Shown here: piece by piece, positions 1-27,323 of the stretch
Numbering within the stretch: position 1 is the first letter of the stretch
How the letters are laid out: the number at the start of each line of letters is the position of its first letter
From: a virus
Lineage: Duplodnaviria > Heunggongvirae > Uroviricota > Caudoviricetes
Length of the DNA stretch: 27,323 nucleotides
Strand: one strand, 5' to 3'
Virus record (IMG/VR): IMGVR_UViG_2693429713_000014
Notes under the pieces: generated by a model
Told to the model about the DNA's origin: nothing
Database searches by the model: none
What the model saw: the letters and a program-made list of their open reading frames with translations, nothing else
Translations under genes and position numbers: made by a program

Positions 1-405
1 ATGGATCAGGTCGTTGTTTTTCAAAAGATGTTTGAGCAAGTGAGAAAAGAGCAAAACTTCTCCTGGTTTTATTCAGAATTAAAACATCACCGTATTGCAC
101 ATTACATTTATTATCTGGCTACGGATAACATCAGAATTATTACTCACGATGACACGGTTTTGTTATTAAGAGGAACCAGGAACCTGTTAAAAGTTAGTAC
201 GACCAAGAACCCTGCTAAAATAAAAGAGGCCGCATTGCTTCATATTTGCGGAAAATCTACATTTCGGGAATACTGTTCAACACTAGCAGGCGCGGGCGTT
301 TTCCGGTGGGTTACTGATGTTAATCATAACAAACGCAGTTACTACGCCATTGATAATACGCTTTTATATATTGAAGATGTAGAAAATAATAAACCATTAA
401 TCTAG
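1..405 (+). CDS. YcgX-like hypothetical protein (chromosomal flank)
   Basis: 134-aa ORF from the track, starting at window position 1. AT-rich. Sits next to iraM as ycgX does in K-12; identity assigned by synteny and recalled size, not verified. Confidence 0.55.
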   Translation: MDQVVVFQKMFEQVRKEQNFSWFYSELKHHRIAHYIYYLATDNIRIITHDDTVLLLRGTRNLLKVSTTKNPAKIKEAALLHICGKSTFREYCSTLAGAGVFRWVTDVNHNKRSYYAIDNTLLYIEDVENNKPLI

Positions 406-616
406 CTAAAGTTGGATGCTTAAGAAATGCTTCATAATTCAGTAAGGCATTAGCATAATGGGAATAAAAGTACAGAGACTATCCCTATGGATGATAAATA
501 CTGTCCTTTTATTGCTACCCATAAATAATCACCATGCCAATACTATCAAATTGATATTTGAAATGTGATCACTTGACTTTCTATACGTTATTTTATAACG
601 GTTAATATATTTATAA

Positions 617-664
617 AAACAACGGGTGTGCCATACGCCCGTTTCAATACTTAACGCACATGTG
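617..664. repeat. Terminator-like hairpin element, copy 1 (orphan copy of the icd terminator-like repeat)
   Basis: Stem aacgggtg / cgcccgtt (621-628 and 636-643) with a 7-nt loop and a T-run on the minus strand. About 85% identical over about 45 bp to the element at 1477-1523. Confidence 0.45.
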
Positions 665-1100
665 TTTTGGTTTAGTCATCATCCAGTTATATGTATTTTA
701 GCCAGGAACAGGTTAAACCTTTCCTATATAACTCAAAAATTGAAACCTTATTCTCATGTCATGCTTATATTCATTATTATCGTTATATAAAAAGGCAACC
801 ATAATGTTTAGCAAATTGGCACAAAGTAGCATAAAGGCTATGTTTTAATTACAGGATGTTCAGTCATTTGAATGTATAACATTATAGCTAAACAAATCTA
901 AAACGAAGTGAATAATTTATTGTTTTCACTAAATCTCATTTTGTTTAACATCCATTGAGATTCCTTGCTTTAAATTTTGTTTTATATAAGCAATCGTTTT
1001 AATTAATTTATTTTTTGAAGGGGTAATATACTCATATGCAAAATAAAGAAATGAACATCCAAATGAAGTATATTAAATACCGTGGGATAAGACATAACAA

Positions 1101-1424
1101 ATGAAGTGGATAGTAATTGACACGATAATTCAACCTTCATGCGGCATATCTTTTTCAGCCATATGGGGTAATATGAAAATGATCATCTGGTATCAATCTA
1201 CTATATTTCTCCCTCCTGGCAGTATATTTACACCGGTTAAATCTGGAATTATCCTTAAAGATAAAGAATATCCTATTACTATTTATAACATCGCACCATT
1301 CAACAAGGATTTATGGAGTCTACTCAAAAGCAGTCAAGAGTGTCCTCCAGGAGAAAGAAAAATAACAAATAAATGTTTGCATAATAGTTGCATTATAAAA
1401 ATATGCCCATATGGGCTCAAGTAA
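1101..1424 (+). CDS. iraM: Anti-adaptor protein IraM (RssB inhibitor)
   Basis: 107-aa ORF beginning MKWIVIDT, matching recalled IraM length and sequence. Lies immediately beside the icd 3' fragment as in K-12. Confidence 0.75.
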
Positions 1425-1476
1425 AGGGTTTTATATAAATATGCTCGATATGCTATTAATAGTACCTACATAAATA

Positions 1477-1523
1477 AAACAACGGGCGTGTTATACGCCC
1501 GTTGCAATATTAAACACATGTAG
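1477..1523 (-). terminator. Intrinsic terminator hairpin downstream of the icd 3' fragment (repeat copy 2)
   Basis: Stem aacgggcg / cgcccgtt (1481-1488 and 1496-1503) followed on the minus strand by GTTTTATTTA. Sits just after the icd-fragment stop at 1527-1529. Confidence 0.55.
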
Positions 1524-1526
1524 TGA

Positions 1527-1694
1527 TTACATGTTCTTGATGATCGCATCACCAAATTCTGAACATTTCAGCAGTTTAGCGCCTTCCATCAGACGCTCGA
1601 AGTCATAGGTTACGGTCTTCGCATTGATTGCGCCTTCCATACCTTTAACAATCAGGTCTGCGGCTTCAGTCCAGCCCATATGGCGTAACAGTAG
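1527..1694 (-). pseudogene. icdC: 3' fragment of isocitrate dehydrogenase gene (icdC-like), prophage attachment-site remnant
   Basis: Minus-strand translation gives [54 protein letters not shown]-stop, matching the Icd C-terminus. There is an in-frame stop just upstream at 1695-1697 and no N-terminal part. Confidence 0.85.
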
Positions 1695-2135
1695 TTAGAT
1701 GGTTCATATACAACCGCATGATAAATAAAAATAATCCTATAATTTTATTGTAAATCAACTGGCTTTTATCTTTCCCCTAACCTATTGATTATCAATGTAT
1801 GTTTTTTGGTTTTGATAACCGTTTTAGAGGGCAAAAACAAGTGCCTGTACCTATCAGCCCCTTCACGGCAAAGGGATTTTAAATCATGCGTGTTTTCACA
1901 AACTATCAATGGCTTAACTAAATTTTTCGCCAATAACGTACGCTGTGAGTGAGAGGTGGATATGAAGTTACACACTCCCGGAAAATAAAGAATTGAGCGT
2001 TATCTCATGCTATTAATGAAAAGTGTTTGCTTAATAGATTACATATAACTATGATTCAAGCCCAATTAAAGTCGTGTGTCTTTGGCTTAAATTGGCAAAC
2101 AAACAATCAAGTCAAGAATATAAAGGAACTATTCA

Positions 2136-3104
2136 ATGAATAAGAATTATAAAACGTTTAAACTTGAACTATGGGAGAAGTTTAAGCATCAATGTGCTTA
2201 CTGTGGCACTAAACTTTATGAACCATTGATGGCGGATGTTGATCGTTTTTTCCCAAAATCAAAGTATACTGACTTCCAAGATGCTACAGACAACCTGCTC
2301 ATCGCTTGTAAGGCATGTAGCATGATTAAAAAAGATCAGTTTCCTCTCGATGAAAATGGCAAACCATTACTTCTAAATCCTTTAAATGAAAGTTTTTCAG
2401 AACATATAAAACAAAATAAAAATGGATATTTAGAAGGTTTAACTGAGCGAGGACATGCGACTATAGATATATTACAGTTGAATAGACCTTCATTAATTGA
2501 ACAGCGCATTCTAGATGTTATTGATATGCAGTACTCTGATGATCGAACGCTATCTGAACGAGATGTCTATATGACATTCCAAAATAGTATGCAGAACGCC
2601 ATAAAACTAAATGATGCTCAGTTAAAAATTGATAGCACTTTACAAATACAAATGTCGTATATGCTATATGCCAATACAATAACTTCCTTGGAAACATATT
2701 TATGTGACAGATTTATTTCCCTAATTCATGGTAGCCAAACTAATTTGAGAAATTTTGTTGAAACCTTCAAAGATTACAATACAGAAAAATTCTTACTTTC
2801 TGAATTATTTATAAGGCATGAACAAATAGAGTCTCAAGCGATAGAGTCTATGAAGAGTGTTCTTTATCATAATCTGCCAAAAGTAAGTGGCATGTATCGA
2901 GATACCTTTGGTATTAAATTCCCTGTTTTCACAGAAGTTTATAAAAGCGTGTTAATTAGGCATGACTTAGTTCATCGAGCAGGTAAAACAAAAAATGGTA
3001 ATTTTCATAAGTTAGATTCAGAGTCAGTTAAAGATGTTATCAAAAAATGCTGTGACTTGGTTGAAAAACTAGAAAAAGAGCTTAAAGATTGTGCATCATT
3101 CTAG
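2136..3104 (+). CDS. Hypothetical protein with N-terminal degenerate HNH-like zinc-finger motif and uncharacterised C-terminal domain
   Basis: 322-aa ORF with an AGGA-type RBS. Residues 20-66 read CAYC...DVDRFFP...DNLLIACKAC, i.e. the C-x2-C ... N ... C-x2-C scaffold of HNH with Arg where the catalytic His is expected. AT-rich codon usage. C-terminal region contains R-x4-H (RHDLVH, aa 275-280). Confidence 0.6.
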   Translation: MNKNYKTFKLELWEKFKHQCAYCGTKLYEPLMADVDRFFPKSKYTDFQDATDNLLIACKACSMIKKDQFPLDENGKPLLLNPLNESFSEHIKQNKNGYLEGLTERGHATIDILQLNRPSLIEQRILDVIDMQYSDDRTLSERDVYMTFQNSMQNAIKLNDAQLKIDSTLQIQMSYMLYANTITSLETYLCDRFISLIHGSQTNLRNFVETFKDYNTEKFLLSELFIRHEQIESQAIESMKSVLYHNLPKVSGMYRDTFGIKFPVFTEVYKSVLIRHDLVHRAGKTKNGNFHKLDSESVKDVIKKCCDLVEKLEKELKDCASF

Positions 3105-3286
3105 GTAATTGCCACCAAATCGAAGGTGATCGCGCTTGCGGTCACCAAAAGTAATAAACTATTCATTCCCATTCGATCATCTGAACCAACACAATTTTAT
3201 TTAATAAAGTTGACCTACTTCATTATTTGATACCCATCCAATGTGCGCAAGGGCTGCTTCTGGCACATGGTTACCCTTGATGAGAA

Positions 3287-3417
3287 GGTAGATCACCGCC
3301 ATGGGGTGTCGGGGGCGGAGGTTCAAATCCTCTCGTGCTGACCAAAAATCCTCGAAGAACCAGCCTGTTACGGCTGGTTTTTTTTGCCTGTTTTCTGAAC
3401 GGGGAAGCAATGGGGAA
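3287..3417 (+). repeat. Direct repeat A: 3' ~58 nt of a tRNA-Pro gene (no 5' half) plus downstream terminator and flank
   Basis: 3287-3344 reads ggtag..caccgccatggggtgtcgggggcggaggttcaaatcctctcgtgctgacca: T-arm GGTTCAAATCC, acceptor 3' strand, CCA end. Matches recalled E. coli tRNA-Pro 3' portion. No complementary acceptor 5' strand upstream. Confidence 0.7.
3360..3385 (+). terminator. Rho-independent terminator within repeat A
   Basis: Hairpin ccagcc-tgtta-cggctgg followed by eight T residues. Confidence 0.6.
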
Positions 3418-3607
3418 ATTAGCTTACGGTTGACCCCACTGCGAAAAGCGCAGATTTTTATCAATGGACGTACATAGGGTAGATAAGGCACAATACTGCT
3501 TCAATGTCGTCTGATGGTATTGTAATACTAATTACATCAGATGATTTAACTAGATTAGTTCTTTATAGAAATCATTCTTGAATATTAATTGGCTGACTGA
3601 GGTTTTT

Positions 3608-4393
3608 ATGGATGAAAAATACAGAAGATTTGTTGATGAGGTTGACTTTTCAAGACAATTATTAGGCATAGGGCTCACTTCCCTAAGGAAAGCAAATTTT
3701 GCAAGTAGAGGATTGTATTTTCAAGCATTATCCGGCATCAGTTTAGGATTAGAAAGGCTTATGAAACTTTGCCTTATGCTTGATGATTATAATAAAAATG
3801 GAAAATATACATCACGCAAAAAATTAAGAGATTACGGTCATAACTTAAGCAAGTTATTCAACCTAGTCATTGAGAGAGTTGATTCTCCCTCTGGCTTAAA
3901 TGAAATTCACTACAGAGTGATGGAGTTGTTAACTAATTTTGCAAATTCATCAAGATATAGTAATATTGATTTCATTACTAATGACAACGACAATGATCCC
4001 ATGAAGCAATGGTATAATGAAATCGATAAGAGCATTTACGATGAAATATTAACAAAAAGACAAAAAAATATAATTGATAAAAAATGCGAGCAATACCGAA
4101 GCTATGGTGAAACACTGCCATGCTATGTGCTTGGATATTATGATGAAGACAGAAACCATATAAACTCTGCAGGGGATTTAAATTATTTACTTAAAAGAAG
4201 TGAAATGCTTGCTGGTTATCGCACTTTATTAGTTATTCATATCATAGAATGCATCTATAACATATTAGACTCAATGACAGTTCAAGCAAAAGATAATCAC
4301 TTCCACCATCTTGAATTAGGTCGTTTTTTTGCAACCATCATTTATGGCTCTGATAGAGACAAAATCAATAGAAAAAATTTTATCCGTATGTGA
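3608..4393 (+). CDS. Hypothetical protein (261 aa), AT-rich cargo gene flanked by the tRNA-fragment repeats
   Basis: Track ORF 3578..4393 begins with TTG. The ATG at 3608 has GAGG five nt upstream, so it is the preferred start. No recognisable family motifs. Confidence 0.55.
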   Translation: MDEKYRRFVDEVDFSRQLLGIGLTSLRKANFASRGLYFQALSGISLGLERLMKLCLMLDDYNKNGKYTSRKKLRDYGHNLSKLFNLVIERVDSPSGLNEIHYRVMELLTNFANSSRYSNIDFITNDNDNDPMKQWYNEIDKSIYDEILTKRQKNIIDKKCEQYRSYGETLPCYVLGYYDEDRNHINSAGDLNYLLKRSEMLAGYRTLLVIHIIECIYNILDSMTVQAKDNHFHHLELGRFFATIIYGSDRDKINRKNFIRM

Positions 4394-4471
4394 GACTACG
4401 AAGCGACCGACGAATGATGCTATCAACTTACTGTAGACGCATATAGGCCATCAGAATATTAGCACGACACT

Positions 4472-4588
4472 ATGGGGTGTCGGGGGGCGGAGGTTCAAAT
4501 CCTCTCGTGCCGACCAAAAATCCTCGAAGAACCAGCCTGTTACGGCTGGTTTTTTTGCCTGTTTTCTGAACGGGGAAGCAATGGGGAA
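4472..4588 (+). repeat. Direct repeat B: tRNA-Pro 3' fragment (~45 nt) plus terminator and flank
   Basis: Near-identical to repeat A over about 117 bp (atggggtgtcggggggcggaggttcaaatcctctcgtgccgacca + terminator + tgttttctgaacggggaagcaatgggga). Confidence 0.7.
4532..4556 (+). terminator. Rho-independent terminator within repeat B
   Basis: Same hairpin ccagcctgttacggctgg followed by seven T residues. Confidence 0.6.
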
Positions 4589-4790
4589 TTACAGGGGAAA
4601 AACCCCGTCAAATGTTGCCCCCGTATCGCTAGCACACAATGATTAAGTATCTTTTTCACTTTCGGAATTCATCAATTCACAAAACCATCATTCCGATTTA
4701 CCTTACATGCTCCTTTTAAATCTTTAACGGTGTGCACCACTTTTTCTAACTGCCCTATACTTTCAGTCTGACATACGGCTGGAGGTTTCT

Positions 4791-5459
4791 ATGTGTGGAC
4801 GCTTTTCACAGTCAATGACCCGTGAAGATTATCTTGCCCTTCTCGCTGATGAATCAGAACGCGATATTCCATACGATCCAGAACCCATCGGAAGATTCAA
4901 CGTAGCGCCAGGAACAAAAGTTCTGCTTCTGAGCGAACGTGATGAGCAGTTGCATCTTGATCCAGTTATCTGGGGATACGCCCCCGGTTGGTGGGATAAA
5001 CCGCCGCTCATTAATGCACGGTCTGAAACTGCTGCCACCAGCAGAATGTTTAAACCACTCTGGCAGCATGGCCGCGCAATTTGCTTTGCTGATGGATGGT
5101 ATGAGTGGAAAAAGGAAGGCGACCAAAAACAACCCTACTTTATTCACCGGGCAGACGGTCAGCCGATTTTTATGGCGGCGATCGGCAGCACACCATTCGA
5201 ACGTGGAGATGAAGCAGAAGGTTTCCTGATAGTTACAGCTGCAGCTGACAAAGGACTGGTTGATATTCACGACAGACGACCACTGGTACTGCTACCGGAA
5301 GCCGCGCGTGAATGGATGAGGCAGGATGTTGGAGGGAAAGAAGCAGCGGAAATTGCAGCCGACGGTGTTTTACCGGCTGATAAATTTATATGGCACGCCG
5401 TAACGCGTGCCGTCGGGAATGTGAAAAATCAGGGCGCCGAACTAATAACGCCAATATGA
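4791..5459 (+). CDS. SOS response-associated peptidase (SRAP/YedK family, abasic-site processing protein)
   Basis: 222-aa ORF beginning MCGRF (Cys2 nucleophile typical of SRAP) with GGAGG seven nt upstream. Length and sequence match recalled YedK-type proteins. Confidence 0.8.
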   Translation: MCGRFSQSMTREDYLALLADESERDIPYDPEPIGRFNVAPGTKVLLLSERDEQLHLDPVIWGYAPGWWDKPPLINARSETAATSRMFKPLWQHGRAICFADGWYEWKKEGDQKQPYFIHRADGQPIFMAAIGSTPFERGDEAEGFLIVTAAADKGLVDIHDRRPLVLLPEAAREWMRQDVGGKEAAEIAADGVLPADKFIWHAVTRAVGNVKNQGAELITPI

Positions 5460-5873
<414 letters not shown>

Positions 5874-5875
5874 GG

Positions 5876-6118
5876 CTAAAGTCCTCCGTTTGGATTGAAC
5901 AGCTGAAAGGTTCGGTTCTCGCCTTCCTGCGTTGATACATCGCGGAATGTTGTCACATAACATTCTATCCAATCGTTGGCCTGCTTCATCGTCCAGTGCC
6001 AGTTAACCTTACCCAGTTCCTGGACAAACCGCTGTGTGGTGACAGTCTTCCGGCCATTCGGTTCTCGCTGTATCGAAGCATGCCAGGCTATTTCAATATC
6101 GCTACGTTGTGGCATCAT
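5876..6118 (-). CDS. Small hypothetical protein (81 aa) immediately upstream of the UmuD'-like gene
   Basis: ATGATG at 6118-6113 preceded by aagaagggg RBS. Stop at 5876-5878 lies 2 nt before the UmuD'-like start, suggesting an operon. Function unknown. Confidence 0.45.
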   Translation of the reverse strand: MMPQRSDIEIAWHASIQREPNGRKTVTTQRFVQELGKVNWHWTMKQANDWIECYVTTFRDVSTQEGENRTFQLFNPNGGL

Positions 6119-6135
6119 TAACCCCTTCTTGAACA

Positions 6136-6175
6136 CTGGATAAAAAAACAGCATAAGCACTGTGTATCCATCCAG
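6136..6175. promoter_or_regulatory. Two putative LexA (SOS) boxes in the divergent promoter region
   Basis: CTGGATAAAAAAACAG (6136-6151) and CTGTGTATCCATCCAG (6160-6175) both fit CTG-N10-CAG with an AT-rich spacer. They lie between the divergent start codons at 6118 and 6193. Confidence 0.5.
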
Positions 6176-6192
6176 TAAAGAGGCAATAAGCA

Positions 6193-6435
6193 ATGTTCGT
6201 GGAACTCGTTTATGACAAAAGGAATTTTGATGGCCTGCCCGGTGCAAAAGATATCATTCTGGGCGAATTGACTAAGAGGGTTCACCGGGTCTTCCCTGAT
6301 GCTGATGTCCGGGTAAAACCGATGATGACACTGCCGGCGATCAACACTGACGCCAGCAAGCATGAGAAGGAACAGATAAGCCGTACTGTTCAGGAAATGT
6401 TTGAAAAGGCTGATATGTGGCTGGTTTCAGATTAA
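6193..6435 (+). CDS. DinI-family DNA-damage-inducible protein
   Basis: 80-aa ORF ending ...MFEKADMWLVSD, resembling the DinI C-terminus (...ESADDWFVSE). RBS aagagg upstream. Confidence 0.75.
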   Translation: MFVELVYDKRNFDGLPGAKDIILGELTKRVHRVFPDADVRVKPMMTLPAINTDASKHEKEQISRTVQEMFEKADMWLVSD

Positions 6436-6563
6436 ACGCCTTGAACCGTCATATTGCTTAAGTACAATCCGCCGTGACTGGCAATCATTCAATACTCGCA
6501 CTATCGAACGTTCGCCAGTTCGTCGCCGCCCGTTCTTGCATACGACGACGCGGTGGCGTTTTC

Positions 6564-7115
6564 TCAACGCCGCGCAGGAAATTTTTTGTATAGCGTCGAC
6601 ACCCCTACATCATAAATTATAGCCACACGTTTTCTAGACTCACCTGCAGCAATCAACCTTCCAGCCTGAGCCCACTCTTCTGCGGTTAACTTTGGTCGTC
6701 TGCCGCCGATCCGACCATCTTCGCGCGCAGCAGCTAAGCCAGCCCGTGTTCGCTCAACAATAAGCTCTCTTTCCATCTCGGCAAGCGCCCCCATGACATG
6801 AAAGAAAAAGCGCCCCATTGGTGTTGAGGTATCTATACTGTCGGTCAGGCTACGGAAGTTTACCCCTCGCTCCCTCATTTCTTCGACCAGCACGACAAGA
6901 TGCCGCATGCTGCGACCGAGGCGATCCAGCTTCCATACCACCAGCGTATCGCCTTCTGATAGCGTCCTGAGCACTTTTTTTAATCCTGGTCTGTCGGACA
7001 CCTTACCGCTGATCTTATCTTCGAAAATCAGTTCACATCCTGCACACTCGAGCGCGTTTCTTTGCAATGCTGTGTTCTGGTCATTTGTTGATACGCGAAC
7101 ATAGCCAATAAGCAT
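6564..7115 (-). CDS. pin: Serine recombinase, Pin/Gin/Hin-family DNA invertase
   Basis: N-terminus MLIGYVRVSTNDQN with the catalytic Ser motif; closely resembles e14 Pin. Start set at the internal Met (7115) with a GGGG RBS rather than the track start at 7151. Confidence 0.9.
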   Translation of the reverse strand: MLIGYVRVSTNDQNTALQRNALECAGCELIFEDKISGKVSDRPGLKKVLRTLSEGDTLVVWKLDRLGRSMRHLVVLVEEMRERGVNFRSLTDSIDTSTPMGRFFFHVMGALAEMERELIVERTRAGLAAAREDGRIGGRRPKLTAEEWAQAGRLIAAGESRKRVAIIYDVGVSTLYKKFPARR

Positions 7116-7170
7116 GGTAGATCCCCCTGACAAAAGCAGGAATGATGCCATTTGCTCGTTATTTCTGCAT

Positions 7171-7200
7171 TTTCATAAACGTTGGTTTGGGAGAAGGTGC
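7171..7200. repeat. Invertase crossover site, left (inverted repeat partner of 8911-8940)
   Basis: tttcataaacgttggtttgggagaaggtgc. The 19-bp core ttggtttgggagaaggtgc (7182-7200) is a perfect inverted repeat of 8911-8929, and 25 of 30 positions match over the extended site. Confidence 0.7.
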
Positions 7201-7477
7201 TAACTGGGTTATGTTACCTGGAGGAATGATAATTCAGCGTGTTTATCTTGGATTTCCTATTGGCACTAATGTAAGACATATAACTTTCCCCCGGTCGTTT
7301 ACAACAACGAACTATTCCATCTCAATTAACTGGAATGATATCGGTACTGTAACAACTGAAACACAATCACCAGCAAATGTGGCGGTTGTTCATCAAACAA
7401 AATCATTAACAGGGGCCAGCATCTGGCAGGCAGGTCCCGGGGGATTTAATGTGGACATTATAGCGGTGGGGTATTGA
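7182..7477 (+). CDS. Alternative tail-fibre C-terminal cassette (silent in this orientation; no own start)
   Basis: Reading frame continues through the crossover core, encoding GLGEGA as in the expressed fibre. Followed directly by an alternative Tfa gene. Mirrors the Sv' arrangement of Mu G / e14 P segments. Confidence 0.55.
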
Positions 7478-7478
7478 T

Positions 7479-7907
7479 ATGTACGTATGGAGCGCTAAAG
7501 CAAATGGCTTTTTCCCCATATCGGAGAAAGAAAAATTTGAGGCATCAGGTCTGTGGCCTGATGATGGTGTAATAGTCAGTGAGGAAGAACATAAAAAGTT
7601 ATTTATGGATATTCCACCAGGAAAACAGATTGGAACACTGAATGGAAAACCAGCACTGATAGATATTCCTCAGCCGACCAAAAAGGAATTAATAGCTATT
7701 GCTGAAGTTAAAAAATCCCAATTACGGGAAAAGGCTGACAGTGAAATATCCTGGCGTCAGGATGCTGTTGATGCTGATATCGCAACTGATGAAGAAGCTA
7801 CAACTCTCACCCAATGGAAGAAATACCGTGTGCTGCTGATGCGTGTTGATACGTCAACAGCACCCGATATTGAATGGCCTACGCCTCCGGCAGTTCAGGC
7901 CAGATGA
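7479..7907 (+). CDS. Tail fibre assembly protein (alternative copy, Tfa')
   Basis: 142-aa ORF with a Tfa-like C-terminus (...WKKYRVLLMRVDTSTAPDIEWPTPP) similar to the minus-strand Tfa. Confidence 0.75.
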   Translation: MYVWSAKANGFFPISEKEKFEASGLWPDDGVIVSEEEHKKLFMDIPPGKQIGTLNGKPALIDIPQPTKKELIAIAEVKKSQLREKADSEISWRQDAVDADIATDEEATTLTQWKKYRVLLMRVDTSTAPDIEWPTPPAVQAR

Positions 7908-8472
7908 CATCCGGCGCGGTGCTGGTATCTGTTGCCGTCACCGCGTCAATGTAATCCAGCACGGCGTTAAGTCGGGTTGTTTCTGCCTGAGTCAGTTTCC
8001 GTCCGGCCTGTAATTTCAGCTGAATCAGACTAATGGAAGCCATTGCTGCATCAATCAGTGACTGGCGCTGTGCTTCTGCCGCGTCTACTGCGGCACTGTG
8101 TTGTGCCTCAGTGTCTGTCACCCATTTCTCACCATCCCATTTATCGTATGGCGTTAACGGTGAAAGCGTGACATAACCGTCTTTGATGGCACCGATATAA
8201 TCCACTGTAACAGCTGCACCATTTTCGATTGAGTAAACAGTCTCATTGCGATGGTCTTCCTCATGGCTCCATCCCTTACCTGTAAATACCGTCACTCTTC
8301 CCAGAATGTTTTCGCCCGGGTCAATACCAGTTGAACAGGCGGGCATACTTACGCCAGTATTAATATATTCATCAGACCAGCCCGTATACTCAGATGTTTC
8401 AGCATCATAATAAAAACAACGCATATCGCCCGGCACTGTAGCCAGCCCATTTTCATCAAAAACAGGTTTCAT
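7879..8472 (-). CDS. Tail fibre assembly protein (Tfa, currently expressed orientation)
   Basis: 197-aa ORF; C-terminus ...DTSTAPDVIWPELPEA. Start overlaps the fibre gene stop. Confidence 0.75.
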   Translation of the reverse strand: MKPVFDENGLATVPGDMRCFYYDAETSEYTGWSDEYINTGVSMPACSTGIDPGENILGRVTVFTGKGWSHEEDHRNETVYSIENGAAVTVDYIGAIKDGYVTLSPLTPYDKWDGEKWVTDTEAQHSAAVDAAEAQRQSLIDAAMASISLIQLKLQAGRKLTQAETTRLNAVLDYIDAVTATDTSTAPDVIWPELPEA

Positions 8473-9218
8473 TATTTAGCCCTCACCAGAAAGTTAAATG
8501 CAATATTTCGCGGTCTGACAGCAACAAAATTCACACCATCACCCACAGAGTTACTGGTGAAATTAAATCGTGAAAATCCTGGCTGATTTCCGGCGATGCC
8601 ATCATGAAAGTTAATTGCGTGTCCCGCACCTTCGCCTATATTCCCGGCAAACTGAGAAAAGTTTGTAGCTGCCTGCCAACTTAATAATTCGCGACCACCA
8701 TCTGCACCTCGCCCGTCATCCCAGACACGAATGAAATCACCGCGTGCGTCAGGTAATGCCAACGCCGGAAACACTTTCGCCAGCACAGGGTAATCAGTGG
8801 CAGAAAATTTCGCCCCGTTGAACTTCAAAAACACCATACTGGACCAGCTGTCGATTACAGTATTTGGCATTGCAGCGGACGCCCAGAAGAACGGAACACC
8901 AATAGCTGGAGCACCTTCTCCCAAACCAAGGTTTTCGAGAGCCGTTTTCACCGTGCCATCCGATTTGATATCGCCAAACGGATTCTTGCGGCTTAACAGC
9001 AGCGCACGAAGCGCTGTAAGCAGCTGGTCATGCCGCCCCTTCTCCAGGCTGGCACCGGATACCTCCACAACACTGCAAAGTTCCTCCTGCAACATGTCAA
9101 AGTAGTCATCATCCAGATCGGTGGCAGGTGTGCCGGTCTGGGGGTTACCACGGGTAAAACCGTTCTTACCCGCGCCGAACTTATCCTTCTGCGCGGTTTT
9201 CGTGTCTATACGATGCAT
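8472..9218 (-). CDS. Tail fibre protein (constant N-terminal part plus variable C-terminal part inside the invertible segment)
   Basis: 248-aa ORF. The crossover site lies within it at 8911-8940, encoding LGLGEGA. Confidence 0.7.
8911..8940. repeat. Invertase crossover site, right
   Basis: gcaccttctcccaaaccaaggttttcgaga, the reverse complement of the left site core. Confidence 0.7.
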
Positions 9219-9221
9219 GGA

Positions 9222-9806
9222 TTACTCCGGATATTTAAAAATTACGTAGGTATGCGACGGGCAGAGTTTGTTAAGCACACACTCGACAACGGTGTCGCCC
9301 CAGATACGCAGTGCGGAATCACAGGGATCGCCACATGTCATCCAGGTGGTGTTGGTGGCGGCTGGCATGTTGACCTGCCAGTAATACCGCCATTCCGGCG
9401 CATTCACCGCGTCAGTACAGGCCGATGAGCAGGTGAACGTGCTTTTGTCGTATCGCGTGATGGTGGCGTCTGGTCTGCCCAGGGCAGCAAGCTGTGCAAG
9501 GTAAAAATCCTCATTGATGCCGCCCGCCAGGTTAACCTTCGCATCCAGTCGTTGCTGACGCTGGCGAAGGGTCTGTGTCCCTGCGGGAATACATTCATCC
9601 GGCAGGCCGCACAGACGCTCCCAGCGATTTATCAGTTCGGTGGTGGTGCGCGGATCCAGCTCCCGCATCAGGGCATCCGCACGCTGATGAACGCGGGTTA
9701 ATGACGGTGCCGCACCGGCAATCGCCGGATCGCTGGCTGACCACGCCGGACCGGGGGGCAACAGTGCCGACAACAGATGGATGTAATCATCGTTTGTCAC
9801 GTCCAT
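9222..9806 (-). CDS. Mu gp48-like / YmfQ-like (DUF2313) baseplate or tail protein
   Basis: 194-aa ORF placed between the baseplate J-like gene and the tail fibre; family assigned from recalled similarity to e14 YmfQ. Confidence 0.65.
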
Positions 9807-10855
9807 GAAATCGTCCCCAGTACCGCCAGTTCATTTTTTGCAATGGAGATATTGTCCGCCGGTGCAAGCAACTGATGGCTGTATTCCCCGTTCGCACCGG
9901 AAATCGCCTCACTGATACGCGACACCTTCAGTTCTCCCTGCGGATAACCATCACGCAGCAGGAACGAACGCAACTCGGCGGTGATGGCAGCCCGTATTTC
10001 CGGTGTGTCCGGCGTCACGCGGATATGAAAATCCACTTTATGCGCCACCGGCCTGAATACATACAAATCAGAGCCTGCCACCGGGGCCAGTGGCTCAATG
10101 TGTTGTCTTGCCGCCGTTTCCGTTGATTCTTCCGGAATGGGATTAATCAGGTCACTGCTGGCAATCATCACACCGACAGTCCCCGTTCCCATCCAGTGGC
10201 GGTATGTCCATGCACGGGTAATGCCGGGCACTTCTTTAGCCCAGACTACATAGTCCCCGTCAGCCCCGCCCTGAGGCGTCCAGTAATACCGCTCAATGAC
10301 GCGGGCGCGCCACGTTTCCAGCTCTTCAGTATCAAATCCACCTGTCAGAGTGTCTGCCACGCCGGAAGACGGCAGACCATTCACCGGCGTGACCAGGATT
10401 AATGACGTACCGTCGTCAGCGTTACCGACCGCTCCTGCACTTGAGCAGGCGATCGGCACGCGCAGGACACCACCGGCGCTGGTTGCATCGGCAGTTGCCG
10501 TGTACTGAACCAGGTCATCGCGCTGAATAACACTCCCGGCGATCACCTTCAGGCCATCGCTGACACCTTCCCAGCGCATATACCCGCTGGCAGCCGTGGC
10601 CCCCTTGCGCGGACACCGTTTCATCGCAGCATGTCGCGCCAGCCAGGACTCATCGCACAGGTCAGGCAGCATGTTCATTGCCAGATAATCGATGTAACCG
10701 TAAACCGTATGCAGCGCCGCCGCATACACCTTTGCCCGCACGTCTTCATCCATGCGCCGGAGCGTGTCGCTGACGTCCAGCCTGGCGAATAAATCGTTAC
10801 GGAGCATACTGATATTTTCTGCCAACGTCGGGCGCTGAAATTCACTGTCCGCCAT
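9797..10855 (-). CDS. Baseplate J-like protein (Mu gp47 family)
   Basis: 352-aa ORF in the conserved gp45-gp46-gp47-gp48 order. Confidence 0.75.
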
Positions 10856-11270
10856 GCGTTATCGCACTCCACAGATCATCAAAAGAAATCATTACCGGTC
10901 CGTCACGACGCCAGAGAGTGATACTGTTACCCAGTTCATTAATCCCGGTGCGGCGGATATCCAGATCAATACGGGACACCACACCGTCATCAATCATCCA
11001 TTGCAGGCATTCGCGGATATACCCCCTTACCGTCTGCACCAGCTGATTGGTCAGTTTGCCGCGCTGAAGCAGCCACAGCCGGGAGCCGTAACGGTCATTC
11101 TGTACCGCAGGCCAGGTATCCCCCCACCATCCCATCGGGACGTCGGCATTGTCATCAGGCTCCGCCCGCCGCCAGGTGAACAGGGAAATCACCACGGCGC
11201 GGGTCAGCGGATCCAGCGGTGCGCTGGCGCAGGTGCGTTTACCGTTCACCGTCAGCCAAAGTTCCATCAT
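10842..11270 (-). CDS. Baseplate protein (Mu gp46-like)
   Basis: 142-aa ORF between the spike and J-like genes, with overlapping start and stop. Confidence 0.65.
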   Translation of the reverse strand: MMELWLTVNGKRTCASAPLDPLTRAVVISLFTWRRAEPDDNADVPMGWWGDTWPAVQNDRYGSRLWLLQRGKLTNQLVQTVRGYIRECLQWMIDDGVVSRIDLDIRRTGINELGNSITLWRRDGPVMISFDDLWSAITHGGQ

Positions 11271-11815
11271 GCCTCCATCGCTTTATCCGGTTTGTCGGTG
11301 TTACTGCCCTGACCGTTCTCTCTGTGACGATGGCCGTTATAGGCAAGCCGCATCGCTGACATGGTGGTGCCGCCGGAGTCGCACAGGTCTTTCACCTGTC
11401 CGGTCACTTCCAGGTCCATTTCAAAACGTGCTCTGGGCGCATTGCGAAACGTGATCGTTTTACCTGCACCGTCCACCACGATCCCCTCCCGGGTCAGCGT
11501 CACAGACTGCCCCTGATCGTCATAGACAGCCACCTCACCCGTCTGCAGCCCTTTCAGGCGGTAGCGCCGGTCCGACACCGTAACAACCACCGCATGAGAA
11601 CGGTCGCCATCCGGAAACAACACCACCGCTTCCGCACCGCTGTTTGCCCTTGCGGTAAAACCGTAGGGTTCAAGATGTTCAACCCCGGCTTTGGGTTCAC
11701 CGGCAATCAGGGACACATCCACGGTCTGACATTTCGTGGCGGCACTGATGCTTTTCACCACTGCCCGCCCAATCAGGCCGAGAAGTTGTCGCTGCATGGC
11801 TTCAATCGTCCTCAT
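11267..11815 (-). CDS. Baseplate assembly / spike protein V (Mu gp45-like)
   Basis: 182-aa ORF at the conserved position after the hub gene. Confidence 0.7.
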   Translation of the reverse strand: MRTIEAMQRQLLGLIGRAVVKSISAATKCQTVDVSLIAGEPKAGVEHLEPYGFTARANSGAEAVVLFPDGDRSHAVVVTVSDRRYRLKGLQTGEVAVYDDQGQSVTLTREGIVVDGAGKTITFRNAPRARFEMDLEVTGQVKDLCDSGGTTMSAMRLAYNGHRHRENGQGSNTDKPDKAMEA

Positions 11816-12925
11816 CAGAACGGGTCCTCCTGTACTCTGGCTTTTTTCTTTTTCCGCGCGCCGGGGTCTTCAGGTTCAGGCAGATAAGCATCAGGCGGGC
11901 CGACACGGATTTCCGTCAGGGTGCCGTTCTGGTCCTGAGTAAACGTGACTTCCGAAACAAGCAGTTCGGTATTGTCAAAACCACAGACCGGATCAAAGAC
12001 AATCACCCGCTGGTTGGGTTGCCACAGCGTACCGTTACCCTGTCGCCAGCCCTGCACCACATAGGTGGTTTCATCCGTCCGCGCCGCCCGTTGCCGGGCT
12101 TCAAAGTCCGCACGGGCAATACAGCCTGCCCCCGTAGCCTGCCCTGTCTGCCTGATATACATCGGACGGTAACGGGCAATAAATGCGTCCTCTGTGCGGG
12201 CCCGCAGCGCGGTGGTGGTGGCCTCACCGAAATCATCGTCGTTTCCGGCACGCTGCCCCGCCACCTGGTAAACTGAAAACCGATCCCGGATACTCTTCTC
12301 CGTATCACAGGAAAGGATGTTTTCCCCAAGTACCAGCGCGGTATGTGCCCGCGTTGAGCCAATACCACCAATCACCAGCCTGCCGTGCGGGTCGTCATAA
12401 GCCAGCGCCTGCTGCTGACCGAGTATTTTGTTGATCACCTCAATCACCGTTTCACCGTGATCAGGCTGGACATCCGGAATAACACCCGACGGCGCATCGC
12501 TGTTCACCACCTCAATGCCGAAAGGCGCAGCAAGCGCCTGCGCAATCTGTACCAGCGATCGTCCGTTAAACTGTGTCGGTTCGGCTGCACAGTCAATCAG
12601 GTCAGCAGTCAGACTACGTCCGGCAATACCGGTGCTGACCGAACGGGCATCGTAACGAACGGGGGTCGCCTCCACCCAGCCGGTGATCACCAGCTCATAA
12701 CCAATCAGCACTTCCACTTTTGAACCATTTTTAATGCGCGGCTGAAGCGTGGTGATACCCTCATCTCCCGGCCANNNNNNNNNNNNNNNNNNNNNNNNNN
12801 NNNNNNNNNNNNNNNNNNNNNNNNNNNNNNNNNNNNNCCAGCCGTTCAATACCGGCACCGATGCGCACCGATGTCCAGCCATTCCACTCCCGGCCATTTA
12901 CCCGTAGCGTGACGTTATCGTTCAT
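11815..12925 (-). CDS. Baseplate hub protein (Mu gp44 / P2 gpD-like), interrupted by an assembly gap
   Basis: N-terminal frame from the ATG at 12925-12923 (MNDNVTLRVNGREWNGW...) overlaps the upstream stop in an ATGA arrangement. The frame after the N-run differs from it. Confidence 0.7.
12775..12837. other. Run of 63 N (assembly gap or masked bases)
   Basis: Directly visible. Confidence 1.
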
Positions 12926-14250
12926 TGCACTGGCACCTTCAGAGGGATCACCGGCACAAAGCCGGGATGCGTAATGGCATTACGCCGGATAATGTCCGCG
13001 TCACGCGCCGCGTTATCAAACCAGGTCGCCGCCAGCACCAGCGCGGGTAAAACCTCATCCGGTGTGCGCTGAATGATCCGTGCAGACTGTTCAAGGCGCG
13101 TGTTGATATCCGCATTCAGATCTGCTTTCACCCGGCGCAGCGCCAGAAACAGCGCATCGCTGGTTGTACGGGACAACTCCTTATCAATTGCCGTATTCAG
13201 TGTGTCGCGAATGTCAGTCAGTTCTTCCCACGTCGGCAGGTCAACCGTGTTTTTCACCGCCGGTGCATTGTTCAGTGCCGGATGCGTGACGGAAGGCCAG
13301 CCAGTGCTCTGCGCGGGTGTTGTTGCCTGCCCCACTGCGGCATTCTGCATCACCGCGGAAGTTGTTGGCGCAGGCAATCGGGTGACGGCATACGCCGCTT
13401 CGCTGATTGCGGTCGTACGAAGGGTGCTGGCAACCACGTTACGCTGCTGCGTCGCCGTGGCGGTGGTTTTACTGTCCGTTTTCCAGACGCCGCGCGGTTG
13501 CAGATCGCTGCCGAGGCTGACACCGGAAAGCGTTTTGATCATGGTGACCAGGTCGCTGGCGTTACCATAAAGGCGTTTCCCGGTACGCCACATTTTCTGC
13601 ACCTGCTCAACGAAGTTTTTGCCTGACGATGGCGGAGGCAGAAGTACCGAGATATCCCCCTGCAACAGTCTGGCGGCATCCGATACGGCAGAATCCACCA
13701 CTTTCATCGCATCAGAAACATACCCAAGCATTGTGCTGGCATTACCGACGACGTCGTTCTGCACAAAATCCGCCACGCCATCGATACTGAAACCACTGAA
13801 ACTGTCACTGATGCAGTCATCCAGTGCAGAACAGGATGACATCAGCGTCTGCGCCGTCGCCGCACCTGAAGTGGGGTAAGAGAGTTCTCCCGCTTCGACA
13901 AACTTCAGGTCAAAGCGGACAATACGCCCTTCACTCTTCGATGTGCTGACCCGAACTTCTCCGTCAACACAGACTTTCAGCTCACCGTAAGTCGGATGGA
14001 CAAGCGTGCCGGGACCGGGTTTATTCAGCGCGTCAATCAGGCGATCGCGCTGGTCAAAGCAGTCATCTCCCACCACATAAGCTGTGATGGACGGGCGGAA
14101 AGTGATTTTCCCCAGGTCTTCGGTATAGGGTTTGTCGCGGTTCGGGTATTCGTGCGTTTCCACACGACGACCGGTTCCCGCACTTTCTTCTTCAACCTTA
14201 AACGGCACACCACGAAATGACGCGTCCTGAAGTCTGTCTTTCCACGTCAT
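12922..14250 (-). CDS. DNA circulation protein (Mu gp43-like)
   Basis: N-terminus MTWKDRLQDASFRGVPF from the start at 14250 with GGAG six nt upstream; the track ORF starts further 5' at 14292. Confidence 0.7.
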   Translation of the reverse strand: MTWKDRLQDASFRGVPFKVEEESAGTGRRVETHEYPNRDKPYTEDLGKITFRPSITAYVVGDDCFDQRDRLIDALNKPGPGTLVHPTYGELKVCVDGEVRVSTSKSEGRIVRFDLKFVEAGELSYPTSGAATAQTLMSSCSALDDCISDSFSGFSIDGVADFVQNDVVGNASTMLGYVSDAMKVVDSAVSDAARLLQGDISVLLPPPSSGKNFVEQVQKMWRTGKRLYGNASDLVTMIKTLSGVSLGSDLQPRGVWKTDSKTTATATQQRNVVASTLRTTAISEAAYAVTRLPAPTTSAVMQNAAVGQATTPAQSTGWPSVTHPALNNAPAVKNTVDLPTWEELTDIRDTLNTAIDKELSRTTSDALFLALRRVKADLNADINTRLEQSARIIQRTPDEVLPALVLAATWFDNAARDADIIRRNAITHPGFVPVIPLKVPVQ

Positions 14251-14310
14251 ATAAACTCCGTACATAAAAAATCCCACCGGAGTGGGACTCATTAACAGAT
14301 TAATTTTTCA

Positions 14311-16146
14311 TTACCTGCCAAAGCGCGTATAGCCAACATCATGGCTGACATCAAAACCGCTGGATCGCGTTTCCATAACCCGCATACCCGGAGGCGAATT
14401 CACAAAAGAGACCTTGATCTCACCATCAACTTTTGGCGCAGAAGCTTTGTTAATCATGAAGGGATTCGGGCCTGTGGCACCGGAGGCGTTGTTTGACTGA
14501 GCCGGATCCACCGCCGGATAAGGTGTGTATCCCCGCGCCGGTATTCCCGTCCCATAAGCATCATAAGCACCCGCGCCCCACTGCGCAGAGTTAATGGCAT
14601 CGACCGTGTCACCGGAACTGTCGGTAAACCACTCAATAATTGGCTTCAGCTTGTCCCACATATCCTGAAACCACTTAACAACCGGCCCCCAGTTATTGAT
14701 CACCATCCCCAGCGGCGACCAGGCAAAAACTTTCTTAAGGAGTTCCCAGCCGGCCTCAAAATAAGGACCAATGGTTTCCCAGAGTTTCTTAAAATAAGGT
14801 CCGACAACATCCCAGTTAGTGATAATTAATCCCGCAGCCAGGGCTATCGCCGTCGCAATCATGCCAATCGGCGTCATCGACATGATCCTGCTGACAATAC
14901 TGATGGCACCGCCAACGCCCATCAATCCCAGTTTCAGAATCGCAAGACCGGCAGCAAGCCCGACGACGCCGCGAATAACCCGGGGATTTTCATCCGCAAA
15001 CTTCGTGAATTTCTCCCCCAACTCCCCCAGCCATTGCGTGATATTTTTAGCGTCACCAGAAAATGCGCCGCCAATAGCTGCAAGACCGTTAGTTGCGGTC
15101 CCCGTCATTGCCTCCCACAGGTTGGACAGCGTACCAAGCTGTGCCTGAACACGTTTATTCAGGCTGGCCTGTTTATTCATCTTCTGCTGGATCTGATCGT
15201 AACCATCCTTCCCTTTATCGATCAGAGCATTGACCACCTGAAGGGTTTCGGCATCATCACCAAATATTGCCTTAAGTACACCTGTTCGCTTAACGTCGGT
15301 CAGTTTTCGCAGCTTTGCCAGTTGCCTGAACATGTTATCAAGACCGCCAAAACTCCCTTTGCCGTCAGTAAAATCGAGCTGCACTCCGAGTTTCTGGCGG
15401 GCCATAACTTTATTAACGTCCCTGATTTTCTTAACGCTTAATCCGGACTGGATAACTTTTCGCAGGGCATTACCTGCCGACTCCCCGTTCATCCCCATCT
15501 GATCCATCATGACGCTGATGGGGGCAAGGCTCTGTGCAGCCTGAAGACCGTCCTTGTTCACCATCTTCAGAACAGAACTGGTTTTAGTGAAGAAGGACAA
15601 CATGTTGGTATCGTCAACGCCCAGATAAAACGCCTTCTGGATAGTGTCGAACAGCCCCATCATGTCTTCTGACGCCGTTCCGGTAGCATCCTGCATCTTT
15701 GCGGCAAACTCGGCAGCCGCTTCCGGTGTTTTTTTCAGTTGTACCGCAAGATAAGCTGTCGCTTTACCCACACCGCCAAGAATGTTTTCTGCCGGGATCC
15801 CCTGACGCACCAGCATCTGCATCATGTTCTGGAAATCAGCCGTTGTACCGGGTAGCTGGTTACCCAGGCCAATAGCCAGTTTATTGATGTCCTGAAAGCG
15901 CTTTCCGACCTCACCGTTCGCATCCATCATGGCAACTTTCAGCCCGGTGGCGGCGTTTTCCTGATCGGCATAAGATTTCAGGGAAAGCGTCAGACCCGCA
16001 GCCAGTCCGCCACCAAGCGCCAGCCCACCCTGTGACGCTTCTTCCGCCTGGCGTTTAAATCCCCGGATTTTCTTTTGCATTTTCGACAGCGCGGGAGAAA
16101 GCCTGTCGACACCGGTGATCAACGCCTTAAGCTCAAATTCAGCCAT
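14311..16146 (-). CDS. Tail tape measure protein
   Basis: 611-aa ORF, Ala/Gly-rich with a hydrophobic central segment, downstream of the frameshift chaperone. Confidence 0.85.
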   Translation of the reverse strand: MAEFELKALITGVDRLSPALSKMQKKIRGFKRQAEEASQGGLALGGGLAAGLTLSLKSYADQENAATGLKVAMMDANGEVGKRFQDINKLAIGLGNQLPGTTADFQNMMQMLVRQGIPAENILGGVGKATAYLAVQLKKTPEAAAEFAAKMQDATGTASEDMMGLFDTIQKAFYLGVDDTNMLSFFTKTSSVLKMVNKDGLQAAQSLAPISVMMDQMGMNGESAGNALRKVIQSGLSVKKIRDVNKVMARQKLGVQLDFTDGKGSFGGLDNMFRQLAKLRKLTDVKRTGVLKAIFGDDAETLQVVNALIDKGKDGYDQIQQKMNKQASLNKRVQAQLGTLSNLWEAMTGTATNGLAAIGGAFSGDAKNITQWLGELGEKFTKFADENPRVIRGVVGLAAGLAILKLGLMGVGGAISIVSRIMSMTPIGMIATAIALAAGLIITNWDVVGPYFKKLWETIGPYFEAGWELLKKVFAWSPLGMVINNWGPVVKWFQDMWDKLKPIIEWFTDSSGDTVDAINSAQWGAGAYDAYGTGIPARGYTPYPAVDPAQSNNASGATGPNPFMINKASAPKVDGEIKVSFVNSPPGMRVMETRSSGFDVSHDVGYTRFGR

Positions 16147-16306
16147 GTGTGCGTTTCTCCTGCTCTATCCTGTTTGCCTGACTGACCAGTAAGGGAATTT
16201 CACTGATCGGCATATTCAGCAATTCGAAGGGATTAATGCGCCAGTAGCTGGCGCAGTCAAAGAAGCGATCAGTGAGGTATTCAGCCGTCAGGCCTGGAGG
16301 AAAAAA
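16139..16306 (-). CDS. Tail assembly chaperone -1 frameshift extension (long product, with 16288..16557)
   Basis: Overlapping -1 frame ORF. Slippery site T TTT TTC lies at plus-strand 16300-16306, in the X XXY YYZ register of the upstream frame. Confidence 0.6.
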   Translation of the reverse strand, partial: FFPPGLTAEYLTDRFFDCASYWRINPFELLNMPISEIPLLVSQANRIEQEKRTHG

Positions 16307-16557
16307 CCAGCCACAAGCCACGCCGCTGCATTCAGGTCTGCCGGAGACATCTGGTCGACAGAGTTTTGCGGCACTTTCGCCAGCCGCACAATGTATTTCG
16401 ACACCACATGCGCCAGAAGTCTGACGGACTCATCCTGATTCATCTGGTAGGGATACCCCAGCTCGCGGACATCTTTCCCGGTGGGCTCATCAAACTCCAG
16501 TACGGAGAGTGTCTCGCCATGAGCAGTGATCGGTTTCTTTAACTCAAGCTCTTTCAT
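16288..16557 (-). CDS. Tail assembly chaperone (short, unshifted product)
   Basis: 89-aa ORF between the tail tube and tape measure genes, ending just after a slippery heptamer. Confidence 0.7.
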   Translation of the reverse strand: MKELELKKPITAHGETLSVLEFDEPTGKDVRELGYPYQMNQDESVRLLAHVVSKYIVRLAKVPQNSVDQMSPADLNAAAWLVAGFFLQA

Positions 16558-16913
16558 TACTGGTAATCCCCTTCTTCACCGTGGAACTCAAGATCAACCG
16601 TGCCTTCTTCGGCATTATGGTTCGCTTCGCCATGCAGCCAGGCAGACGACAGTACATAGACCTGACCGTTCGCCAGCTCGGCAGTGATGGTCATCTCATC
16701 AGACGAGGTGATTTTGCTCACCGGAAAATTCTTCGGCACCTTGAAGGTCCCTTTGACATAAGGTGCACGGTGAGTTTCCTTGCGGTCCACTGAACCATCC
16801 AGACCGATGATGTCATCGTTAACCGTTTTGTTCATAGGCACCTCAATGCCGCCGGTCAGCGATAGCTGCTGACCGTCAATTTTGAAATAACAGGTTCCCC
16901 CGATACGGGCCAT
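16557..16913 (-). CDS. Tail tube protein
   Basis: 118-aa ORF immediately after the sheath gene. Confidence 0.75.
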   Translation of the reverse strand: MARIGGTCYFKIDGQQLSLTGGIEVPMNKTVNDDIIGLDGSVDRKETHRAPYVKGTFKVPKNFPVSKITSSDEMTITAELANGQVYVLSSAWLHGEANHNAEEGTVDLEFHGEEGDYQ

Positions 16914-18409
16914 TATGCGGACTCCTCTGAATACTGAAGACGGAACTGGTTAACCACGGCAAAGACACGCAACTGGTTAACATAGTCAGGCGGGAACAGC
17001 GTGTTCAGGCGGTTCGGATCGCTGGCATCACGCTCCACAACCAGGTACTGCTTAAACAGTTCGTAGTTTTCCACGATCCCCGCACGCTCAAGCTGACGGT
17101 AGGTTGCCAGCAGCTCCCCTTTGATCACCGCCGGGGTGACAATCGCCTGACCGGGACCAAAGCGGGTACCGTCGCTGGCAAGCTTGTGACGCCCGTACTT
17201 ACTGGTAATGACGGATTTCAGTTTGCGCAGCACATACGCGCTGGTATGCAGCGTCTCGCTGTCGAGGTAGCTGTTATCCGCAACACCGTAAGCGTTTTTC
17301 CTGTACGTGGTGACATCACGCTGAATGCGCAGCACCCCGCTTTCGACATACGCCGTTGCCACGCCATGAGACAGCAGGGTCTGTTGTTCGGTCATCGTGA
17401 ACCGTTTCCCCTTCGGCGCAGGCAGCATACCCACCAGCTCACCGGTCTGCGTGGGACGTGCCGGATCGTTGCGAATAAACACCGCTGCGCGGGCGGTACG
17501 GCTTGCCACCAGCTCGTCGGCAGGCGTCTGGGTGTCTTTTTCGTATCCCGCCAGGGTAATGTGCTGCTGGTTAAACTGGTCACCTGCGGTCACCAGTTCT
17601 GACAGCGTGCCGATCTTTGCCGTATACACATGACCATACAGCTGACGCGCATAGCTCCAGCGACCGCTGGTATCGTTCATCTCTGTCACCAGCGTGTTAA
17701 CGGAGGCAGTGTCGTTGAACGGCAGGCCAATATAATCAAACGGCTCATCCGCCATTGCAGCCACCGCGCCGGTGAGAACCGGAGCGCCCGTTCCGGCGCT
17801 CCCCGTCGCCACAGCAATCTGTACGCCCGCTGGCAGCACTTCGCCCCCACCAAAGCCGTAGTAATTGAGGCTGACAGGAATTTCATTCCCGCAAAGCCCC
17901 TTATGACGCGCGGTCAGCGTGACCACGCCTGCCGAAGATGAGGCCGTAAACGGCAGGGCCGGAACGGCATTAATGGCATCTTTGATACTGCTGGCAATCG
18001 TCGCGACGTTATCGCCGTTGGTCACCGGTGCCTGCACGCGGGTACGTCCCACATAAACATTCACCGTGCCGGTTTCGGTTGCCGCCCCGGTCACCGTCAG
18101 CGTAACCGTTGCCGCCGCGCCTGTAGCTTCCGGAACGGCAATCACATACAGCTCGCCAAACGGGTCGGTCTGGCGATAAGCCTCGACCATACGCGCCAGC
18201 TGACTTCCCGCACCACAAATCTGGCGTGCATAGTCTGCCGACGGCATCAGCACCAGACTGTTGGCAACAATCTCTGCACCGTTATTGGCGTGACCAATCA
18301 GCAACGATGCCCCGCTGTCCTGTGCAGTATTCGCCGCCGAGTTATCCATTTCCGCATAAAACAGCGGAACCAGCGTATTCGACGGAATGGTGTTAAAGCT
18401 TATCGTCAT
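16913..18409 (-). CDS. Tail sheath protein
   Basis: 498-aa ORF in the conserved position for contractile-tail sheath. Confidence 0.85.
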   Translation of the reverse strand: MTISFNTIPSNTLVPLFYAEMDNSAANTAQDSGASLLIGHANNGAEIVANSLVLMPSADYARQICGAGSQLARMVEAYRQTDPFGELYVIAVPEATGAAATVTLTVTGAATETGTVNVYVGRTRVQAPVTNGDNVATIASSIKDAINAVPALPFTASSSAGVVTLTARHKGLCGNEIPVSLNYYGFGGGEVLPAGVQIAVATGSAGTGAPVLTGAVAAMADEPFDYIGLPFNDTASVNTLVTEMNDTSGRWSYARQLYGHVYTAKIGTLSELVTAGDQFNQQHITLAGYEKDTQTPADELVASRTARAAVFIRNDPARPTQTGELVGMLPAPKGKRFTMTEQQTLLSHGVATAYVESGVLRIQRDVTTYRKNAYGVADNSYLDSETLHTSAYVLRKLKSVITSKYGRHKLASDGTRFGPGQAIVTPAVIKGELLATYRQLERAGIVENYELFKQYLVVERDASDPNRLNTLFPPDYVNQLRVFAVVNQFRLQYSEESA

Positions 18410-18563
18410 CGGTGTTCACCTTTTTATTCACGCGCCGGATATCACCCGATGCTTCACGGCGCAGCCAGTAGTTGTTCTCGTCAACATTTCGCCCTTCGGC
18501 GGGCAAAAGGTCACCGCGGGCAGGGTCAGGCACTGACCGCCCTTTAACAGGTTTCACAAACAT
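18393..18563 (-). CDS. Small protein (56 aa) between tail-completion gene and sheath gene
   Basis: ATG at 18563 to TAA at 18395-18393: MFVKPVKGRSVPDPARGDLLPAEGRNVDENNYWLRREASGDIRRVNKKVNTDDDKL. Below the track length cut-off; no clear RBS. Confidence 0.3.
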   Translation of the reverse strand: MFVKPVKGRSVPDPARGDLLPAEGRNVDENNYWLRREASGDIRRVNKKVNTDDDKL

Positions 18564-18571
18564 GAAGATTC

Positions 18572-19132
18572 TCAGGAAGGAAGGGTTATTTCGGTGCGAT
18601 GTTCGATATCGCCGTCAGGCCCGTTACCGGGATCGAGATAATCAACATCAATCGCCAGCGTTCGCAGTTCATCCAGACTGTTCAGCTCATCCTGCTGGCG
18701 GGTATCGTCTTCGGTCAGCTCGCTGATGACCGAAAAATCGAACTGATAAATCAGCTCATGACGATTCAGATCCAGCAGCGTGCCGCCGTCATAGGTAATC
18801 GGGTTACCGCACGCTTCCGGGTTCCAGCCCAGCAGGGCCTTAAAGAGCATCTGCCGGACATCGTCCACCACATCATACGAAGCAAACTGACCGCGCTCAT
18901 CACGCCCGTTACTCAGTATGACAACCACGGAGAAGCCCTCTTTCAGCTCCTGCCAGTAGTCGGTCTGGCTTTTGTTTTCTCCCGGAGAGTCATCACCCGG
19001 TACCACATACGCCGCCGGGAGTCTCAGCTTTCCGACCTCCGGCAGATTTTTGAACTGTGCCGCGCCTGCCACCCGGTTTTCAAAATACGGGCAGCGGGCA
19101 CGCAGCGCAGCAATAACAGGCGTCAGTTTCAT
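18572..19132 (-). CDS. Tail-associated protein (Mu gp37-like position)
   Basis: 186-aa ORF immediately upstream of the sheath module. Confidence 0.5.
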   Translation of the reverse strand: MKLTPVIAALRARCPYFENRVAGAAQFKNLPEVGKLRLPAAYVVPGDDSPGENKSQTDYWQELKEGFSVVVILSNGRDERGQFASYDVVDDVRQMLFKALLGWNPEACGNPITYDGGTLLDLNRHELIYQFDFSVISELTEDDTRQQDELNSLDELRTLAIDVDYLDPGNGPDGDIEHRTEITLPS

Positions 19133-19635
19133 CTGTGTCGTCGCTCCGGCTTCAGTGATTTACGTAATTCCCGCGCCAGAAAATAGCGTGTCCAGCTGCG
19201 GTTCTTTTCAAGCGTTTCCACCATAAAGTTATTACGTGGAGCCAGCCGCCAGCCGCTGCCACCGGATGCACCACGATGATGGCGGCGACGACGCTTTGCC
19301 CCTCGCCTCACGCCATAGAACAAAAAAGCCGGATAAAAATCACCGGTGATGCGGCGGTTTCCCTCACCATTACGCTGGTTAGGGGCTATACGTGCCATAA
19401 AACCGGGGCGATGTTTACTGGCTCTGGGTACCATATAACCAATCGAACGTGCCAGGCGTCCGGTCTGATAACCGGGGTTTTCACCCGGTGCCGACCGCGC
19501 ACGGCGCATCACCAGCCGACGGGCATCACGCATATGACGCTGACCAATCGTGACAAACGCCCGCCGGACACGGGCGCGGTTAAAGCGCATCTCCGCGGGC
19601 TGCTGAAAATCAACGTGCAAAAAGGAAGTCGCCAT
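19129..19635 (-). CDS. Virion morphogenesis / tail completion protein (basic, HK97 gp10-like)
   Basis: 168-aa highly basic ORF in the head-tail joining region. Confidence 0.5.
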   Translation of the reverse strand: MATSFLHVDFQQPAEMRFNRARVRRAFVTIGQRHMRDARRLVMRRARSAPGENPGYQTGRLARSIGYMVPRASKHRPGFMARIAPNQRNGEGNRRITGDFYPAFLFYGVRRGAKRRRRHHRGASGGSGWRLAPRNNFMVETLEKNRSWTRYFLARELRKSLKPERRHR

Positions 19636-20020
19636 TGCTGCCTCCGTGACTCTGCGTAAATTCGCCCAGCTCCGTACACTCCAGCAGCAGAAAGCGCCGC
19701 GCCCCGTTCAGATCGCGCTGACGTTTCACCCGGTACACACTGTCACCGCAGACCACCTCATAATCAGCGGTGATCCCCCAGCGGTAGCGAATGGTGATGT
19801 AATGGGTGATGGCGTCCCCGGTCTGCGCGGTTTCCTGCCAGGTGGTGGCACTGGTCTGGATAACCTTCGCCCATGTCCGGAACGTAACCGGGTATTGAGA
19901 CTCCACGCCAAAGTTATCCGCGGGCATATCCACCCGCTGGCGGATCAGGACGCGTTTATTCAGTTCACCGGGGTCCGGCAGAATGTAGGTTGCGCTGGTC
20001 TGCGCCTGACGAATTTTCAT
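19610..20020 (-). CDS. Head-tail adaptor / head closure protein
   Basis: 136-aa ORF; its ATG overlaps the upstream stop in an ATGA arrangement (20017-20020). Confidence 0.55.
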   Translation of the reverse strand: MKIRQAQTSATYILPDPGELNKRVLIRQRVDMPADNFGVESQYPVTFRTWAKVIQTSATTWQETAQTGDAITHYITIRYRWGITADYEVVCGDSVYRVKRQRDLNGARRFLLLECTELGEFTQSHGGSNGDFLFAR

Positions 20021-20340
20021 TGCGGAAAGTACCTGTACGGGCCGACAAGCCAGCCAAAACTCTGCGGCATGTCGAGTTTCTCCACTTCCGTAACCGACGA
20101 GCGGTTTTCGTAAAAATGGCTGATAAGCATCAGCATCCCCAGACGAATATCATCCGGCAGGTGCAGCCCGTCCGGATCGCTGTCCGGAATGGTTTCATCC
20201 GGTGCATAGAGCTTCCGGTTCAGATACGTTTCCGTCCGCTTTTGTGCCGCACAGGCCAGCAGTTGCAGATGGCGGTCATCAGTATCGAAATCCTCATCCA
20301 GCCGGAGTTGGGCTTTAATCTCTTCCATTGTCAGAAGCAT
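20017..20340 (-). CDS. Head-tail connector protein (gp6-like)
   Basis: 107-aa ORF with agaggg RBS, in the conserved position after the capsid gene. Confidence 0.6.
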   Translation of the reverse strand: MLLTMEEIKAQLRLDEDFDTDDRHLQLLACAAQKRTETYLNRKLYAPDETIPDSDPDGLHLPDDIRLGMLMLISHFYENRSSVTEVEKLDMPQSFGWLVGPYRYFPQ

Positions 20341-20342
20341 GC

Positions 20343-20543
20343 TCAGCCCTCTTTACTGGTCGTGGCTTTTTTCTCTTTTGCCGCTTTACTGCTTTTTGCA
20401 CTGATTCCGCGCTCTGCTAACCCGGCCTGAAGTGCAATCTCCTGCACACGGGCAGGAAGCGCCCCGTCGTCATACTCACCGGCCCGAATGACCTCAACAC
20501 GCATACCGTCCGGTGACCATTTCAGATCTTGTTTCAGGATCAT
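20343..20543 (-). CDS. Small hypothetical protein downstream of the major capsid gene
   Basis: 66-aa ORF with a Lys/Ala/Ser-rich C-terminal tail. Confidence 0.4.
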   Translation of the reverse strand: MILKQDLKWSPDGMRVEVIRAGEYDDGALPARVQEIALQAGLAERGISAKSSKAAKEKKATTSKEG

Positions 20544-20592
20544 GATTCTTCACCCGTCAGAACAGGGGGCGCGGTTCCGCGCCCATGAATGA

Positions 20593-21798
20593 TTACGCCG
20601 CTGCAATCTTCAGCAGTTTGATGGCCTGCGAATCGACCAGCATGCCGCCGGTGCGCTTGGTGGTATAAAAACCGACAAATGGTTTATTGGTGTACGGATC
20701 ACGCAGAATGCGGGTACCGATACGGTCAACGATGGTGTAACCCCGCTTGAAGTTACCAAATGCAATAGCTTTCGCATCAGCGGCGATATCCGGCATCTGT
20801 TCGTTTTCAGCGATACCGTAACCCGCCAGAGAGGACGGTTGCCCCAGCTCCAGCCCCGGACGCCACAGATAGTTACCCTCGGTGTCTTTCAACAGACGGA
20901 TGGCAAACAGGCTGTTGTTGTTCATCATGAACTTCGCGCCAGTGCGGTGTGCCTTACGCAGCGTGTAAATCAGTTTGATAATGGCGTCTGCGGTCACCGT
21001 CGTCGCTTCACCGGATACAATATGCTGAAGTTTACCGAACGCACGAACCTTATCGGTTTCATCGGTGGATTCATACGCCAGGAACCCTTTTGGCTTCTTG
21101 GTGCCATCACCGGTGGTAAAGGCAATTTCTTCCTGTTCAGCAAATTCGGTCGCCAGCTCGCTGTTGATCCAGGCCTCCACGTTGAAGAAGGCATCATCCA
21201 GCATTTTCTGAGTGGCCTGCGGGTTACCGTAGATTTCCCCCATGAAAGGTTCAATCAGTCCCAGTTTTGAGGTGGCAGTCTGGGAGCGCGCGTCAGTCTC
21301 GCCCACCCATCCGGAAGCCGTGCCGCCCAGATTCACCAGTTTTTTGTAGTCGGAACCGCCAACAGTGATCACCGTGGCTTCCTGGCGCATCACCACTTCA
21401 TCTTTCAGCAGGGTGAGAATGTTGCGATCCAGTGCTTCCGGCACGGCATAGCCACCGTCTTCATCGGTGCCCACCTGTAATGCCTTGCGCTCCAGATCGC
21501 GCAGACCGTCTTCACGGCCTTTACGCAGAAAGCCCACAAACGCTTCTTTATGCTCAGTGGCCAGTTTATTTTGCACACCACCTGCCGGACGTTTCAGCTC
21601 AAGCAGCTCTTTTTCAAGGTCGCTTTTGAGATTTTCCAGCTCGCTGAGTTTCCCGTTCAGGGTTTCCACCTGCCCGGCAAGTTTGCCTTTTTCCTGCTCA
21701 ATCGCATCCACGCGCTTGTCGTTCTTTGCCTTGAAGTCGTCAAACTTCTGCTGCAGCTCCTGCGCGACCTGTTCCACATCTTTAATATCAACCGCCAT
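20593..21798 (-). CDS. Major capsid protein (HK97 fold family)
   Basis: 401-aa ORF with an N-terminal coiled-coil-like delta domain followed by the capsid body; directly follows the prohead protease. Confidence 0.9.
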   Translation of the reverse strand: MAVDIKDVEQVAQELQQKFDDFKAKNDKRVDAIEQEKGKLAGQVETLNGKLSELENLKSDLEKELLELKRPAGGVQNKLATEHKEAFVGFLRKGREDGLRDLERKALQVGTDEDGGYAVPEALDRNILTLLKDEVVMRQEATVITVGGSDYKKLVNLGGTASGWVGETDARSQTATSKLGLIEPFMGEIYGNPQATQKMLDDAFFNVEAWINSELATEFAEQEEIAFTTGDGTKKPKGFLAYESTDETDKVRAFGKLQHIVSGEATTVTADAIIKLIYTLRKAHRTGAKFMMNNNSLFAIRLLKDTEGNYLWRPGLELGQPSSLAGYGIAENEQMPDIAADAKAIAFGNFKRGYTIVDRIGTRILRDPYTNKPFVGFYTTKRTGGMLVDSQAIKLLKIAAA

Positions 21799-21812
21799 CG
21801 TATTTCTCCTGA

Positions 21813-22463
21813 TTAGAAGTTCAGATTTTTCAGTGCATTCAGTGCAGAGCCCACATCCTCAGCGTCGCGCAGGGACAGTGCGCCATAGCCCCCGGCCATG
21901 AATGCTTTGGCCTGGGTACGGGAGAGTCCGACATCACGCAGGACTCTTTCGATTTTTTTCTGTTCAGGGATTTCCCCGCGGGCCAGCGCGTTCTTGACGT
22001 CGCTGATCCGCGCCTCGTCGTTAGACGGAAACGTCACCAGACTGACTTCCCAGAGGTCGATTTCTTTCAGCAAAAAGGCTTCTTTCGTCCGGTCGTATTC
22101 CCAGTCTTTCAGGACGTACCCAATAGAAAGGCCGGTTAACGAACCGGCCTTCATGTGTGCATGTGCGCGTTTTGCCAGGGGATCATCATCAATGAGCAAC
22201 CGCCCCCTGACGTAAAGCCCGACATCGTCTTCCTTCATTTCGGTGTAAACTCCGATGGGCTCATCCATGCGGTGCTGCCAGAGCAGCGCAGGTAACGCTT
22301 TTCTGTCACTCCACGCCCGCAGGGAAGCAGCAAATGCCCCGGACATCACCACATCATCGTGGCTGTCCTTTACACCAAAGACGGAGCCATACCCTTCAAA
22401 CTCACCGGAGTCACTGACAGATTTCAGACTCAGCGGTACATCAAGACGTTGTTTCGTCTGCAT
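21813..22463 (-). CDS. Prohead protease (HK97 family)
   Basis: Start set at the internal Met (22463) with an AAGGA RBS; the track start at 22499 has none. Confidence 0.8.
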   Translation of the reverse strand: MQTKQRLDVPLSLKSVSDSGEFEGYGSVFGVKDSHDDVVMSGAFAASLRAWSDRKALPALLWQHRMDEPIGVYTEMKEDDVGLYVRGRLLIDDDPLAKRAHAHMKAGSLTGLSIGYVLKDWEYDRTKEAFLLKEIDLWEVSLVTFPSNDEARISDVKNALARGEIPEQKKIERVLRDVGLSRTQAKAFMAGGYGALSLRDAEDVGSALNALKNLNF

Positions 22464-23682
22464 TGGCGTTATCCTTCTGCTTACCGGCTTTACTGCCATC
22501 GGAGGGTTTCGTGGTCATGTTCATCGGTGTGAGATAGACATCACCACCGGGACGCGGATTCATATCTTCCAGGTCGCGGCAGTCATTGGGAGAGTAAATT
22601 CCCCAGTTGATCCCGGTGGCGTAGGCTTCAAAACGGGACTTCATATCCCCGCGCAGTAACGCCCCGGCGTTAAATTTGGCGTAATAAACGCCCTGCTTAC
22701 TTTTTCGTACCAGTCCGGTGTTGATCCGCTGTTCGATGCGGGTCAGATACGGCACCAGTGAATAGTTGATAAATCCGAGCCCCAGTTCTTCGATATTGTT
22801 GAAGGTGGCGCGATCGGTGTTCTGCACCATGTGCAACGGTACCCGGAACAGACGACAGATTTCTTCAAGCTGAAACTTGCGGGTTTCCAGGAACTGGCTG
22901 TCCTCGGCGTTCAGCGCCATCGACTTCCAGTCCAGCCCCATCTCAAGGATCATCGGGCGGTGAGCATTGCCAAGCCCGGTGTGACGCTCCTCAAAATCTT
23001 TCTTCAGGCGCTCATAAGCCTGATCTGACAGCGTCTGCTCTGTACGCAACACACCCGACGTCACCGCACCATTGCTGAACAGTCTGGCCCCGTGCTCTTC
23101 AGTCGCTGCCGCCAGCGATATTGCCTCGCGGGCATAGGCGATGGGATTCAGCCCCACCAGTCCGTCCAGCGTCAGCGTGCGCACATGCCAGATATCCTCC
23201 TGGCTCAGCACATCCGTGGAGCCGTCCGGGAATGTGACCTGATAGACCGGCTCCCAGCTACTGTTAAGCTTCGGTACCACACAGCCGGGATCGACGGGCA
23301 GCAGTTCAGCCACTTCGCCAAATGCTTTCACTTTGTAGGCGTAAAAGTTTCCCCTCAGGCACAGACAGGTGACCACCAGCTCCCAGAACTCCTGCGGCGT
23401 CATATAGCCATTGGGATGCGTGGAGATCAGCTTATGCAGACGTTCGCCGGTGGCTCTCTGCTTCAGGCTGCCGTTCAGGTGATACAGATTGCAGGGCAAC
23501 ATCCCGACCGACTCTGCCAGCACTCTGACGCAGGAAAAAACCGCCGTCAGTCGCATGGCCCGCTGACTGCTGATCTGCTTTCCGGTATAGGTGTCGTAGG
23601 ACAACCCGATGGCATCCGCCAGCTCTGCTGGCGTGGTCACCGGTGCGTCACTTTTTCGTTGAAATAATCCCGAAAAGAACAC
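22441..23682 (-). CDS. Portal protein (HK97 family)
   Basis: 413-aa ORF between terminase and protease. Confidence 0.9.
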   Translation of the reverse strand: MFFSGLFQRKSDAPVTTPAELADAIGLSYDTYTGKQISSQRAMRLTAVFSCVRVLAESVGMLPCNLYHLNGSLKQRATGERLHKLISTHPNGYMTPQEFWELVVTCLCLRGNFYAYKVKAFGEVAELLPVDPGCVVPKLNSSWEPVYQVTFPDGSTDVLSQEDIWHVRTLTLDGLVGLNPIAYAREAISLAAATEEHGARLFSNGAVTSGVLRTEQTLSDQAYERLKKDFEERHTGLGNAHRPMILEMGLDWKSMALNAEDSQFLETRKFQLEEICRLFRVPLHMVQNTDRATFNNIEELGLGFINYSLVPYLTRIEQRINTGLVRKSKQGVYYAKFNAGALLRGDMKSRFEAYATGINWGIYSPNDCRDLEDMNPRPGGDVYLTPMNMTTKPSDGSKAGKQKDNANADETTS

Positions 23683-23864
23683 TATTTACCTCCGCCGACA
23701 GACGGCTGTGTACGGTCGAGATATCGCGCCACCAGCCACGACCAGAACAGGCACAACGCCCCGGCAACAACAAACCCCGCCGGGGGATAAATCAGCCAGG
23801 CACCATACGCCAGCAAAAGCGCCCCCAGCACGCCCACCAGAGGCGCGAGAATCAGCATGATCAT
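23682..23864 (-). CDS. Small membrane protein (two predicted transmembrane segments)
   Basis: 60-aa hydrophobic ORF between terminase large subunit and portal. Confidence 0.4.
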
Positions 23865-23875
23865 AATTACCTCAG

Positions 23876-25609
23876 TTAAAGCGAGCGGATCCCATAGGAC
23901 TCAATGTGGTCAGACAGCGTGTCTTCTTTCTCGTACAGCATGGCTCTGCCAACCGCCATAATCAGCGCAACTGCACCATCGATTTTGTTTTCCGCCTGCT
24001 CTTTGACGGGCTTCACCACATCATCGTTACCCGGAATGGTTTTGCCGACCACGTTGCCAATACACCAGGTCATGATGGGATTGCCATCATGATGAAAGCG
24101 CCCCGATTCAATTGCCGCTTCCAGCTCTTTCATCGGGTCGGACATGTTGGTGTAGTTCTGAATGATAGTGATGGGGTTCAGGTCTTCATCAGCAAGGTCA
24201 TGTGACAACCCGGTCGCCCCGAAGGGGTCGATGGGTGACTCACTGACCGGACTGATTTTGTTCGCCGCTTTGGCCTCCTCGAGGATGTAGCGATAATCCA
24301 CCTCCGCACCATCGGTAACGGTCAGAACGCCCATTTCCACCCATTTCTGAAAGCGTTCGGCTGTCCGGCGATCTTCATTTTTCTCGACGCTGTACACCGT
24401 GTCATACGGTACCCAGAAACGCGGGGCCACACTGTAGTAATGCGTTTTACCGTCAATCTCGCGGGTATAAAGTCGCGCCATGCTGTTCATATCCAGCTTA
24501 CGCGCCAGGTCAAAGGCCAGAATGCACGGCTGCCCCTCGAACTGCTCAAGAGTCAGTGATTTATCCTCGCAGCTCTGCCAGCTCACCAGGTTGAAATACG
24601 CCGAACGCGCCGACACCCAGATATTGAGGTGTTTTGTTTTAAAGACGTTTGCCAGACGGGCGTTATTTTTCGCACGCTGCTGCTGACTTAACAAAAATTC
24701 GCGATAAACCGACACGCCAATATTCGGGTTAGCTTTTTCCAGCACCTGCGGGTCGGTCCAGTCATCGCCTTCGTCAACGGTATAGATGATCCCGAACAGT
24801 TCATCGTTGGGTACCGACCCGTTGAGCATCTCGATAACTTCCCGTCGCTTGTCGTAGCACGGCCCCTCAATGTTGTACCCGGCAGTAGTAATGGCCCACA
24901 TCAGTGGCTGACGTCGCGCCCCCATCCCGGTAAGCATCGTGGTGTAAAGCGCATCGGTGGCGTGCTCGTGATATTCATCCACCACCGCACAGTGGGGTGA
25001 TGAACCATCACCGGGGTTACCGATCAGCGGTTCAAACCGCGCGCCATCCTCCGGACGATTCATGTTTGAGGCGTTAACCTCAATCCCGAACGCTTCCGTC
25101 AGCATGGGTGTGCGTTTACACATCAGTCGCGCCGGGCGAAAGACTTCCCACGCCTGTTTCTCTGTCGTGGCACCGGAATACACTTCCGCGCCAAACTCGT
25201 TATCACAGGCAAAACAATACAGGGCAACACCGGCAGAGATTGCCGATTTGCCGTTCTTACGGGGGATTTCGGTATACACCTCCCGGAAGCGGCGCAGCCG
25301 GGACCCTTTATTGACCCAGCCAAACGCACAGCAGACCACAAATAGCTGCCACGGCTCCAGCGTGATGGGCATCCTCTTGAATGCCCACTCACCCTTGGTG
25401 TGCGGCAACAGCTGAATAAATTTGGCGGCCCGTTCAGCCAGGTCCTTGTCGAAGCGGTAACGAAACGACTTACTTTTTTCCGCCATCAGGTCATCAAGAT
25501 GGCGCTGGCAGGCCTGAATCACAAACTGGCAGGCCACAATCTTTCCGCGCACAACATCACGGGCATACTGATTGGCAGCATTTACGTTGGGGTAAGATTT
25601 CCGGCTCAT
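23876..25609 (-). CDS. Terminase large subunit
   Basis: 577-aa ORF with ATPase-like motifs and a C-terminal nuclease region, in the conserved position. Confidence 0.9.
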
Positions 25610-26100
25610 GACTCGATGATTTTCAGAAACGGGTTAGTGGCTTTCTTCTGCCCCGCCAGGCCAATCAGACGCTGGCGGCTGCTGGGGTCGAGTCCGAGCA
25701 TTGCCCCCGTGCTGCTCATCTCGGACTCCTGTTCTTTTTTGGCGGTCAGCTCCGGATTTTTGACCCTGCCGCCCATTGCACCGGTGATGGTGTTGCCCTG
25801 TCTGGCAATATTTTTCACGGCACGCCGCCAGAACTCATAGGCCACACACCACCGCTCAAGCACCGCAAGGTCAGTCACGCACAGCAGGCCCTGACCGCAG
25901 AGTTCTTTGGTTGTCAGTTGCCACATGATCGTGGCGAGAGGGAGATCTTCTTCAGCGAACCACTCCGGTGGCTCAACACCTTTGATGGGCGTAAAAACAG
26001 GTTCATCTTTATTCAGGGCTCGCTTGCCGGGGTTTCCGGCCAGCGCCTTGCGCGCCGTTGGCTTGGGGCGACGCCCGGAACGCCCCGCCGTTCCAGCCAT
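25606..26100 (-). CDS. Terminase small subunit
   Basis: Overlaps the large-subunit start. ATG at 26100 has AGGAG upstream; the track start at 26109 is GTG. Confidence 0.7.
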
Positions 26101-26109
26101 ATGCGGCAC

Positions 26110-26225
26110 TCCTGGTTAAATTTCATTTTTCGCGGGTATAAAAAAACGATGGGGCGGGCAGTCCGGAAGACGTCAGGTCACAGGGATTTGACCCGCCCCT
26201 CCCCTCTGGCAGTGGGAACTGGTTC
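26110..26225. other. Candidate cos region between HNH and terminase small subunit
   Basis: Position matches HK97-like genomes (HNH - cos - terS). Contains the 8-bp inverted repeat ggggcggg (26151-26158) / cccgcccc (26192-26199) and a G-rich segment ggggcgggcagtcc. Confidence 0.3.
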
Positions 26226-26576
26226 TTACTTCAGCCGTTCACGGGCCGTCTTCGCCTTATGACACGGCCAGCACAAACTCTGCAGATTACTGTCGACATC
26301 AGTGCCGCCATGCGATTTAGGGTTGATGTGGTCAACGGTCTTCGCCTCACGCACCACACCAGCACGCAGACATAACTGACACAGGCCTTTGTCACGCTTG
26401 AGCACACGTTCACGGATAACATCCCATTTCGAACCATAACCGCGCTGGTGTCGGGACTGGCCCGGCTTGTATTGTTTCCAGCCTTCGCTTTTGTGGCTTT
26501 CGCAATAGCCTGACGGGTCAGTCGTGGTATGGCGGCAGCCGCGAACACGGCAGGCTTTTGGGATTCGTGATGGCAT
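26226..26576 (-). CDS. HNH endonuclease (terminase-associated, HK97 gp74-like)
   Basis: Canonical motifs CQLC...VDHINP...N...CWPCHKAK. Start at 26576 with GGAG five nt upstream. Confidence 0.85.
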   Translation of the reverse strand: MPSRIPKACRVRGCRHTTTDPSGYCESHKSEGWKQYKPGQSRHQRGYGSKWDVIRERVLKRDKGLCQLCLRAGVVREAKTVDHINPKSHGGTDVDSNLQSLCWPCHKAKTARERLK

Positions 26577-26798
26577 ATGTACTCCAATGAAGAAGCCACC
26601 GACATAGCCTCCTCCATTCATCGTGAAACTATTTTCATCTACGCAGTCATGAATTCTTTGTAGAGTTGTGATCAATACAACTCACTAATGGAGAGGCTTG
26701 TCCAACACGTTGGACAAGTTTCCTGTTTGATTTACTGGACACTATAGAAGGACAGAATGCCTTCCTCACTCGAATAACATCAATTAAGGAGGTTCAAC

Positions 26799-26921
26799 AT
26801 GTTTCATTCCACAAATCATCAGGCTGTAATTATGGCTGCATCAGTTTGTGCCACAGACCTTTTCCGCTTCACTTTGAGCCTGATTCATTTCTACCTGACC
26901 GGCTCGCCTCTATCTTTTTAA
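26799..26921 (+). CDS. Small ORF (40 aa) with strong Shine-Dalgarno, upstream of bor
   Basis: AAGGAGG at 26786-26792, seven nt before the ATG. Encodes MFHSTNHQAVIMAASVCATDLFRFTLSLIHFYLTGSPLSF. Below the track length cut-off. Confidence 0.35.
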   Translation: MFHSTNHQAVIMAASVCATDLFRFTLSLIHFYLTGSPLSF

Positions 26922-27101
26922 TCCCCGCTTTATCCAAATTGCATTGCCAGAATGCCGACAACAGACTGACATTCAAATCCTGACTACCTCCAATAGTCTG
27001 ACCGTACACCTATATAGTTTTAATTTTCATCAATCCATTTAACTATCGTTTAATTGTTGTCACATAGGATTCTGCCGTTTTTAACAATGCAGGATAATAA
27101 G

Positions 27102-27323
27102 ATGAAAAAAATGTTGTTTTCTGCCGCTCTGGCAATGCTTATTACAGGATGTGCTCAACAGACGTTTACTGTTGGAAACAAACCGACAGCAGTAACACCA
27201 AAGGAAACCATCACCCATCATTTCTTCGTTTCGGGAATTGGACAGGAGAAAACTGTTGATGCAGCCAAAATTTGTGGCGGCGCAGAAAATGTTGTTAAAA
27301 CAGAAACCCAGCAAACATTCGTA
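27102..27323 (+). CDS. bor: Bor lipoprotein (lambda Bor / Iss family), 3'-truncated by window end
   Basis: MKKMLFSAALAMLITGCAQQTFTV...ICGGAENVVKTETQQTFV closely matches recalled lambda Bor, including the lipobox LITGC. AGGA RBS. Confidence 0.85.
   Translation, partial: MKKMLFSAALAMLITGCAQQTFTVGNKPTAVTPKETITHHFFVSGIGQEKTVDAAKICGGAENVVKTETQQTFV

Follow-up and report, generated by a model that had tools for sequence, protein, structure and literature searches.

The window analysed here, a 27,323-nt stretch of viral DNA (Caudoviricetes; IMG/VR record IMGVR_UViG_2693429713_000014), holds an e14-like E. coli prophage with a Mu-type baseplate and a Pin invertase that is integrated at icd. Near one of its ends lies an island of two protein-coding genes, here termed ORF-A and ORF-B, and two copies of a tRNA fragment, placed between the displaced 3′ fragment of icd on one side and the SRAP, UmuD′, DinI and Pin genes on the other (Table 1). 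A sequence-only reading of the same DNA had described this region as far more AT-rich than the structural genes and as carrying two sizeable ORFs along with tRNA-fragment repeats, all of which proved accurate: GC content is 0.354 at 1695-4700 (0.323 in ORF-A and 0.319 in ORF-B) versus 0.546 in the prophage body at 7152-26200, both ORFs exist with the extents given, and the repeats are two 117-nt copies of the 3′ half of proL. The AT-rich zone starts outside the prophage junction, however, because the host flank at 1-1526 (ycgX, iraM) is as AT-rich as the island itself (GC 0.324).

Table 1. Coordinates of the island, its modules and its neighbours within the window
Feature	Position	Strand	Description and basis
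icdC	1527-1679	-	Displaced 3′ end of icd, attR side of prophage; translation corresponds to Icd C-terminus
Conserved prophage arm	1695-1936		Adjoins icdC, common to other icd-integrated prophages; blastn
ORF-A module	1942-3268	+	Gene plus conserved 194 nt upstream and 164 nt downstream
ORF-A CDS	2136-3104	+	322 aa; PtuB-like HNH (about aa 1-135), RiboL-PSP-type HEPN (about aa 140-322)
ORF-A codon 37	2244-2246	+	CGT (Arg) at the family's catalytic HNH histidine position (EHF motif)
ORF-A HEPN Rx4H motif	2958-2975	+	R275-H-D-L-V-H280; alignment
proL′ copy 1 (att relic)	3301-3417	+	tRNA-Pro (GGG) 3′ half, terminator hairpin and downstream sequence
ORF-B module	3531-4382	+	Gene plus 77 nt of conserved upstream DNA
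ORF-B CDS	3608-4393	+	261 aa; all-helical, HEPN-like predicted fold, large unannotated family
proL′ copy 2	4472-4588	+	With terminator (4526-4555); direct repeat
Right-hand neighbours	4791-7151		RefSeq annotation, strain C1
SRAP	4791-5459	+
UmuD-like S24 peptidase	5460-5972	-
DinI	6193-6435	+
Pin invertase	6564-7151	-

A variable slot at the prophage end

The left border of the island is that of an icd-integrated prophage. In strain C1, RefSeq labels 1527-1679 a partial isocitrate dehydrogenase, in K-12 the corresponding position is taken by icdC, and by blastn the junction is 91% identical to strain PCP07014 over 1401-1936 and 84% identical to K-12 e14 over 1401-1825. The 215-nt arm at 1695-1909 is rare, being found in only 10 out of 5,426 genomes, and just 8 of these 5,426 complete E. 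coli genomes carry the complete island. On the right, Pfam supports the SRAP (8e-51) and Peptidase_S24 (3e-7) genes of an SOS module that is eroded: umuC is absent, and the umuD-like gene, which the strain C1 annotation gives as frameshifted, contains a (GCTG)9 repeat. Several further reading frames were discarded as genes, namely a minus-strand ORF at 3201-3491, which crosses the tRNA relic and is without supporting homology, and small ORFs at 1766-1975, for which supporting homology is likewise lacking.

The K-12 annotation reads pinE-mcrA-icdC-iraM, which identifies the equivalent slot of e14 as the mcrA slot, just as the sequence-only reading had proposed; its suggestion to see whether the slot varies among related prophages is answered in the affirmative. 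Between Pin and the att end, PCP07014 carries humD′-gtrABC, UTAK-5 and 100181 carry SRAP-umuCD-dinI-HipA kinase-DUF3037, and ZJ3920 carries GIY-YIG and DUF262 genes (a 262-aa protein in the ZJ3920 slot was considered as an ORF-B homologue and rejected). The HipA-like kinase with DUF3037 constitutes DS-6, a system validated by DefensePredictor (PMC13092281). Among related Pin-bearing prophages, the slot is thus variable and often occupied by defence genes, and in this handful of examples it has the conserved flanks and the unrelated, exchangeable content of a prophage cargo (moron) hotspot. Our search of the literature on e14/icd hotspots found nothing specific.

The two direct repeats, which are 99-100% identical and bracket ORF-B, comprise the 3′ half of the tRNA-Pro gene proL, running from the anticodon loop through CCA, together with the proL terminator. 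They were recognised as proL solely by BLAST matches to annotated genomes; copy 1 aligns with the intact proL gene of strain 100181, and 3287-3417 is 92% identical to proL. ARAGORN detected no intact tRNA, and the repeats match no tRNA or other family in Rfam or ARAGORN. Copy 1 contains a terminator hairpin with a T-run at about 3355-3392. From copy 2 onward, the sequence runs colinear with relatives integrated at proL, and 4472-5000 is 95% identical to the proL-to-SRAP region of strain 100181. In UTAK-5, a tandem satellite-like element adjoins a degenerate proL′. The repeats around ORF-B may therefore be read as the leftover of an ancestral tandem integration at tRNA-Pro. The SOS-gene end of that ancestor (proL′-SRAP-umuD-dinI-pin) would later have been joined to an icd-targeting prophage. 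Because a copy of the proL terminator follows each gene, ORF-A and ORF-B are expected to form separate transcription units. The locus illustrates how cargo can build up at a prophage end, with terminator-insulated modules stacked between att relics, and documents an e14-type slot exchanging McrA, DS-6, DUF262 and ORF-A/ORF-B.

Two unrelated single-gene modules

The sequence-only reading could place neither protein in any family. For ORF-A, this view has to be given up in favour of a two-domain protein, comprising a PtuB-like HNH domain followed by a RiboL-PSP-type HEPN domain. Its RefSeq name already is ‘HNH endonuclease’, and the N-terminus matches the PADLOC PtuB HMM down to 1e-23, a match that indicates relatedness at the domain level only. 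Foldseek and PDB profile searches likewise retrieved the PtuB proteins of retron I-A, Ec78 and Septu, whereas the scores against NCBIfam PtuB (NF041761; 32.6 bits, cut-off 150) and TIGR02646 (17.3 bits, cut-off 52.15) are below threshold. As for the C-terminal half, Pfam HEPN_RiboL-PSP (PF18735) matches 9 of 21 ORF-A family members with a best E-value of 5.7e-9, the copy in the window itself reaching 0.009 and 16.4 bits, under the gathering score of 28.4; in addition, phrog_29321 matches aa 144-316 at 3e-19. The Rx4-6H signature of the HEPN superfamily is present as R275-x4-H280, and R275, H276, D277, V279, H280 and R281 are invariant across the 21 sequences. Literature searches on HNH-HEPN or RiboL-PSP proteins returned nothing specific.

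The HNH domain itself carries a substitution. Position 37 is a histidine in 42 of 47 sequences (alignments A1 and A5), including the closest orthologues (80-83% identity), and aligns with H57 of the Retron-Eco7 PtuB, whose replacement by alanine abolished defence (PMC12673091). In the window and in two further sequences, P0001 and P0006, all from E. coli, the residue is an arginine, and in P0013 and P0045 it is a glutamine. Judged from these alignments, every E. coli copy of ORF-A lacks the catalytic histidine of the HNH domain (H37R). This amounts to a natural experiment, as the histidine is kept in Serratia, Proteus and Enterobacter and lost in E. coli: comparing ORF-A with and without it can tell apart what each nuclease domain contributes.

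ORF-B starts at ATG 3608, the start used by RefSeq and preceded by a GAGG ribosome-binding site, rather than at the TTG at 3578 that opens the mechanical ORF. It belongs to a family of about 1,100 clusters at 50% identity, reaching from Enterobacterales to Streptomyces, in which E11, E49-R50 (nt 3752-3757), K53, H78 (3839-3841) and R116-Y117-x-N119 (3953-3964) are conserved. Here, the earlier verdict stands in part: ORF-B and 45 relatives have no sequence match in Pfam, NCBIfam, PHROG, PADLOC or PDB, so that no described family is found at this level, but the structural model does predict a HEPN-like fold with the four-helix up-down core of that superfamily. One homologue, P0077, has a precomputed match to PF05168, and a Foldseek search of the ORF-B model against BFVD was without match. 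The Rx4-6H motif expected after the third core helix is absent; its place is taken by R116-Y-S-N119, with no histidine within 4-6 residues, and H78 is the sole conserved histidine of the protein. A scan of the genome contigs for ORF-B found one locus only.

Both genes recur in mobile DNA, in settings of their own. The ORF-A module shares 85.7% identity across 1,329 nt with a P4-like satellite of Serratia (L003/L006), and its left boundary is identical in four independent contexts; other homologues reside in a small integrative element, a Pantoea lambdoid prophage and a Vibrio superintegron cassette as well as beside a NACHT gene. The ORF-B module aligns across 852 nt, at 76.5% identity, with a P2-like prophage of Klebsiella michiganensis (L016), where the gene sits between gpS and gpV, while in a Proteus P2-like prophage it follows ogr; the genes downstream of it in Klebsiella and Proteus are mutually unrelated. 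In Gallibacterium, hsdS and hsdR flank a homologue that shares 4 nt with the end of hsdS, and in Streptomyces one directly follows Gabija-like genes for an OLD-TOPRIM ATPase and a UvrD-like protein. A distant family member is found between a UvrD fragment and Abi_alpha, and another after an AAA_15/21 ATPase.

Given that the homologues of ORF-A and ORF-B never co-occur outside E. coli in the contexts examined, that each module has its own boundaries, that an att relic with a terminator separates them and that hhalign detects no relation between the two proteins, the island consists of two independent single-gene modules that were acquired separately. The notion of one candidate defence locus consequently has to be split in two, although its other half survives in that homologues of both genes occur in cargo and defence contexts.

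Proposed abortive infection and its alternatives

On balance, we favour the explanation that ORF-A and ORF-B are two independently acquired cargo modules in an att-proximal slot, each of them most likely a candidate anti-phage abortive-infection HEPN RNase. Module 1 encodes a predicted two-domain nuclease and module 2 a protein predicted to adopt a HEPN-like fold, each standing alone. As to activity and trigger, each HEPN RNase would most likely be kept inactive until infection, whereupon it would cut tRNA, rRNA or mRNA and growth would halt. With the general-base histidine lost, the HNH half of ORF-A in E. coli most likely serves nucleic-acid binding or regulation, which would leave the HEPN domain as the effector. 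There are precedents for single-gene HEPN defence in HEC-08 (10.1101/2024.01.29.577857), Esos (10.1101/2024.07.02.601686) and DS-11 (PMC13092281), a PtuB-type HNH protein acts on tRNA-Tyr (PMC12673091), RiboL-PSP HEPN is a defence-associated domain, and genes embedded in restriction-modification (R-M) operons are often defences (10.1101/2024.01.29.577857).

For ORF-B, we tentatively go one step further and suggest that it might represent a widespread, unnamed family of single-protein immune effectors with a HEPN-like fold and a non-canonical active site (R116-x-x-N119, E49/R50 and the distal H78). Such proteins could be PrrC-like in being restrained by, or in guarding, systems next to them, for instance type I R-M or ATPase/helicase pairs of the Gabija type, and E. 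coli would carry the family as a minimal att-flanked cassette. This is possible rather than probable.

Among the alternatives, the one that fares best, though still unlikely, is that the two genes are selfish or addiction nuclease toxins or serve the biology of the prophage itself, be it in element stabilisation or in RNA/DNA processing at induction. HEPN domains are common as toxins of toxin-antitoxin systems (PMC3710099), a distant ORF-B homologue adjoins Phd/TacA-type antitoxin genes, the Vibrio cassettes with ORF-A homologues sit among ParE/Phd cassettes, and some ORF-B homologues stand alone among housekeeping genes. Yet, no conserved antitoxin-like partner accompanies either family in any context examined: a small upstream ORF is not shared, and no MNT antitoxin gene, as in HEPN-MNT pairs, adjoins either gene in the window or the examined homologues. 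Placement in cargo slots far from the replication and packaging genes fits poorly with a part in the life cycle of the phage, and the translational coupling of one ORF-B homologue within a type I R-M operon argues against both variants.

Somewhat less credible still is that the island is decaying debris, i.e. relics of former elements whose genes are non-functional in E. coli. Such decay would account for tRNA fragments in place of a tRNA, the eroded SOS module next door, the loss of the HNH catalytic residue through H37R and the rarity of the island, but it is difficult to reconcile with two ORFs that are full length and intact in all 24 contigs read. Moreover, both are under purifying selection, with a dN/dS of 0.20 for ORF-A versus Serratia (0.19 in the HNH half, i.e. 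no relaxation) and of 0.08 for ORF-B; neither the HEPN motif of ORF-A nor any conserved residue of ORF-B is disrupted, and the upstream regions are conserved.

We regard it as quite improbable that ORF-A and ORF-B act in counter-defence or in competition between elements, for example as nucleases directed against satellites, plasmids or the RNAs of host defences, and not as classic Abi effectors. The carriers are indeed phages and satellites that compete with one another, and HNH and HEPN domains are able to target specific nucleic acids; however, neither protein resembles known anti-defence families in the libraries searched, and defence is the better fit for homologues that lie within an R-M operon or adjoin Gabija-like, Abi_alpha and NACHT genes. 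Least plausible is a single two-gene system, such as toxin and partner or sensor and effector, functional only as a pair, since the adjacency of the genes on the same strand in every E. coli copy traces to one prophage lineage and is countered by the very boundaries, terminator, att relic and lack of co-occurrence that set the modules apart.

That prophage ends carry defence genes is a well-established principle, and the locus is a good, if unsurprising, candidate for abortive infection. If either gene protects against phages, it would add a compact single-gene effector to the defence repertoire; in the case of ORF-B, protection would name and assign a function to a large family outside the coverage of Pfam, PADLOC and PDB.

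Comparison with known systems

ORF-A is close to PtuB of Septu and of the type I-A retrons Retron-Eco7/Ec78: its N-terminal 135-160 residues match PtuB HMMs and the structures 9n69_F, 9u9y_H and 8eea_G, and the family has the motif CxxC...EHF.PKS...N...CxxC.N..K. Unlike PtuB, it is fused to a HEPN domain, has an arginine for the catalytic histidine in E. coli and comes without a PtuA ATPase or a retron, there being no ORF for a PtuA-type ATPase or a reverse transcriptase in 1695-4790 or adjoining the examined homologues. The C-terminal domain is all-helical with an invariant Rx4H, as in the RiboL-PSP HEPN family PF18735 (Anantharaman et al. 2013), which DefensePredictor's tables also name as the PD-T4-2_B component; taken alone, it has no PD-T4-2 match in PADLOC, and its partner is HNH instead of the endoRNase L-PSP or GNAT of described fusions. 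With McrA of e14, ORF-A shares the slot in a related prophage and an HNH motif. However, ORF-A has this motif at its N-terminus and McrA at its C-terminus, and ORF-A contains a HEPN domain, whereas a 5mC-binding domain is not recognisable in it. Homology to McrA was rejected, as BLASTP against the K-12 protein gave an E-value of 0.15 and aligned the HNH motif only.

ORF-B has no sequence match to AbiV, AbiJ/AbiD/AbiF, ApeA, HEC-08, Esos or DS-11, and differs from single-protein HEPN defence proteins in conserving E11, E49-R50, K53, H78 and R116-Y-x-N119 rather than Rx4-6H. The arrangement around it recalls the CIME elements of Streptococcus, which are att-flanked, integrase-less remnants of tandem (accretion) integration: ORF-B likewise lies between two direct repeats that are tRNA att relics, with no integrase between them, and UTAK-5 has a tandem proL array. 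In contrast to CIMEs, the array is now at icd instead of proL, and the ORF-B homologues of other species are without such flanking repeats. Finally, the PrrC and RloC anticodon nucleases are embedded in type I R-M operons, with PrrC located between hsdS and hsdR in the prr locus. While ORF-B has neither their ABC-ATPase domain nor any sequence similarity to them and is not beside R-M genes in E. coli, its Gallibacterium homologue occupies precisely this hsdS-hsdR position.

Anatomy of the icd junction

The window enters the prophage through E. coli host genes and a fragment of icd, and the annotated K-12 order (pinE-mcrA-icdC-iraM-ymgK-ymgL-ycgX) shows this to be the same junction read in the opposite direction, so that the interval from icdC to Pin corresponds to the 'mcrA slot' of e14. 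The sequence-only reading had seen an AT-rich island between the icd fragment and the SOS genes, in the place where e14 has McrA, and this description holds: K-12 annotation puts mcrA between pinE and icdC, both ORFs and the tRNA-fragment repeats are real, and GC content is 0.354 over 1695-4700 (ORF-A, 0.323; ORF-B, 0.319) versus 0.546 in the prophage body. However, the host flank is equally AT-rich (0.324), meaning that the island contrasts with the phage genes and not with the chromosome.

Coordinates of features in the window and in compared loci
Feature	Sequence	Position	Strand	Remark
ycgX	window	1-405		host gene, window start
iraM	window	1101-1424		host gene
Arm common to icd-integrated prophages	window	1401-1936		
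icd C-terminus fragment	window	1527-1679	-	50 codons
ORF-A module	window	1942-3268		1.33 kb
Conserved DNA upstream of ORF-A	window	1942-2135		
	L003 (Serratia)	7808-8000		
	L043, L044	~4810-5000		
ORF-A	window	2136-3104	+	322 aa
proL' copy 1	window	3301-3417		117 nt, 99-100% identical to copy 2
ORF-B module	window	3531-4382		gene + 77 nt upstream
ORF-B	window	3608-4393	+	261 aa
proL' copy 2	window	4472-4588		117 nt
UmuD-like gene	window	5460-5972	-	
(GCTG)x9 repeat	window	5773-5808		
Pin invertase	window	6564-7151		
Prophage body	window	7152-26200		
IS009 match	window	7675-7858		sub-threshold
IS200/IS605 transposase	L001 (strain C1)	8179-8637		
IS421 in SRAP	L001 (strain C1)	12097-14114		
Lambdoid prophage	L007-L009, L011, L012 (E. 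coli)	1-5806		
Satellite-like element	L026 (UTAK-5)	1-5485		
HipA-family kinase + DUF3037	L026 (UTAK-5)	9069-10624		
	L002 (100181)	7109-8244		
Gene convergent with B homologue	L016 (Klebsiella)	9014-9874	-	286 aa
	L019 (Proteus)	8856-9560	-	234 aa
B homologue context	L030 (Streptomyces)	4302-7837		
	L061	130-2433		

Each direct repeat comprises the 3' half of the tRNA-Pro gene proL (anticodon loop to CCA), then its hairpin/T-run terminator and ~40 nt more; neither ARAGORN nor Rfam detects an intact tRNA in them. From copy 2 onwards, the window is colinear, at 95% identity, with strains having a related Pin-bearing prophage at the real proL (proL-SRAP-umuC-umuD-dinI... in strain 100181). In UTAK-5, a satellite-like element encoding a primase, SSB, a ClpP-like protease/major capsid fusion and a small terminase stands in tandem with the prophage, with a degenerate proL fragment between them. 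Such tandem integration at proL explains how foreign DNA can come to lie between two att relics; in the window, this DNA is reduced to ORF-B alone (spacing 1.17 kb).

The icd-side arm is 91% identical in PCP07014 and 84% identical, up to 1825, in e14. Between this arm and proL' copy 1, the ORF-A module forms a discrete block with 85.7% identity to DNA of a Serratia P4-like satellite, which extends 194 nt beyond the gene on the upstream side and 164 nt on the downstream side and whose left boundary is identical in four independent contexts. The ORF-B module has its match in a Klebsiella P2-like prophage, at 76.5% identity. Homology blocks and repeats together define the island as a stack of att arm, ORF-A module, proL', ORF-B module, proL' and SOS module, and the proL terminator copy 3' of each gene makes ORF-A and ORF-B separate transcription units. 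The ~190 nt upstream of ORF-A, kept in four otherwise unrelated contexts, suggest a fixed promoter/leader, or a preferred recombination joint, that moves with the gene.

Of 5,426 complete E. coli genomes, only 8 contain the 3-kb island in full; there, RefSeq names the products 'HNH endonuclease' (ORF-A) and 'hypothetical protein' (ORF-B). In strain C1, an IS200/IS605 transposase replaces iraM and IS421 splits SRAP, with both ORFs still intact. Several E. coli strains have a lambdoid prophage (KilR, Gam, RecT, YqaJ, Xis, Int) directly left of the icd fragment, i.e. two prophages in tandem at icd. To the right of the island, SRAP ends (stop codon, 5459) directly against the UmuD-like gene, and umuC, which lies between SRAP and umuD in proL-integrated relatives, is absent from the window. 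A perfect (GCTG)x9 tract coding for QPAS repeats lies within the UmuD-like ORF; given that this gene carries a frameshift in the annotation of strain C1, the tract may act as an on/off switch prone to slippage, or be a mark of decay. Further along, the tail-fibre assembly region of the Pin-invertible segment contains a match to Rfam IS009 (47.8 bits versus a gathering score of 117; E 8.6e-9).

Domains and selection in ORF-A and ORF-B

The sequence-only reading could place neither protein in a family. ORF-A can be placed by its domains; for ORF-B, no library supplies a family, but the predicted fold is HEPN-like. Residues 1-135/160 of ORF-A match PtuB-type HNH models (PADLOC, 1e-23), and this domain resembles solved PtuB structures (retron I-A/Ec78, Septu) by both fold and sequence profile. 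The all-helical C-terminal domain carries an invariant R275-H-D-x-V-H280-R (Rx4H) motif and matches phrog_29321 (3e-19); Pfam HEPN_RiboL-PSP is matched by 9 of 21 family members (best E 5.7e-9), and by the window protein below cut-off (0.009). Anantharaman et al. listed the Ribo L-PSP-HEPN family and noted that HEPN domains have been fused repeatedly with DNases, HNH among them (PMC3710099). Membership of Septu was rejected, as there is no PtuA gene and ORF-A falls well short of the curated cut-offs for PtuB and TIGR02646; comparison also ruled out homology to McrA.

In the window and the other E. coli copies (proteins P0001 and P0006), the family motif EHF.PKS reads DRF.PKS. The catalytic histidine is kept in the closest orthologues (Serratia, Proteus and Enterobacter; 80-83% identity) and replaced by glutamine in only two distant family members. 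It aligns with H57 of Retron-Eco7 PtuB, where H57A abolishes defence (PMC12673091). Together with an Asn-to-Ser change in the window copy, at a metal-site position that varies across the family, this loss makes the E. coli HNH domain probably catalytically dead. Nevertheless, comparison with the Serratia gene gives dN/dS values of 0.19 for the HNH half and 0.20 for the HEPN half; this continued constraint on the HNH domain suggests a binding or regulatory role.

For ORF-B, Pfam, NCBIfam, PHROGs, PADLOC and PDB sequences yielded no family match. Close homologues (40-81% identity) are dispersed over Enterobacterales, Aeromonas and Pasteurellaceae, and searching 1.84 billion cluster representatives with a profile recovered 1,135 relatives with E <= 1e-3, of which 651 reach E <= 1e-10; their lengths are all ~270 aa. 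Of these relatives, 45, compared with Pfam and PADLOC, again gave no family. Residues conserved superfamily-wide are E11, G47, E49-R50, K53, H78, R116-Y117-x-N119 and W135. Since the R116 motif follows the third long helix, the place of the HEPN Rx4-6H motif, yet lacks the histidine, we label ORF-B a predicted HEPN-like fold with a non-canonical site, a label that covers the fold and not membership of the HEPN nucleases. The gene is under purifying selection (dN/dS 0.08 versus Klebsiella).

Independent modules in a variable slot

In E. coli, neither ORF-A nor ORF-B occurs without the other, all copies belonging to one and the same prophage; in the contexts examined outside E. coli, their homologues never co-occur. 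ORF-A homologues lie 3' of the primase gene in a Serratia P4-like satellite, a site at the opposite end from the psu-int hotspot that Rousset et al. described (PMC9122126); near a SIR2 gene on a small integrative element; in a Pantoea lambdoid prophage, flanked by the cI region and int; as one cassette of a Vibrio superintegron, with Shedu-type and ParE/Phd cassettes around it; and adjoining a NACHT protein. ORF-B homologues are found in a Klebsiella P2-like prophage between gpS and gpV, after ogr at a Proteus P2-like prophage end, after an AAA_15/21 ATPase, after aspS, beside LacI/MFS genes, and in a Gallibacterium type I R-M operon, where the gene separates hsdS from hsdR and overlaps hsdS by 4 nt, a site that recalls PrrC. 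The convergent genes after the Klebsiella and Proteus homologues are mutually unrelated, have no Pfam family and are probably further cargo. In two distant lineages, a B-family gene lies directly 3' of a UvrD-like helicase gene, which may be a recurrent association: in Streptomyces, beside a serine recombinase, an OLD-TOPRIM ATPase precedes the helicase as in a Gabija-like pair, and in L061 the gene sits between a UvrD fragment and Abi_alpha. With no co-occurrence elsewhere, unrelated downstream genes and no detectable A-B homology, the island comprises two independent single-gene modules, which makes a two-gene system very improbable.

The slot had been proposed to be variable and rich in defence genes, with related prophages as the check. 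Examples of Pin-bearing prophages, compared from Pin to the att end and not as a systematic census, support this: the slot holds McrA in e14 and humD'-gtrABC in PCP07014 at icd; in the proL prophages of 100181 and UTAK-5, SRAP-umuCD-dinI is joined by a HipA-family kinase and a DUF3037 protein; and the ssrA prophage of ZJ3920 has a GIY-YIG protein alongside a DUF262 protein. The HipA-like kinase-DUF3037 pair has the architecture of defence system DS-6, validated by DefensePredictor (PMC13092281), and DUF262 proteins are GmrSD/BrxU-like (10.1101/2024.01.29.577857).

With slightly better than even confidence, we favour a reading in which ORF-A and ORF-B are single-gene defence candidates, acquired separately and stacked in the slot, that would bring about abortive infection by cleaving RNA as HEPN enzymes do. 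The anatomy, the domains, the independence of the two genes and the selection on them are observed; a role in defence, the RNase activity and the trigger are inferred. The effector of ORF-A would probably be its predicted HEPN domain. Where orthologues keep the histidine, the substrate of their PtuB-like HNH domain may be DNA, or tRNA as for Retron-Eco7 (PMC12673091); in E. coli the domain is probably only a binding or regulatory module. A toxin-antitoxin-like or selfish role is unlikely. Decay is less likely still, the lost histidine being set beside low dN/dS in both genes, and counter-defence or competition is improbable.

The searched literature describes no phenotype for either family, and the RefSeq accessions of both proteins are absent from the DefensePredictor tables consulted. 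The island is a sound and cheap cloning target, and its appeal is raised somewhat by how large the unannotated ORF-B family is and by the natural H37R variant of ORF-A. Its elements are of already known kinds: prophage-end defence cargo, HEPN effectors and HNH-HEPN fusions.

Follow-up and report, generated by a model that had tools for sequence, protein, structure and literature searches.

The gene at positions 2136..3104 (plus strand) of the window, by which we mean the whole 27,323-nucleotide stretch of E. coli chromosome analyzed here, encodes a 322-residue protein in which a PtuB-type HNH domain is joined to a HEPN domain. The N-terminal 135 residues are an HNH zinc-finger domain of the type known from PtuB of the Septu and retron I-A systems. 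Residues ~140-320 are a HEPN domain with every residue of the catalytic motif kept, and this RiboL-PSP-type HEPN stands in place of the tail with which PtuB binds PtuA. Judged by its sequence, the HNH site of the allele in the window, which carries Arg at position 37 and Ser at position 62, is very probably catalytically dead. The gene is a single-gene module of mobile elements, and its product is most likely a one-gene anti-phage protein, not an enzyme that cuts DNA.

The encoded protein matches WP_140005924.1 exactly. A 99.9%-identical allele, WP_032162444.1, bears the RefSeq name 'HNH endonuclease', a label that is misleading for an allele with R37 and S62. The G+C content of the gene is ~32%, compared to ~50% in the neighboring phage genes. 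Its features, and a second HNH gene of the window used for comparison, are as follows.

2136..3104, plus strand: whole gene, 322 aa, from the open reading frame, with exact boundaries
2092-2119, plus strand: candidate promoter TTGGCA-16-AAGAAT, a match to the consensus only and not above chance
2123-2127, plus strand: Shine-Dalgarno sequence AAGGA, 8 nt before the ATG, read directly in the sequence
2136..2360, plus strand: beta-beta-alpha zinc-finger core of the HNH domain, aa 1-75 (C20, C23, C58, C61, D36, N53, K65)
2193-2195, 2202-2204, 2307-2309 and 2316-2318, plus strand: Cys codons of C20, C23, C58 and C61, respectively
2241-2246, plus strand: D36-R37, GAT CGT, within 'DVDR'
2244..2246, plus strand: codon CGT of R37, where HNH enzymes have the general-base His (H57 in PtuB); CAC in orthologues
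2319..2321, plus strand: codon AGC of S62, the last HNH residue, at the metal-binding Asn of 'CNxxK'; AAC in orthologues; within 'CSMIKK'
2361..2540, plus strand: conserved extension of the PtuB-type HNH domain, aa 76-135, from alignments to PtuB models and chains
2553..3095, plus strand: HEPN domain of the RiboL-PSP-HEPN type, aa ~140-320
2958..2975, plus strand: HEPN catalytic motif R275-H-D-L-V-H280 (Rx4H), invariant in 60/60 relatives that cover the motif
26226-26576, minus strand: comparison HNH, canonical VDHINP...CHKAK, PF01844 at 58 bits

The HNH domain and its replaced residues

Which HNH family does the N-terminus belong to? The PADLOC models of PtuB cover residues 6-156 with E = 1e-23, and the PADLOC mREase_IV model matches the HNH part with E = 2e-11. 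Scores against the curated families fall below their cut-offs, at 32.6 bits versus 150 for NCBIfam PtuB and 17.3 bits versus 52.15 for TIGR02646. HNH_4 gives only 14.5 bits for the 322-aa protein, and PF01844 does not match it at E <= 1. Searching the PDB directly with the single sequence found nothing significant; the alignment to PDB PtuB chains was made with the family profile and not with a single sequence. PADLOC, NCBIfam, and the family profile agree in aligning PtuB models and PDB PtuB chains up to about residue 155. The 76-135 extension contains the conserved residues P82, H90, G97, G106, T109, I110, L115, N116, R117, L120, and R124.

In the profile alignment, the family's 'i-e-h-F' pairs with 'H-I-E-H57-F' of the PtuB from retron Ec78/Eco7. 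The column of R37 is that of H57, which places R37 at the general-base position. C20, C23, C58, and C61 correspond to PtuB C43, C46, C78, and C90; as the latter bind zinc (PMC12673091), the four cysteines of the window protein form the zinc finger. In Ec78/Eco7 PtuB, the H57A substitution abolishes both defense and cleavage of tRNA-Tyr (PMC12673091). The AlphaFold model of the monomer (pLDDT 86.6) contains a beta-beta-alpha unit in which R37 ends the strand of residues 33-37 and S62 lies within the helix of residues 59-65. The top structural matches of this model are PtuB HNH nucleases (PDB 8ee7, 8eea, 9kjx, and 9n6b), and a BFVD fold search returned generic phage HNH matches only.

The HNH features present are therefore the beta-beta-alpha-metal fold, the structural Asn, and the CxxC...CxxC zinc site, while those absent are the general-base His (R37) and the helix metal-binding Asn/His of CNxxK (S62). 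By spacing, we take D36, R37, N53, and S62 to be the counterparts of Cas9 D839, H840, N854, and N863. D36 would presumably be a metal ligand, R37 the general-base position, N53 the structural Asn, and S62 the second metal-ligand position. With R37 and S62, two of the three catalytic residues are thus substituted. In Cas9, H840A and N863A each inactivate the HNH domain, and Arg is not known to serve as the general base of a beta-beta-alpha-Me nuclease.

An earlier note, made from the sequence alone, had described four cysteines and an Asn of an HNH motif, with DVDR where D-H is expected, SMIKK where H/N-x-x-K is expected, and an intact canonical HNH elsewhere in the window. Each of these readings is borne out: the cysteines are conserved in 62/62 and N53 in 60/62 full-length relatives, R37 aligns with PtuB H57, S62 falls where the family has C-N-x-x-K, and the gene at 26226-26576 keeps both motifs. 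Profile alignment and model likewise agree with the HNH fold, and the protein does not match a housekeeping family, all contexts of the gene being mobile elements or defense islands.

The window protein shares with PtuB (Septu, retrons Ec78/Eco7 and Ec83; TIGR02646) the HNH domain, the four-Cys zinc finger, and the extension, HNH and extension together spanning aa 1-135 here and aa 1-152 in Eco7 PtuB. The two proteins part company beyond this point. PtuB ends in a three-helix domain that binds PtuA, comprising residues 153-216 in Eco7 PtuB (PMC12673091), whereas the window protein has HEPN instead; the catalytic His of PtuB, H57, is Arg in the window protein, and no PtuA gene lies alongside. 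PtuB normally requires PtuA, and PtuB-type HNH domains cut DNA or tRNA-Tyr (PMC12673091). Membership in Septu was considered and rejected, the protein having neither PtuA nor the PtuA-binding C-terminal domain and scoring under the family cut-offs.

The HEPN domain and its known relatives

The earlier note recognized no family in the region that follows the zinc finger. That description no longer applies: the PtuB-type HNH domain extends through residues 76-135, and residues ~140-320 have the all-alpha HEPN fold with the Rx4-6H motif intact (R275-HDLV-H280). The match of the window protein to PF18735 (RiboL-PSP-HEPN) has 16.4 bits and E = 0.009, below the gathering score of 28.4 bits. PF18735 matches 14 of 33 family members at E <= 0.01, the best with E = 5.7e-9, and the HEPN-only relatives P0050, P0052, and P0055 exceed the Pfam cut-off. 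Furthermore, plasmid genes that carry a HEPN annotation are among the tblastn matches. When the C-terminal half was scanned on its own, PADLOC gave RTasHEPN (E = 0.019) and nothing else; the protein is thus not covered by any PADLOC system. An exhaustive profile search detected 506 clusters at E <= 1e-30. About 20 of these, as counted by clustering at 50% identity, are full-length HNH+HEPN proteins, while the remainder share the HEPN part alone, behind other N-domains of ~100 aa.

The nearest characterized relative of this HEPN is a validated defense protein. BLASTP aligns the HEPN protein of DS-33, WP_014639476.1 (sequence from the DefensePredictor supplement, PMC13092281), to residues 140-309 with 28% identity over 181 aa and E = 6e-13. 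The two share the motifs LYxNxITxLE and R-x4-H-R-x-G-K, and DS-33 R258, the Arg of RNHLVH, pairs with R275. DS-33 gives 2-6 logs of protection against T7, T3, Bas67, and Bas26 in plaque assays; defense is lost with R258A or HEPN deletion and stays intact upon GNAT deletion (PMC13092281). Both proteins follow the same plan, with a length of ~300 aa, an N-domain that varies, and HEPN at the C-terminus, but the N-domain of DS-33 is of the HEPN/RES-NTD1 type and not HNH, as judged from Pfam matches of the HEPN-only relatives and, for the DS-33 N-terminus itself, by eye. A GNAT gene adjoins both DS-33 and PD-T4-2, whereas none was found near the window gene. PD-T4-2 is itself a validated defense system (PMC9519451), and its component PD-T4-2_B is labeled RiboL-PSP-HEPN in the DefensePredictor supplement (PMC13092281).

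Is such a fusion without precedent? In restriction-like contexts, independent fusions link HEPN to DNase domains of the HNH/EndoVII, REase, ParB, and PLD kinds (Anantharaman et al. 2013, PMC3710099), and RiboL-PSP-HEPN is described as a family distantly related to AbiD/AbiF (PMC3710099). The examples named there are ParB+HNH(DUF2081)+HEPN and fusions of endoRNase L-PSP, not of a PtuB-type HNH (PMC3710099). Neither the fusion of a PtuB-type HNH to RiboL-PSP-HEPN nor the recurrent loss of its His appears in that survey or in the other literature that we found, and our search for a study of the HNH-HEPN family or its accession returned none. The DefensePredictor study also cloned an HNH candidate, HNH1, which has no DS number in its list (PMC13092281). 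DS-11 (CBS+HEPN), DS-38 (HEPN with zinc fingers), and AbiJ/Taranis also unite a HEPN effector and a non-catalytic sensing or binding domain in one polypeptide, but their accessory domains are unrelated to that of the window protein and their domain order differs. The protein is a new domain combination inside a known class, that of HEPN effectors with swappable N-domains, and not a new kind of system.

Variation at the HNH histidine and contexts of the gene

How general is the loss of the HNH histidine? Among 62 full-length relatives, the column of R37 reads H in 45, R, Q, and N in three each, A and S in two each, C and Y in one each, and a gap in two. The column of S62 is N in 45/62 and S in eight. 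HEPN residues R275 and H280, by comparison, are kept in 60/60, and positions within the 76-135 extension are invariant or nearly so even in relatives that have no His. The closest relatives, from Serratia, Proteus, and Enterobacter at 83% identity, read E-H and C-N. Relative to these orthologues the codon changes are CAC to CGT for H37R and AAC to AGC for N62S. Both R37 and S62 are common to all E. coli variants and to a 97%-identical protein of Citrobacter freundii, which still has P45, so that the change to T45 came later. A second, independent Arg in the His column occurs in the myxobacterium Minicystis rosea. Judging from these alignments, Arg37 characterizes a single E. coli/Citrobacter allele and not the family. 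His has been replaced repeatedly across the family while the scaffold was kept, which suggests that HNH catalysis is dispensable. On the other hand, since 73% of the relatives keep His, the HNH nuclease may matter in the normal function of the family, and the E. coli allele may be impaired.

At columns conserved in at least 85% of the relatives, the window protein deviates only at R37, T45, and L308. Compared pairwise with the orthologues from Serratia and Proteus, without separating out the E. coli branch, the HNH part has a dN/dS of 0.27-0.33, the middle part one of 0.19-0.25, and the HEPN part one of 0.18-0.21. These low values throughout point to purifying selection in all domains. Neither pairwise identity nor dN/dS, again read without isolating the E. 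coli branch, gives any sign of decay specific to the HNH part.

The gene lies next to a prophage end, and three further features of the window locate it.

1101-1424: iraM
1527..1679, minus strand: 3' duplicate of icd, the attR remnant of an icd-integrated prophage, where the element with the gene ends
3578-4393: 271-aa gene, neighbor of the HNH-HEPN gene at a distance of 473 nt

The order in the window is iraM, the icd 3' duplicate, the gene, a patchwork, and then Mu-like tail genes. The patchwork holds a SRAP peptidase, a frameshifted S24 peptidase, DinI, a Pin-type invertase, and tRNA-Pro fragments. As e14 of K-12 has the order pinE-mcrA-icdC-iraM, the gene sits in the cargo slot that mcrA occupies in e14, at the icd-proximal prophage end between the Pin invertase region and icdC/iraM. 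McrA, a type IV restriction enzyme, also belongs to the HNH family, but it binds DNA through its N-terminal domain, has an active HNH at the C-terminus, and lacks HEPN, and its sequence relation to the window protein is confined to the generic HNH core. The gene is present in 8 of 5426 complete E. coli genomes, always with 99.9% identity and at one common locus. Its 322-codon frame is intact in all eight carriers, and one protein variant is found on 463 contigs. Identical gene copies occur on IMG/VR viral contigs; the copy P0006, from a MAG, is disrupted.

Relatives of the HNH+HEPN type were found in species of six phyla. The Serratia relative lies in a P4-like satellite, between the primase gene and an integrase-type (Arm-DNA-bind) gene. 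The Pantoea relative is in a lambdoid prophage, flanked by the cI region and by xis/int, and another relative adjoins RusA and an integrase. In Proteus, the relative shares an island with a NACHT gene and an integrase, and a canonical PtuA/PtuB pair is 4.6 kb away. The Vibrio parahaemolyticus relative is part of an array of short cassettes that resembles a chromosomal integron; Sirona and Nemetona are HNH-like systems of integron cassettes. An all-against-all comparison of the ORFs within 5 kb of 14 full-length loci from six phyla revealed no conserved neighbor, and the window contains no gene for a PtuA ATPase.

The 271-aa gene is present in exactly the same eight E. coli genomes, and one database assigns it to the AbiV family. 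Scans with Pfam, PADLOC, and NCBIfam gave no family match for it, and its single-sequence AF2 model has a pLDDT of 39.8. It is not a paralogue of the HNH-HEPN gene, as hhalign detects no relation. A 118-nt direct repeat that stems from the 3' end of tRNA-Pro flanks the 271-aa gene on both sides; together with the 473-nt gap, the repeat marks this gene as a separate insertion. A type III (RNA) antitoxin and a retron ncRNA were also considered near the HNH-HEPN gene and rejected: tandem repeats and a reverse transcriptase are both lacking, and Rfam gives only two sub-threshold matches at chance level.

Proposed function and its alternatives

Why would a protein keep an HNH scaffold without its catalytic residues? 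The explanation that we favor, and consider probable, is that of a stand-alone protein carried as prophage cargo, in which a dead HNH binds or senses and the HEPN is the sole effector of a one-gene anti-phage system. By analogy with other HEPN enzymes, the HEPN would be an RNase that works as a dimer and needs no metal. The HNH zinc-finger scaffold and the 76-135 extension would have been retained as a module that binds nucleic acid, senses, or regulates. Its candidate ligands are tRNA or phage nucleic acid, in view of the tRNA-Tyr or DNA targets of PtuB enzymes. The outcome would probably be abortive infection. The anti-phage role is suggested by the genomic contexts and by the homologous DS-33 HEPN protein. 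Relatives that keep His may use both nucleases. Of the two possibilities raised in the earlier note, the nuclease-dead binding module is the better reading, with His replaced by Arg and one metal ligand by Ser.

The other of those possibilities, that R37 belongs to a variant yet active HNH site and the protein is still a DNA or tRNA nuclease like PtuB, we regard as highly improbable. Arg does recur independently in Minicystis rosea, D36, N53, K65, and the zinc site are intact, and PtuB-type HNH domains are cutters of DNA or tRNA-Tyr. However, other lineages have Q, N, A, S, C, Y, or a gap in the same column, so that no chemistry is conserved there, and the metal-binding Asn is lost as well (S62). 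The inactivity of PtuB H57A argues in the same direction, as do the points made above on Arg as a general base and on Cas9 H840A and N863A. Could the loss instead have broken the system? If both sites were needed, H37R and N62S, together with P45T, would have left a crippled or decaying allele that persists by hitch-hiking. The His kept in 45 of 62 relatives, including all of the closest, fits such decay, as do the rarity of the gene among complete genomes and the position of two of the three deviations from conserved columns (R37 and T45) in the HNH core. The surroundings are degraded too, with the frameshifted S24 gene and the tRNA fragments, and the MAG copy P0006 is disrupted. Against this, the frame is intact in all eight genomes and hundreds of contigs, dN/dS is ~0.2-0.3 in all domains, and the diverged, intact Citrobacter allele has the same R37 and S62. 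Moreover, at least seven other lineages without His keep the cysteines, the 76-135 region, and the HEPN motif, which points to His-less forms that are tolerated and functional. We therefore hold a crippled allele to be unlikely.

Two further readings accept an intact protein and question its autonomy or its purpose. The protein might depend on a partner, be it the 271-aa neighbor, a PtuA-like ATPase encoded elsewhere, or an antitoxin, and so belong to a two-component or toxin-antitoxin system. The identical distribution of the 271-aa gene and its AbiV assignment speak for the first, and for the second the usual dependence of PtuB on PtuA and the proximity of the Proteus homologue to a PtuA/PtuB pair. 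Yet no neighbor is conserved across the 14 full-length loci, the 271-aa gene is set apart by its 473-nt gap and its repeat, HEPN has taken the place of the domain that would bind PtuA, and the DS-33 HEPN protein works without its partner; a required partner is very unlikely. The protein could also serve outside immunity, as a factor of mobile elements in RNA processing, addiction, or competition between elements. HEPN domains do occur in toxin-antitoxin and RNA-processing proteins, and the evidence for defense here all comes from context. But that context consists of classic defense hotspots (the P4 satellite, the mcrA position of e14, and the NACHT/Septu island), and the closest characterized HEPN is that of a validated defense protein; we think a non-immune role quite unlikely.

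A broader version of the favored explanation, which we offer tentatively and somewhat doubtfully, is that the PtuB-type HNH has been exapted repeatedly, in several phyla, into a silent recognition module that gates or aims the fused HEPN, the R37/S62 allele being the dead-HNH endpoint. Seen in this way, the family would be caught midway between a dual nuclease and a sensor-effector.

If the proposed one-gene anti-phage function is correct, a compact architecture of PtuB-like HNH and HEPN joins the anti-phage systems. It would link PtuB of Septu and retrons to the RiboL-PSP-HEPN proteins of PD-T4-2 and DS-33, which are otherwise studied apart. Of greatest interest is that the catalytic His of the HNH has been lost again and again and that its loss is tolerated. 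Kept in 73% of the relatives and lost in at least eight ways, this residue provides a natural mutagenesis series for asking what the HNH domain does besides cutting, a question that bears on how PtuB recognizes tRNA-Tyr or DNA.

HNH motifs and genomic settings among relatives

The earlier note had taken a canonical HNH gene within the window as the internal comparison for the altered motif of the PtuB-HEPN fusion, a choice borne out by a match to PF01844 (58 bits).

26226-26576, minus strand: phage HNH endonuclease, canonical

Two large ORFs (window 23876-26109) adjoin this gene. Replacement of the catalytic His by Arg is not confined to the prophage protein: a myxobacterial relative with 40% identity, from Minicystis rosea (locus L015, about 4941-5969), has independently made the same change in the same HNH column (CVERFFPKS), and the metal-binding Asn of its CNxxK motif is intact. 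In two Flavobacteriia proteins (L039, 5007-5903; L066, 4992-5867), the same HEPN domain is fused to a CxxC...CxxC zinc ribbon from which the whole HNH motif has been lost. These zinc ribbon-HEPN proteins may represent a more degenerated version of the HNH-HEPN architecture.

The orthologue in Proteus sp. CD3 adjoins both a canonical PtuA/PtuB (Septu) pair and an 899-aa NACHT protein (L005, 1-1345 and 2568-5267), so that one island possesses both a stand-alone PtuB and a PtuB-HEPN fusion. The homologue in Vibrio parahaemolyticus (L008-L010) lies in a single-gene array in which ORFs of about 29 aa recur as spacers; the array looks like candidate integron cassettes with putative attC repeats.

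A neighbouring ORF between tRNA-Pro repeats

What accompanies the fusion gene in E. coli? Exactly the same eight genomes that carry it also carry an ORF for an all-helical protein, which lies alone between two repeat copies.

3578(3608)-4393, plus strand: hypothetical protein, 271/261 aa, all-helical
3301-3417 and 4472-4588: direct repeat of 118 nt, copies 99-100% identical

Each copy consists of a 3' segment from a tRNA-Pro gene together with its terminator, and ARAGORN detected no intact tRNA in the window. Flanking the ORF in this manner, the pair resembles a duplicated attachment site, like that of a small integrated element. The 271/261-aa protein has no match in Pfam, PADLOC or NCBIfam, its homologues are weak ones on Klebsiella and Vibrio plasmids, and its single-sequence AF2 model is unusable (pLDDT 39.8). 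One UniRef entry names it an "AbiV family abortive infection protein". Possibly, then, the prophage cargo includes a second gene of Abi type, encoded by this ORF.

An exchangeable slot at the prophage end

Further cargo includes three SOS-related genes, which together form a cluster.

4791-5459: intact SRAP (YedK-like) gene, adjoining the S24 ORF
5460-5972, minus strand: S24 (UmuD/LexA-like) peptidase ORF with an internal PASQ x3 repeat, annotated by RefSeq as frameshifted
6193-6435: DinI gene

The cargo slot of the fusion gene is bounded by a Pin-type invertase (6564-7151) on one side and the icd duplicate (1527-1679, minus strand) on the other. Between iraM and this icd fragment lies a 17-bp hairpin (1473-1511), overlapped by a weak Rfam match to the sRNA tpke11 (1452-1522, minus strand; 26 bits, E = 0.026, under the gathering score) that is probably merely a terminator. 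At the position equivalent to that of the fusion gene, K-12 prophage e14 carries the type IV restriction gene mcrA. This prophage end therefore acts as an exchangeable defence slot.

Follow-up and report, generated by a model that had tools for sequence, protein, structure and literature searches.

In the attachment of e14 and phage 21 to icd, the phage carries a substitute 3′ end of its target gene. The attP of phage lambda consists of a core inverted repeat and three tandem arm-type sites in the P' arm, and tRNA pseudogenes at prophage ends are annotated in K-12 (ptwF and pawZ). Cis-mobilizable, att-flanked remnants that lack an integrase and are left after accretion and deletion (CIMEs) are described for ICESt1/ICESt3 of Streptococcus thermophilus, and phage morons and prophage defence hotspots are known from the variable loci of P2 and P4. 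For integration into tRNA genes, the anticodon loop is a classical crossover position, and the Islander/TIGER work provides a framework for such tDNA att sites and for tandem arrays, which are counted there (PMC4383910). Our literature search on proL prophage integration or relic attP sites returned general framework papers only.

The window analysed here, 27,323 nt of viral DNA, is the icd-proximal end of an e14/SfV-like prophage and contains two direct repeats that carry part of a tRNA-Pro gene (Table 1; all positions are those of the window). Both are probably vestigial att sites of a family of tyrosine integrases specific for the anticodon loop of proL, and they lie in a prophage whose working integration module is directed at icd. 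As a trace of mosaic evolution among phages the pair is unremarkable; features of this kind are known, and no new mechanism is revealed. As at other anticodon-loop tDNA att sites, an element-borne tRNA 3′ fragment restores the gene, a tyrosine integrase lies next to attP in the active relatives, and a displaced fragment is found at the far end. The window differs in that its fragments lie inside a prophage at icd, have neither a cognate integrase nor a full tRNA partner and delimit no island, and in that the identity block reaches ~70 nt past the CCA, spanning a replacement terminator and arm motifs.

Table 1 Features around the tRNA-Pro repeats, in window coordinates
Feature	Position	Strand	Remarks
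Displaced icd 3′ end and its terminator	1474..1690	-	Current att junction of the prophage
PtuB-like HNH endonuclease gene	2136..3104	+	AT-rich cargo between the icd att site and copy 1
Copy 1	3254..3417	+	Decayed full-length tRNA-Pro(GGG) pseudogene, phage-type terminator and arm
Unique 113-nt spacer right of copy 1	3418..3530	+	Small terminator-like hairpin at 3439-3453
Moron-like gene unit	3531..4393	+	~77 nt of conserved upstream sequence and CDS 3608-4393
Left (P-type) arm of copy 2	4394..4471	+	Unique to the two-copy arrangement
Copy 2	4472..4700	+	tRNA-Pro 3′ part 4472-4516 (anticodon loop to CCA), phage-type terminator 4526-4558
SRAP (YedK-like) gene	4791..5459	+	First gene right of the proL-type attP in sibling prophages

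Two direct repeats match the 3′ part of proL

The repeats lie at 3301-3417 and 4472-4588 (117/118 nt), are 97-98% identical (BLAST E ~1e-49) and have a start-to-start spacing of 1171-1172 bp. Each starts in the anticodon loop of E. coli proL, reaches the CCA and continues into a terminator hairpin and then GGGGAA motifs. The match to proL, which is tRNA-Pro(GGG), extends in both copies from anticodon-loop position 32/33 via the T-arm and the 3′ acceptor strand to the CCA, and copy 2 differs from the gene at one base of the tRNA segment. BLAST and this alignment to the chromosomal gene bear out the initial annotation, which had described two direct repeats, each with the 3′ portion of a tRNA-Pro gene and a terminator. 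The same strong hairpin with a T-run (-17.5 kcal/mol, z = -4.2) follows the tRNA part of each copy, at ~3354-3387 in copy 1. The hexamer GGGGAA occurs five times on the plus strand of the 27-kb window, each time inside one of the two copies: twice in copy 1 (3401 and 3412), whose arm ends before the third motif, and three times in copy 2, in 11-bp phase (4572, 4583 and 4594).

As had been proposed, neither copy is a functional tRNA. ARAGORN finds 0 tRNA genes in the window, and an Rfam scan of the window gives no match at the gathering score; the tRNA model scores 20.9 bits on copy 1 against a gathering score of 29 and does not match copy 2 at all. Minimum-free-energy folding of copy 1 yields no cloverleaf (z = -0.13), and the fold lacks an acceptor stem. 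The tRNA-Pro 3′ segments (Pro') have no tRNA role today. These results also weigh against a role as RNA, in which the HNH and HEPN-fold mRNAs would end in these segments as tRNA-like 3′ tails that signal processing or stability, or that act on a tRNA-directed HEPN nuclease as decoys or substrates. Each copy does lie directly 3′ of a plus-strand gene and 5′ of a terminator, and the intervening protein has the HEPN fold, which is used by anticodon nucleases. Besides the lacking cloverleaf and the low or absent Rfam scores, however, relatives of the gene occur without such flanks and relics of the segment without the gene, and attP function in sibling phages explains the sequence conservation; we consider a functional RNA extremely improbable.

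The two copies have different left arms

The anticodon loop is where the identity between the copies starts (CTATGGGG in 12 of 14 assemblies), and their left arms differ, as is expected from a crossover in that loop. The earlier statement that both copies lack a 5′ half holds for copy 2 but not for copy 1, where the whole proL gene aligns to 3254-3345 with 82.8% identity. Here tRNA positions 1-76 correspond to about 3261-3344, and the identity with copy 2 starts at 3301. The 5′ part contains an acceptor-like TGGCACA (3261-3267) and a degenerate D-arm region that is ~9 nt longer; copy 1 also lacks 1 nt of the proL variable loop and carries a C>T substitution in its acceptor strand. Copy 1 is a whole decayed tRNA-Pro joined to a phage arm, resembling an attL or pseudo-attB. 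The 113-nt spacer that follows it has no homologue outside the two-copy arrangement in genomes, IMG/VR or metagenomes, and may be the remainder of a deleted element's arm.

A whole tRNA in copy 1 would also be expected if a proL prophage had excised aberrantly, as in lambda gal/bio, and taken the rebuilt tRNA-Pro with it. Copy 1 would then be the captured and since decayed gene, and loss of int would have forced the acquisition of the icd module. The missing proL-type int is consistent with this, as is the alignment to the entire tRNA including the 5′ acceptor strand, which copy 1 shares with relics in UTI89 and AR435. Upstream of copy 1, however, there is no similarity to the yejM-proL spacer (score 21 against a shuffle mean of 19.9, with 377/1000 shuffles as good or better), and the shared upstream motif CTTCTGGCACAT differs from the E. 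coli proL upstream sequence. Capture alone would moreover leave copy 2 and the intervening gene unexplained, and we regard it as an unlikely origin.

Copy 2 has a perfect core inverted repeat (CGACAC at 4465-4470, spacer TATGGG, GTGTCG at 4477-4482), which resembles core-type integrase binding sites. Its arm runs on into SRAP and is 93-94% identical to the attL side of a proL-integrated sibling. The position of SRAP in sibling prophages shows copy 2 to be continuous with the arm of a proL phage, and the SRAP, UmuD-like (S24) and DinI genes that follow are those flanking tRNA-Pro in proL-integrated siblings. By these features copy 2 is attP-like. GGGGAA occurs at +85/+96/+107 in every proL-type attP examined, and its position and conservation suggest that the motifs are putative P' arm-type integrase sites. 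The arrangement would parallel that of lambda attP, with a core inverted repeat round the overlap (CGACAC/GTGTCG) and three phased GGGGAA motifs at a fixed distance on one arm, whereas the sequences are unrelated to those of lambda.

Relation of the repeats to proL-integrated prophages

The terminator in the fragments had been taken to be that of the tRNA-Pro gene itself. The hairpin is indeed common to both copies, but hairpin and flank are phage-borne and not those of chromosomal proL. The terminator of the copies reads ACCAGCC..GGCTGG T7-8, compared to AACCAACC..GGTTGG at native proL, and the flank is 80-81% identical to the K-12 proL flank compared to 94-95% for the tRNA-Pro arm of a sibling prophage in strain 100181. 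They represent the attP arm of a proL-targeting integrase family rather than native proL downstream sequence.

Integrases of the proL-targeting family, a search for which had been suggested earlier, are encoded in the free phages Flotzy and Eeyore and in strain 100181. The order of int and Pro' in the two free phages and the junctions in 100181 support the earlier reading of the repeats as att-site relics of a tRNA-Pro-targeting element. Strain 100181 carries a complete sibling prophage in proL, in the order tRNA-Pro, SRAP-umuDC-DinI, pinE, the same tail and head genes, int, a displaced Pro' with native flank, and yejO, so that one end consists of tRNA-Pro and phage arm and the other of Pro' and native flank. 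Its integrase has an annotated Arm DNA-binding domain. In Flotzy and Eeyore the Pro' segment follows directly after int, and their integrases are 77% identical to that of 100181. The Pro'-SRAP junction is found at proL itself in about 13 genomes. A proL-type attP brings the tRNA 3′ part, so that the tRNA gene is rebuilt upon integration, together with a replacement terminator of its own and a P' arm in which three GGGGAA motifs are spaced 11 bp apart. The proL gene can be occupied in tandem, in UTAK-5 by a satellite and then a prophage. Relics of the same kind as in the window are present in siblings integrated elsewhere, namely in UTI89 (at ssrA), AR435, ECONIH5 and Gifsy-2.

The icd site and the host

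The window prophage has an e14-type integrase that is 25% identical to the proL type; a nearby integrase remnant is also e14-type, and no proL-type integrase is found in the prophage. The current working att corresponds to that of e14 and phage 21 in that the 3′ end of the target and its terminator are replaced, and differs from the proL sites in its protein-coding target and in its integrase, which is of a different family. Another copy of the icd terminator, at 591-663, bounds an 810-bp remnant, and the resulting att-remnant-att nesting, which includes a decayed integrase, shows the same nested-relic pattern as the Pro' pair. The host AH01 has an intact, unoccupied proL between yejM and yejO, 1.1 Mb from the prophage, which rules out that the window holds the sole host proL copy. 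With only an e14-type integrase in the prophage and host proL intact and empty, both Pro' sites are vestigial, and for lack of a proL-type integrase and an occupied proL, excision of the repeat unit in the native host is unlikely. The hairpin of copy 1 lies downstream of the HNH gene; the two hairpins most likely act as transcription terminators for the HNH gene and for the gene of the HEPN-fold protein, and homologous recombination can use the 117-bp repeats as substrates.

Distribution and origin of the two-copy arrangement

The two-copy layout is identical throughout 8 complete E. coli genomes, 14 other assemblies or contigs, 3 IMG/VR contigs and 1 metagenome contig. Among the complete E. 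coli genomes, only the same 8 contain the HNH region and the cassette, and the identical 261-aa protein encoded between the copies occurs in 10 distinct contexts, all with the order HNH-cassette-SRAP and a spacing of 1172 bp. A single-copy empty site (HNH-Pro'-SRAP) is absent from 27 assemblies or contigs, junction and spacer pattern searches of IMG/VR and metagenomes gave no donor phage with the 113-nt spacer or the left arm of copy 2, and the cassette was found neither at proL nor at another location in the collections searched.

Tandem site-specific integration followed by deletion is the likeliest origin of the pair. Through site-specific recombination, a closely related proL-type element would have integrated beside or into the resident Pro' site to give a tandem array. 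Later deletion would have removed nearly the whole incoming element, so that two att copies now enclose 1.05 kb with a single HEPN-fold gene. The backbone would also have lost its proL int module at some stage, in exchange for an icd-type module and new cargo (HNH). The initial annotation had offered a relic of tandem integration as one possible origin, and this is what fits best, given the start of identity in the anticodon loop, the tandem in UTAK-5 and the nesting at icd, with no intermediate found to set beside them. The 1.05-kb leftover resembles a CIME-like remnant: two direct att copies surround a short stretch without an integrase, and the UTAK-5 array and the nested remnants at the prophage's own icd site are of the same kind. 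It differs in that the array lies within a phage genome and not at the chromosomal target, and in that mobility of the remnant is seen in none of the assemblies examined.

The 98% identity between the copies exceeds that of either copy to any other attP and could stem from recent duplication or gene conversion without a second integration. Such a duplication might have arisen by RecA-dependent Campbell-type insertion of DNA, circular or linear, with Pro' and the HEPN-fold gene, or sibling phages might have recombined unequally or illegitimately. In either case the repeats would still be old attP sites, and the pair would not be the footprint of site-specific tandem integration. Consistent with this, the copies share derived states found in no other attP, the right type of integrase is absent nearby, and one assembly, in which copy 1 bears the copy-2 G6 run, suggests that gene conversion between the two has taken place. 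The identity begins, however, exactly at the anticodon-loop crossover between unrelated left arms, and these arms differ in type (a whole pseudo-tRNA and an attP-like inverted repeat), as would attL-like and attP/attR-like products. Site-specific tandem arrays are, in addition, documented both at proL and at icd. We therefore think an integrase-free duplication rather improbable and prefer tandem integration with later deletion.

The pair provides a clear, datable trace of how integration modules are replaced among e14/SfV-like and lambdoid phages of E. coli and Salmonella. Siblings that share their virion genes are found in proL, icd or ssrA, and the old attP is kept by those that have gone from proL. 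The relic marks the border between conserved SOS-related genes (SRAP, UmuD-like and DinI) and a fast-changing zone of nuclease and defence-like cargo. Putative defence-like genes lie to the left of the Pro' relics in several prophages: GIY-YIG in UTI89, SMODS/SLATT in AR435, and HNH and the HEPN-fold protein in the window. The Pro' core and the GGGGAA triplet offer a sequence handle for finding such cargo hotspots and for studying the proL-specific integrase, which might serve as a tool. Annotation calls for caution, as such tRNA fragments are neither tRNA genes nor the ends of islands.

The gene between the copies

The repeats had been described as flanking one gene, and the 1054-bp interval does contain only the gene for the 261-aa protein and no integrase. 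The protein is all-alpha with a HEPN fold, and the region of the gene unit is AT-rich (~32-35% GC). H78 and R116 are invariant, but no canonical Rx4-6H motif is identified; the match of the window protein to Pfam HEPN is weak (E = 0.17), and PADLOC gives no match. We regard it as a putative, defence-like protein. The unit resembles morons and the P2 and P4 hotspots in that one AT-rich gene, together with an upstream region of its own and a terminator, stands between conserved phage blocks, but its terminator is borrowed from an old attP and its defence role is putative.

Relatives of the gene occupy variable slots of P2 prophages (the gpS/gpV gap and the position after ogr) and the cargo regions of P4-like elements, and they have neither Pro' flanks nor other long direct repeats. 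DNA homology to these loci is confined to 3531-4394. The proposal of a cassette moved from a tRNA-Pro locus stands only in part: the gene does move elsewhere, without these flanks, and the flanks are those of a phage attP and not of chromosomal proL. An integron-type gene cassette is ruled out, as there is no IntI and the flanks are tRNA-derived attP sequences and not attC.

One could still imagine the 1.17-kb unit, an attP-like site with the HEPN-fold gene, as a cassette without its own integrase, inserted and excised in trans by the integrases of proL-type phages; old Pro' sites would then act in an integron-like way as landing pads for defence genes. If true, temperate phages would have an integron-like route for swapping defence genes beside a fossil att site. 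The core is intact in both copies, defence-like cargo adjoins Pro' relics in several prophages, and members of the gene family have moved among hotspots in P2 prophages and P4-like elements. The arrangement shows no polymorphism, however, with neither an empty site nor another location of the unit in the collections searched; the gene's relatives lack Pro' flanks, copy 1 lacks the third GGGGAA motif, and neither the prophage nor host proL provides a cognate integrase. A currently mobile cassette is, in our judgement, very unlikely, and the remnant of a tandem array remains the preferred reading of the unit.

Two hypothetical proteins beside int in 100181 and a 262-aa hypothetical protein next to ssrA in UTI89 are unrelated to the 261-aa protein. 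A profile scan of genome contigs with the alignment of the protein family detects one distant locus, in Gallibacterium.

Repeat pair in the icd-integrated prophage

The window is the icd-proximal end of a ~42-kb e14/SfV-like prophage and has 99.7–100% matches in eight complete E. coli chromosomes. The other end of the prophage, adjoining intact icd, carries an e14-type integrase, xisE and a decayed second integrase. Three direct-repeat blocks from the repeat search make up a single 117/118-nt repeat, whose copies differ by one base in the length of a G-run and of a T-run. The two copies are spaced 1171–1172 bp apart and are 97.5% identical (BLAST, E ~1e-49). Both align with the E. coli K-12 tRNA-Pro(GGG) gene proL; the match starts at position 32/33 in the anticodon loop and continues over the variable loop, T-arm and 3' acceptor strand to CCA, and each copy has a strong hairpin and T-run on its 3' side (–17.5 kcal/mol, z = –4.2). 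On this evidence the pair is real, far beyond chance, and the repeat search, BLAST and the proL alignment bear out the initial annotation of direct repeats with a tRNA-Pro T-arm, acceptor 3' strand and CCA. Its view that neither copy is a functional tRNA also stands: ARAGORN found no tRNA genes in the window, where there were also no Rfam matches at gathering thresholds. Considered as a tRNA, copy 1 scores 20.9 bits in Rfam, below the gathering score of 29, and its minimum free energy fold lacks an acceptor stem (z = –0.13).

Features of the window and of comparison loci (positions after an L label are locus coordinates)
Feature	Position (strand)	Neighborhood
ycgX		leftmost in gene order
icd relics	591–663 and 1474–1690 (displaced icd 3' end)	ORF 1101–1424 between; L017 12414–12800 at other end
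PtuB-like HNH endonuclease	2136–3104	left of copy 1
Repeat blocks, copy 1 / copy 2	3301–3315 / 4472–4486; 3311–3384 / 4483–4556; 3379–3417 / 4550–4588	
GGGGAA	3401, 3412; 4572, 4583, 4594 (+)	copy 1; copy 2
261-aa ORF	3608–4393	between copy 1 and copy 2
SRAP	4791–5459	right of copy 2
S24/UmuD-like gene, then DinI, then pinE	5460–5972 (–) (S24/UmuD-like)	right of SRAP
Tail-fiber / tail-fiber-assembly ORFs	7142–7907 (+); 7879–8472 (–)	by pinE
Tail fibers, Mu-like baseplate and tail genes, HK97-like head genes		right of pinE
IS421 in SRAP	L001 21786–23124; L002 3515–4853	
Relic, UTI89 (ssrA)		GIY-YIG protein and hypotheticals, relic, DinI
Relic, AR435	L024 6001–6275 (relic pair)	non-proL integrase, SMODS/SLATT genes, relic, lambdoid tail fiber genes
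Relic, ECONIH5		prophage edge, abuts pdeF
Relic, Gifsy-2 (Salmonella)	L006 1507–2347 (NC_010393.1 ~43.5–44.3 kb)	Pro' relic, then unannotated SRAP-like sequence

A phage-type flank and a proL-targeting family

The native proL 3' flank reads AAAAAACCAACC..GGTTGGTTTTTTT, then ATATCTGCA (alignment A1); in its place both window copies carry GAAGAACCAGCC..GGCTGGTTTTTTT, then GCCTGTTTTCTGAACGGGGAAGCAATGGGGAA. The latter, phage-type flank lies directly 3' of tRNA-Pro in strains with a proL prophage (100181, GE3, the AR_0118 group and LP50-1), and immediately follows int in the free phages Flotzy and Eeyore and in Phi06_2987. Pairwise identity across the 117-nt block is 98% between the two copies, 94–95% with the attL side of 100181 and 80–81% with native K-12. 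Judged from these alignments, the flank of both copies is phage DNA, not chromosomal proL flank. The initial annotation was right that the copies have the same terminator hairpin, but the hairpin is of phage type and not the chromosomal proL terminator.

The complete prophage of 100181 shares pinE, tail, head and terminase genes with the window, and its attL side has 93.4% identity to window 4472–5452 (copy 2 to SRAP). Its order is yejM, tRNA-Pro, SRAP, umuC, umuD, DinI, HipA ... int, two hypothetical genes, Pro' (a tRNA-Pro 3' fragment), yejO; the displaced Pro' at the far end has the native terminator. The 398-aa integrase, with an Arm DNA-binding domain, is 77% identical to those of Flotzy and Eeyore and only 25% to that of the window prophage, in which the integrase remnant is likewise e14-type; the cognate proL-type integrase is therefore absent from the window prophage. 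By comparison of their sequences, 100181, Flotzy and Eeyore define a proL-targeting integrase and attP family, assigned to the anticodon-loop crossover class described in PMC4383910. In the host strain AH01, proL is intact and unoccupied. The arm adjoining int in Flotzy and Eeyore, and the sibling prophage in proL of 100181, strengthen the earlier suggestion that the repeats are att relics of a tRNA-Pro-targeting element.

In the 100181 attL and in the attPs of Flotzy, Eeyore and Phi06, GGGGAA recurs every 11 bp (+85, +96 and +107, counted from the T-arm), and all five plus-strand occurrences in the 27-kb window fall within the copies. The P' sites of lambda are arm-type integrase sites, and by analogy the motifs are probably sites of the same type. 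The repeat ends between motifs 2 and 3, so the arm of copy 1 is truncated. Copy 2 has a perfect inverted repeat across its left arm and tRNA part (CGACAC, TATGGG, GTGTCG) that resembles core-type binding sites, and as a whole it looks like an attP-type sequence.

A 5' half, which the initial annotation had held to be missing from both copies, persists in decayed form in copy 1: window 3254–3345 aligns to the whole proL gene at 82.8% (BLAST). Copy 1 has an acceptor-like TGGCACA at 3261–3267 and a degenerate D-arm region ~9 nt longer than the native one (alignment A3), GGTAGATCACCGCC against native GGTAGCGCACCGTC (11/14 positions match), a 1-nt deletion in the variable loop and a C>T substitution in the 3' acceptor strand. 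Alignment upstream of it found no similarity to the yejM–proL spacer. Its left arm (TTCTGGCACAT...) recurs in UTI89 and many ST95 strains, where a sibling prophage at ssrA carries it as part of a relic; AR435 has a more decayed version. With a whole tRNA plus phage arm, copy 1 resembles an attL or pseudo-attB in type. A 96-aa GTG-start ORF on the opposite strand (3201–3491, –) overlaps copy 1, and small annotated 'hypothetical proteins' similarly span attP in Flotzy and Eeyore; all are most likely spurious calls over att DNA.

Relics with the phage-type arm also occur in prophages integrated elsewhere (UTI89, AR435, ECONIH5 and Gifsy-2), and time and again the Pro' relic lies where conserved SOS-linked genes give way to variable cargo. 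In Gifsy-2 the relic and SRAP-like sequence, near sseI, are 75% identical to window 4482–5324. AR435 has two adjacent relics, a 100181-type attP and, ~60 nt further, a strongly decayed whole pseudo-tRNA, between CBASS-like SMODS/SLATT cargo and the tail fiber genes.

Origin of the pair

Identity between the copies starts in the anticodon loop, where 12/14 assemblies read CTATGGGG in both, while their left arms are unrelated; this combination is, at sequence level, the signature of an att-core crossover. In UTAK-5 two elements occupy proL in tandem: yejM and tRNA-Pro are followed first by int and an 11-kb satellite and then by Pro', SRAP and the prophage. The satellite-like element (L022/L015), lying between tRNA-Pro and the sibling prophage, has its own integrase, a primase, a capsid-protease fusion and TerS; its duplicated Pro' segment begins in the T-loop, and therefore a second integrase class uses another sublocation of the tRNA. 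The same nesting, att–remnant–att, is present in the window prophage at icd, its current site: 810 bp of remnant DNA separate an icd' fragment from a second copy of the icd terminator, and at the opposite prophage end a decayed e14-type integrase is enclosed by icd and one more icd' copy. Some assemblies are polylysogens at icd. In several assemblies (L025–L027, L029; 438–2072) the icd' fragment and HNH gene have the xis-int of another phage as their immediate left neighbor, which indicates polylysogeny with two e14-like prophages in tandem there. The displaced icd 3' end and terminator are 95.9% identical to icd, and the second terminator copy 78%; the remnant's 107-aa gene is phrog_4407, with a precomputed PmrD match in L034.

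The simplest history, we infer, would start with a close relative that shared the attP and inserted in or next to the resident Pro' site; nearly all of it would then have been deleted, leaving 1.05 kb, and the backbone's proL int module would have been replaced by an icd module with new cargo. Copy 1 and copy 2 are each other's closest relatives, consistent with the alternative that RecA-mediated duplication or insertion, or later gene conversion, may have made the two copies. The 8 complete genomes, 14 further assemblies and contigs, IMG/VR and the metagenome scan yielded no empty site, single copy or donor form. As a feature the pair is of a well-known kind: tDNA-derived att relics, tandem arrays that then decay, and integration-module mosaicism.

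Cargo genes and present role

The copies have no role as tRNAs. Since each hairpin lies directly downstream of a plus-strand gene (HNH and HEPN-fold), they probably serve as terminators insulating these cargo genes. The 117-bp repeats could allow RecA-dependent loss of the ~1.17-kb cassette; no such deletion was seen. The 261-aa HEPN-fold product has no match in Pfam, PADLOC or PHROGs and belongs to a small family (26 clusters; Enterobacterales, Aeromonas and Pasteurellaceae). Relatives occupy the gpS/gpV gap of a P2-like Klebsiella prophage, a position after ogr in a P2-like Proteus prophage, cargo regions of P4-like or defense-island-like elements, and a site adjoining hicAB in Xenorhabdus; none of these loci has Pro' flanks or comparable repeats, and DNA homology to the cassette is limited to window 3531–4394. 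That the cassette is trans-mobilizable, with fossil attP sites as landing pads, is very improbable, and is the only reading that would raise the importance of the feature; the pair is useful mainly as an evolutionary marker and annotation aid.

The HNH endonuclease stands alone (PADLOC PtuB, 1e-23, plus a type IV restriction-like match), with no PtuA partner present. Its C-terminal domain matches phrog_29321, with a faint RiboL-PSP HEPN match; it occupies the mcrA position of K-12 e14 and occurs only in the same 8 genomes as the window prophage. The polymerase subunit appears to have been lost from the window prophage, because the proL-integrated sibling has umuD and umuC between SRAP and DinI and the window the UmuD-like gene alone. 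The pinE invertase and adjoining, oppositely oriented tail-fiber ORFs (6564–8472) are the usual invertible host-range segment. Strains C1 and Ecol_545, in their icd prophage, and LP50-1, in its proL-linked copy, all have SRAP interrupted by IS421 at one position (window 4973–4984) with an identical 12-bp overlap; this suggests either a hotspot for insertion or an exchange of alleles between the prophages of the two loci.

Follow-up and report, generated by a model that had tools for sequence, protein, structure and literature searches.

How a single AT-rich gene came to lie between two near-identical tRNA fragments inside a prophage, and what its product of 261 residues may do there, are the questions raised by a stretch of Caudoviricetes DNA of 27,323 nucleotides (IMG/VR record IMGVR_UViG_2693429713_000014), referred to here at its full length as the window. 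With moderate confidence we favor a combined answer, namely that the gene was captured at a relic attachment (att) site by one reciprocal crossover within the att core, and that it encodes a prophage-expressed single-protein anti-phage effector.

The locus and its prophage

1527–1694, minus strand: 3' remnant of icd, an icdC-type pseudogene (annotated in strain C1 as truncated isocitrate dehydrogenase, mapped to the window by megablast, and read directly in the sequence)
2136–3104, plus strand: PtuB-like HNH nuclease, a stand-alone cargo gene outside the insert, with a weak RiboL-PSP-type HEPN domain at the C-terminus
3254–3300, plus strand: arm L1, diverged 5' half of a pseudo-tRNA-Pro, the left arm typical of the family's putative relic att site (alignable with the sequence to the left of the lone core in loci L013, L017, L020, L025 and L046)
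3301–3417, plus strand: core copy 1, the 3' part of tRNA-Pro(GGG) from the anticodon loop to CCA, a terminator at ≈ 3354–3384, then 33 nt of phage-type sequence
3418–3607, plus strand: arm R2, insert-specific right arm, with a small terminator-like hairpin (3439–3453) and the gene's own upstream/promoter region (3531–3607)
3608–4393, plus strand: the 261-residue gene (WP_032162445.1), from ATG 3608 to TGA 4393; product all-α and HEPN-like, a predicted single-gene anti-phage effector
4394–4471, plus strand: arm L2, insert-specific left arm, its last ≈ 38 nt being strongly diverged L-arm-like sequence
4472–4588, plus strand: core copy 2, with a terminator at 4526–4555
4589–4790, plus strand: arm R1, family-typical, from the core to the SRAP gene and collinear with proL-integrated prophages
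4791–5459, plus strand: SRAP (SOS-response-associated peptidase; Pfam SRAP 8e-51, NCBIfam PRK09951), a resident phage gene 3' of the att relic

The window corresponds to the attR end of a prophage of the e14/SfV type, which is integrated in icd of E. coli and equipped with an HK97-type head, a Mu-type tail and a Pin invertase; the icd remnant indicates where this prophage ends at attR. Annotated neighbors within the prophage are ycgX, iraM, HNH, SRAP, S24, DinI, Pin, and tail/head genes. The accessory-gene zone extends from the icd remnant to the SRAP gene, and across the prophage family the DNA upstream of the core is hypervariable cargo. The HNH nuclease of this zone gave matches to PtuB in PADLOC (1e-23) and NCBIfam (7e-8), to phrog_29321 (3e-19) and to HEPN_RiboL-PSP in Pfam (0.009). 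A two-gene system formed by this HNH-HEPN protein and the 261-residue protein was considered and rejected, because hhalign showed no kinship between the two. Two further open reading frames on the minus strand were judged spurious, 3201–3491 (overlap with the att core, no homology) and 1766–1975 (no homology).

The reading frame itself had been described as AT-rich, with a good ribosome-binding site, and this is confirmed by a GC content of 31.9% (phage body ≈ 55%) and the sequence GAGG located 6 nt upstream of the ATG. A longer frame starting from TTG 3578 was discarded, because all homologues begin at the same residues MDEKY. The ratio dN/dS amounts to 0.07–0.11 against the copies from Klebsiella, Proteus, Xenorhabdus and a Logan contig (L077), and to 0.2–0.3 against more distant copies. 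A literature search with accession WP_032162445 returned no papers.

Repeats, arms and the route of entry

The gene is flanked by two direct copies of a 117-bp block (117/118 nt, 97.5% identity), with a spacing of 1171–1172 and a longest exact common run of 45 nt; the three differences are one indel in a G-run, one C/T change and one indel in a T-run. The near-identical direct repeats of the preliminary description are thus real, and their similarity is far above chance expectation. The same arrangement, 99.5–100% identical, recurs in 8 complete E. coli genomes of varied isolation source (human, cow, chicken, pigeon, meat) as well as in 3 IMG/VR contigs. An assembly artefact or a chance likeness, for which no supporting point was found, has therefore a practically negligible probability, given 117 nt at such identity and an identical structure in all these records. 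The gene had been placed exactly between the repeats; it is indeed bracketed by them, with spacers of 190 nt upstream and 78 nt downstream.

Each core begins at nt 33 of the 77-nt proL gene for tRNA-Pro(GGG), in the anticodon loop, runs through its terminal ...GACCA, and continues for 72 nt that include a terminator hairpin. Neither copy is a functional tRNA: ARAGORN detected 0 intact tRNA or tmRNA genes in the window, and the Rfam tRNA model gave only a sub-threshold match to copy 1 (3279–3333; 20.9 bits vs a gathering score of 29). As judged from their sequence, the repeats represent a phage att core of proL type, apparently a relic, that is present here twice. This core is conserved as a landmark throughout the prophage family and was found in 59 IMG/VR loci, in 55 of them as a single copy. 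Calling the repeats tRNA fragments was correct; they are not generic debris.

Evidence for the mode of entry comes from the arms. In single-copy relatives (L020, which is located at icd, L017, L025, L046 and L013), the empty site reads contiguously L1-core-R1, and the same holds for the single-copy loci of UTI89 and UM146 at ssrA. (UTI89 encodes a protein of 262 residues at the corresponding position, one without homology to the protein discussed here.) In the window, on the other hand, copy 1 is embedded as L1-core-R2 and copy 2 as L2-core-R1, i.e., both junctions are hybrid with respect to the empty site and enclose an insert of 1,054 bp plus one core. Arm R1 recurs with 82–95% identity in 14 loci, among them L002 and L003, in which it lies 3' of the intact proL gene, and the whole stretch from copy 2 to SRAP is collinear (93%) with the stretch from proL to SRAP in proL-integrated relatives. 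As to the donor, R2 and L2 matched nothing searched, whereas R1 is common: positions 3418–3530 of R2 gave no match in 77 loci, the remaining part (3531–3607) is conserved with the Klebsiella copy (homology to L004 begins at 3531), and L2, which gave no BLAST match elsewhere in the loci searched, partly resembles the L arms of alignments A2 and A4. The only real open reading frame in 3418–4471 is the gene itself, which contains no recombinase domain. The captured cassette of the preliminary description is therefore supported, and its statement that recombinase motifs are lacking is correct for the insert.

The pair L1-core-R2 and L2-core-R1 is what a single reciprocal exchange within the core, between the empty site and a gene-carrying circle, would leave behind. 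In this mechanism, the prophage family would carry one pseudo-tRNA-Pro(GGG) element, L1-core-R1, as the relic of a proL-type attachment site or as a secondary one. A circular DNA with the related site L2-core-R2 and the gene would have recombined with it once, reciprocally, within the 117-bp core, giving L1-core-R2, the gene, and L2-core-R1 in this order. The inserted unit, 1,054 bp plus one core, would measure ≈ 1.17 kb as a circle, or would be the remainder of something larger. Because the insert carries no recombinase, the crossover would have depended on functions supplied in trans. These may have been a tyrosine integrase with specificity for proL, encoded by a co-resident element, or the RecA or phage machinery of homologous recombination acting over the core; neither an integrase nor an excised circle was visible in the window or the loci. 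It may be added that homologous recombination over 117 bp would yield an identical product.

Another feature of the arms concerns the point of exchange. L1, L2 and the left arm at attR of the proL prophage in strain 100181 are three unrelated sequences, all of which diverge exactly at the junction of ...C and ATGGGG in the anticodon loop, the position where the identity of attL and attR starts in a genuine proL prophage. L1 was also considered as the canonical attP arm; this designation was dropped, because the attR of the strain 100181 prophage, the one proL prophage inspected directly, has a different left arm. What is called here a "relic attP" may thus have another origin, as an attL that was captured or as a phage tRNA gene in decay. 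Integrases that use this crossover do exist, as follows from L060, a 7.08-kb element with a tyrosine integrase that is bounded by 100-nt, 99% identical repeats from the same start position. A second type of two-core array (L019) brackets SRAP and a DUF7380/DUF4209 gene. Both core copies in the window share derived characters (a T-run without the A), which could point to gene conversion and not to a recent crossover.

One may also ask whether the insert is the remnant of a decayed tandem element and no mobile mini-cassette. A complete proL-targeting element with its own integrase, comparable to the 7-kb L060 and either a satellite or a defence island, would have entered the relic att site, and internal deletions would have left one cargo gene. 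We regard this as possible, if rather doubtful. Integrase-bearing elements with the same core are at hand in L060, L2 and R2 look as if derived, with divergence, from the att arms of some related element, in other genomes the gene occurs as simple accessory cargo that no att repeats accompany, and DNA homology to the Klebsiella copy spans only 3531–4382, which is shorter than the insert. Against this stand R2 and L2 themselves, which contain no pseudogene fragments and no match to L060 or another element, and the identical short form in all 11 independent records; moreover, the product of decay would be indistinguishable from that of direct capture of a small circle.

Family, fold and possible function of the protein

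The protein had been regarded as an orphan without a family signature, a view that the homology search does not support. Close relatives form 26 clusters across Gammaproteobacteria, and a profile search returned 1,139 clusters (50% identity) at E ≤ 1e-3, 650 of these at E ≤ 1e-10, all with about 260–280 residues. Yet no curated family of Pfam, NCBIfam, PHROG or PADLOC covers the protein, nor did 57 diverse relatives give a significant match; in PADLOC-DB v2, 0 families were found for the protein and only chance-level matches for the 57 members. A sequence search of the PDB with profiles A1 and A3 gave nothing meaningful, and no structure in BFVD or PDB was matched significantly by Foldseek. 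No homologue was found by tblastn in 50,697 phage genomes (INPHARED), and only weak partial matches, at 29–32% identity, in plasmids. A search for related loci with profile A1 brought up a single locus, from Gallibacterium.

The AlphaFold2 (AF2) model of the protein (pLDDT 89.8, pTM 0.89) contains the four-helix up-down bundle of the HEPN fold, and the family is best described as a large unannotated set of predicted all-helical proteins of ≈ 265 residues with a HEPN-like four-helix core. At the sequence level, the likeness to HEPN models is not significant for the protein itself (Pfam HEPN, E = 0.17, 12.5 bits vs a cutoff of 22); HEPN_AbiV gave a weak match in 2 of the 57 members (best E = 0.004), and a precomputed match to PF05168 exists on cluster P0017. 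The strictly conserved polar residues are Glu 11, Glu 49-Arg 50-Lys 53, His 78, Arg 116-Tyr 117-Asn 119, together with Trp 135. No conserved column corresponds to the canonical HEPN motif Rx4-6H, which in HEPN proteins opens the last core helix, in the 57 diverse members; nearest to it are [KR]74-x3-H78 and an invariant R116-Y-x-N without a following His. It thus appears from the alignment that the polar set stands in place of the canonical motif.

The nearest known proteins are AbiV and the HEPN-superfamily abortive-infection RNases, represented by Lactococcus AbiV (PDB 9bj5) and HepN toxins such as SO_3166 (PDB 5yep). RNases of this superfamily work independently of metal, through a composite active site that the dimer forms. 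From these the 261-residue protein differs in having no significant match to any HEPN Pfam model, in its extra C-terminal helical half, and in lacking Rx4-6H, with Glu 11, Glu 49-Arg 50-Lys 53, His 78 and R116-Y-x-N found instead; furthermore, neither an RNA antitoxin nor a partner protein could be recognized, and its RNase activity is only predicted. [quoted passage not shown]

The genomic contexts of the homologues are diverse. In P2-like prophages, a homologue resides between gpS and gpV or after ogr, adjoining the tRNA-Gly att site; in Gallibacterium, it lies between hsdS and hsdR of a type I restriction-modification (R-M) operon and overlaps the hsdS stop codon, the only embedded case seen. 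Two Streptomyces genomes have it directly 3' of a GajA/GajB-like gene pair; elsewhere it adjoins TacA/Phd antitoxin genes or, in a CP4-57-type island, an AAA_15/21 ATPase pair. Some homologues occur in housekeeping surroundings (aspS-nudB; after the peptide deformylase gene) where defence genes are absent nearby. No conserved neighbor of the homologues was found; the convergent neighbors in Klebsiella (286 residues) and Proteus (234 residues) were tried as partner and set aside, because they are unrelated to each other.

Taking fold and genomic context together, the protein is most likely a prophage-expressed single-protein anti-phage effector of the abortive-infection type that acts on RNA and is broadly similar to AbiV/HEPN RNases. 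The gene would be self-contained, with its own upstream region. Alternatively, it might be phage cargo with no part in defence, e.g., in counter-defence or regulation, or as a HEPN-like protein that binds nucleotides or RNA without catalysis and is of other use to prophage or host. This we consider a weaker, tentative option: catalysis is suggested by the strict conservation of a group of charged and polar residues, homologues occur between hsdS and hsdR (one case), after Gabija-like genes and in P2 accessory hotspots, and the absence of the family from the INPHARED genomes argues against a general phage counter-defence role.

The position next to tRNA-Pro fragments also invites the idea of a functional link between fragments and protein. 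HEPN anticodon nucleases exist, and a pseudo-tRNA with its terminator is situated 190 nt upstream of the gene. AbiV, moreover, works with an RNA antitoxin (10.1101/2024.05.05.592566). The gene had been proposed for a search between tRNA-Pro fragments in other genomes, and it was found there in the 8 complete E. coli genomes and 3 IMG/VR contigs mentioned above; in other genomes, no homologue has an adjoining tRNA fragment or a flanking repeat, and for this reason the link was rejected as highly improbable. Against it, too, are the occurrence of the same pseudo-tRNA core in about 55 related phage loci without the gene, and the upstream conservation, which begins only at 3531. As regards an RNA antitoxin, conservation of non-coding DNA beside the gene does not reach further than 77 nt upstream, and no repeats were found around homologues; an antitoxin of this kind may nevertheless escape recognition in sequence alone. 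The tRNA fragments are most probably scars of recombination that double as a source of terminators, with no functional part in the action of the protein.

Relation to known systems

Cis-mobilizable elements (CIMEs) and tandem accretion at one att site are known from ICESt1/ICESt3 of Streptococcus thermophilus. The insert resembles a CIME in that it has no integrase, is flanked by direct att-derived repeats, has a counterpart in arrays of more than one unit (L019), and parallels the tandem arrangement of an integrase-less segment with an integrase-bearing element. It differs in that its site is a relic copy inside the prophage in icd and not a chromosomal tRNA gene, and in that the unit, of putative mobility, measures only about 1.1 kb and has just one gene. 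With its att-core direct repeats, its arms hybrid to the empty site, and no internal recombinase, the insert would fit an integrase-less att-flanked element, a type for which a cognate integrase is expected to catalyse excision and integration in trans.

Integron gene cassettes are likewise single-gene units, each of which has one site for recombination and does not encode a recombinase. In contrast to them, the insert has neither an attC-type imperfect inverted repeat nor IntI/attI, as no inverted repeats were found at the cassette ends and no integron integrase in the window; it has its own upstream region and terminator, and an att core of tRNA type serves as its site of recombination. A more far-reaching combined proposal would make the pseudo-tRNA-Pro att relic a true docking site for cargo, integron-like for phage defence genes, and the protein the founder of a defence family of HEPN-like RNases, widespread (more than 1,000 clusters at 50% identity) and non-canonical in its active site. 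Promoter-bearing mini-circles of ≈ 1–3.5 kb, each with one att core and one or two genes, would then be inserted and exchanged by a proL-type integrase in trans. We consider this proposal unlikely.

Hotspots of temperate phages are familiar from P2 old/tin/fun, the P2/P4 hotspots, and Lit and McrA at the pin-attR end of e14. McrA in e14 occupies the same position as the 261-residue gene, at the att-proximal end of the prophage. The locus shares with these hotspots an AT-rich accessory gene at this end, adjoining another nuclease gene, and its homologues occur in P2 accessory sites. In P2, such hotspots lie within tail genes and adjoining att (PMC13586616). A 2026 survey of P2/P4 hotspots states that the recombination process "still needs to be elucidated" (PMC13586616); the swapping of defence and accessory genes in prophage hotspots is thus an acknowledged open question. 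Unlike at the P2/P4 hotspots, the entry event at the present locus is still readable, a rare case, from the duplicated att core, the hybrid arms, the empty-site relatives, and the second array type and the integrase-bearing element at the same crossover point, so that the question becomes testable in strains such as E. coli C1, AH01 and Ecol_545. The cargo is of a fairly ordinary prophage type, with an unusually clear record of gene entry. The family, with its 1,139 clusters, no model in Pfam, NCBIfam, PHROG or PADLOC, a HEPN-like predicted fold, a non-canonical conserved site and recurring defence-type contexts, is therefore a reasonable candidate for a new family of single-gene anti-phage effectors. 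Both points are modest but real, and unsurprising in kind.

Finally, genes embedded in R-M and BREX operons are enriched for defence functions, an argument termed "guilt by embedding" by Payne et al. (2024; 10.1101/2024.01.29.577857). The Gallibacterium homologue, at hsdS-hsdR, occupies the classic position of PrrC and in this respect resembles embedded effectors of the PrrC/RloC type (10.1101/2024.01.29.577857); the 261-residue protein differs from these anticodon nucleases, which join an N-terminal ABC-type ATPase domain to a C-terminal nuclease domain, in having no ATPase domain, and the E. coli copy is located in a prophage, outside an R-M operon.

The prophage locus

The window matches E. 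coli chromosomes, and its gene order was derived from the annotated locus of strain C1 together with family scans:

1-405, ycgX
1101-1424, iraM
1527-1694, minus strand, icd 3' remnant
2136-3104, plus strand, HNH endonuclease
3301-3417, repeat copy 1
3608-4393, plus strand, 261-aa gene (WP_032162445.1)
4472-4588, repeat copy 2
4791-5459, SRAP gene
after SRAP, S24 peptidase, DinI and Pin invertase genes, in this order
to the window end, tail fibre, Mu-type tail and HK97-type head genes

An e14/SfV-type prophage is integrated in icd, and the window is its attR end, which places the 261-aa gene, together with the two repeat copies between the HNH endonuclease and SRAP genes, in the att-proximal accessory zone; mcrA of e14 lies at this same prophage end. 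The gene at 2136-3104 encodes a stand-alone PtuB-like HNH nuclease (PADLOC PtuB, 1e-23) to whose C-terminal end a weak RiboL-PSP-type HEPN domain is fused, and the PtuA ATPase partner is absent beside it. It takes the place of McrA in e14, and always occurs together with the 261-aa cassette (8 genomes and the comparison loci L016, L049 and L069). Between ycgX and the icd remnant (618-1475) the window carries iraM, strain C1 an IS200/IS605 transposase instead. An SOS-linked accessory block of SRAP, a short S24/UmuD-like peptidase and DinI (4791-6435) adjoins the att relic, and relatives hold a full UmuC-UmuD pair at its place; in strain C1 the peptidase is annotated as frameshifted, and IS421 interrupts the SRAP gene there and in LP50-1. 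Further on, a Pin-type serine invertase lies between oppositely oriented tail-fibre and tail-fibre-assembly ORFs, forming an e14/Mu-like invertible host-range segment (6564-9218).

Repeats derived from tRNA-Pro and a probable relic attachment site

The near-identical tRNA-fragment repeats of the preliminary description are indeed present: the direct repeats at 3301-3417 and 4472-4588 (117/118 nt, three differences) bracket the gene and contain part of tRNA-Pro(GGG). Aligned with proL of other E. coli, each copy begins at nt 33 of the 77-nt tRNA, in the anticodon loop, and extends through the terminal ...GACCA and 72 nt more, including the terminator hairpin. Neither copy is a tRNA gene; ARAGORN found none in the window, and Rfam gave no match in the window at the gathering threshold and, at a relaxed threshold, only copy 1 with its left flank (20.9 bits versus a threshold of 29). 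The left flank L1 and the core, i.e. the 117-bp repeat block, amount to an almost full-length pseudo-tRNA-Pro (3254-3333) with a diverged 5' half and an 8-nt insertion, kept across the phage family. An assembly artefact, which had been considered early on, is refuted by the recurrence of the repeat-gene-repeat arrangement, at 99.5-100% identity, in 8 complete E. coli genomes of unrelated origin, among 5,426, as well as in three IMG/VR contigs.

In other E. coli, related prophages are integrated at proL. Downstream of the intact tRNA-Pro there, the 270 nt and the SRAP gene of the window recur, with 93% identity to its stretch from copy 2 to SRAP. This collinearity identifies the block past the anticodon loop as the side of a proL-type attachment site that the phage carries. 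In the proL prophage of strain 100181 the phage-borne proL terminator and the native one share about 86% identity.

A scan of IMG/VR with a 35-nt core pattern returned 59 phage loci: 55 have a single core, 3 the 1,172-nt double core of the window, and one (L019) a different double-core array; an intact tRNA was found in none of the 18 core-bearing IMG/VR loci checked. Single-core phages have a conserved left arm, L1 (3254-3300 in the window), a diverged tRNA 5' half with the 8-nt insertion, and a conserved right arm, R1 (4589-4790), leading into an SRAP or S24 gene. Examples of L1-core-R1 are the loci L020 (also at icd), L017, L025 and L046, and, from a relative integrated at ssrA, UTI89 and UM146. 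L1, the inner left flank L2 of copy 2 (4394-4471) and attR of the strain 100181 proL prophage are mutually unrelated, and in every case divergence sets in exactly at C|ATGGGG of the anticodon loop, the point at which attL/attR identity of that prophage begins. The shared limit implies that the boundary was set at some stage by a tRNA-type tyrosine integrase. The L1 arm of the icd and ssrA phages is unrelated to the attR left arm of the strain 100181 prophage, the only proL prophage inspected, and what is here termed a relic attP may instead represent an attL that was captured or a phage tRNA gene in decay.

With all loci oriented on the core and their ORFs clustered, SRAP, UmuC/UmuD-like or S24, and DinI are conserved downstream. 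Directly upstream lie dozens of unrelated singleton genes, including the HNH-HEPN gene of the window, a GIY-YIG nuclease and a DUF262 protein in UTI89, and DUF7380/DUF4209 proteins; the strain 100181 prophage carries two hypothetical cargo genes between int and attR (12827-15551 of L084). The att-proximal zone of this prophage family is thus a cargo hotspot. In the ssrA-integrated relative present in UM146 and UTI89 (L012 and L013, 4100-10000) a single pseudo-tRNA-Pro core sits amid nuclease-type cargo, namely a LEM-3-like GIY-YIG protein and a DUF262 (GmrSD-like) protein; its DinI gene is decayed and its Pin gene truncated.

Probable insertion of the cassette at the core

In the window L1 lies left of copy 1 and R1 right of copy 2, and the inner flanks R2 (3418-3607) and L2 differ from them. 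The captured cassette proposed earlier is borne out by these hybrid arms, L1-core-R2...L2-core-R1, as against L1-core-R1 in single-core relatives; we consider this insertion signature established. R2 (3418 onward) and L2 (to 4471) have no match in 77 loci, nor in E. coli beyond the same 8 genomes, and both resemble strongly diverged versions of the arms. Read from the arms, the arrangement is that of a single reciprocal crossover in which the resident site and a related site on a circle exchanged strands within the core. The 1,054-bp insert (≈ 1.17 kb as a circle with one core) would have entered as such a circle via one crossover within the core, either catalysed in trans by a proL-type integrase or made by homologous recombination over 117 bp. 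The ORF table and family scans revealed no recombinase in the insert, in agreement with the preliminary description. Insertion by recombination at the core, the enzyme being left unchosen, is regarded as highly probable. A decayed larger integrative element is a plausible source of the insert, and would yield the same product as the capture of a small circle.

Integrase-bearing elements using this boundary do exist, as illustrated by L060, a 7.08-kb IMG/VR element with 100-nt terminal repeats (99% identical), a tyrosine integrase and the same boundary. Its terminal direct repeats (L060, 1-7232) start from that position in the anticodon loop of tRNA-Pro as well; the element also encodes two HNH proteins, an RNase T-like exonuclease and a HEPN/RES-domain protein, and probably represents a small defence island or satellite directed at proL. 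The array of L019 (1586-6144) comprises a deleted SRAP remnant, a 252-aa gene, core_a, R1, SRAP, a 622-aa DUF7380/DUF4209 protein and core_b, the cores being 94% identical over 89 nt. It looks like a tandem accretion of [R1-SRAP-cargo-core] modules, so that accretion of att-bounded modules is not peculiar to the 261-aa gene, whose insertion resembles CIME-type accretion at att sites. The locus offers a case in which the acquisition of hotspot cargo can be put to the test.

The 261-aa protein, its relatives and predicted role

The good ribosome-binding site and AT-rich composition noted earlier were confirmed: GAGG lies 6 nt ahead of the ATG, and the GC content is 31.9%, compared with ~32% for the surrounding 1-4500 and ~55% for the phage body. 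The mechanical ORF table also lists a longer TTG version from 3578; every homologue shares the N-terminus MDEKY, which makes 3608 the true start. With dN/dS values of 0.07-0.30 against five homologous genes, this is a constrained coding gene.

The label of orphan did not survive, while the lack of a curated-family match did. A word-indexed search gave 26 clusters, each labelled 'hypothetical' and sharing 40-81% identity, with members in E. coli, Pectobacterium, Klebsiella michiganensis, Xenorhabdus, Proteus, Aeromonas, Pantoea and Gallibacterium. Over 1.84 billion representatives, a full HMMER profile search collected 1,139 clusters with E<=1e-3, of which 650 stay within E<=1e-10; almost all measure 260-280 aa, and Pseudomonas and Streptomyces are among the named distant members. 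We count the size of the family and its constraint as established. Pfam, NCBIfam, PHROGs and PADLOC returned nothing for the protein or 57 diverse relatives save sub-threshold HEPN and HEPN_AbiV hits. Invariant in these relatives are E11, G47, R50, R116, Y117 and W135, and near-invariant G22, E49, K53, H78, L108, F111 and N119.

A simple HEPN assignment is weakened by Foldseek against PDB and BFVD (nothing significant), by PDB sequence-profile searches (no match) and by the test for the canonical HEPN motif, which is negative: no Rx4-6H stands at a conserved position, and [KR]74-x3-H78 and R116-Y-x-N come nearest to one. According to the structural paper on AbiV, canonical conservation or spacing of R and H is missing from many AbiV relatives too (10.1101/2024.05.05.592566). 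The fold is accordingly called HEPN-like, a model we count as established at that level, and the chemistry putative. Membership of AbiV, PrrC or any PADLOC system cannot be demonstrated for the protein; in its manner of working it would resemble prophage-borne HEPN/Abi accessory genes.

Homologue contexts, likewise established, are:

K. michiganensis, P2-like prophage, between gpS and gpV
Proteus, P2-like prophage, directly after ogr, 1.2 kb from a tRNA-Gly att site
Xenorhabdus, next to HicAB and remnants of phage
Gallibacterium, inside a type I R-M operon, where it lies between hsdS and hsdR and overlaps the stop of hsdS
Streptomyces (two genomes), directly after an OLD/TOPRIM ATPase and UvrD-like helicase pair, Gabija-like
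Pseudomonas, adjoining TacA and Phd antitoxin genes
enterobacterial CP4-57-type island, adjoining an AAA_15/21 ATPase pair
Pasteurellaceae, between aspS and nudB (less telling)
one further copy, after a peptide deformylase gene (less telling)

No neighbour gene is conserved across these loci, and E. coli-Klebsiella DNA homology spans only 3531-4382, the gene and 77 nt upstream; the gene is thus self-contained, a module moving among the accessory hotspots of different mobile elements. The preliminary description had proposed to look for the gene between tRNA-Pro fragments in other genomes; of the copies in the contexts above, none is accompanied by tRNA fragments or flanked by repeats. The bracket is specific to this one capture event, and a functional pairing of tRNA fragment and protein is contradicted by their distribution.

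P2 accessory and defence hotspots are known within tail genes and next to att (PMC13586616; PMC9122126), and the position of a gene inside an R-M operon has been validated as predicting a defence function (10.1101/2024.01.29.577857). In the lysogen the gene may be expressed from the region upstream of it, with insulation by both att-borne terminators, and its product would act as a single-component anti-phage effector of the abortive-infection type. This predicted defence role is given even or slightly better than even chances, the rival being a HEPN-like protein with a non-defence role. The protein would probably cleave or bind RNA via an E11/E49-R50-K53/H78/R116-Y-N site, and RNase chemistry proper, as a putative activity, is considered less likely than not. 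This unannotated family of >1,000 clusters is a reasonable defence candidate. In the two Streptomyces genomes (L074, 4302-7837; L081, 3300-6837) the distant member stands third, after a GajA-like OLD/TOPRIM ABC ATPase and a short UvrD-like helicase, and the trio may represent a three-gene Gabija variant.

Follow-up and report, generated by a model that had tools for sequence, protein, structure and literature searches.

A complete e14-type prophage carries a probable two-state, Pin-type inversion switch in its tail-fibre locus

Results

A tail-fibre locus with a Pin invertase

The stretch of DNA analysed here (the window; 27,323 nucleotides) comprises a complete SfV/e14-like prophage, located at the attachment locus of e14 (icd/iraM). 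Its tail, head and packaging module is present in full; the head genes are lambda/HK97-like and the baseplate is Mu-like, as in SfV. The locus is flanked by an icd fragment, iraM and ycgX on one side and by ymfQ and baseplate J on the other, and it contains the following genes:

6564..7115, minus strand: pin, DNA invertase, a small serine recombinase with a C-terminal HTH, 183 aa
7184..7477, plus strand: Sv´, alternative tip with a Gp53-like C-terminal domain, currently unfused to the constant part, 97 aa
7479..7907, plus strand: Tfa chaperone of the Sv´ cassette (Tfa142), 142 aa; Caudo_TAP 6.6e-33, PHROG 188 tail fiber assembly 2e-54
7879..8472, minus strand: Tfa chaperone of the currently expressed cassette (Tfa197), 197 aa; Caudo_TAP 3.8e-27, PHROG 105 1.7e-83
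8472..8927, minus strand: Sv, currently expressed variable tip, collar-type, about 150 aa; PHROG 3100, 523 and 6459 (tail fibre / tail collar)
8930..9218, minus strand: Sc, constant N-terminal fibre part, about 96 aa, the last gene of the baseplate/late operon

No RNA genes were detected in the window by Rfam or ARAGORN. RefSeq names the fibre 'integrase' and the invertase merely 'recombinase family protein', which indicates that automated annotation hides the switch.

Pin contains the Resolvase and HTH_7 domains of Pfam (3.8e-50 and 3.1e-14), matches the DNA invertase family PHROG 125 (6.7e-95) and aligns without gaps to Mu Gin (3UJ3, also 4M6F; E = 6.9e-93); its matches to NCBIfam models are sub-threshold only. 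By these alignments Pin is a serine recombinase of the Gin/Pin family, in agreement with the Pin-type invertase of a preliminary description of this DNA. The protein retains Ser9, in GYVRVSTNDQ, and departs from no position that is at least 95% conserved among 73 distinct family genes. With a Pin-to-Hin numbering offset of -1, taken from the alignment to the Hin DNA-binding domain (1HCR), K46, K47, R50, Q150, R153 and L154 of Pin correspond to Hin positions 47, 48, 51, 151, 154 and 155. The Hin residues K47, K/R48, K/R51, Q151, R154 and L155 make the Fis/enhancer contacts and are reportedly conserved only in Fis/enhancer-dependent invertases (PMC3798978). The mechanical pin reading frame extends to 7151, but the most likely start is the family-conserved ATG at 7115 (MLIGYVRVS, 183 aa), which is also supported by the RefSeq start in strain AH01.

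The fibre constant part begins 4 nt past the ymfQ-like gene, shares 96% DNA identity with K-12 stfP/ymfQ and has N-terminal matches to PHROG 1396, 2617 and 1858. The DNA of the variable tip Sv is about 91% identical to that for the side tail fibre of phages mEp213 and mEp043. The ATG of Tfa197 overlaps the fibre stop codon (TAATG), and the 3´ end of its gene overlaps the other tfa on the opposite strand by 29 nt. On that strand, Sv´ is annotated as a 111-aa reading frame (7142..7477) from an ATG at 7142 with the leader MMPFARYFCIFINV; it matches Pfam PF21882 (Gp53-like_C; 1.2e-5, 26.2 bits against a cutoff of 24.9) and, C-terminally, PHROG 2557 and 1396. No NCBIfam models were found for the fibre, the tips or the Tfa proteins. 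The two cassettes thus converge, each consisting of a fibre tip and a Tfa chaperone, and both of these pairs, proposed previously, were confirmed by Pfam and PHROG. The two tips (collar-type versus Gp53-like) are unrelated in sequence, which makes different receptors likely.

Two crossover sites bound the invertible segment

The two cassettes lie between the arms of an inverted repeat, each of which overlaps a 26-bp crossover site:

7182..7201, no strand: left arm of the 20-bp perfect inverted repeat (core, inner half-site and 6 bp)
8910..8929, no strand: right arm of the 20-bp perfect inverted repeat
7170..7195, no strand: pixL, invertase-proximal crossover site, TTTTCATAAACG TT GGTTTGGGAGAA, core dinucleotide 7182-7183
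8916..8941, no strand: pixR, crossover site within the fibre gene, TTCTCCCAAACC AA GGTTTTCGAGAG, core 8928-8929

The segment had been described as bounded by a 19-bp perfect inverted repeat. Positions 7182-7200 are indeed the exact reverse complement of 8911-8929, and the perfect repeat is one base longer (20 bp, 7182-7201/8910-8929), extending to 25 nt if one mismatch is allowed (7177-7201/8910-8934). By our own arithmetic, about 3e-4 perfect 20-bp inverted repeats are expected by chance in 27 kb, and the 14-mer TTCTCCCAAACCAA has exactly two copies in the window, at the repeat arms only. The functional unit, however, is the 26-bp site and not the repeat. Each hix-type site has two imperfect 12-bp half-sites flanking a 2-bp core, and pixL and pixR are inverted relative to each other. 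The core is AA in both when read in site orientation, and the half-sites fit TTnTCnnAAAC(C/G), while the outer half-sites are unlike each other (TTTTCATAAACG versus CTCTCGAAAACC). The cores are 1746 bp apart, centre to centre.

The right repeat arm falls in the 248-aa reading frame 8472..9218 (minus strand), where pixR codes for ...ALENLGLGE...; a repeat arm inside the expressed fibre gene had been noted previously. pixL is located 80 nt upstream of the invertase ATG, a placing found in most related viral loci (dozens). pixL and pixR are base-for-base identical to the K-12 e14 sites, the pinE-proximal and the stfP-internal one, respectively. A search of the 27 kb at three or fewer mismatches returned no further crossover site, apart from an unrelated three-mismatch match at 17840. 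With only two sites in the window, the switch has two states, and a multi-inversion system with extra sites is ruled out; extra direct-copy sites are present in some related viral loci.

Conserved islands at the 5´ end of pin

Among the 73 distinct invertase genes, the 5´ coding region of pin contains two islands of synonymous-site conservation (nt 22-38 and 71-85). Their cores are 49 bp apart, where the Fis enhancer is expected; in recombinational enhancers of this class, the two Fis sites lie about 48 bp apart. These islands and a conserved block upstream of pin yield three candidate elements:

7078..7094, minus strand: candidate proximal Fis site, pin nt 22-38, with the 15-bp core GTATCAACAAATGAC at 7080-7094
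7031..7045, minus strand: candidate distal Fis site, pin nt 71-85, GTGCAGGATGTGAAC
7142..7150, minus strand: conserved TGGCATCAT block, 27-35 nt upstream of the pin ATG

Codons 8-12 form the stretch of lowest codon entropy in pin (0.10, against a gene mean of 0.72), and the proximal island shows at least 97% nucleotide conservation in the 73 genes, the median identity of which to the present pin is 76%. The second-lowest non-overlapping stretch is codons 25-29 (0.24). From the centre of the proximal candidate to the pixL core, the distance is about 96 bp; in the Hin and Cin systems, the enhancer is located within the 5´ end of the invertase gene, roughly 100 bp away from the proximal site (PMC3798978). 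The proximal core is bounded by G and C, like the Fis motif, and the distal candidate has the G/C boundaries, the pyrimidine-purine steps at +/-(3-4) and the T at +/-8 that are described for that motif (PMC4784862). Their conservation and position suggest that the two candidate Fis sites form the pin enhancer; inversion is presumably Fis-dependent.

The TGGCATCAT block may represent an extended -10 element of the pin promoter. Its TGGCAT is kept in at least 90% of 65 distinct invertase upstream regions, Mu gin included, and its complement, ATGATGCCA, provides the ATG of the pin-proximal leader reading frame. A scan for consensus sigma-70 promoters (9/12 matches) found none for pin or for the pin-proximal reading frame. 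The reading of TGGCAT-N-TGCT as a sigma-54 site was rejected, as the -12 GC is lost in many related loci.

The segment is found in both orientations

In-silico inversion replaces the present 248-aa fibre with an in-frame 196-aa fibre. As one site lies inside the fibre gene, the constant part is joined in frame to either tip. The synthetic inverted junction matches E. coli fEC.1 at 100% over 600 nt, and inverting 7184-8927 of the window yields the fEC.1 locus, with 1 mismatch in a gapless alignment of 10,147 nt. The breakpoints of the fEC.1 inversion lie within the repeat, and Sv´ is fused there to the constant part. The earlier proposal that inversion swaps tip and chaperone is thus supported by the preserved frame and by the fusion gene annotated in fEC.1, and that of an intact switch by the same prophage found with the segment both ways round.

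Among 5,426 complete genomes, the window arrangement is found in 24 and the inverted one in 22 (about 1:1). Matches from the ETEC lineage that resemble more orientation pairs are partly symmetric and were excluded as independent evidence. Genome comparison thus indicates that the segment does invert in nature. Since opposite orientations occur in prophages that differ by 1 nt over 10 kb, the flip is very recent. A (GCTG)n tetranucleotide repeat difference between fEC.1 and the window was considered and rejected by the gapless alignment, whereas the AH01 repeat differs from that of the window by +8 nt.

Comparison with known inversion systems

Compared with the P region of K-12 e14 (pinE, stfP/tfaP, tfaE/stfE), the locus has the same gene order (ymfQ, fibre, two convergent tfa genes and pin) and lies at the same icd/iraM-side chromosomal position. 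Inversion of the e14 P region has been known since 1985. By its sequence, the locus is the orthologous e14 P region in a prophage at icd. The preliminary description had called the switch known biology, and rightly so: the switch is none other than the e14 P region, here in a complete prophage at the e14 chromosomal locus, whereas K-12 e14 is a defective remnant. A leader reading frame adjoining pin is also present in K-12, and the stfE leader MPFACYFFIFINV is near-identical to MMPFARYFCIFINV. For K-12 e14, a P segment of 1797 bp with the repeat TTGGTTTGGGAGAAGG is cited (PMC12529663), compared with a core spacing of 1746 bp in the window; the perfect repeat is 20 bp here and 16 bp as quoted for K-12. 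Inversion at the K-12 P-segment sites is documented experimentally (PMC4272514, PMC12529663). pinE and the present pin share only about 77% DNA identity. Identity to the K-12 counterparts is 41% between the Sv and StfE tips, 64% between Tfa197 and TfaE and 33% between Tfa142 and TfaP; blastp gave no match between the Sv´ and StfP tips. Judged from the sequences, only the tip cassettes of the switch differ relative to K-12. The window has a different 322-aa HNH protein instead of the McrA of e14.

The Mu G segment has the same layout (Sc, a site in the fibre gene, Sv-U/U´-Sv´, a second site and the invertase). Mu gin, like the present pin, is transcribed in the late-operon direction; the blocks of its enhancer region are near-identical in DNA, and the upstream TGGCAT block is common to both. 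However, the G segment, at about 3 kb, has much longer fibres, its gix half-sites are different (TTCCTGTAAACC...), and Mu is a transposable phage, unlike the window prophage. The Hin/H segment of Salmonella and the Cin/C segment of P1, which were compared by description, share the recombinase subclass, the 26-bp sites and the 2-bp core (PMC3798978), but Hin, unlike Pin, inverts a promoter instead of coding cassettes, and hin itself is contained in its segment. Multiple-inversion, shufflon-like fibre regions such as Min of p15B and a three-repeat P2-like prophage locus (PMC4272514) belong to the same invertase family and follow the same logic of fibre-tip exchange, with at least three sites and more than two tips, whereas the window has exactly two sites. 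The Shigella phages SfV, SfI and SfIV match the window at 96-97% DNA identity across the fibre constant part and the baseplate wedge gene upstream of it, and these matches end at the crossover site (query 2516-2901 only).

Discussion

The locus very probably represents a working two-state inversion switch of the Hin/Gin/Cin/Pin class in the P region of an e14-type prophage. Pin dimers would occupy pixL and pixR, the two inverted 26-bp sites, and Fis, bound to a two-site enhancer near the start of the pin coding sequence (first ~90 bp), would build the invertasome on supercoiled DNA. Pin would then cleave both sites at the identical 2-bp core, turn one subunit pair by 180 degrees and religate, so that the 1746 bp between the two cores flips. 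As pixR lies inside the tail-fibre gene, the ~96-aa baseplate-proximal part is expected to stay with the late operon, while the tip and the co-translated Tfa are exchanged. State A, present in the window, would produce a 248-aa fibre with a collar-type, StfE-like tip together with Tfa197, and state B a 196-aa fibre with a Gp53-like tip together with Tfa142. A lysogen population could thereby release virions with two receptor specificities. The flipping is presumably done by the present Pin copy rather than by another cellular invertase. The G-segment-type host-range switch that had been put forward is upheld in its two-tip layout and in-frame exchange; an effect of inversion on host range is one that we infer.

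That the repeat arms are a coincidence, or a by-product of paralogous fibre genes that share a GLGEGA motif, with no role in recombination, is almost certainly wrong. Both arms are coding and specify the same peptide, which fits such an origin, but the chance expectation is very low, the full 12-2-12 hix architecture includes the non-repeated outer half-sites, and an invertase gene lies 80 nt away from the sites, a distance shared by dozens of related loci. The natural breakpoints in fEC.1 and the identity of the sites to those of K-12 e14 effectively refute this reading. A frozen relic, in which sites and cassettes are kept, the Pin copy is inactive and the orientations stem from rare past events or trans-acting invertases, appears very unlikely. 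Cross-reactivity in the Pin family is documented, and PinQ acts in trans on e14 (PMC12529663). Several homologous places are found per genome, with four matching places in that of AH01, and no clear pin promoter was found. E. coli genomes often contain several Pin-family invertases that act in trans, so the orientation polymorphism is no proof of activity of the present pin. Nevertheless, Pin agrees with its family at every highly conserved position, both sites perfectly reproduce sites of known function, the enhancer islands remain intact, near-identical prophages show opposite orientations, and the two arrangements are about equally frequent, all of which argues against a relic.

We also consider it unlikely that the switch is, additionally or instead, a host anti-phage device. 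In this alternative, the pin-proximal cassette is translated from its own ATG (7142/7145) with the leader MMPFARYFCIFINV, and the product, a free tip without the baseplate anchor, blocks receptors for other phages. An anti-phage function was claimed in 2025 for StfE2 of K-12 e14, an inversion-generated chimera reported to block T2 adsorption (PMC12529663), and the window leader with its Gp53-like tip belongs to the same arrangement class as StfE2 (leader and StfP tip). The leader is nearly the same as that of K-12 stfE, and Mu and most related loci likewise have an ATG-Pro start, in frame, upstream of their invertase-proximal site. On the other hand, stop codons interrupt the leader in frame in at least 9 of the roughly 57 distinct related loci, which suggests that the pin-proximal reading frame is not generally maintained and weakens the leader as a selected feature. 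The conserved ATGCCA is the complement of TGGCAT on the pin strand and is equally well explained by a pin promoter element, no promoter-like site faces the pin-proximal reading frame, and the window tip lacks blastp similarity to the K-12 StfP tip. Moreover, the prophage is complete, and a virion function suffices to explain the locus. It is distinctly unlikely that the pin-adjacent cassette is translated in either orientation as an anchor-less free tip and that the flip toggles superinfection exclusion or another anti-phage function. If true, such a free-tip defence would sit in a complete, presumably inducible prophage with tips unlike those of K-12.

The tail-fibre switch itself is ordinary, already known biology, and, with the same sequence present in RefSeq genomes in both orientations, its discovery value is small. 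The map of synonymous constraint provides a clean enhancer signature inside the invertase gene, which could flag Fis-dependent invertases. As a complete e14-type prophage with an intact switch, the present one would serve better than the defective K-12 e14 for questions of host range and host defence.

Crossover sites and tip cassettes

The segment was previously described as bounded by 19-bp perfect inverted repeats, and 7182-7200 is indeed the exact reverse complement of 8911-8929. The perfect repeat is 20 bp long (7182-7201 and 8910-8929) and reaches 25 nt with one mismatch allowed; by arithmetic, ~3e-4 perfect 20-bp inverted repeats are expected by chance in 27 kb. Within the window the 14-mer TTCTCCCAAACCAA has exactly two copies, one at each repeat arm. 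As also described, the right arm lies within the fibre gene, a 248-aa ORF (8472..9218, minus strand), and is translated there. The functional site is larger than the repeat: each arm falls within a 26-bp element of the hix/gix design, in which two imperfect 12-bp half-sites flank a 2-bp core.

Crossover sites bounding the segment
7170-7195: pixL, the invertase-proximal site, TTTTCATAAACG-TT-GGTTTGGGAGAA
8916-8941: pixR, the site inside the fibre gene, TTCTCCCAAACC-AA-GGTTTTCGAGAG

The cores and inner half-sites of pixL and pixR are identical. The outer half-sites differ, and both fit TTnTCnnAAAC(C/G). The core-to-core distance is 1746 bp, and the window contains no third crossover site, which makes this a two-state switch.

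Pfam and PHROG matches identify two convergent tip and Tfa units between the sites, the layout given in the preliminary description. The minus-strand tip is collar-type and continuous with the constant N-terminal part of the fibre (PHROG 3100/523/6459); it shares 41% identity with the K-12 StfE tip and ~91% DNA identity with the side tail fibre of phages mEp213 and mEp043. Its 197-aa Tfa (Caudo_TAP 3.8e-27, PHROG 105 1.7e-83), which is 64% identical to TfaE, starts at an ATG overlapping the fibre stop codon (TAATG at 8470-8474). The plus-strand tip is a 97-aa Gp53-like domain (PF21882, 26.2 bits; cutoff 24.9); a single base separates it from a 142-aa Tfa (Caudo_TAP 6.6e-33, PHROG 188 2e-54). 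The 3′ ends of the two tfa genes overlap by 29 nt, and such an overlap is also found in K-12 e14. Flipping 7184-8927 in silico places the constant part in frame with the Gp53-like tip (196 aa), which bears out the proposed tip swap.

RefSeq calls the 248-aa fibre (8472-9218, minus strand; WP_137580425.1 in AH01) an 'integrase' and Pin only a 'recombinase family protein'. The fibre matches PHROG tail fibre (E 3e-61) and its N-terminus equals that of StfP; the 'integrase' label is a misannotation that hides the switch.

The Pin invertase and a candidate enhancer

The ORF at 6564..7151 (minus strand), proposed earlier to encode a Pin-type invertase, contains Resolvase and HTH_7 domains and matches PHROG 'DNA invertase' (E 6.7e-95). 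Pin most likely starts at the ATG at 7115, as in RefSeq, giving 183 aa that align without gaps to Mu Gin (3UJ3/4M6F; E 7e-93). Ser9 is present within GYVRVSTNDQ. K46, K47, R50, Q150, R153 and L154 correspond to Hin 47, 48, 51, 151, 154 and 155, the residues that contact the Fis-bound enhancer and are kept in DNA invertases, not in resolvases (McLean et al., PMC3798978). Compared with 73 distinct family genes from viral contigs, e14 and Mu (median nucleotide identity to this pin, 76%), Pin deviates at none of the positions that are at least 95% conserved.

Normalised codon entropy across the 73 genes was used to seek synonymous-site constraint. The gene mean is 0.72, and the two lowest non-overlapping stretches are codons 8-12 (0.10) and codons 25-29 (0.24), which correspond to two blocks separated by freely varying sequence.

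Conserved blocks within pin
7094-7078, minus strand: proximal block (pin nt 22-38), GT.TCAACAAATGACCA, at least 97% nucleotide conservation
7045-7031, minus strand: distal block (pin nt 71-85), G.GCAGGATG.GA.C, at least 97% nucleotide conservation

Fis sites are characterized by terminal G/C, pyrimidine-purine steps at ±(3-4) and T at ±8 (PMC4784862). A 15-mer bounded by G and C is present in each block, and the distal block also has the pyrimidine-purine steps and the T at ±8. [quoted passage not shown] Conservation and position together suggest that the blocks are two candidate Fis sites of a recombinational enhancer.

Both orientations occur in nature

A 600-nt query spanning the predicted inverted junction (constant part and Gp53-like tip) has a 100% match in E. 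coli fEC.1, whose 12.6-kb locus carries the same protein accessions for Pin, YmfQ, baseplate J and neighbouring genes. Aligned with the in-silico inverted window, the fEC.1 locus shows a single mismatch and no gap in 10,147 nt. Its alignment to the native window is interrupted exactly within 7177-7201 and 8910-8934, with the middle piece reversed. Counting colinear matches across at least 80% of 6400-9300 in 5,426 complete E. coli genomes gives 24 genomes with the window arrangement and 22 with the inverted one; at ≥99% identity, four are window-type (AH01, GF8, GF75, GF161) and two inverted-type (fEC.1, CDF6). Such counts are what would be expected among assemblies for a frequently flipping segment. 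They agree with published e14 inversion in K-12, supported by PCR, sequencing and qPCR (PMC4272514; PMC12529663).

Comparison with e14 and related loci

Both 26-bp sites of the K-12 e14 P segment are base-for-base identical to pixL and pixR. In contrast to e14, the window carries a diverged pin allele (~77% DNA identity), different tip and Tfa cassettes and a slightly shorter segment, and its host prophage is complete. The locus shares the invertase type, the enhancer-contacting residues, the site design and, by genome comparison, the inversion of the Hin/Gin/Cin/Pin systems; its candidate enhancer is compatible with theirs, and it belongs specifically with the e14 P region. The preliminary description had judged the switch to be known biology, and rightly so: the finding is correct but already known.

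Related viral loci share the pin-proximal site and carry many different tips, and such cassette mosaicism is the norm. Viral contigs L005-L009 encode invertases 97-99% protein-identical to Pin; their crossover sites have a different inner half-site (TTCTACTAAACC...) and their tips differ, so that pin alleles and sites or segments are reassorted by recombination. In other viral loci, including L024, L045, L053 and L062, the proximal site is 134 nt from the invertase ATG and extra direct-copy sites lie 340–970 bp upstream, an arrangement suggestive of multi-site systems that have three or more states.

A conserved block upstream of pin

The pin-proximal cassette has its own ATG and a 14-codon leader, MMPFARYFCIFINV, whose ATG is supplied by the complement of a TGGCAT block on the pin strand (7142-7150). 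The hexamer is conserved in at least 90% of 65 distinct upstream regions, Mu gin included, and lies 25–32 nt upstream of the invertase start codon at the equivalent position in the window, Mu (L004) and L005-L083. It is also kept at loci where the crossover site is 134 nt away rather than 80.

A defence role for the leader-tip protein would fit the claim that the leader-tip chimera StfE2 blocks T2 adsorption (Kirigo et al. 2025, PMC12529663), and the leader is nearly identical in K-12 stfE, with an equivalent in-frame Met-Pro start in Mu. However, in-frame stops interrupt the leader at nine or more related loci, and a promoter scan found no promoter-like site oriented toward the pin-proximal ORF, and we regard this role as improbable. 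On these two grounds, a pin promoter element (extended -10, TGnCATnAT) is a likelier reason for the conservation of TGGCAT than selection for a free-tip protein. A sigma-54 reading of the block was considered and dropped.

Prophage context

The E. coli prophage that makes up the window occupies the e14 attachment locus; ycgX, iraM and an icd fragment are on the left. Accessory genes follow (an HNH protein in mcrA's place, an SRAP peptidase, a frameshifted UmuD-like gene and dinI), then pin, the segment, fibre, ymfQ, baseplate J/gp46/V, tape measure, tube and sheath. The rest of the module consists of capsid, protease, portal and terminase. The e14 element of K-12 is a decayed form of this phage. 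The fibre gene is the last of the late operon, and pin lies just beyond the segment in the same transcription direction, an arrangement shared with Mu.

At the mcrA position, the 322-aa HNH-type protein (2136-3104) has no Pfam match, and its PHROG HNH matches are weak and lie at the N-terminus; possibly a different moron, of a restriction or defence type, occupies this position. Two 122-nt direct repeats (3301-3421 and 4472-4591, 96.7% identical), each comprising the 3′ ~45 nt of a tRNA-Pro (proL-like, anticodon loop to CCA) and a terminator-like hairpin, flank a 271-aa ORF (3578..4393) that matches nothing in Pfam or PHROG. The repeats resemble att-site remnants of a small integrative element or moron within the prophage's accessory end. 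A (GCTG)8 repeat (5773-5804) lies within the UmuD-like S24 peptidase gene, annotated as frameshifted in RefSeq; in AH01 there are ten units (+8 nt), and copy number therefore varies among otherwise near-identical prophages, possibly through slipped-strand variation or simply pseudogene decay. The 63-N run at 12775-12837, in the baseplate/DNA-circularization gene region, stands for 32 nt found in AH01 and fEC.1; it reflects masking or an assembly gap rather than biology and distorts ORF calls around 12891-14292.

Mechanism

The standard invertasome pathway is the best-supported account of the locus. Pin dimers would bind pixL and pixR, with Fis, on which the reaction presumably depends, on the enhancer within pin. 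Cleavage by Pin at the identical AA/TT cores, subunit rotation and religation would follow. This pin copy is probably active; other Pin-family enzymes can work in trans (PMC12529663), and the AH01 genome shows four matching places. The outcome would be exchange of tip and chaperone behind the constant, baseplate-anchored N-terminus, with a likely effect on host range, and a lysogen population would thereby release two kinds of virion.
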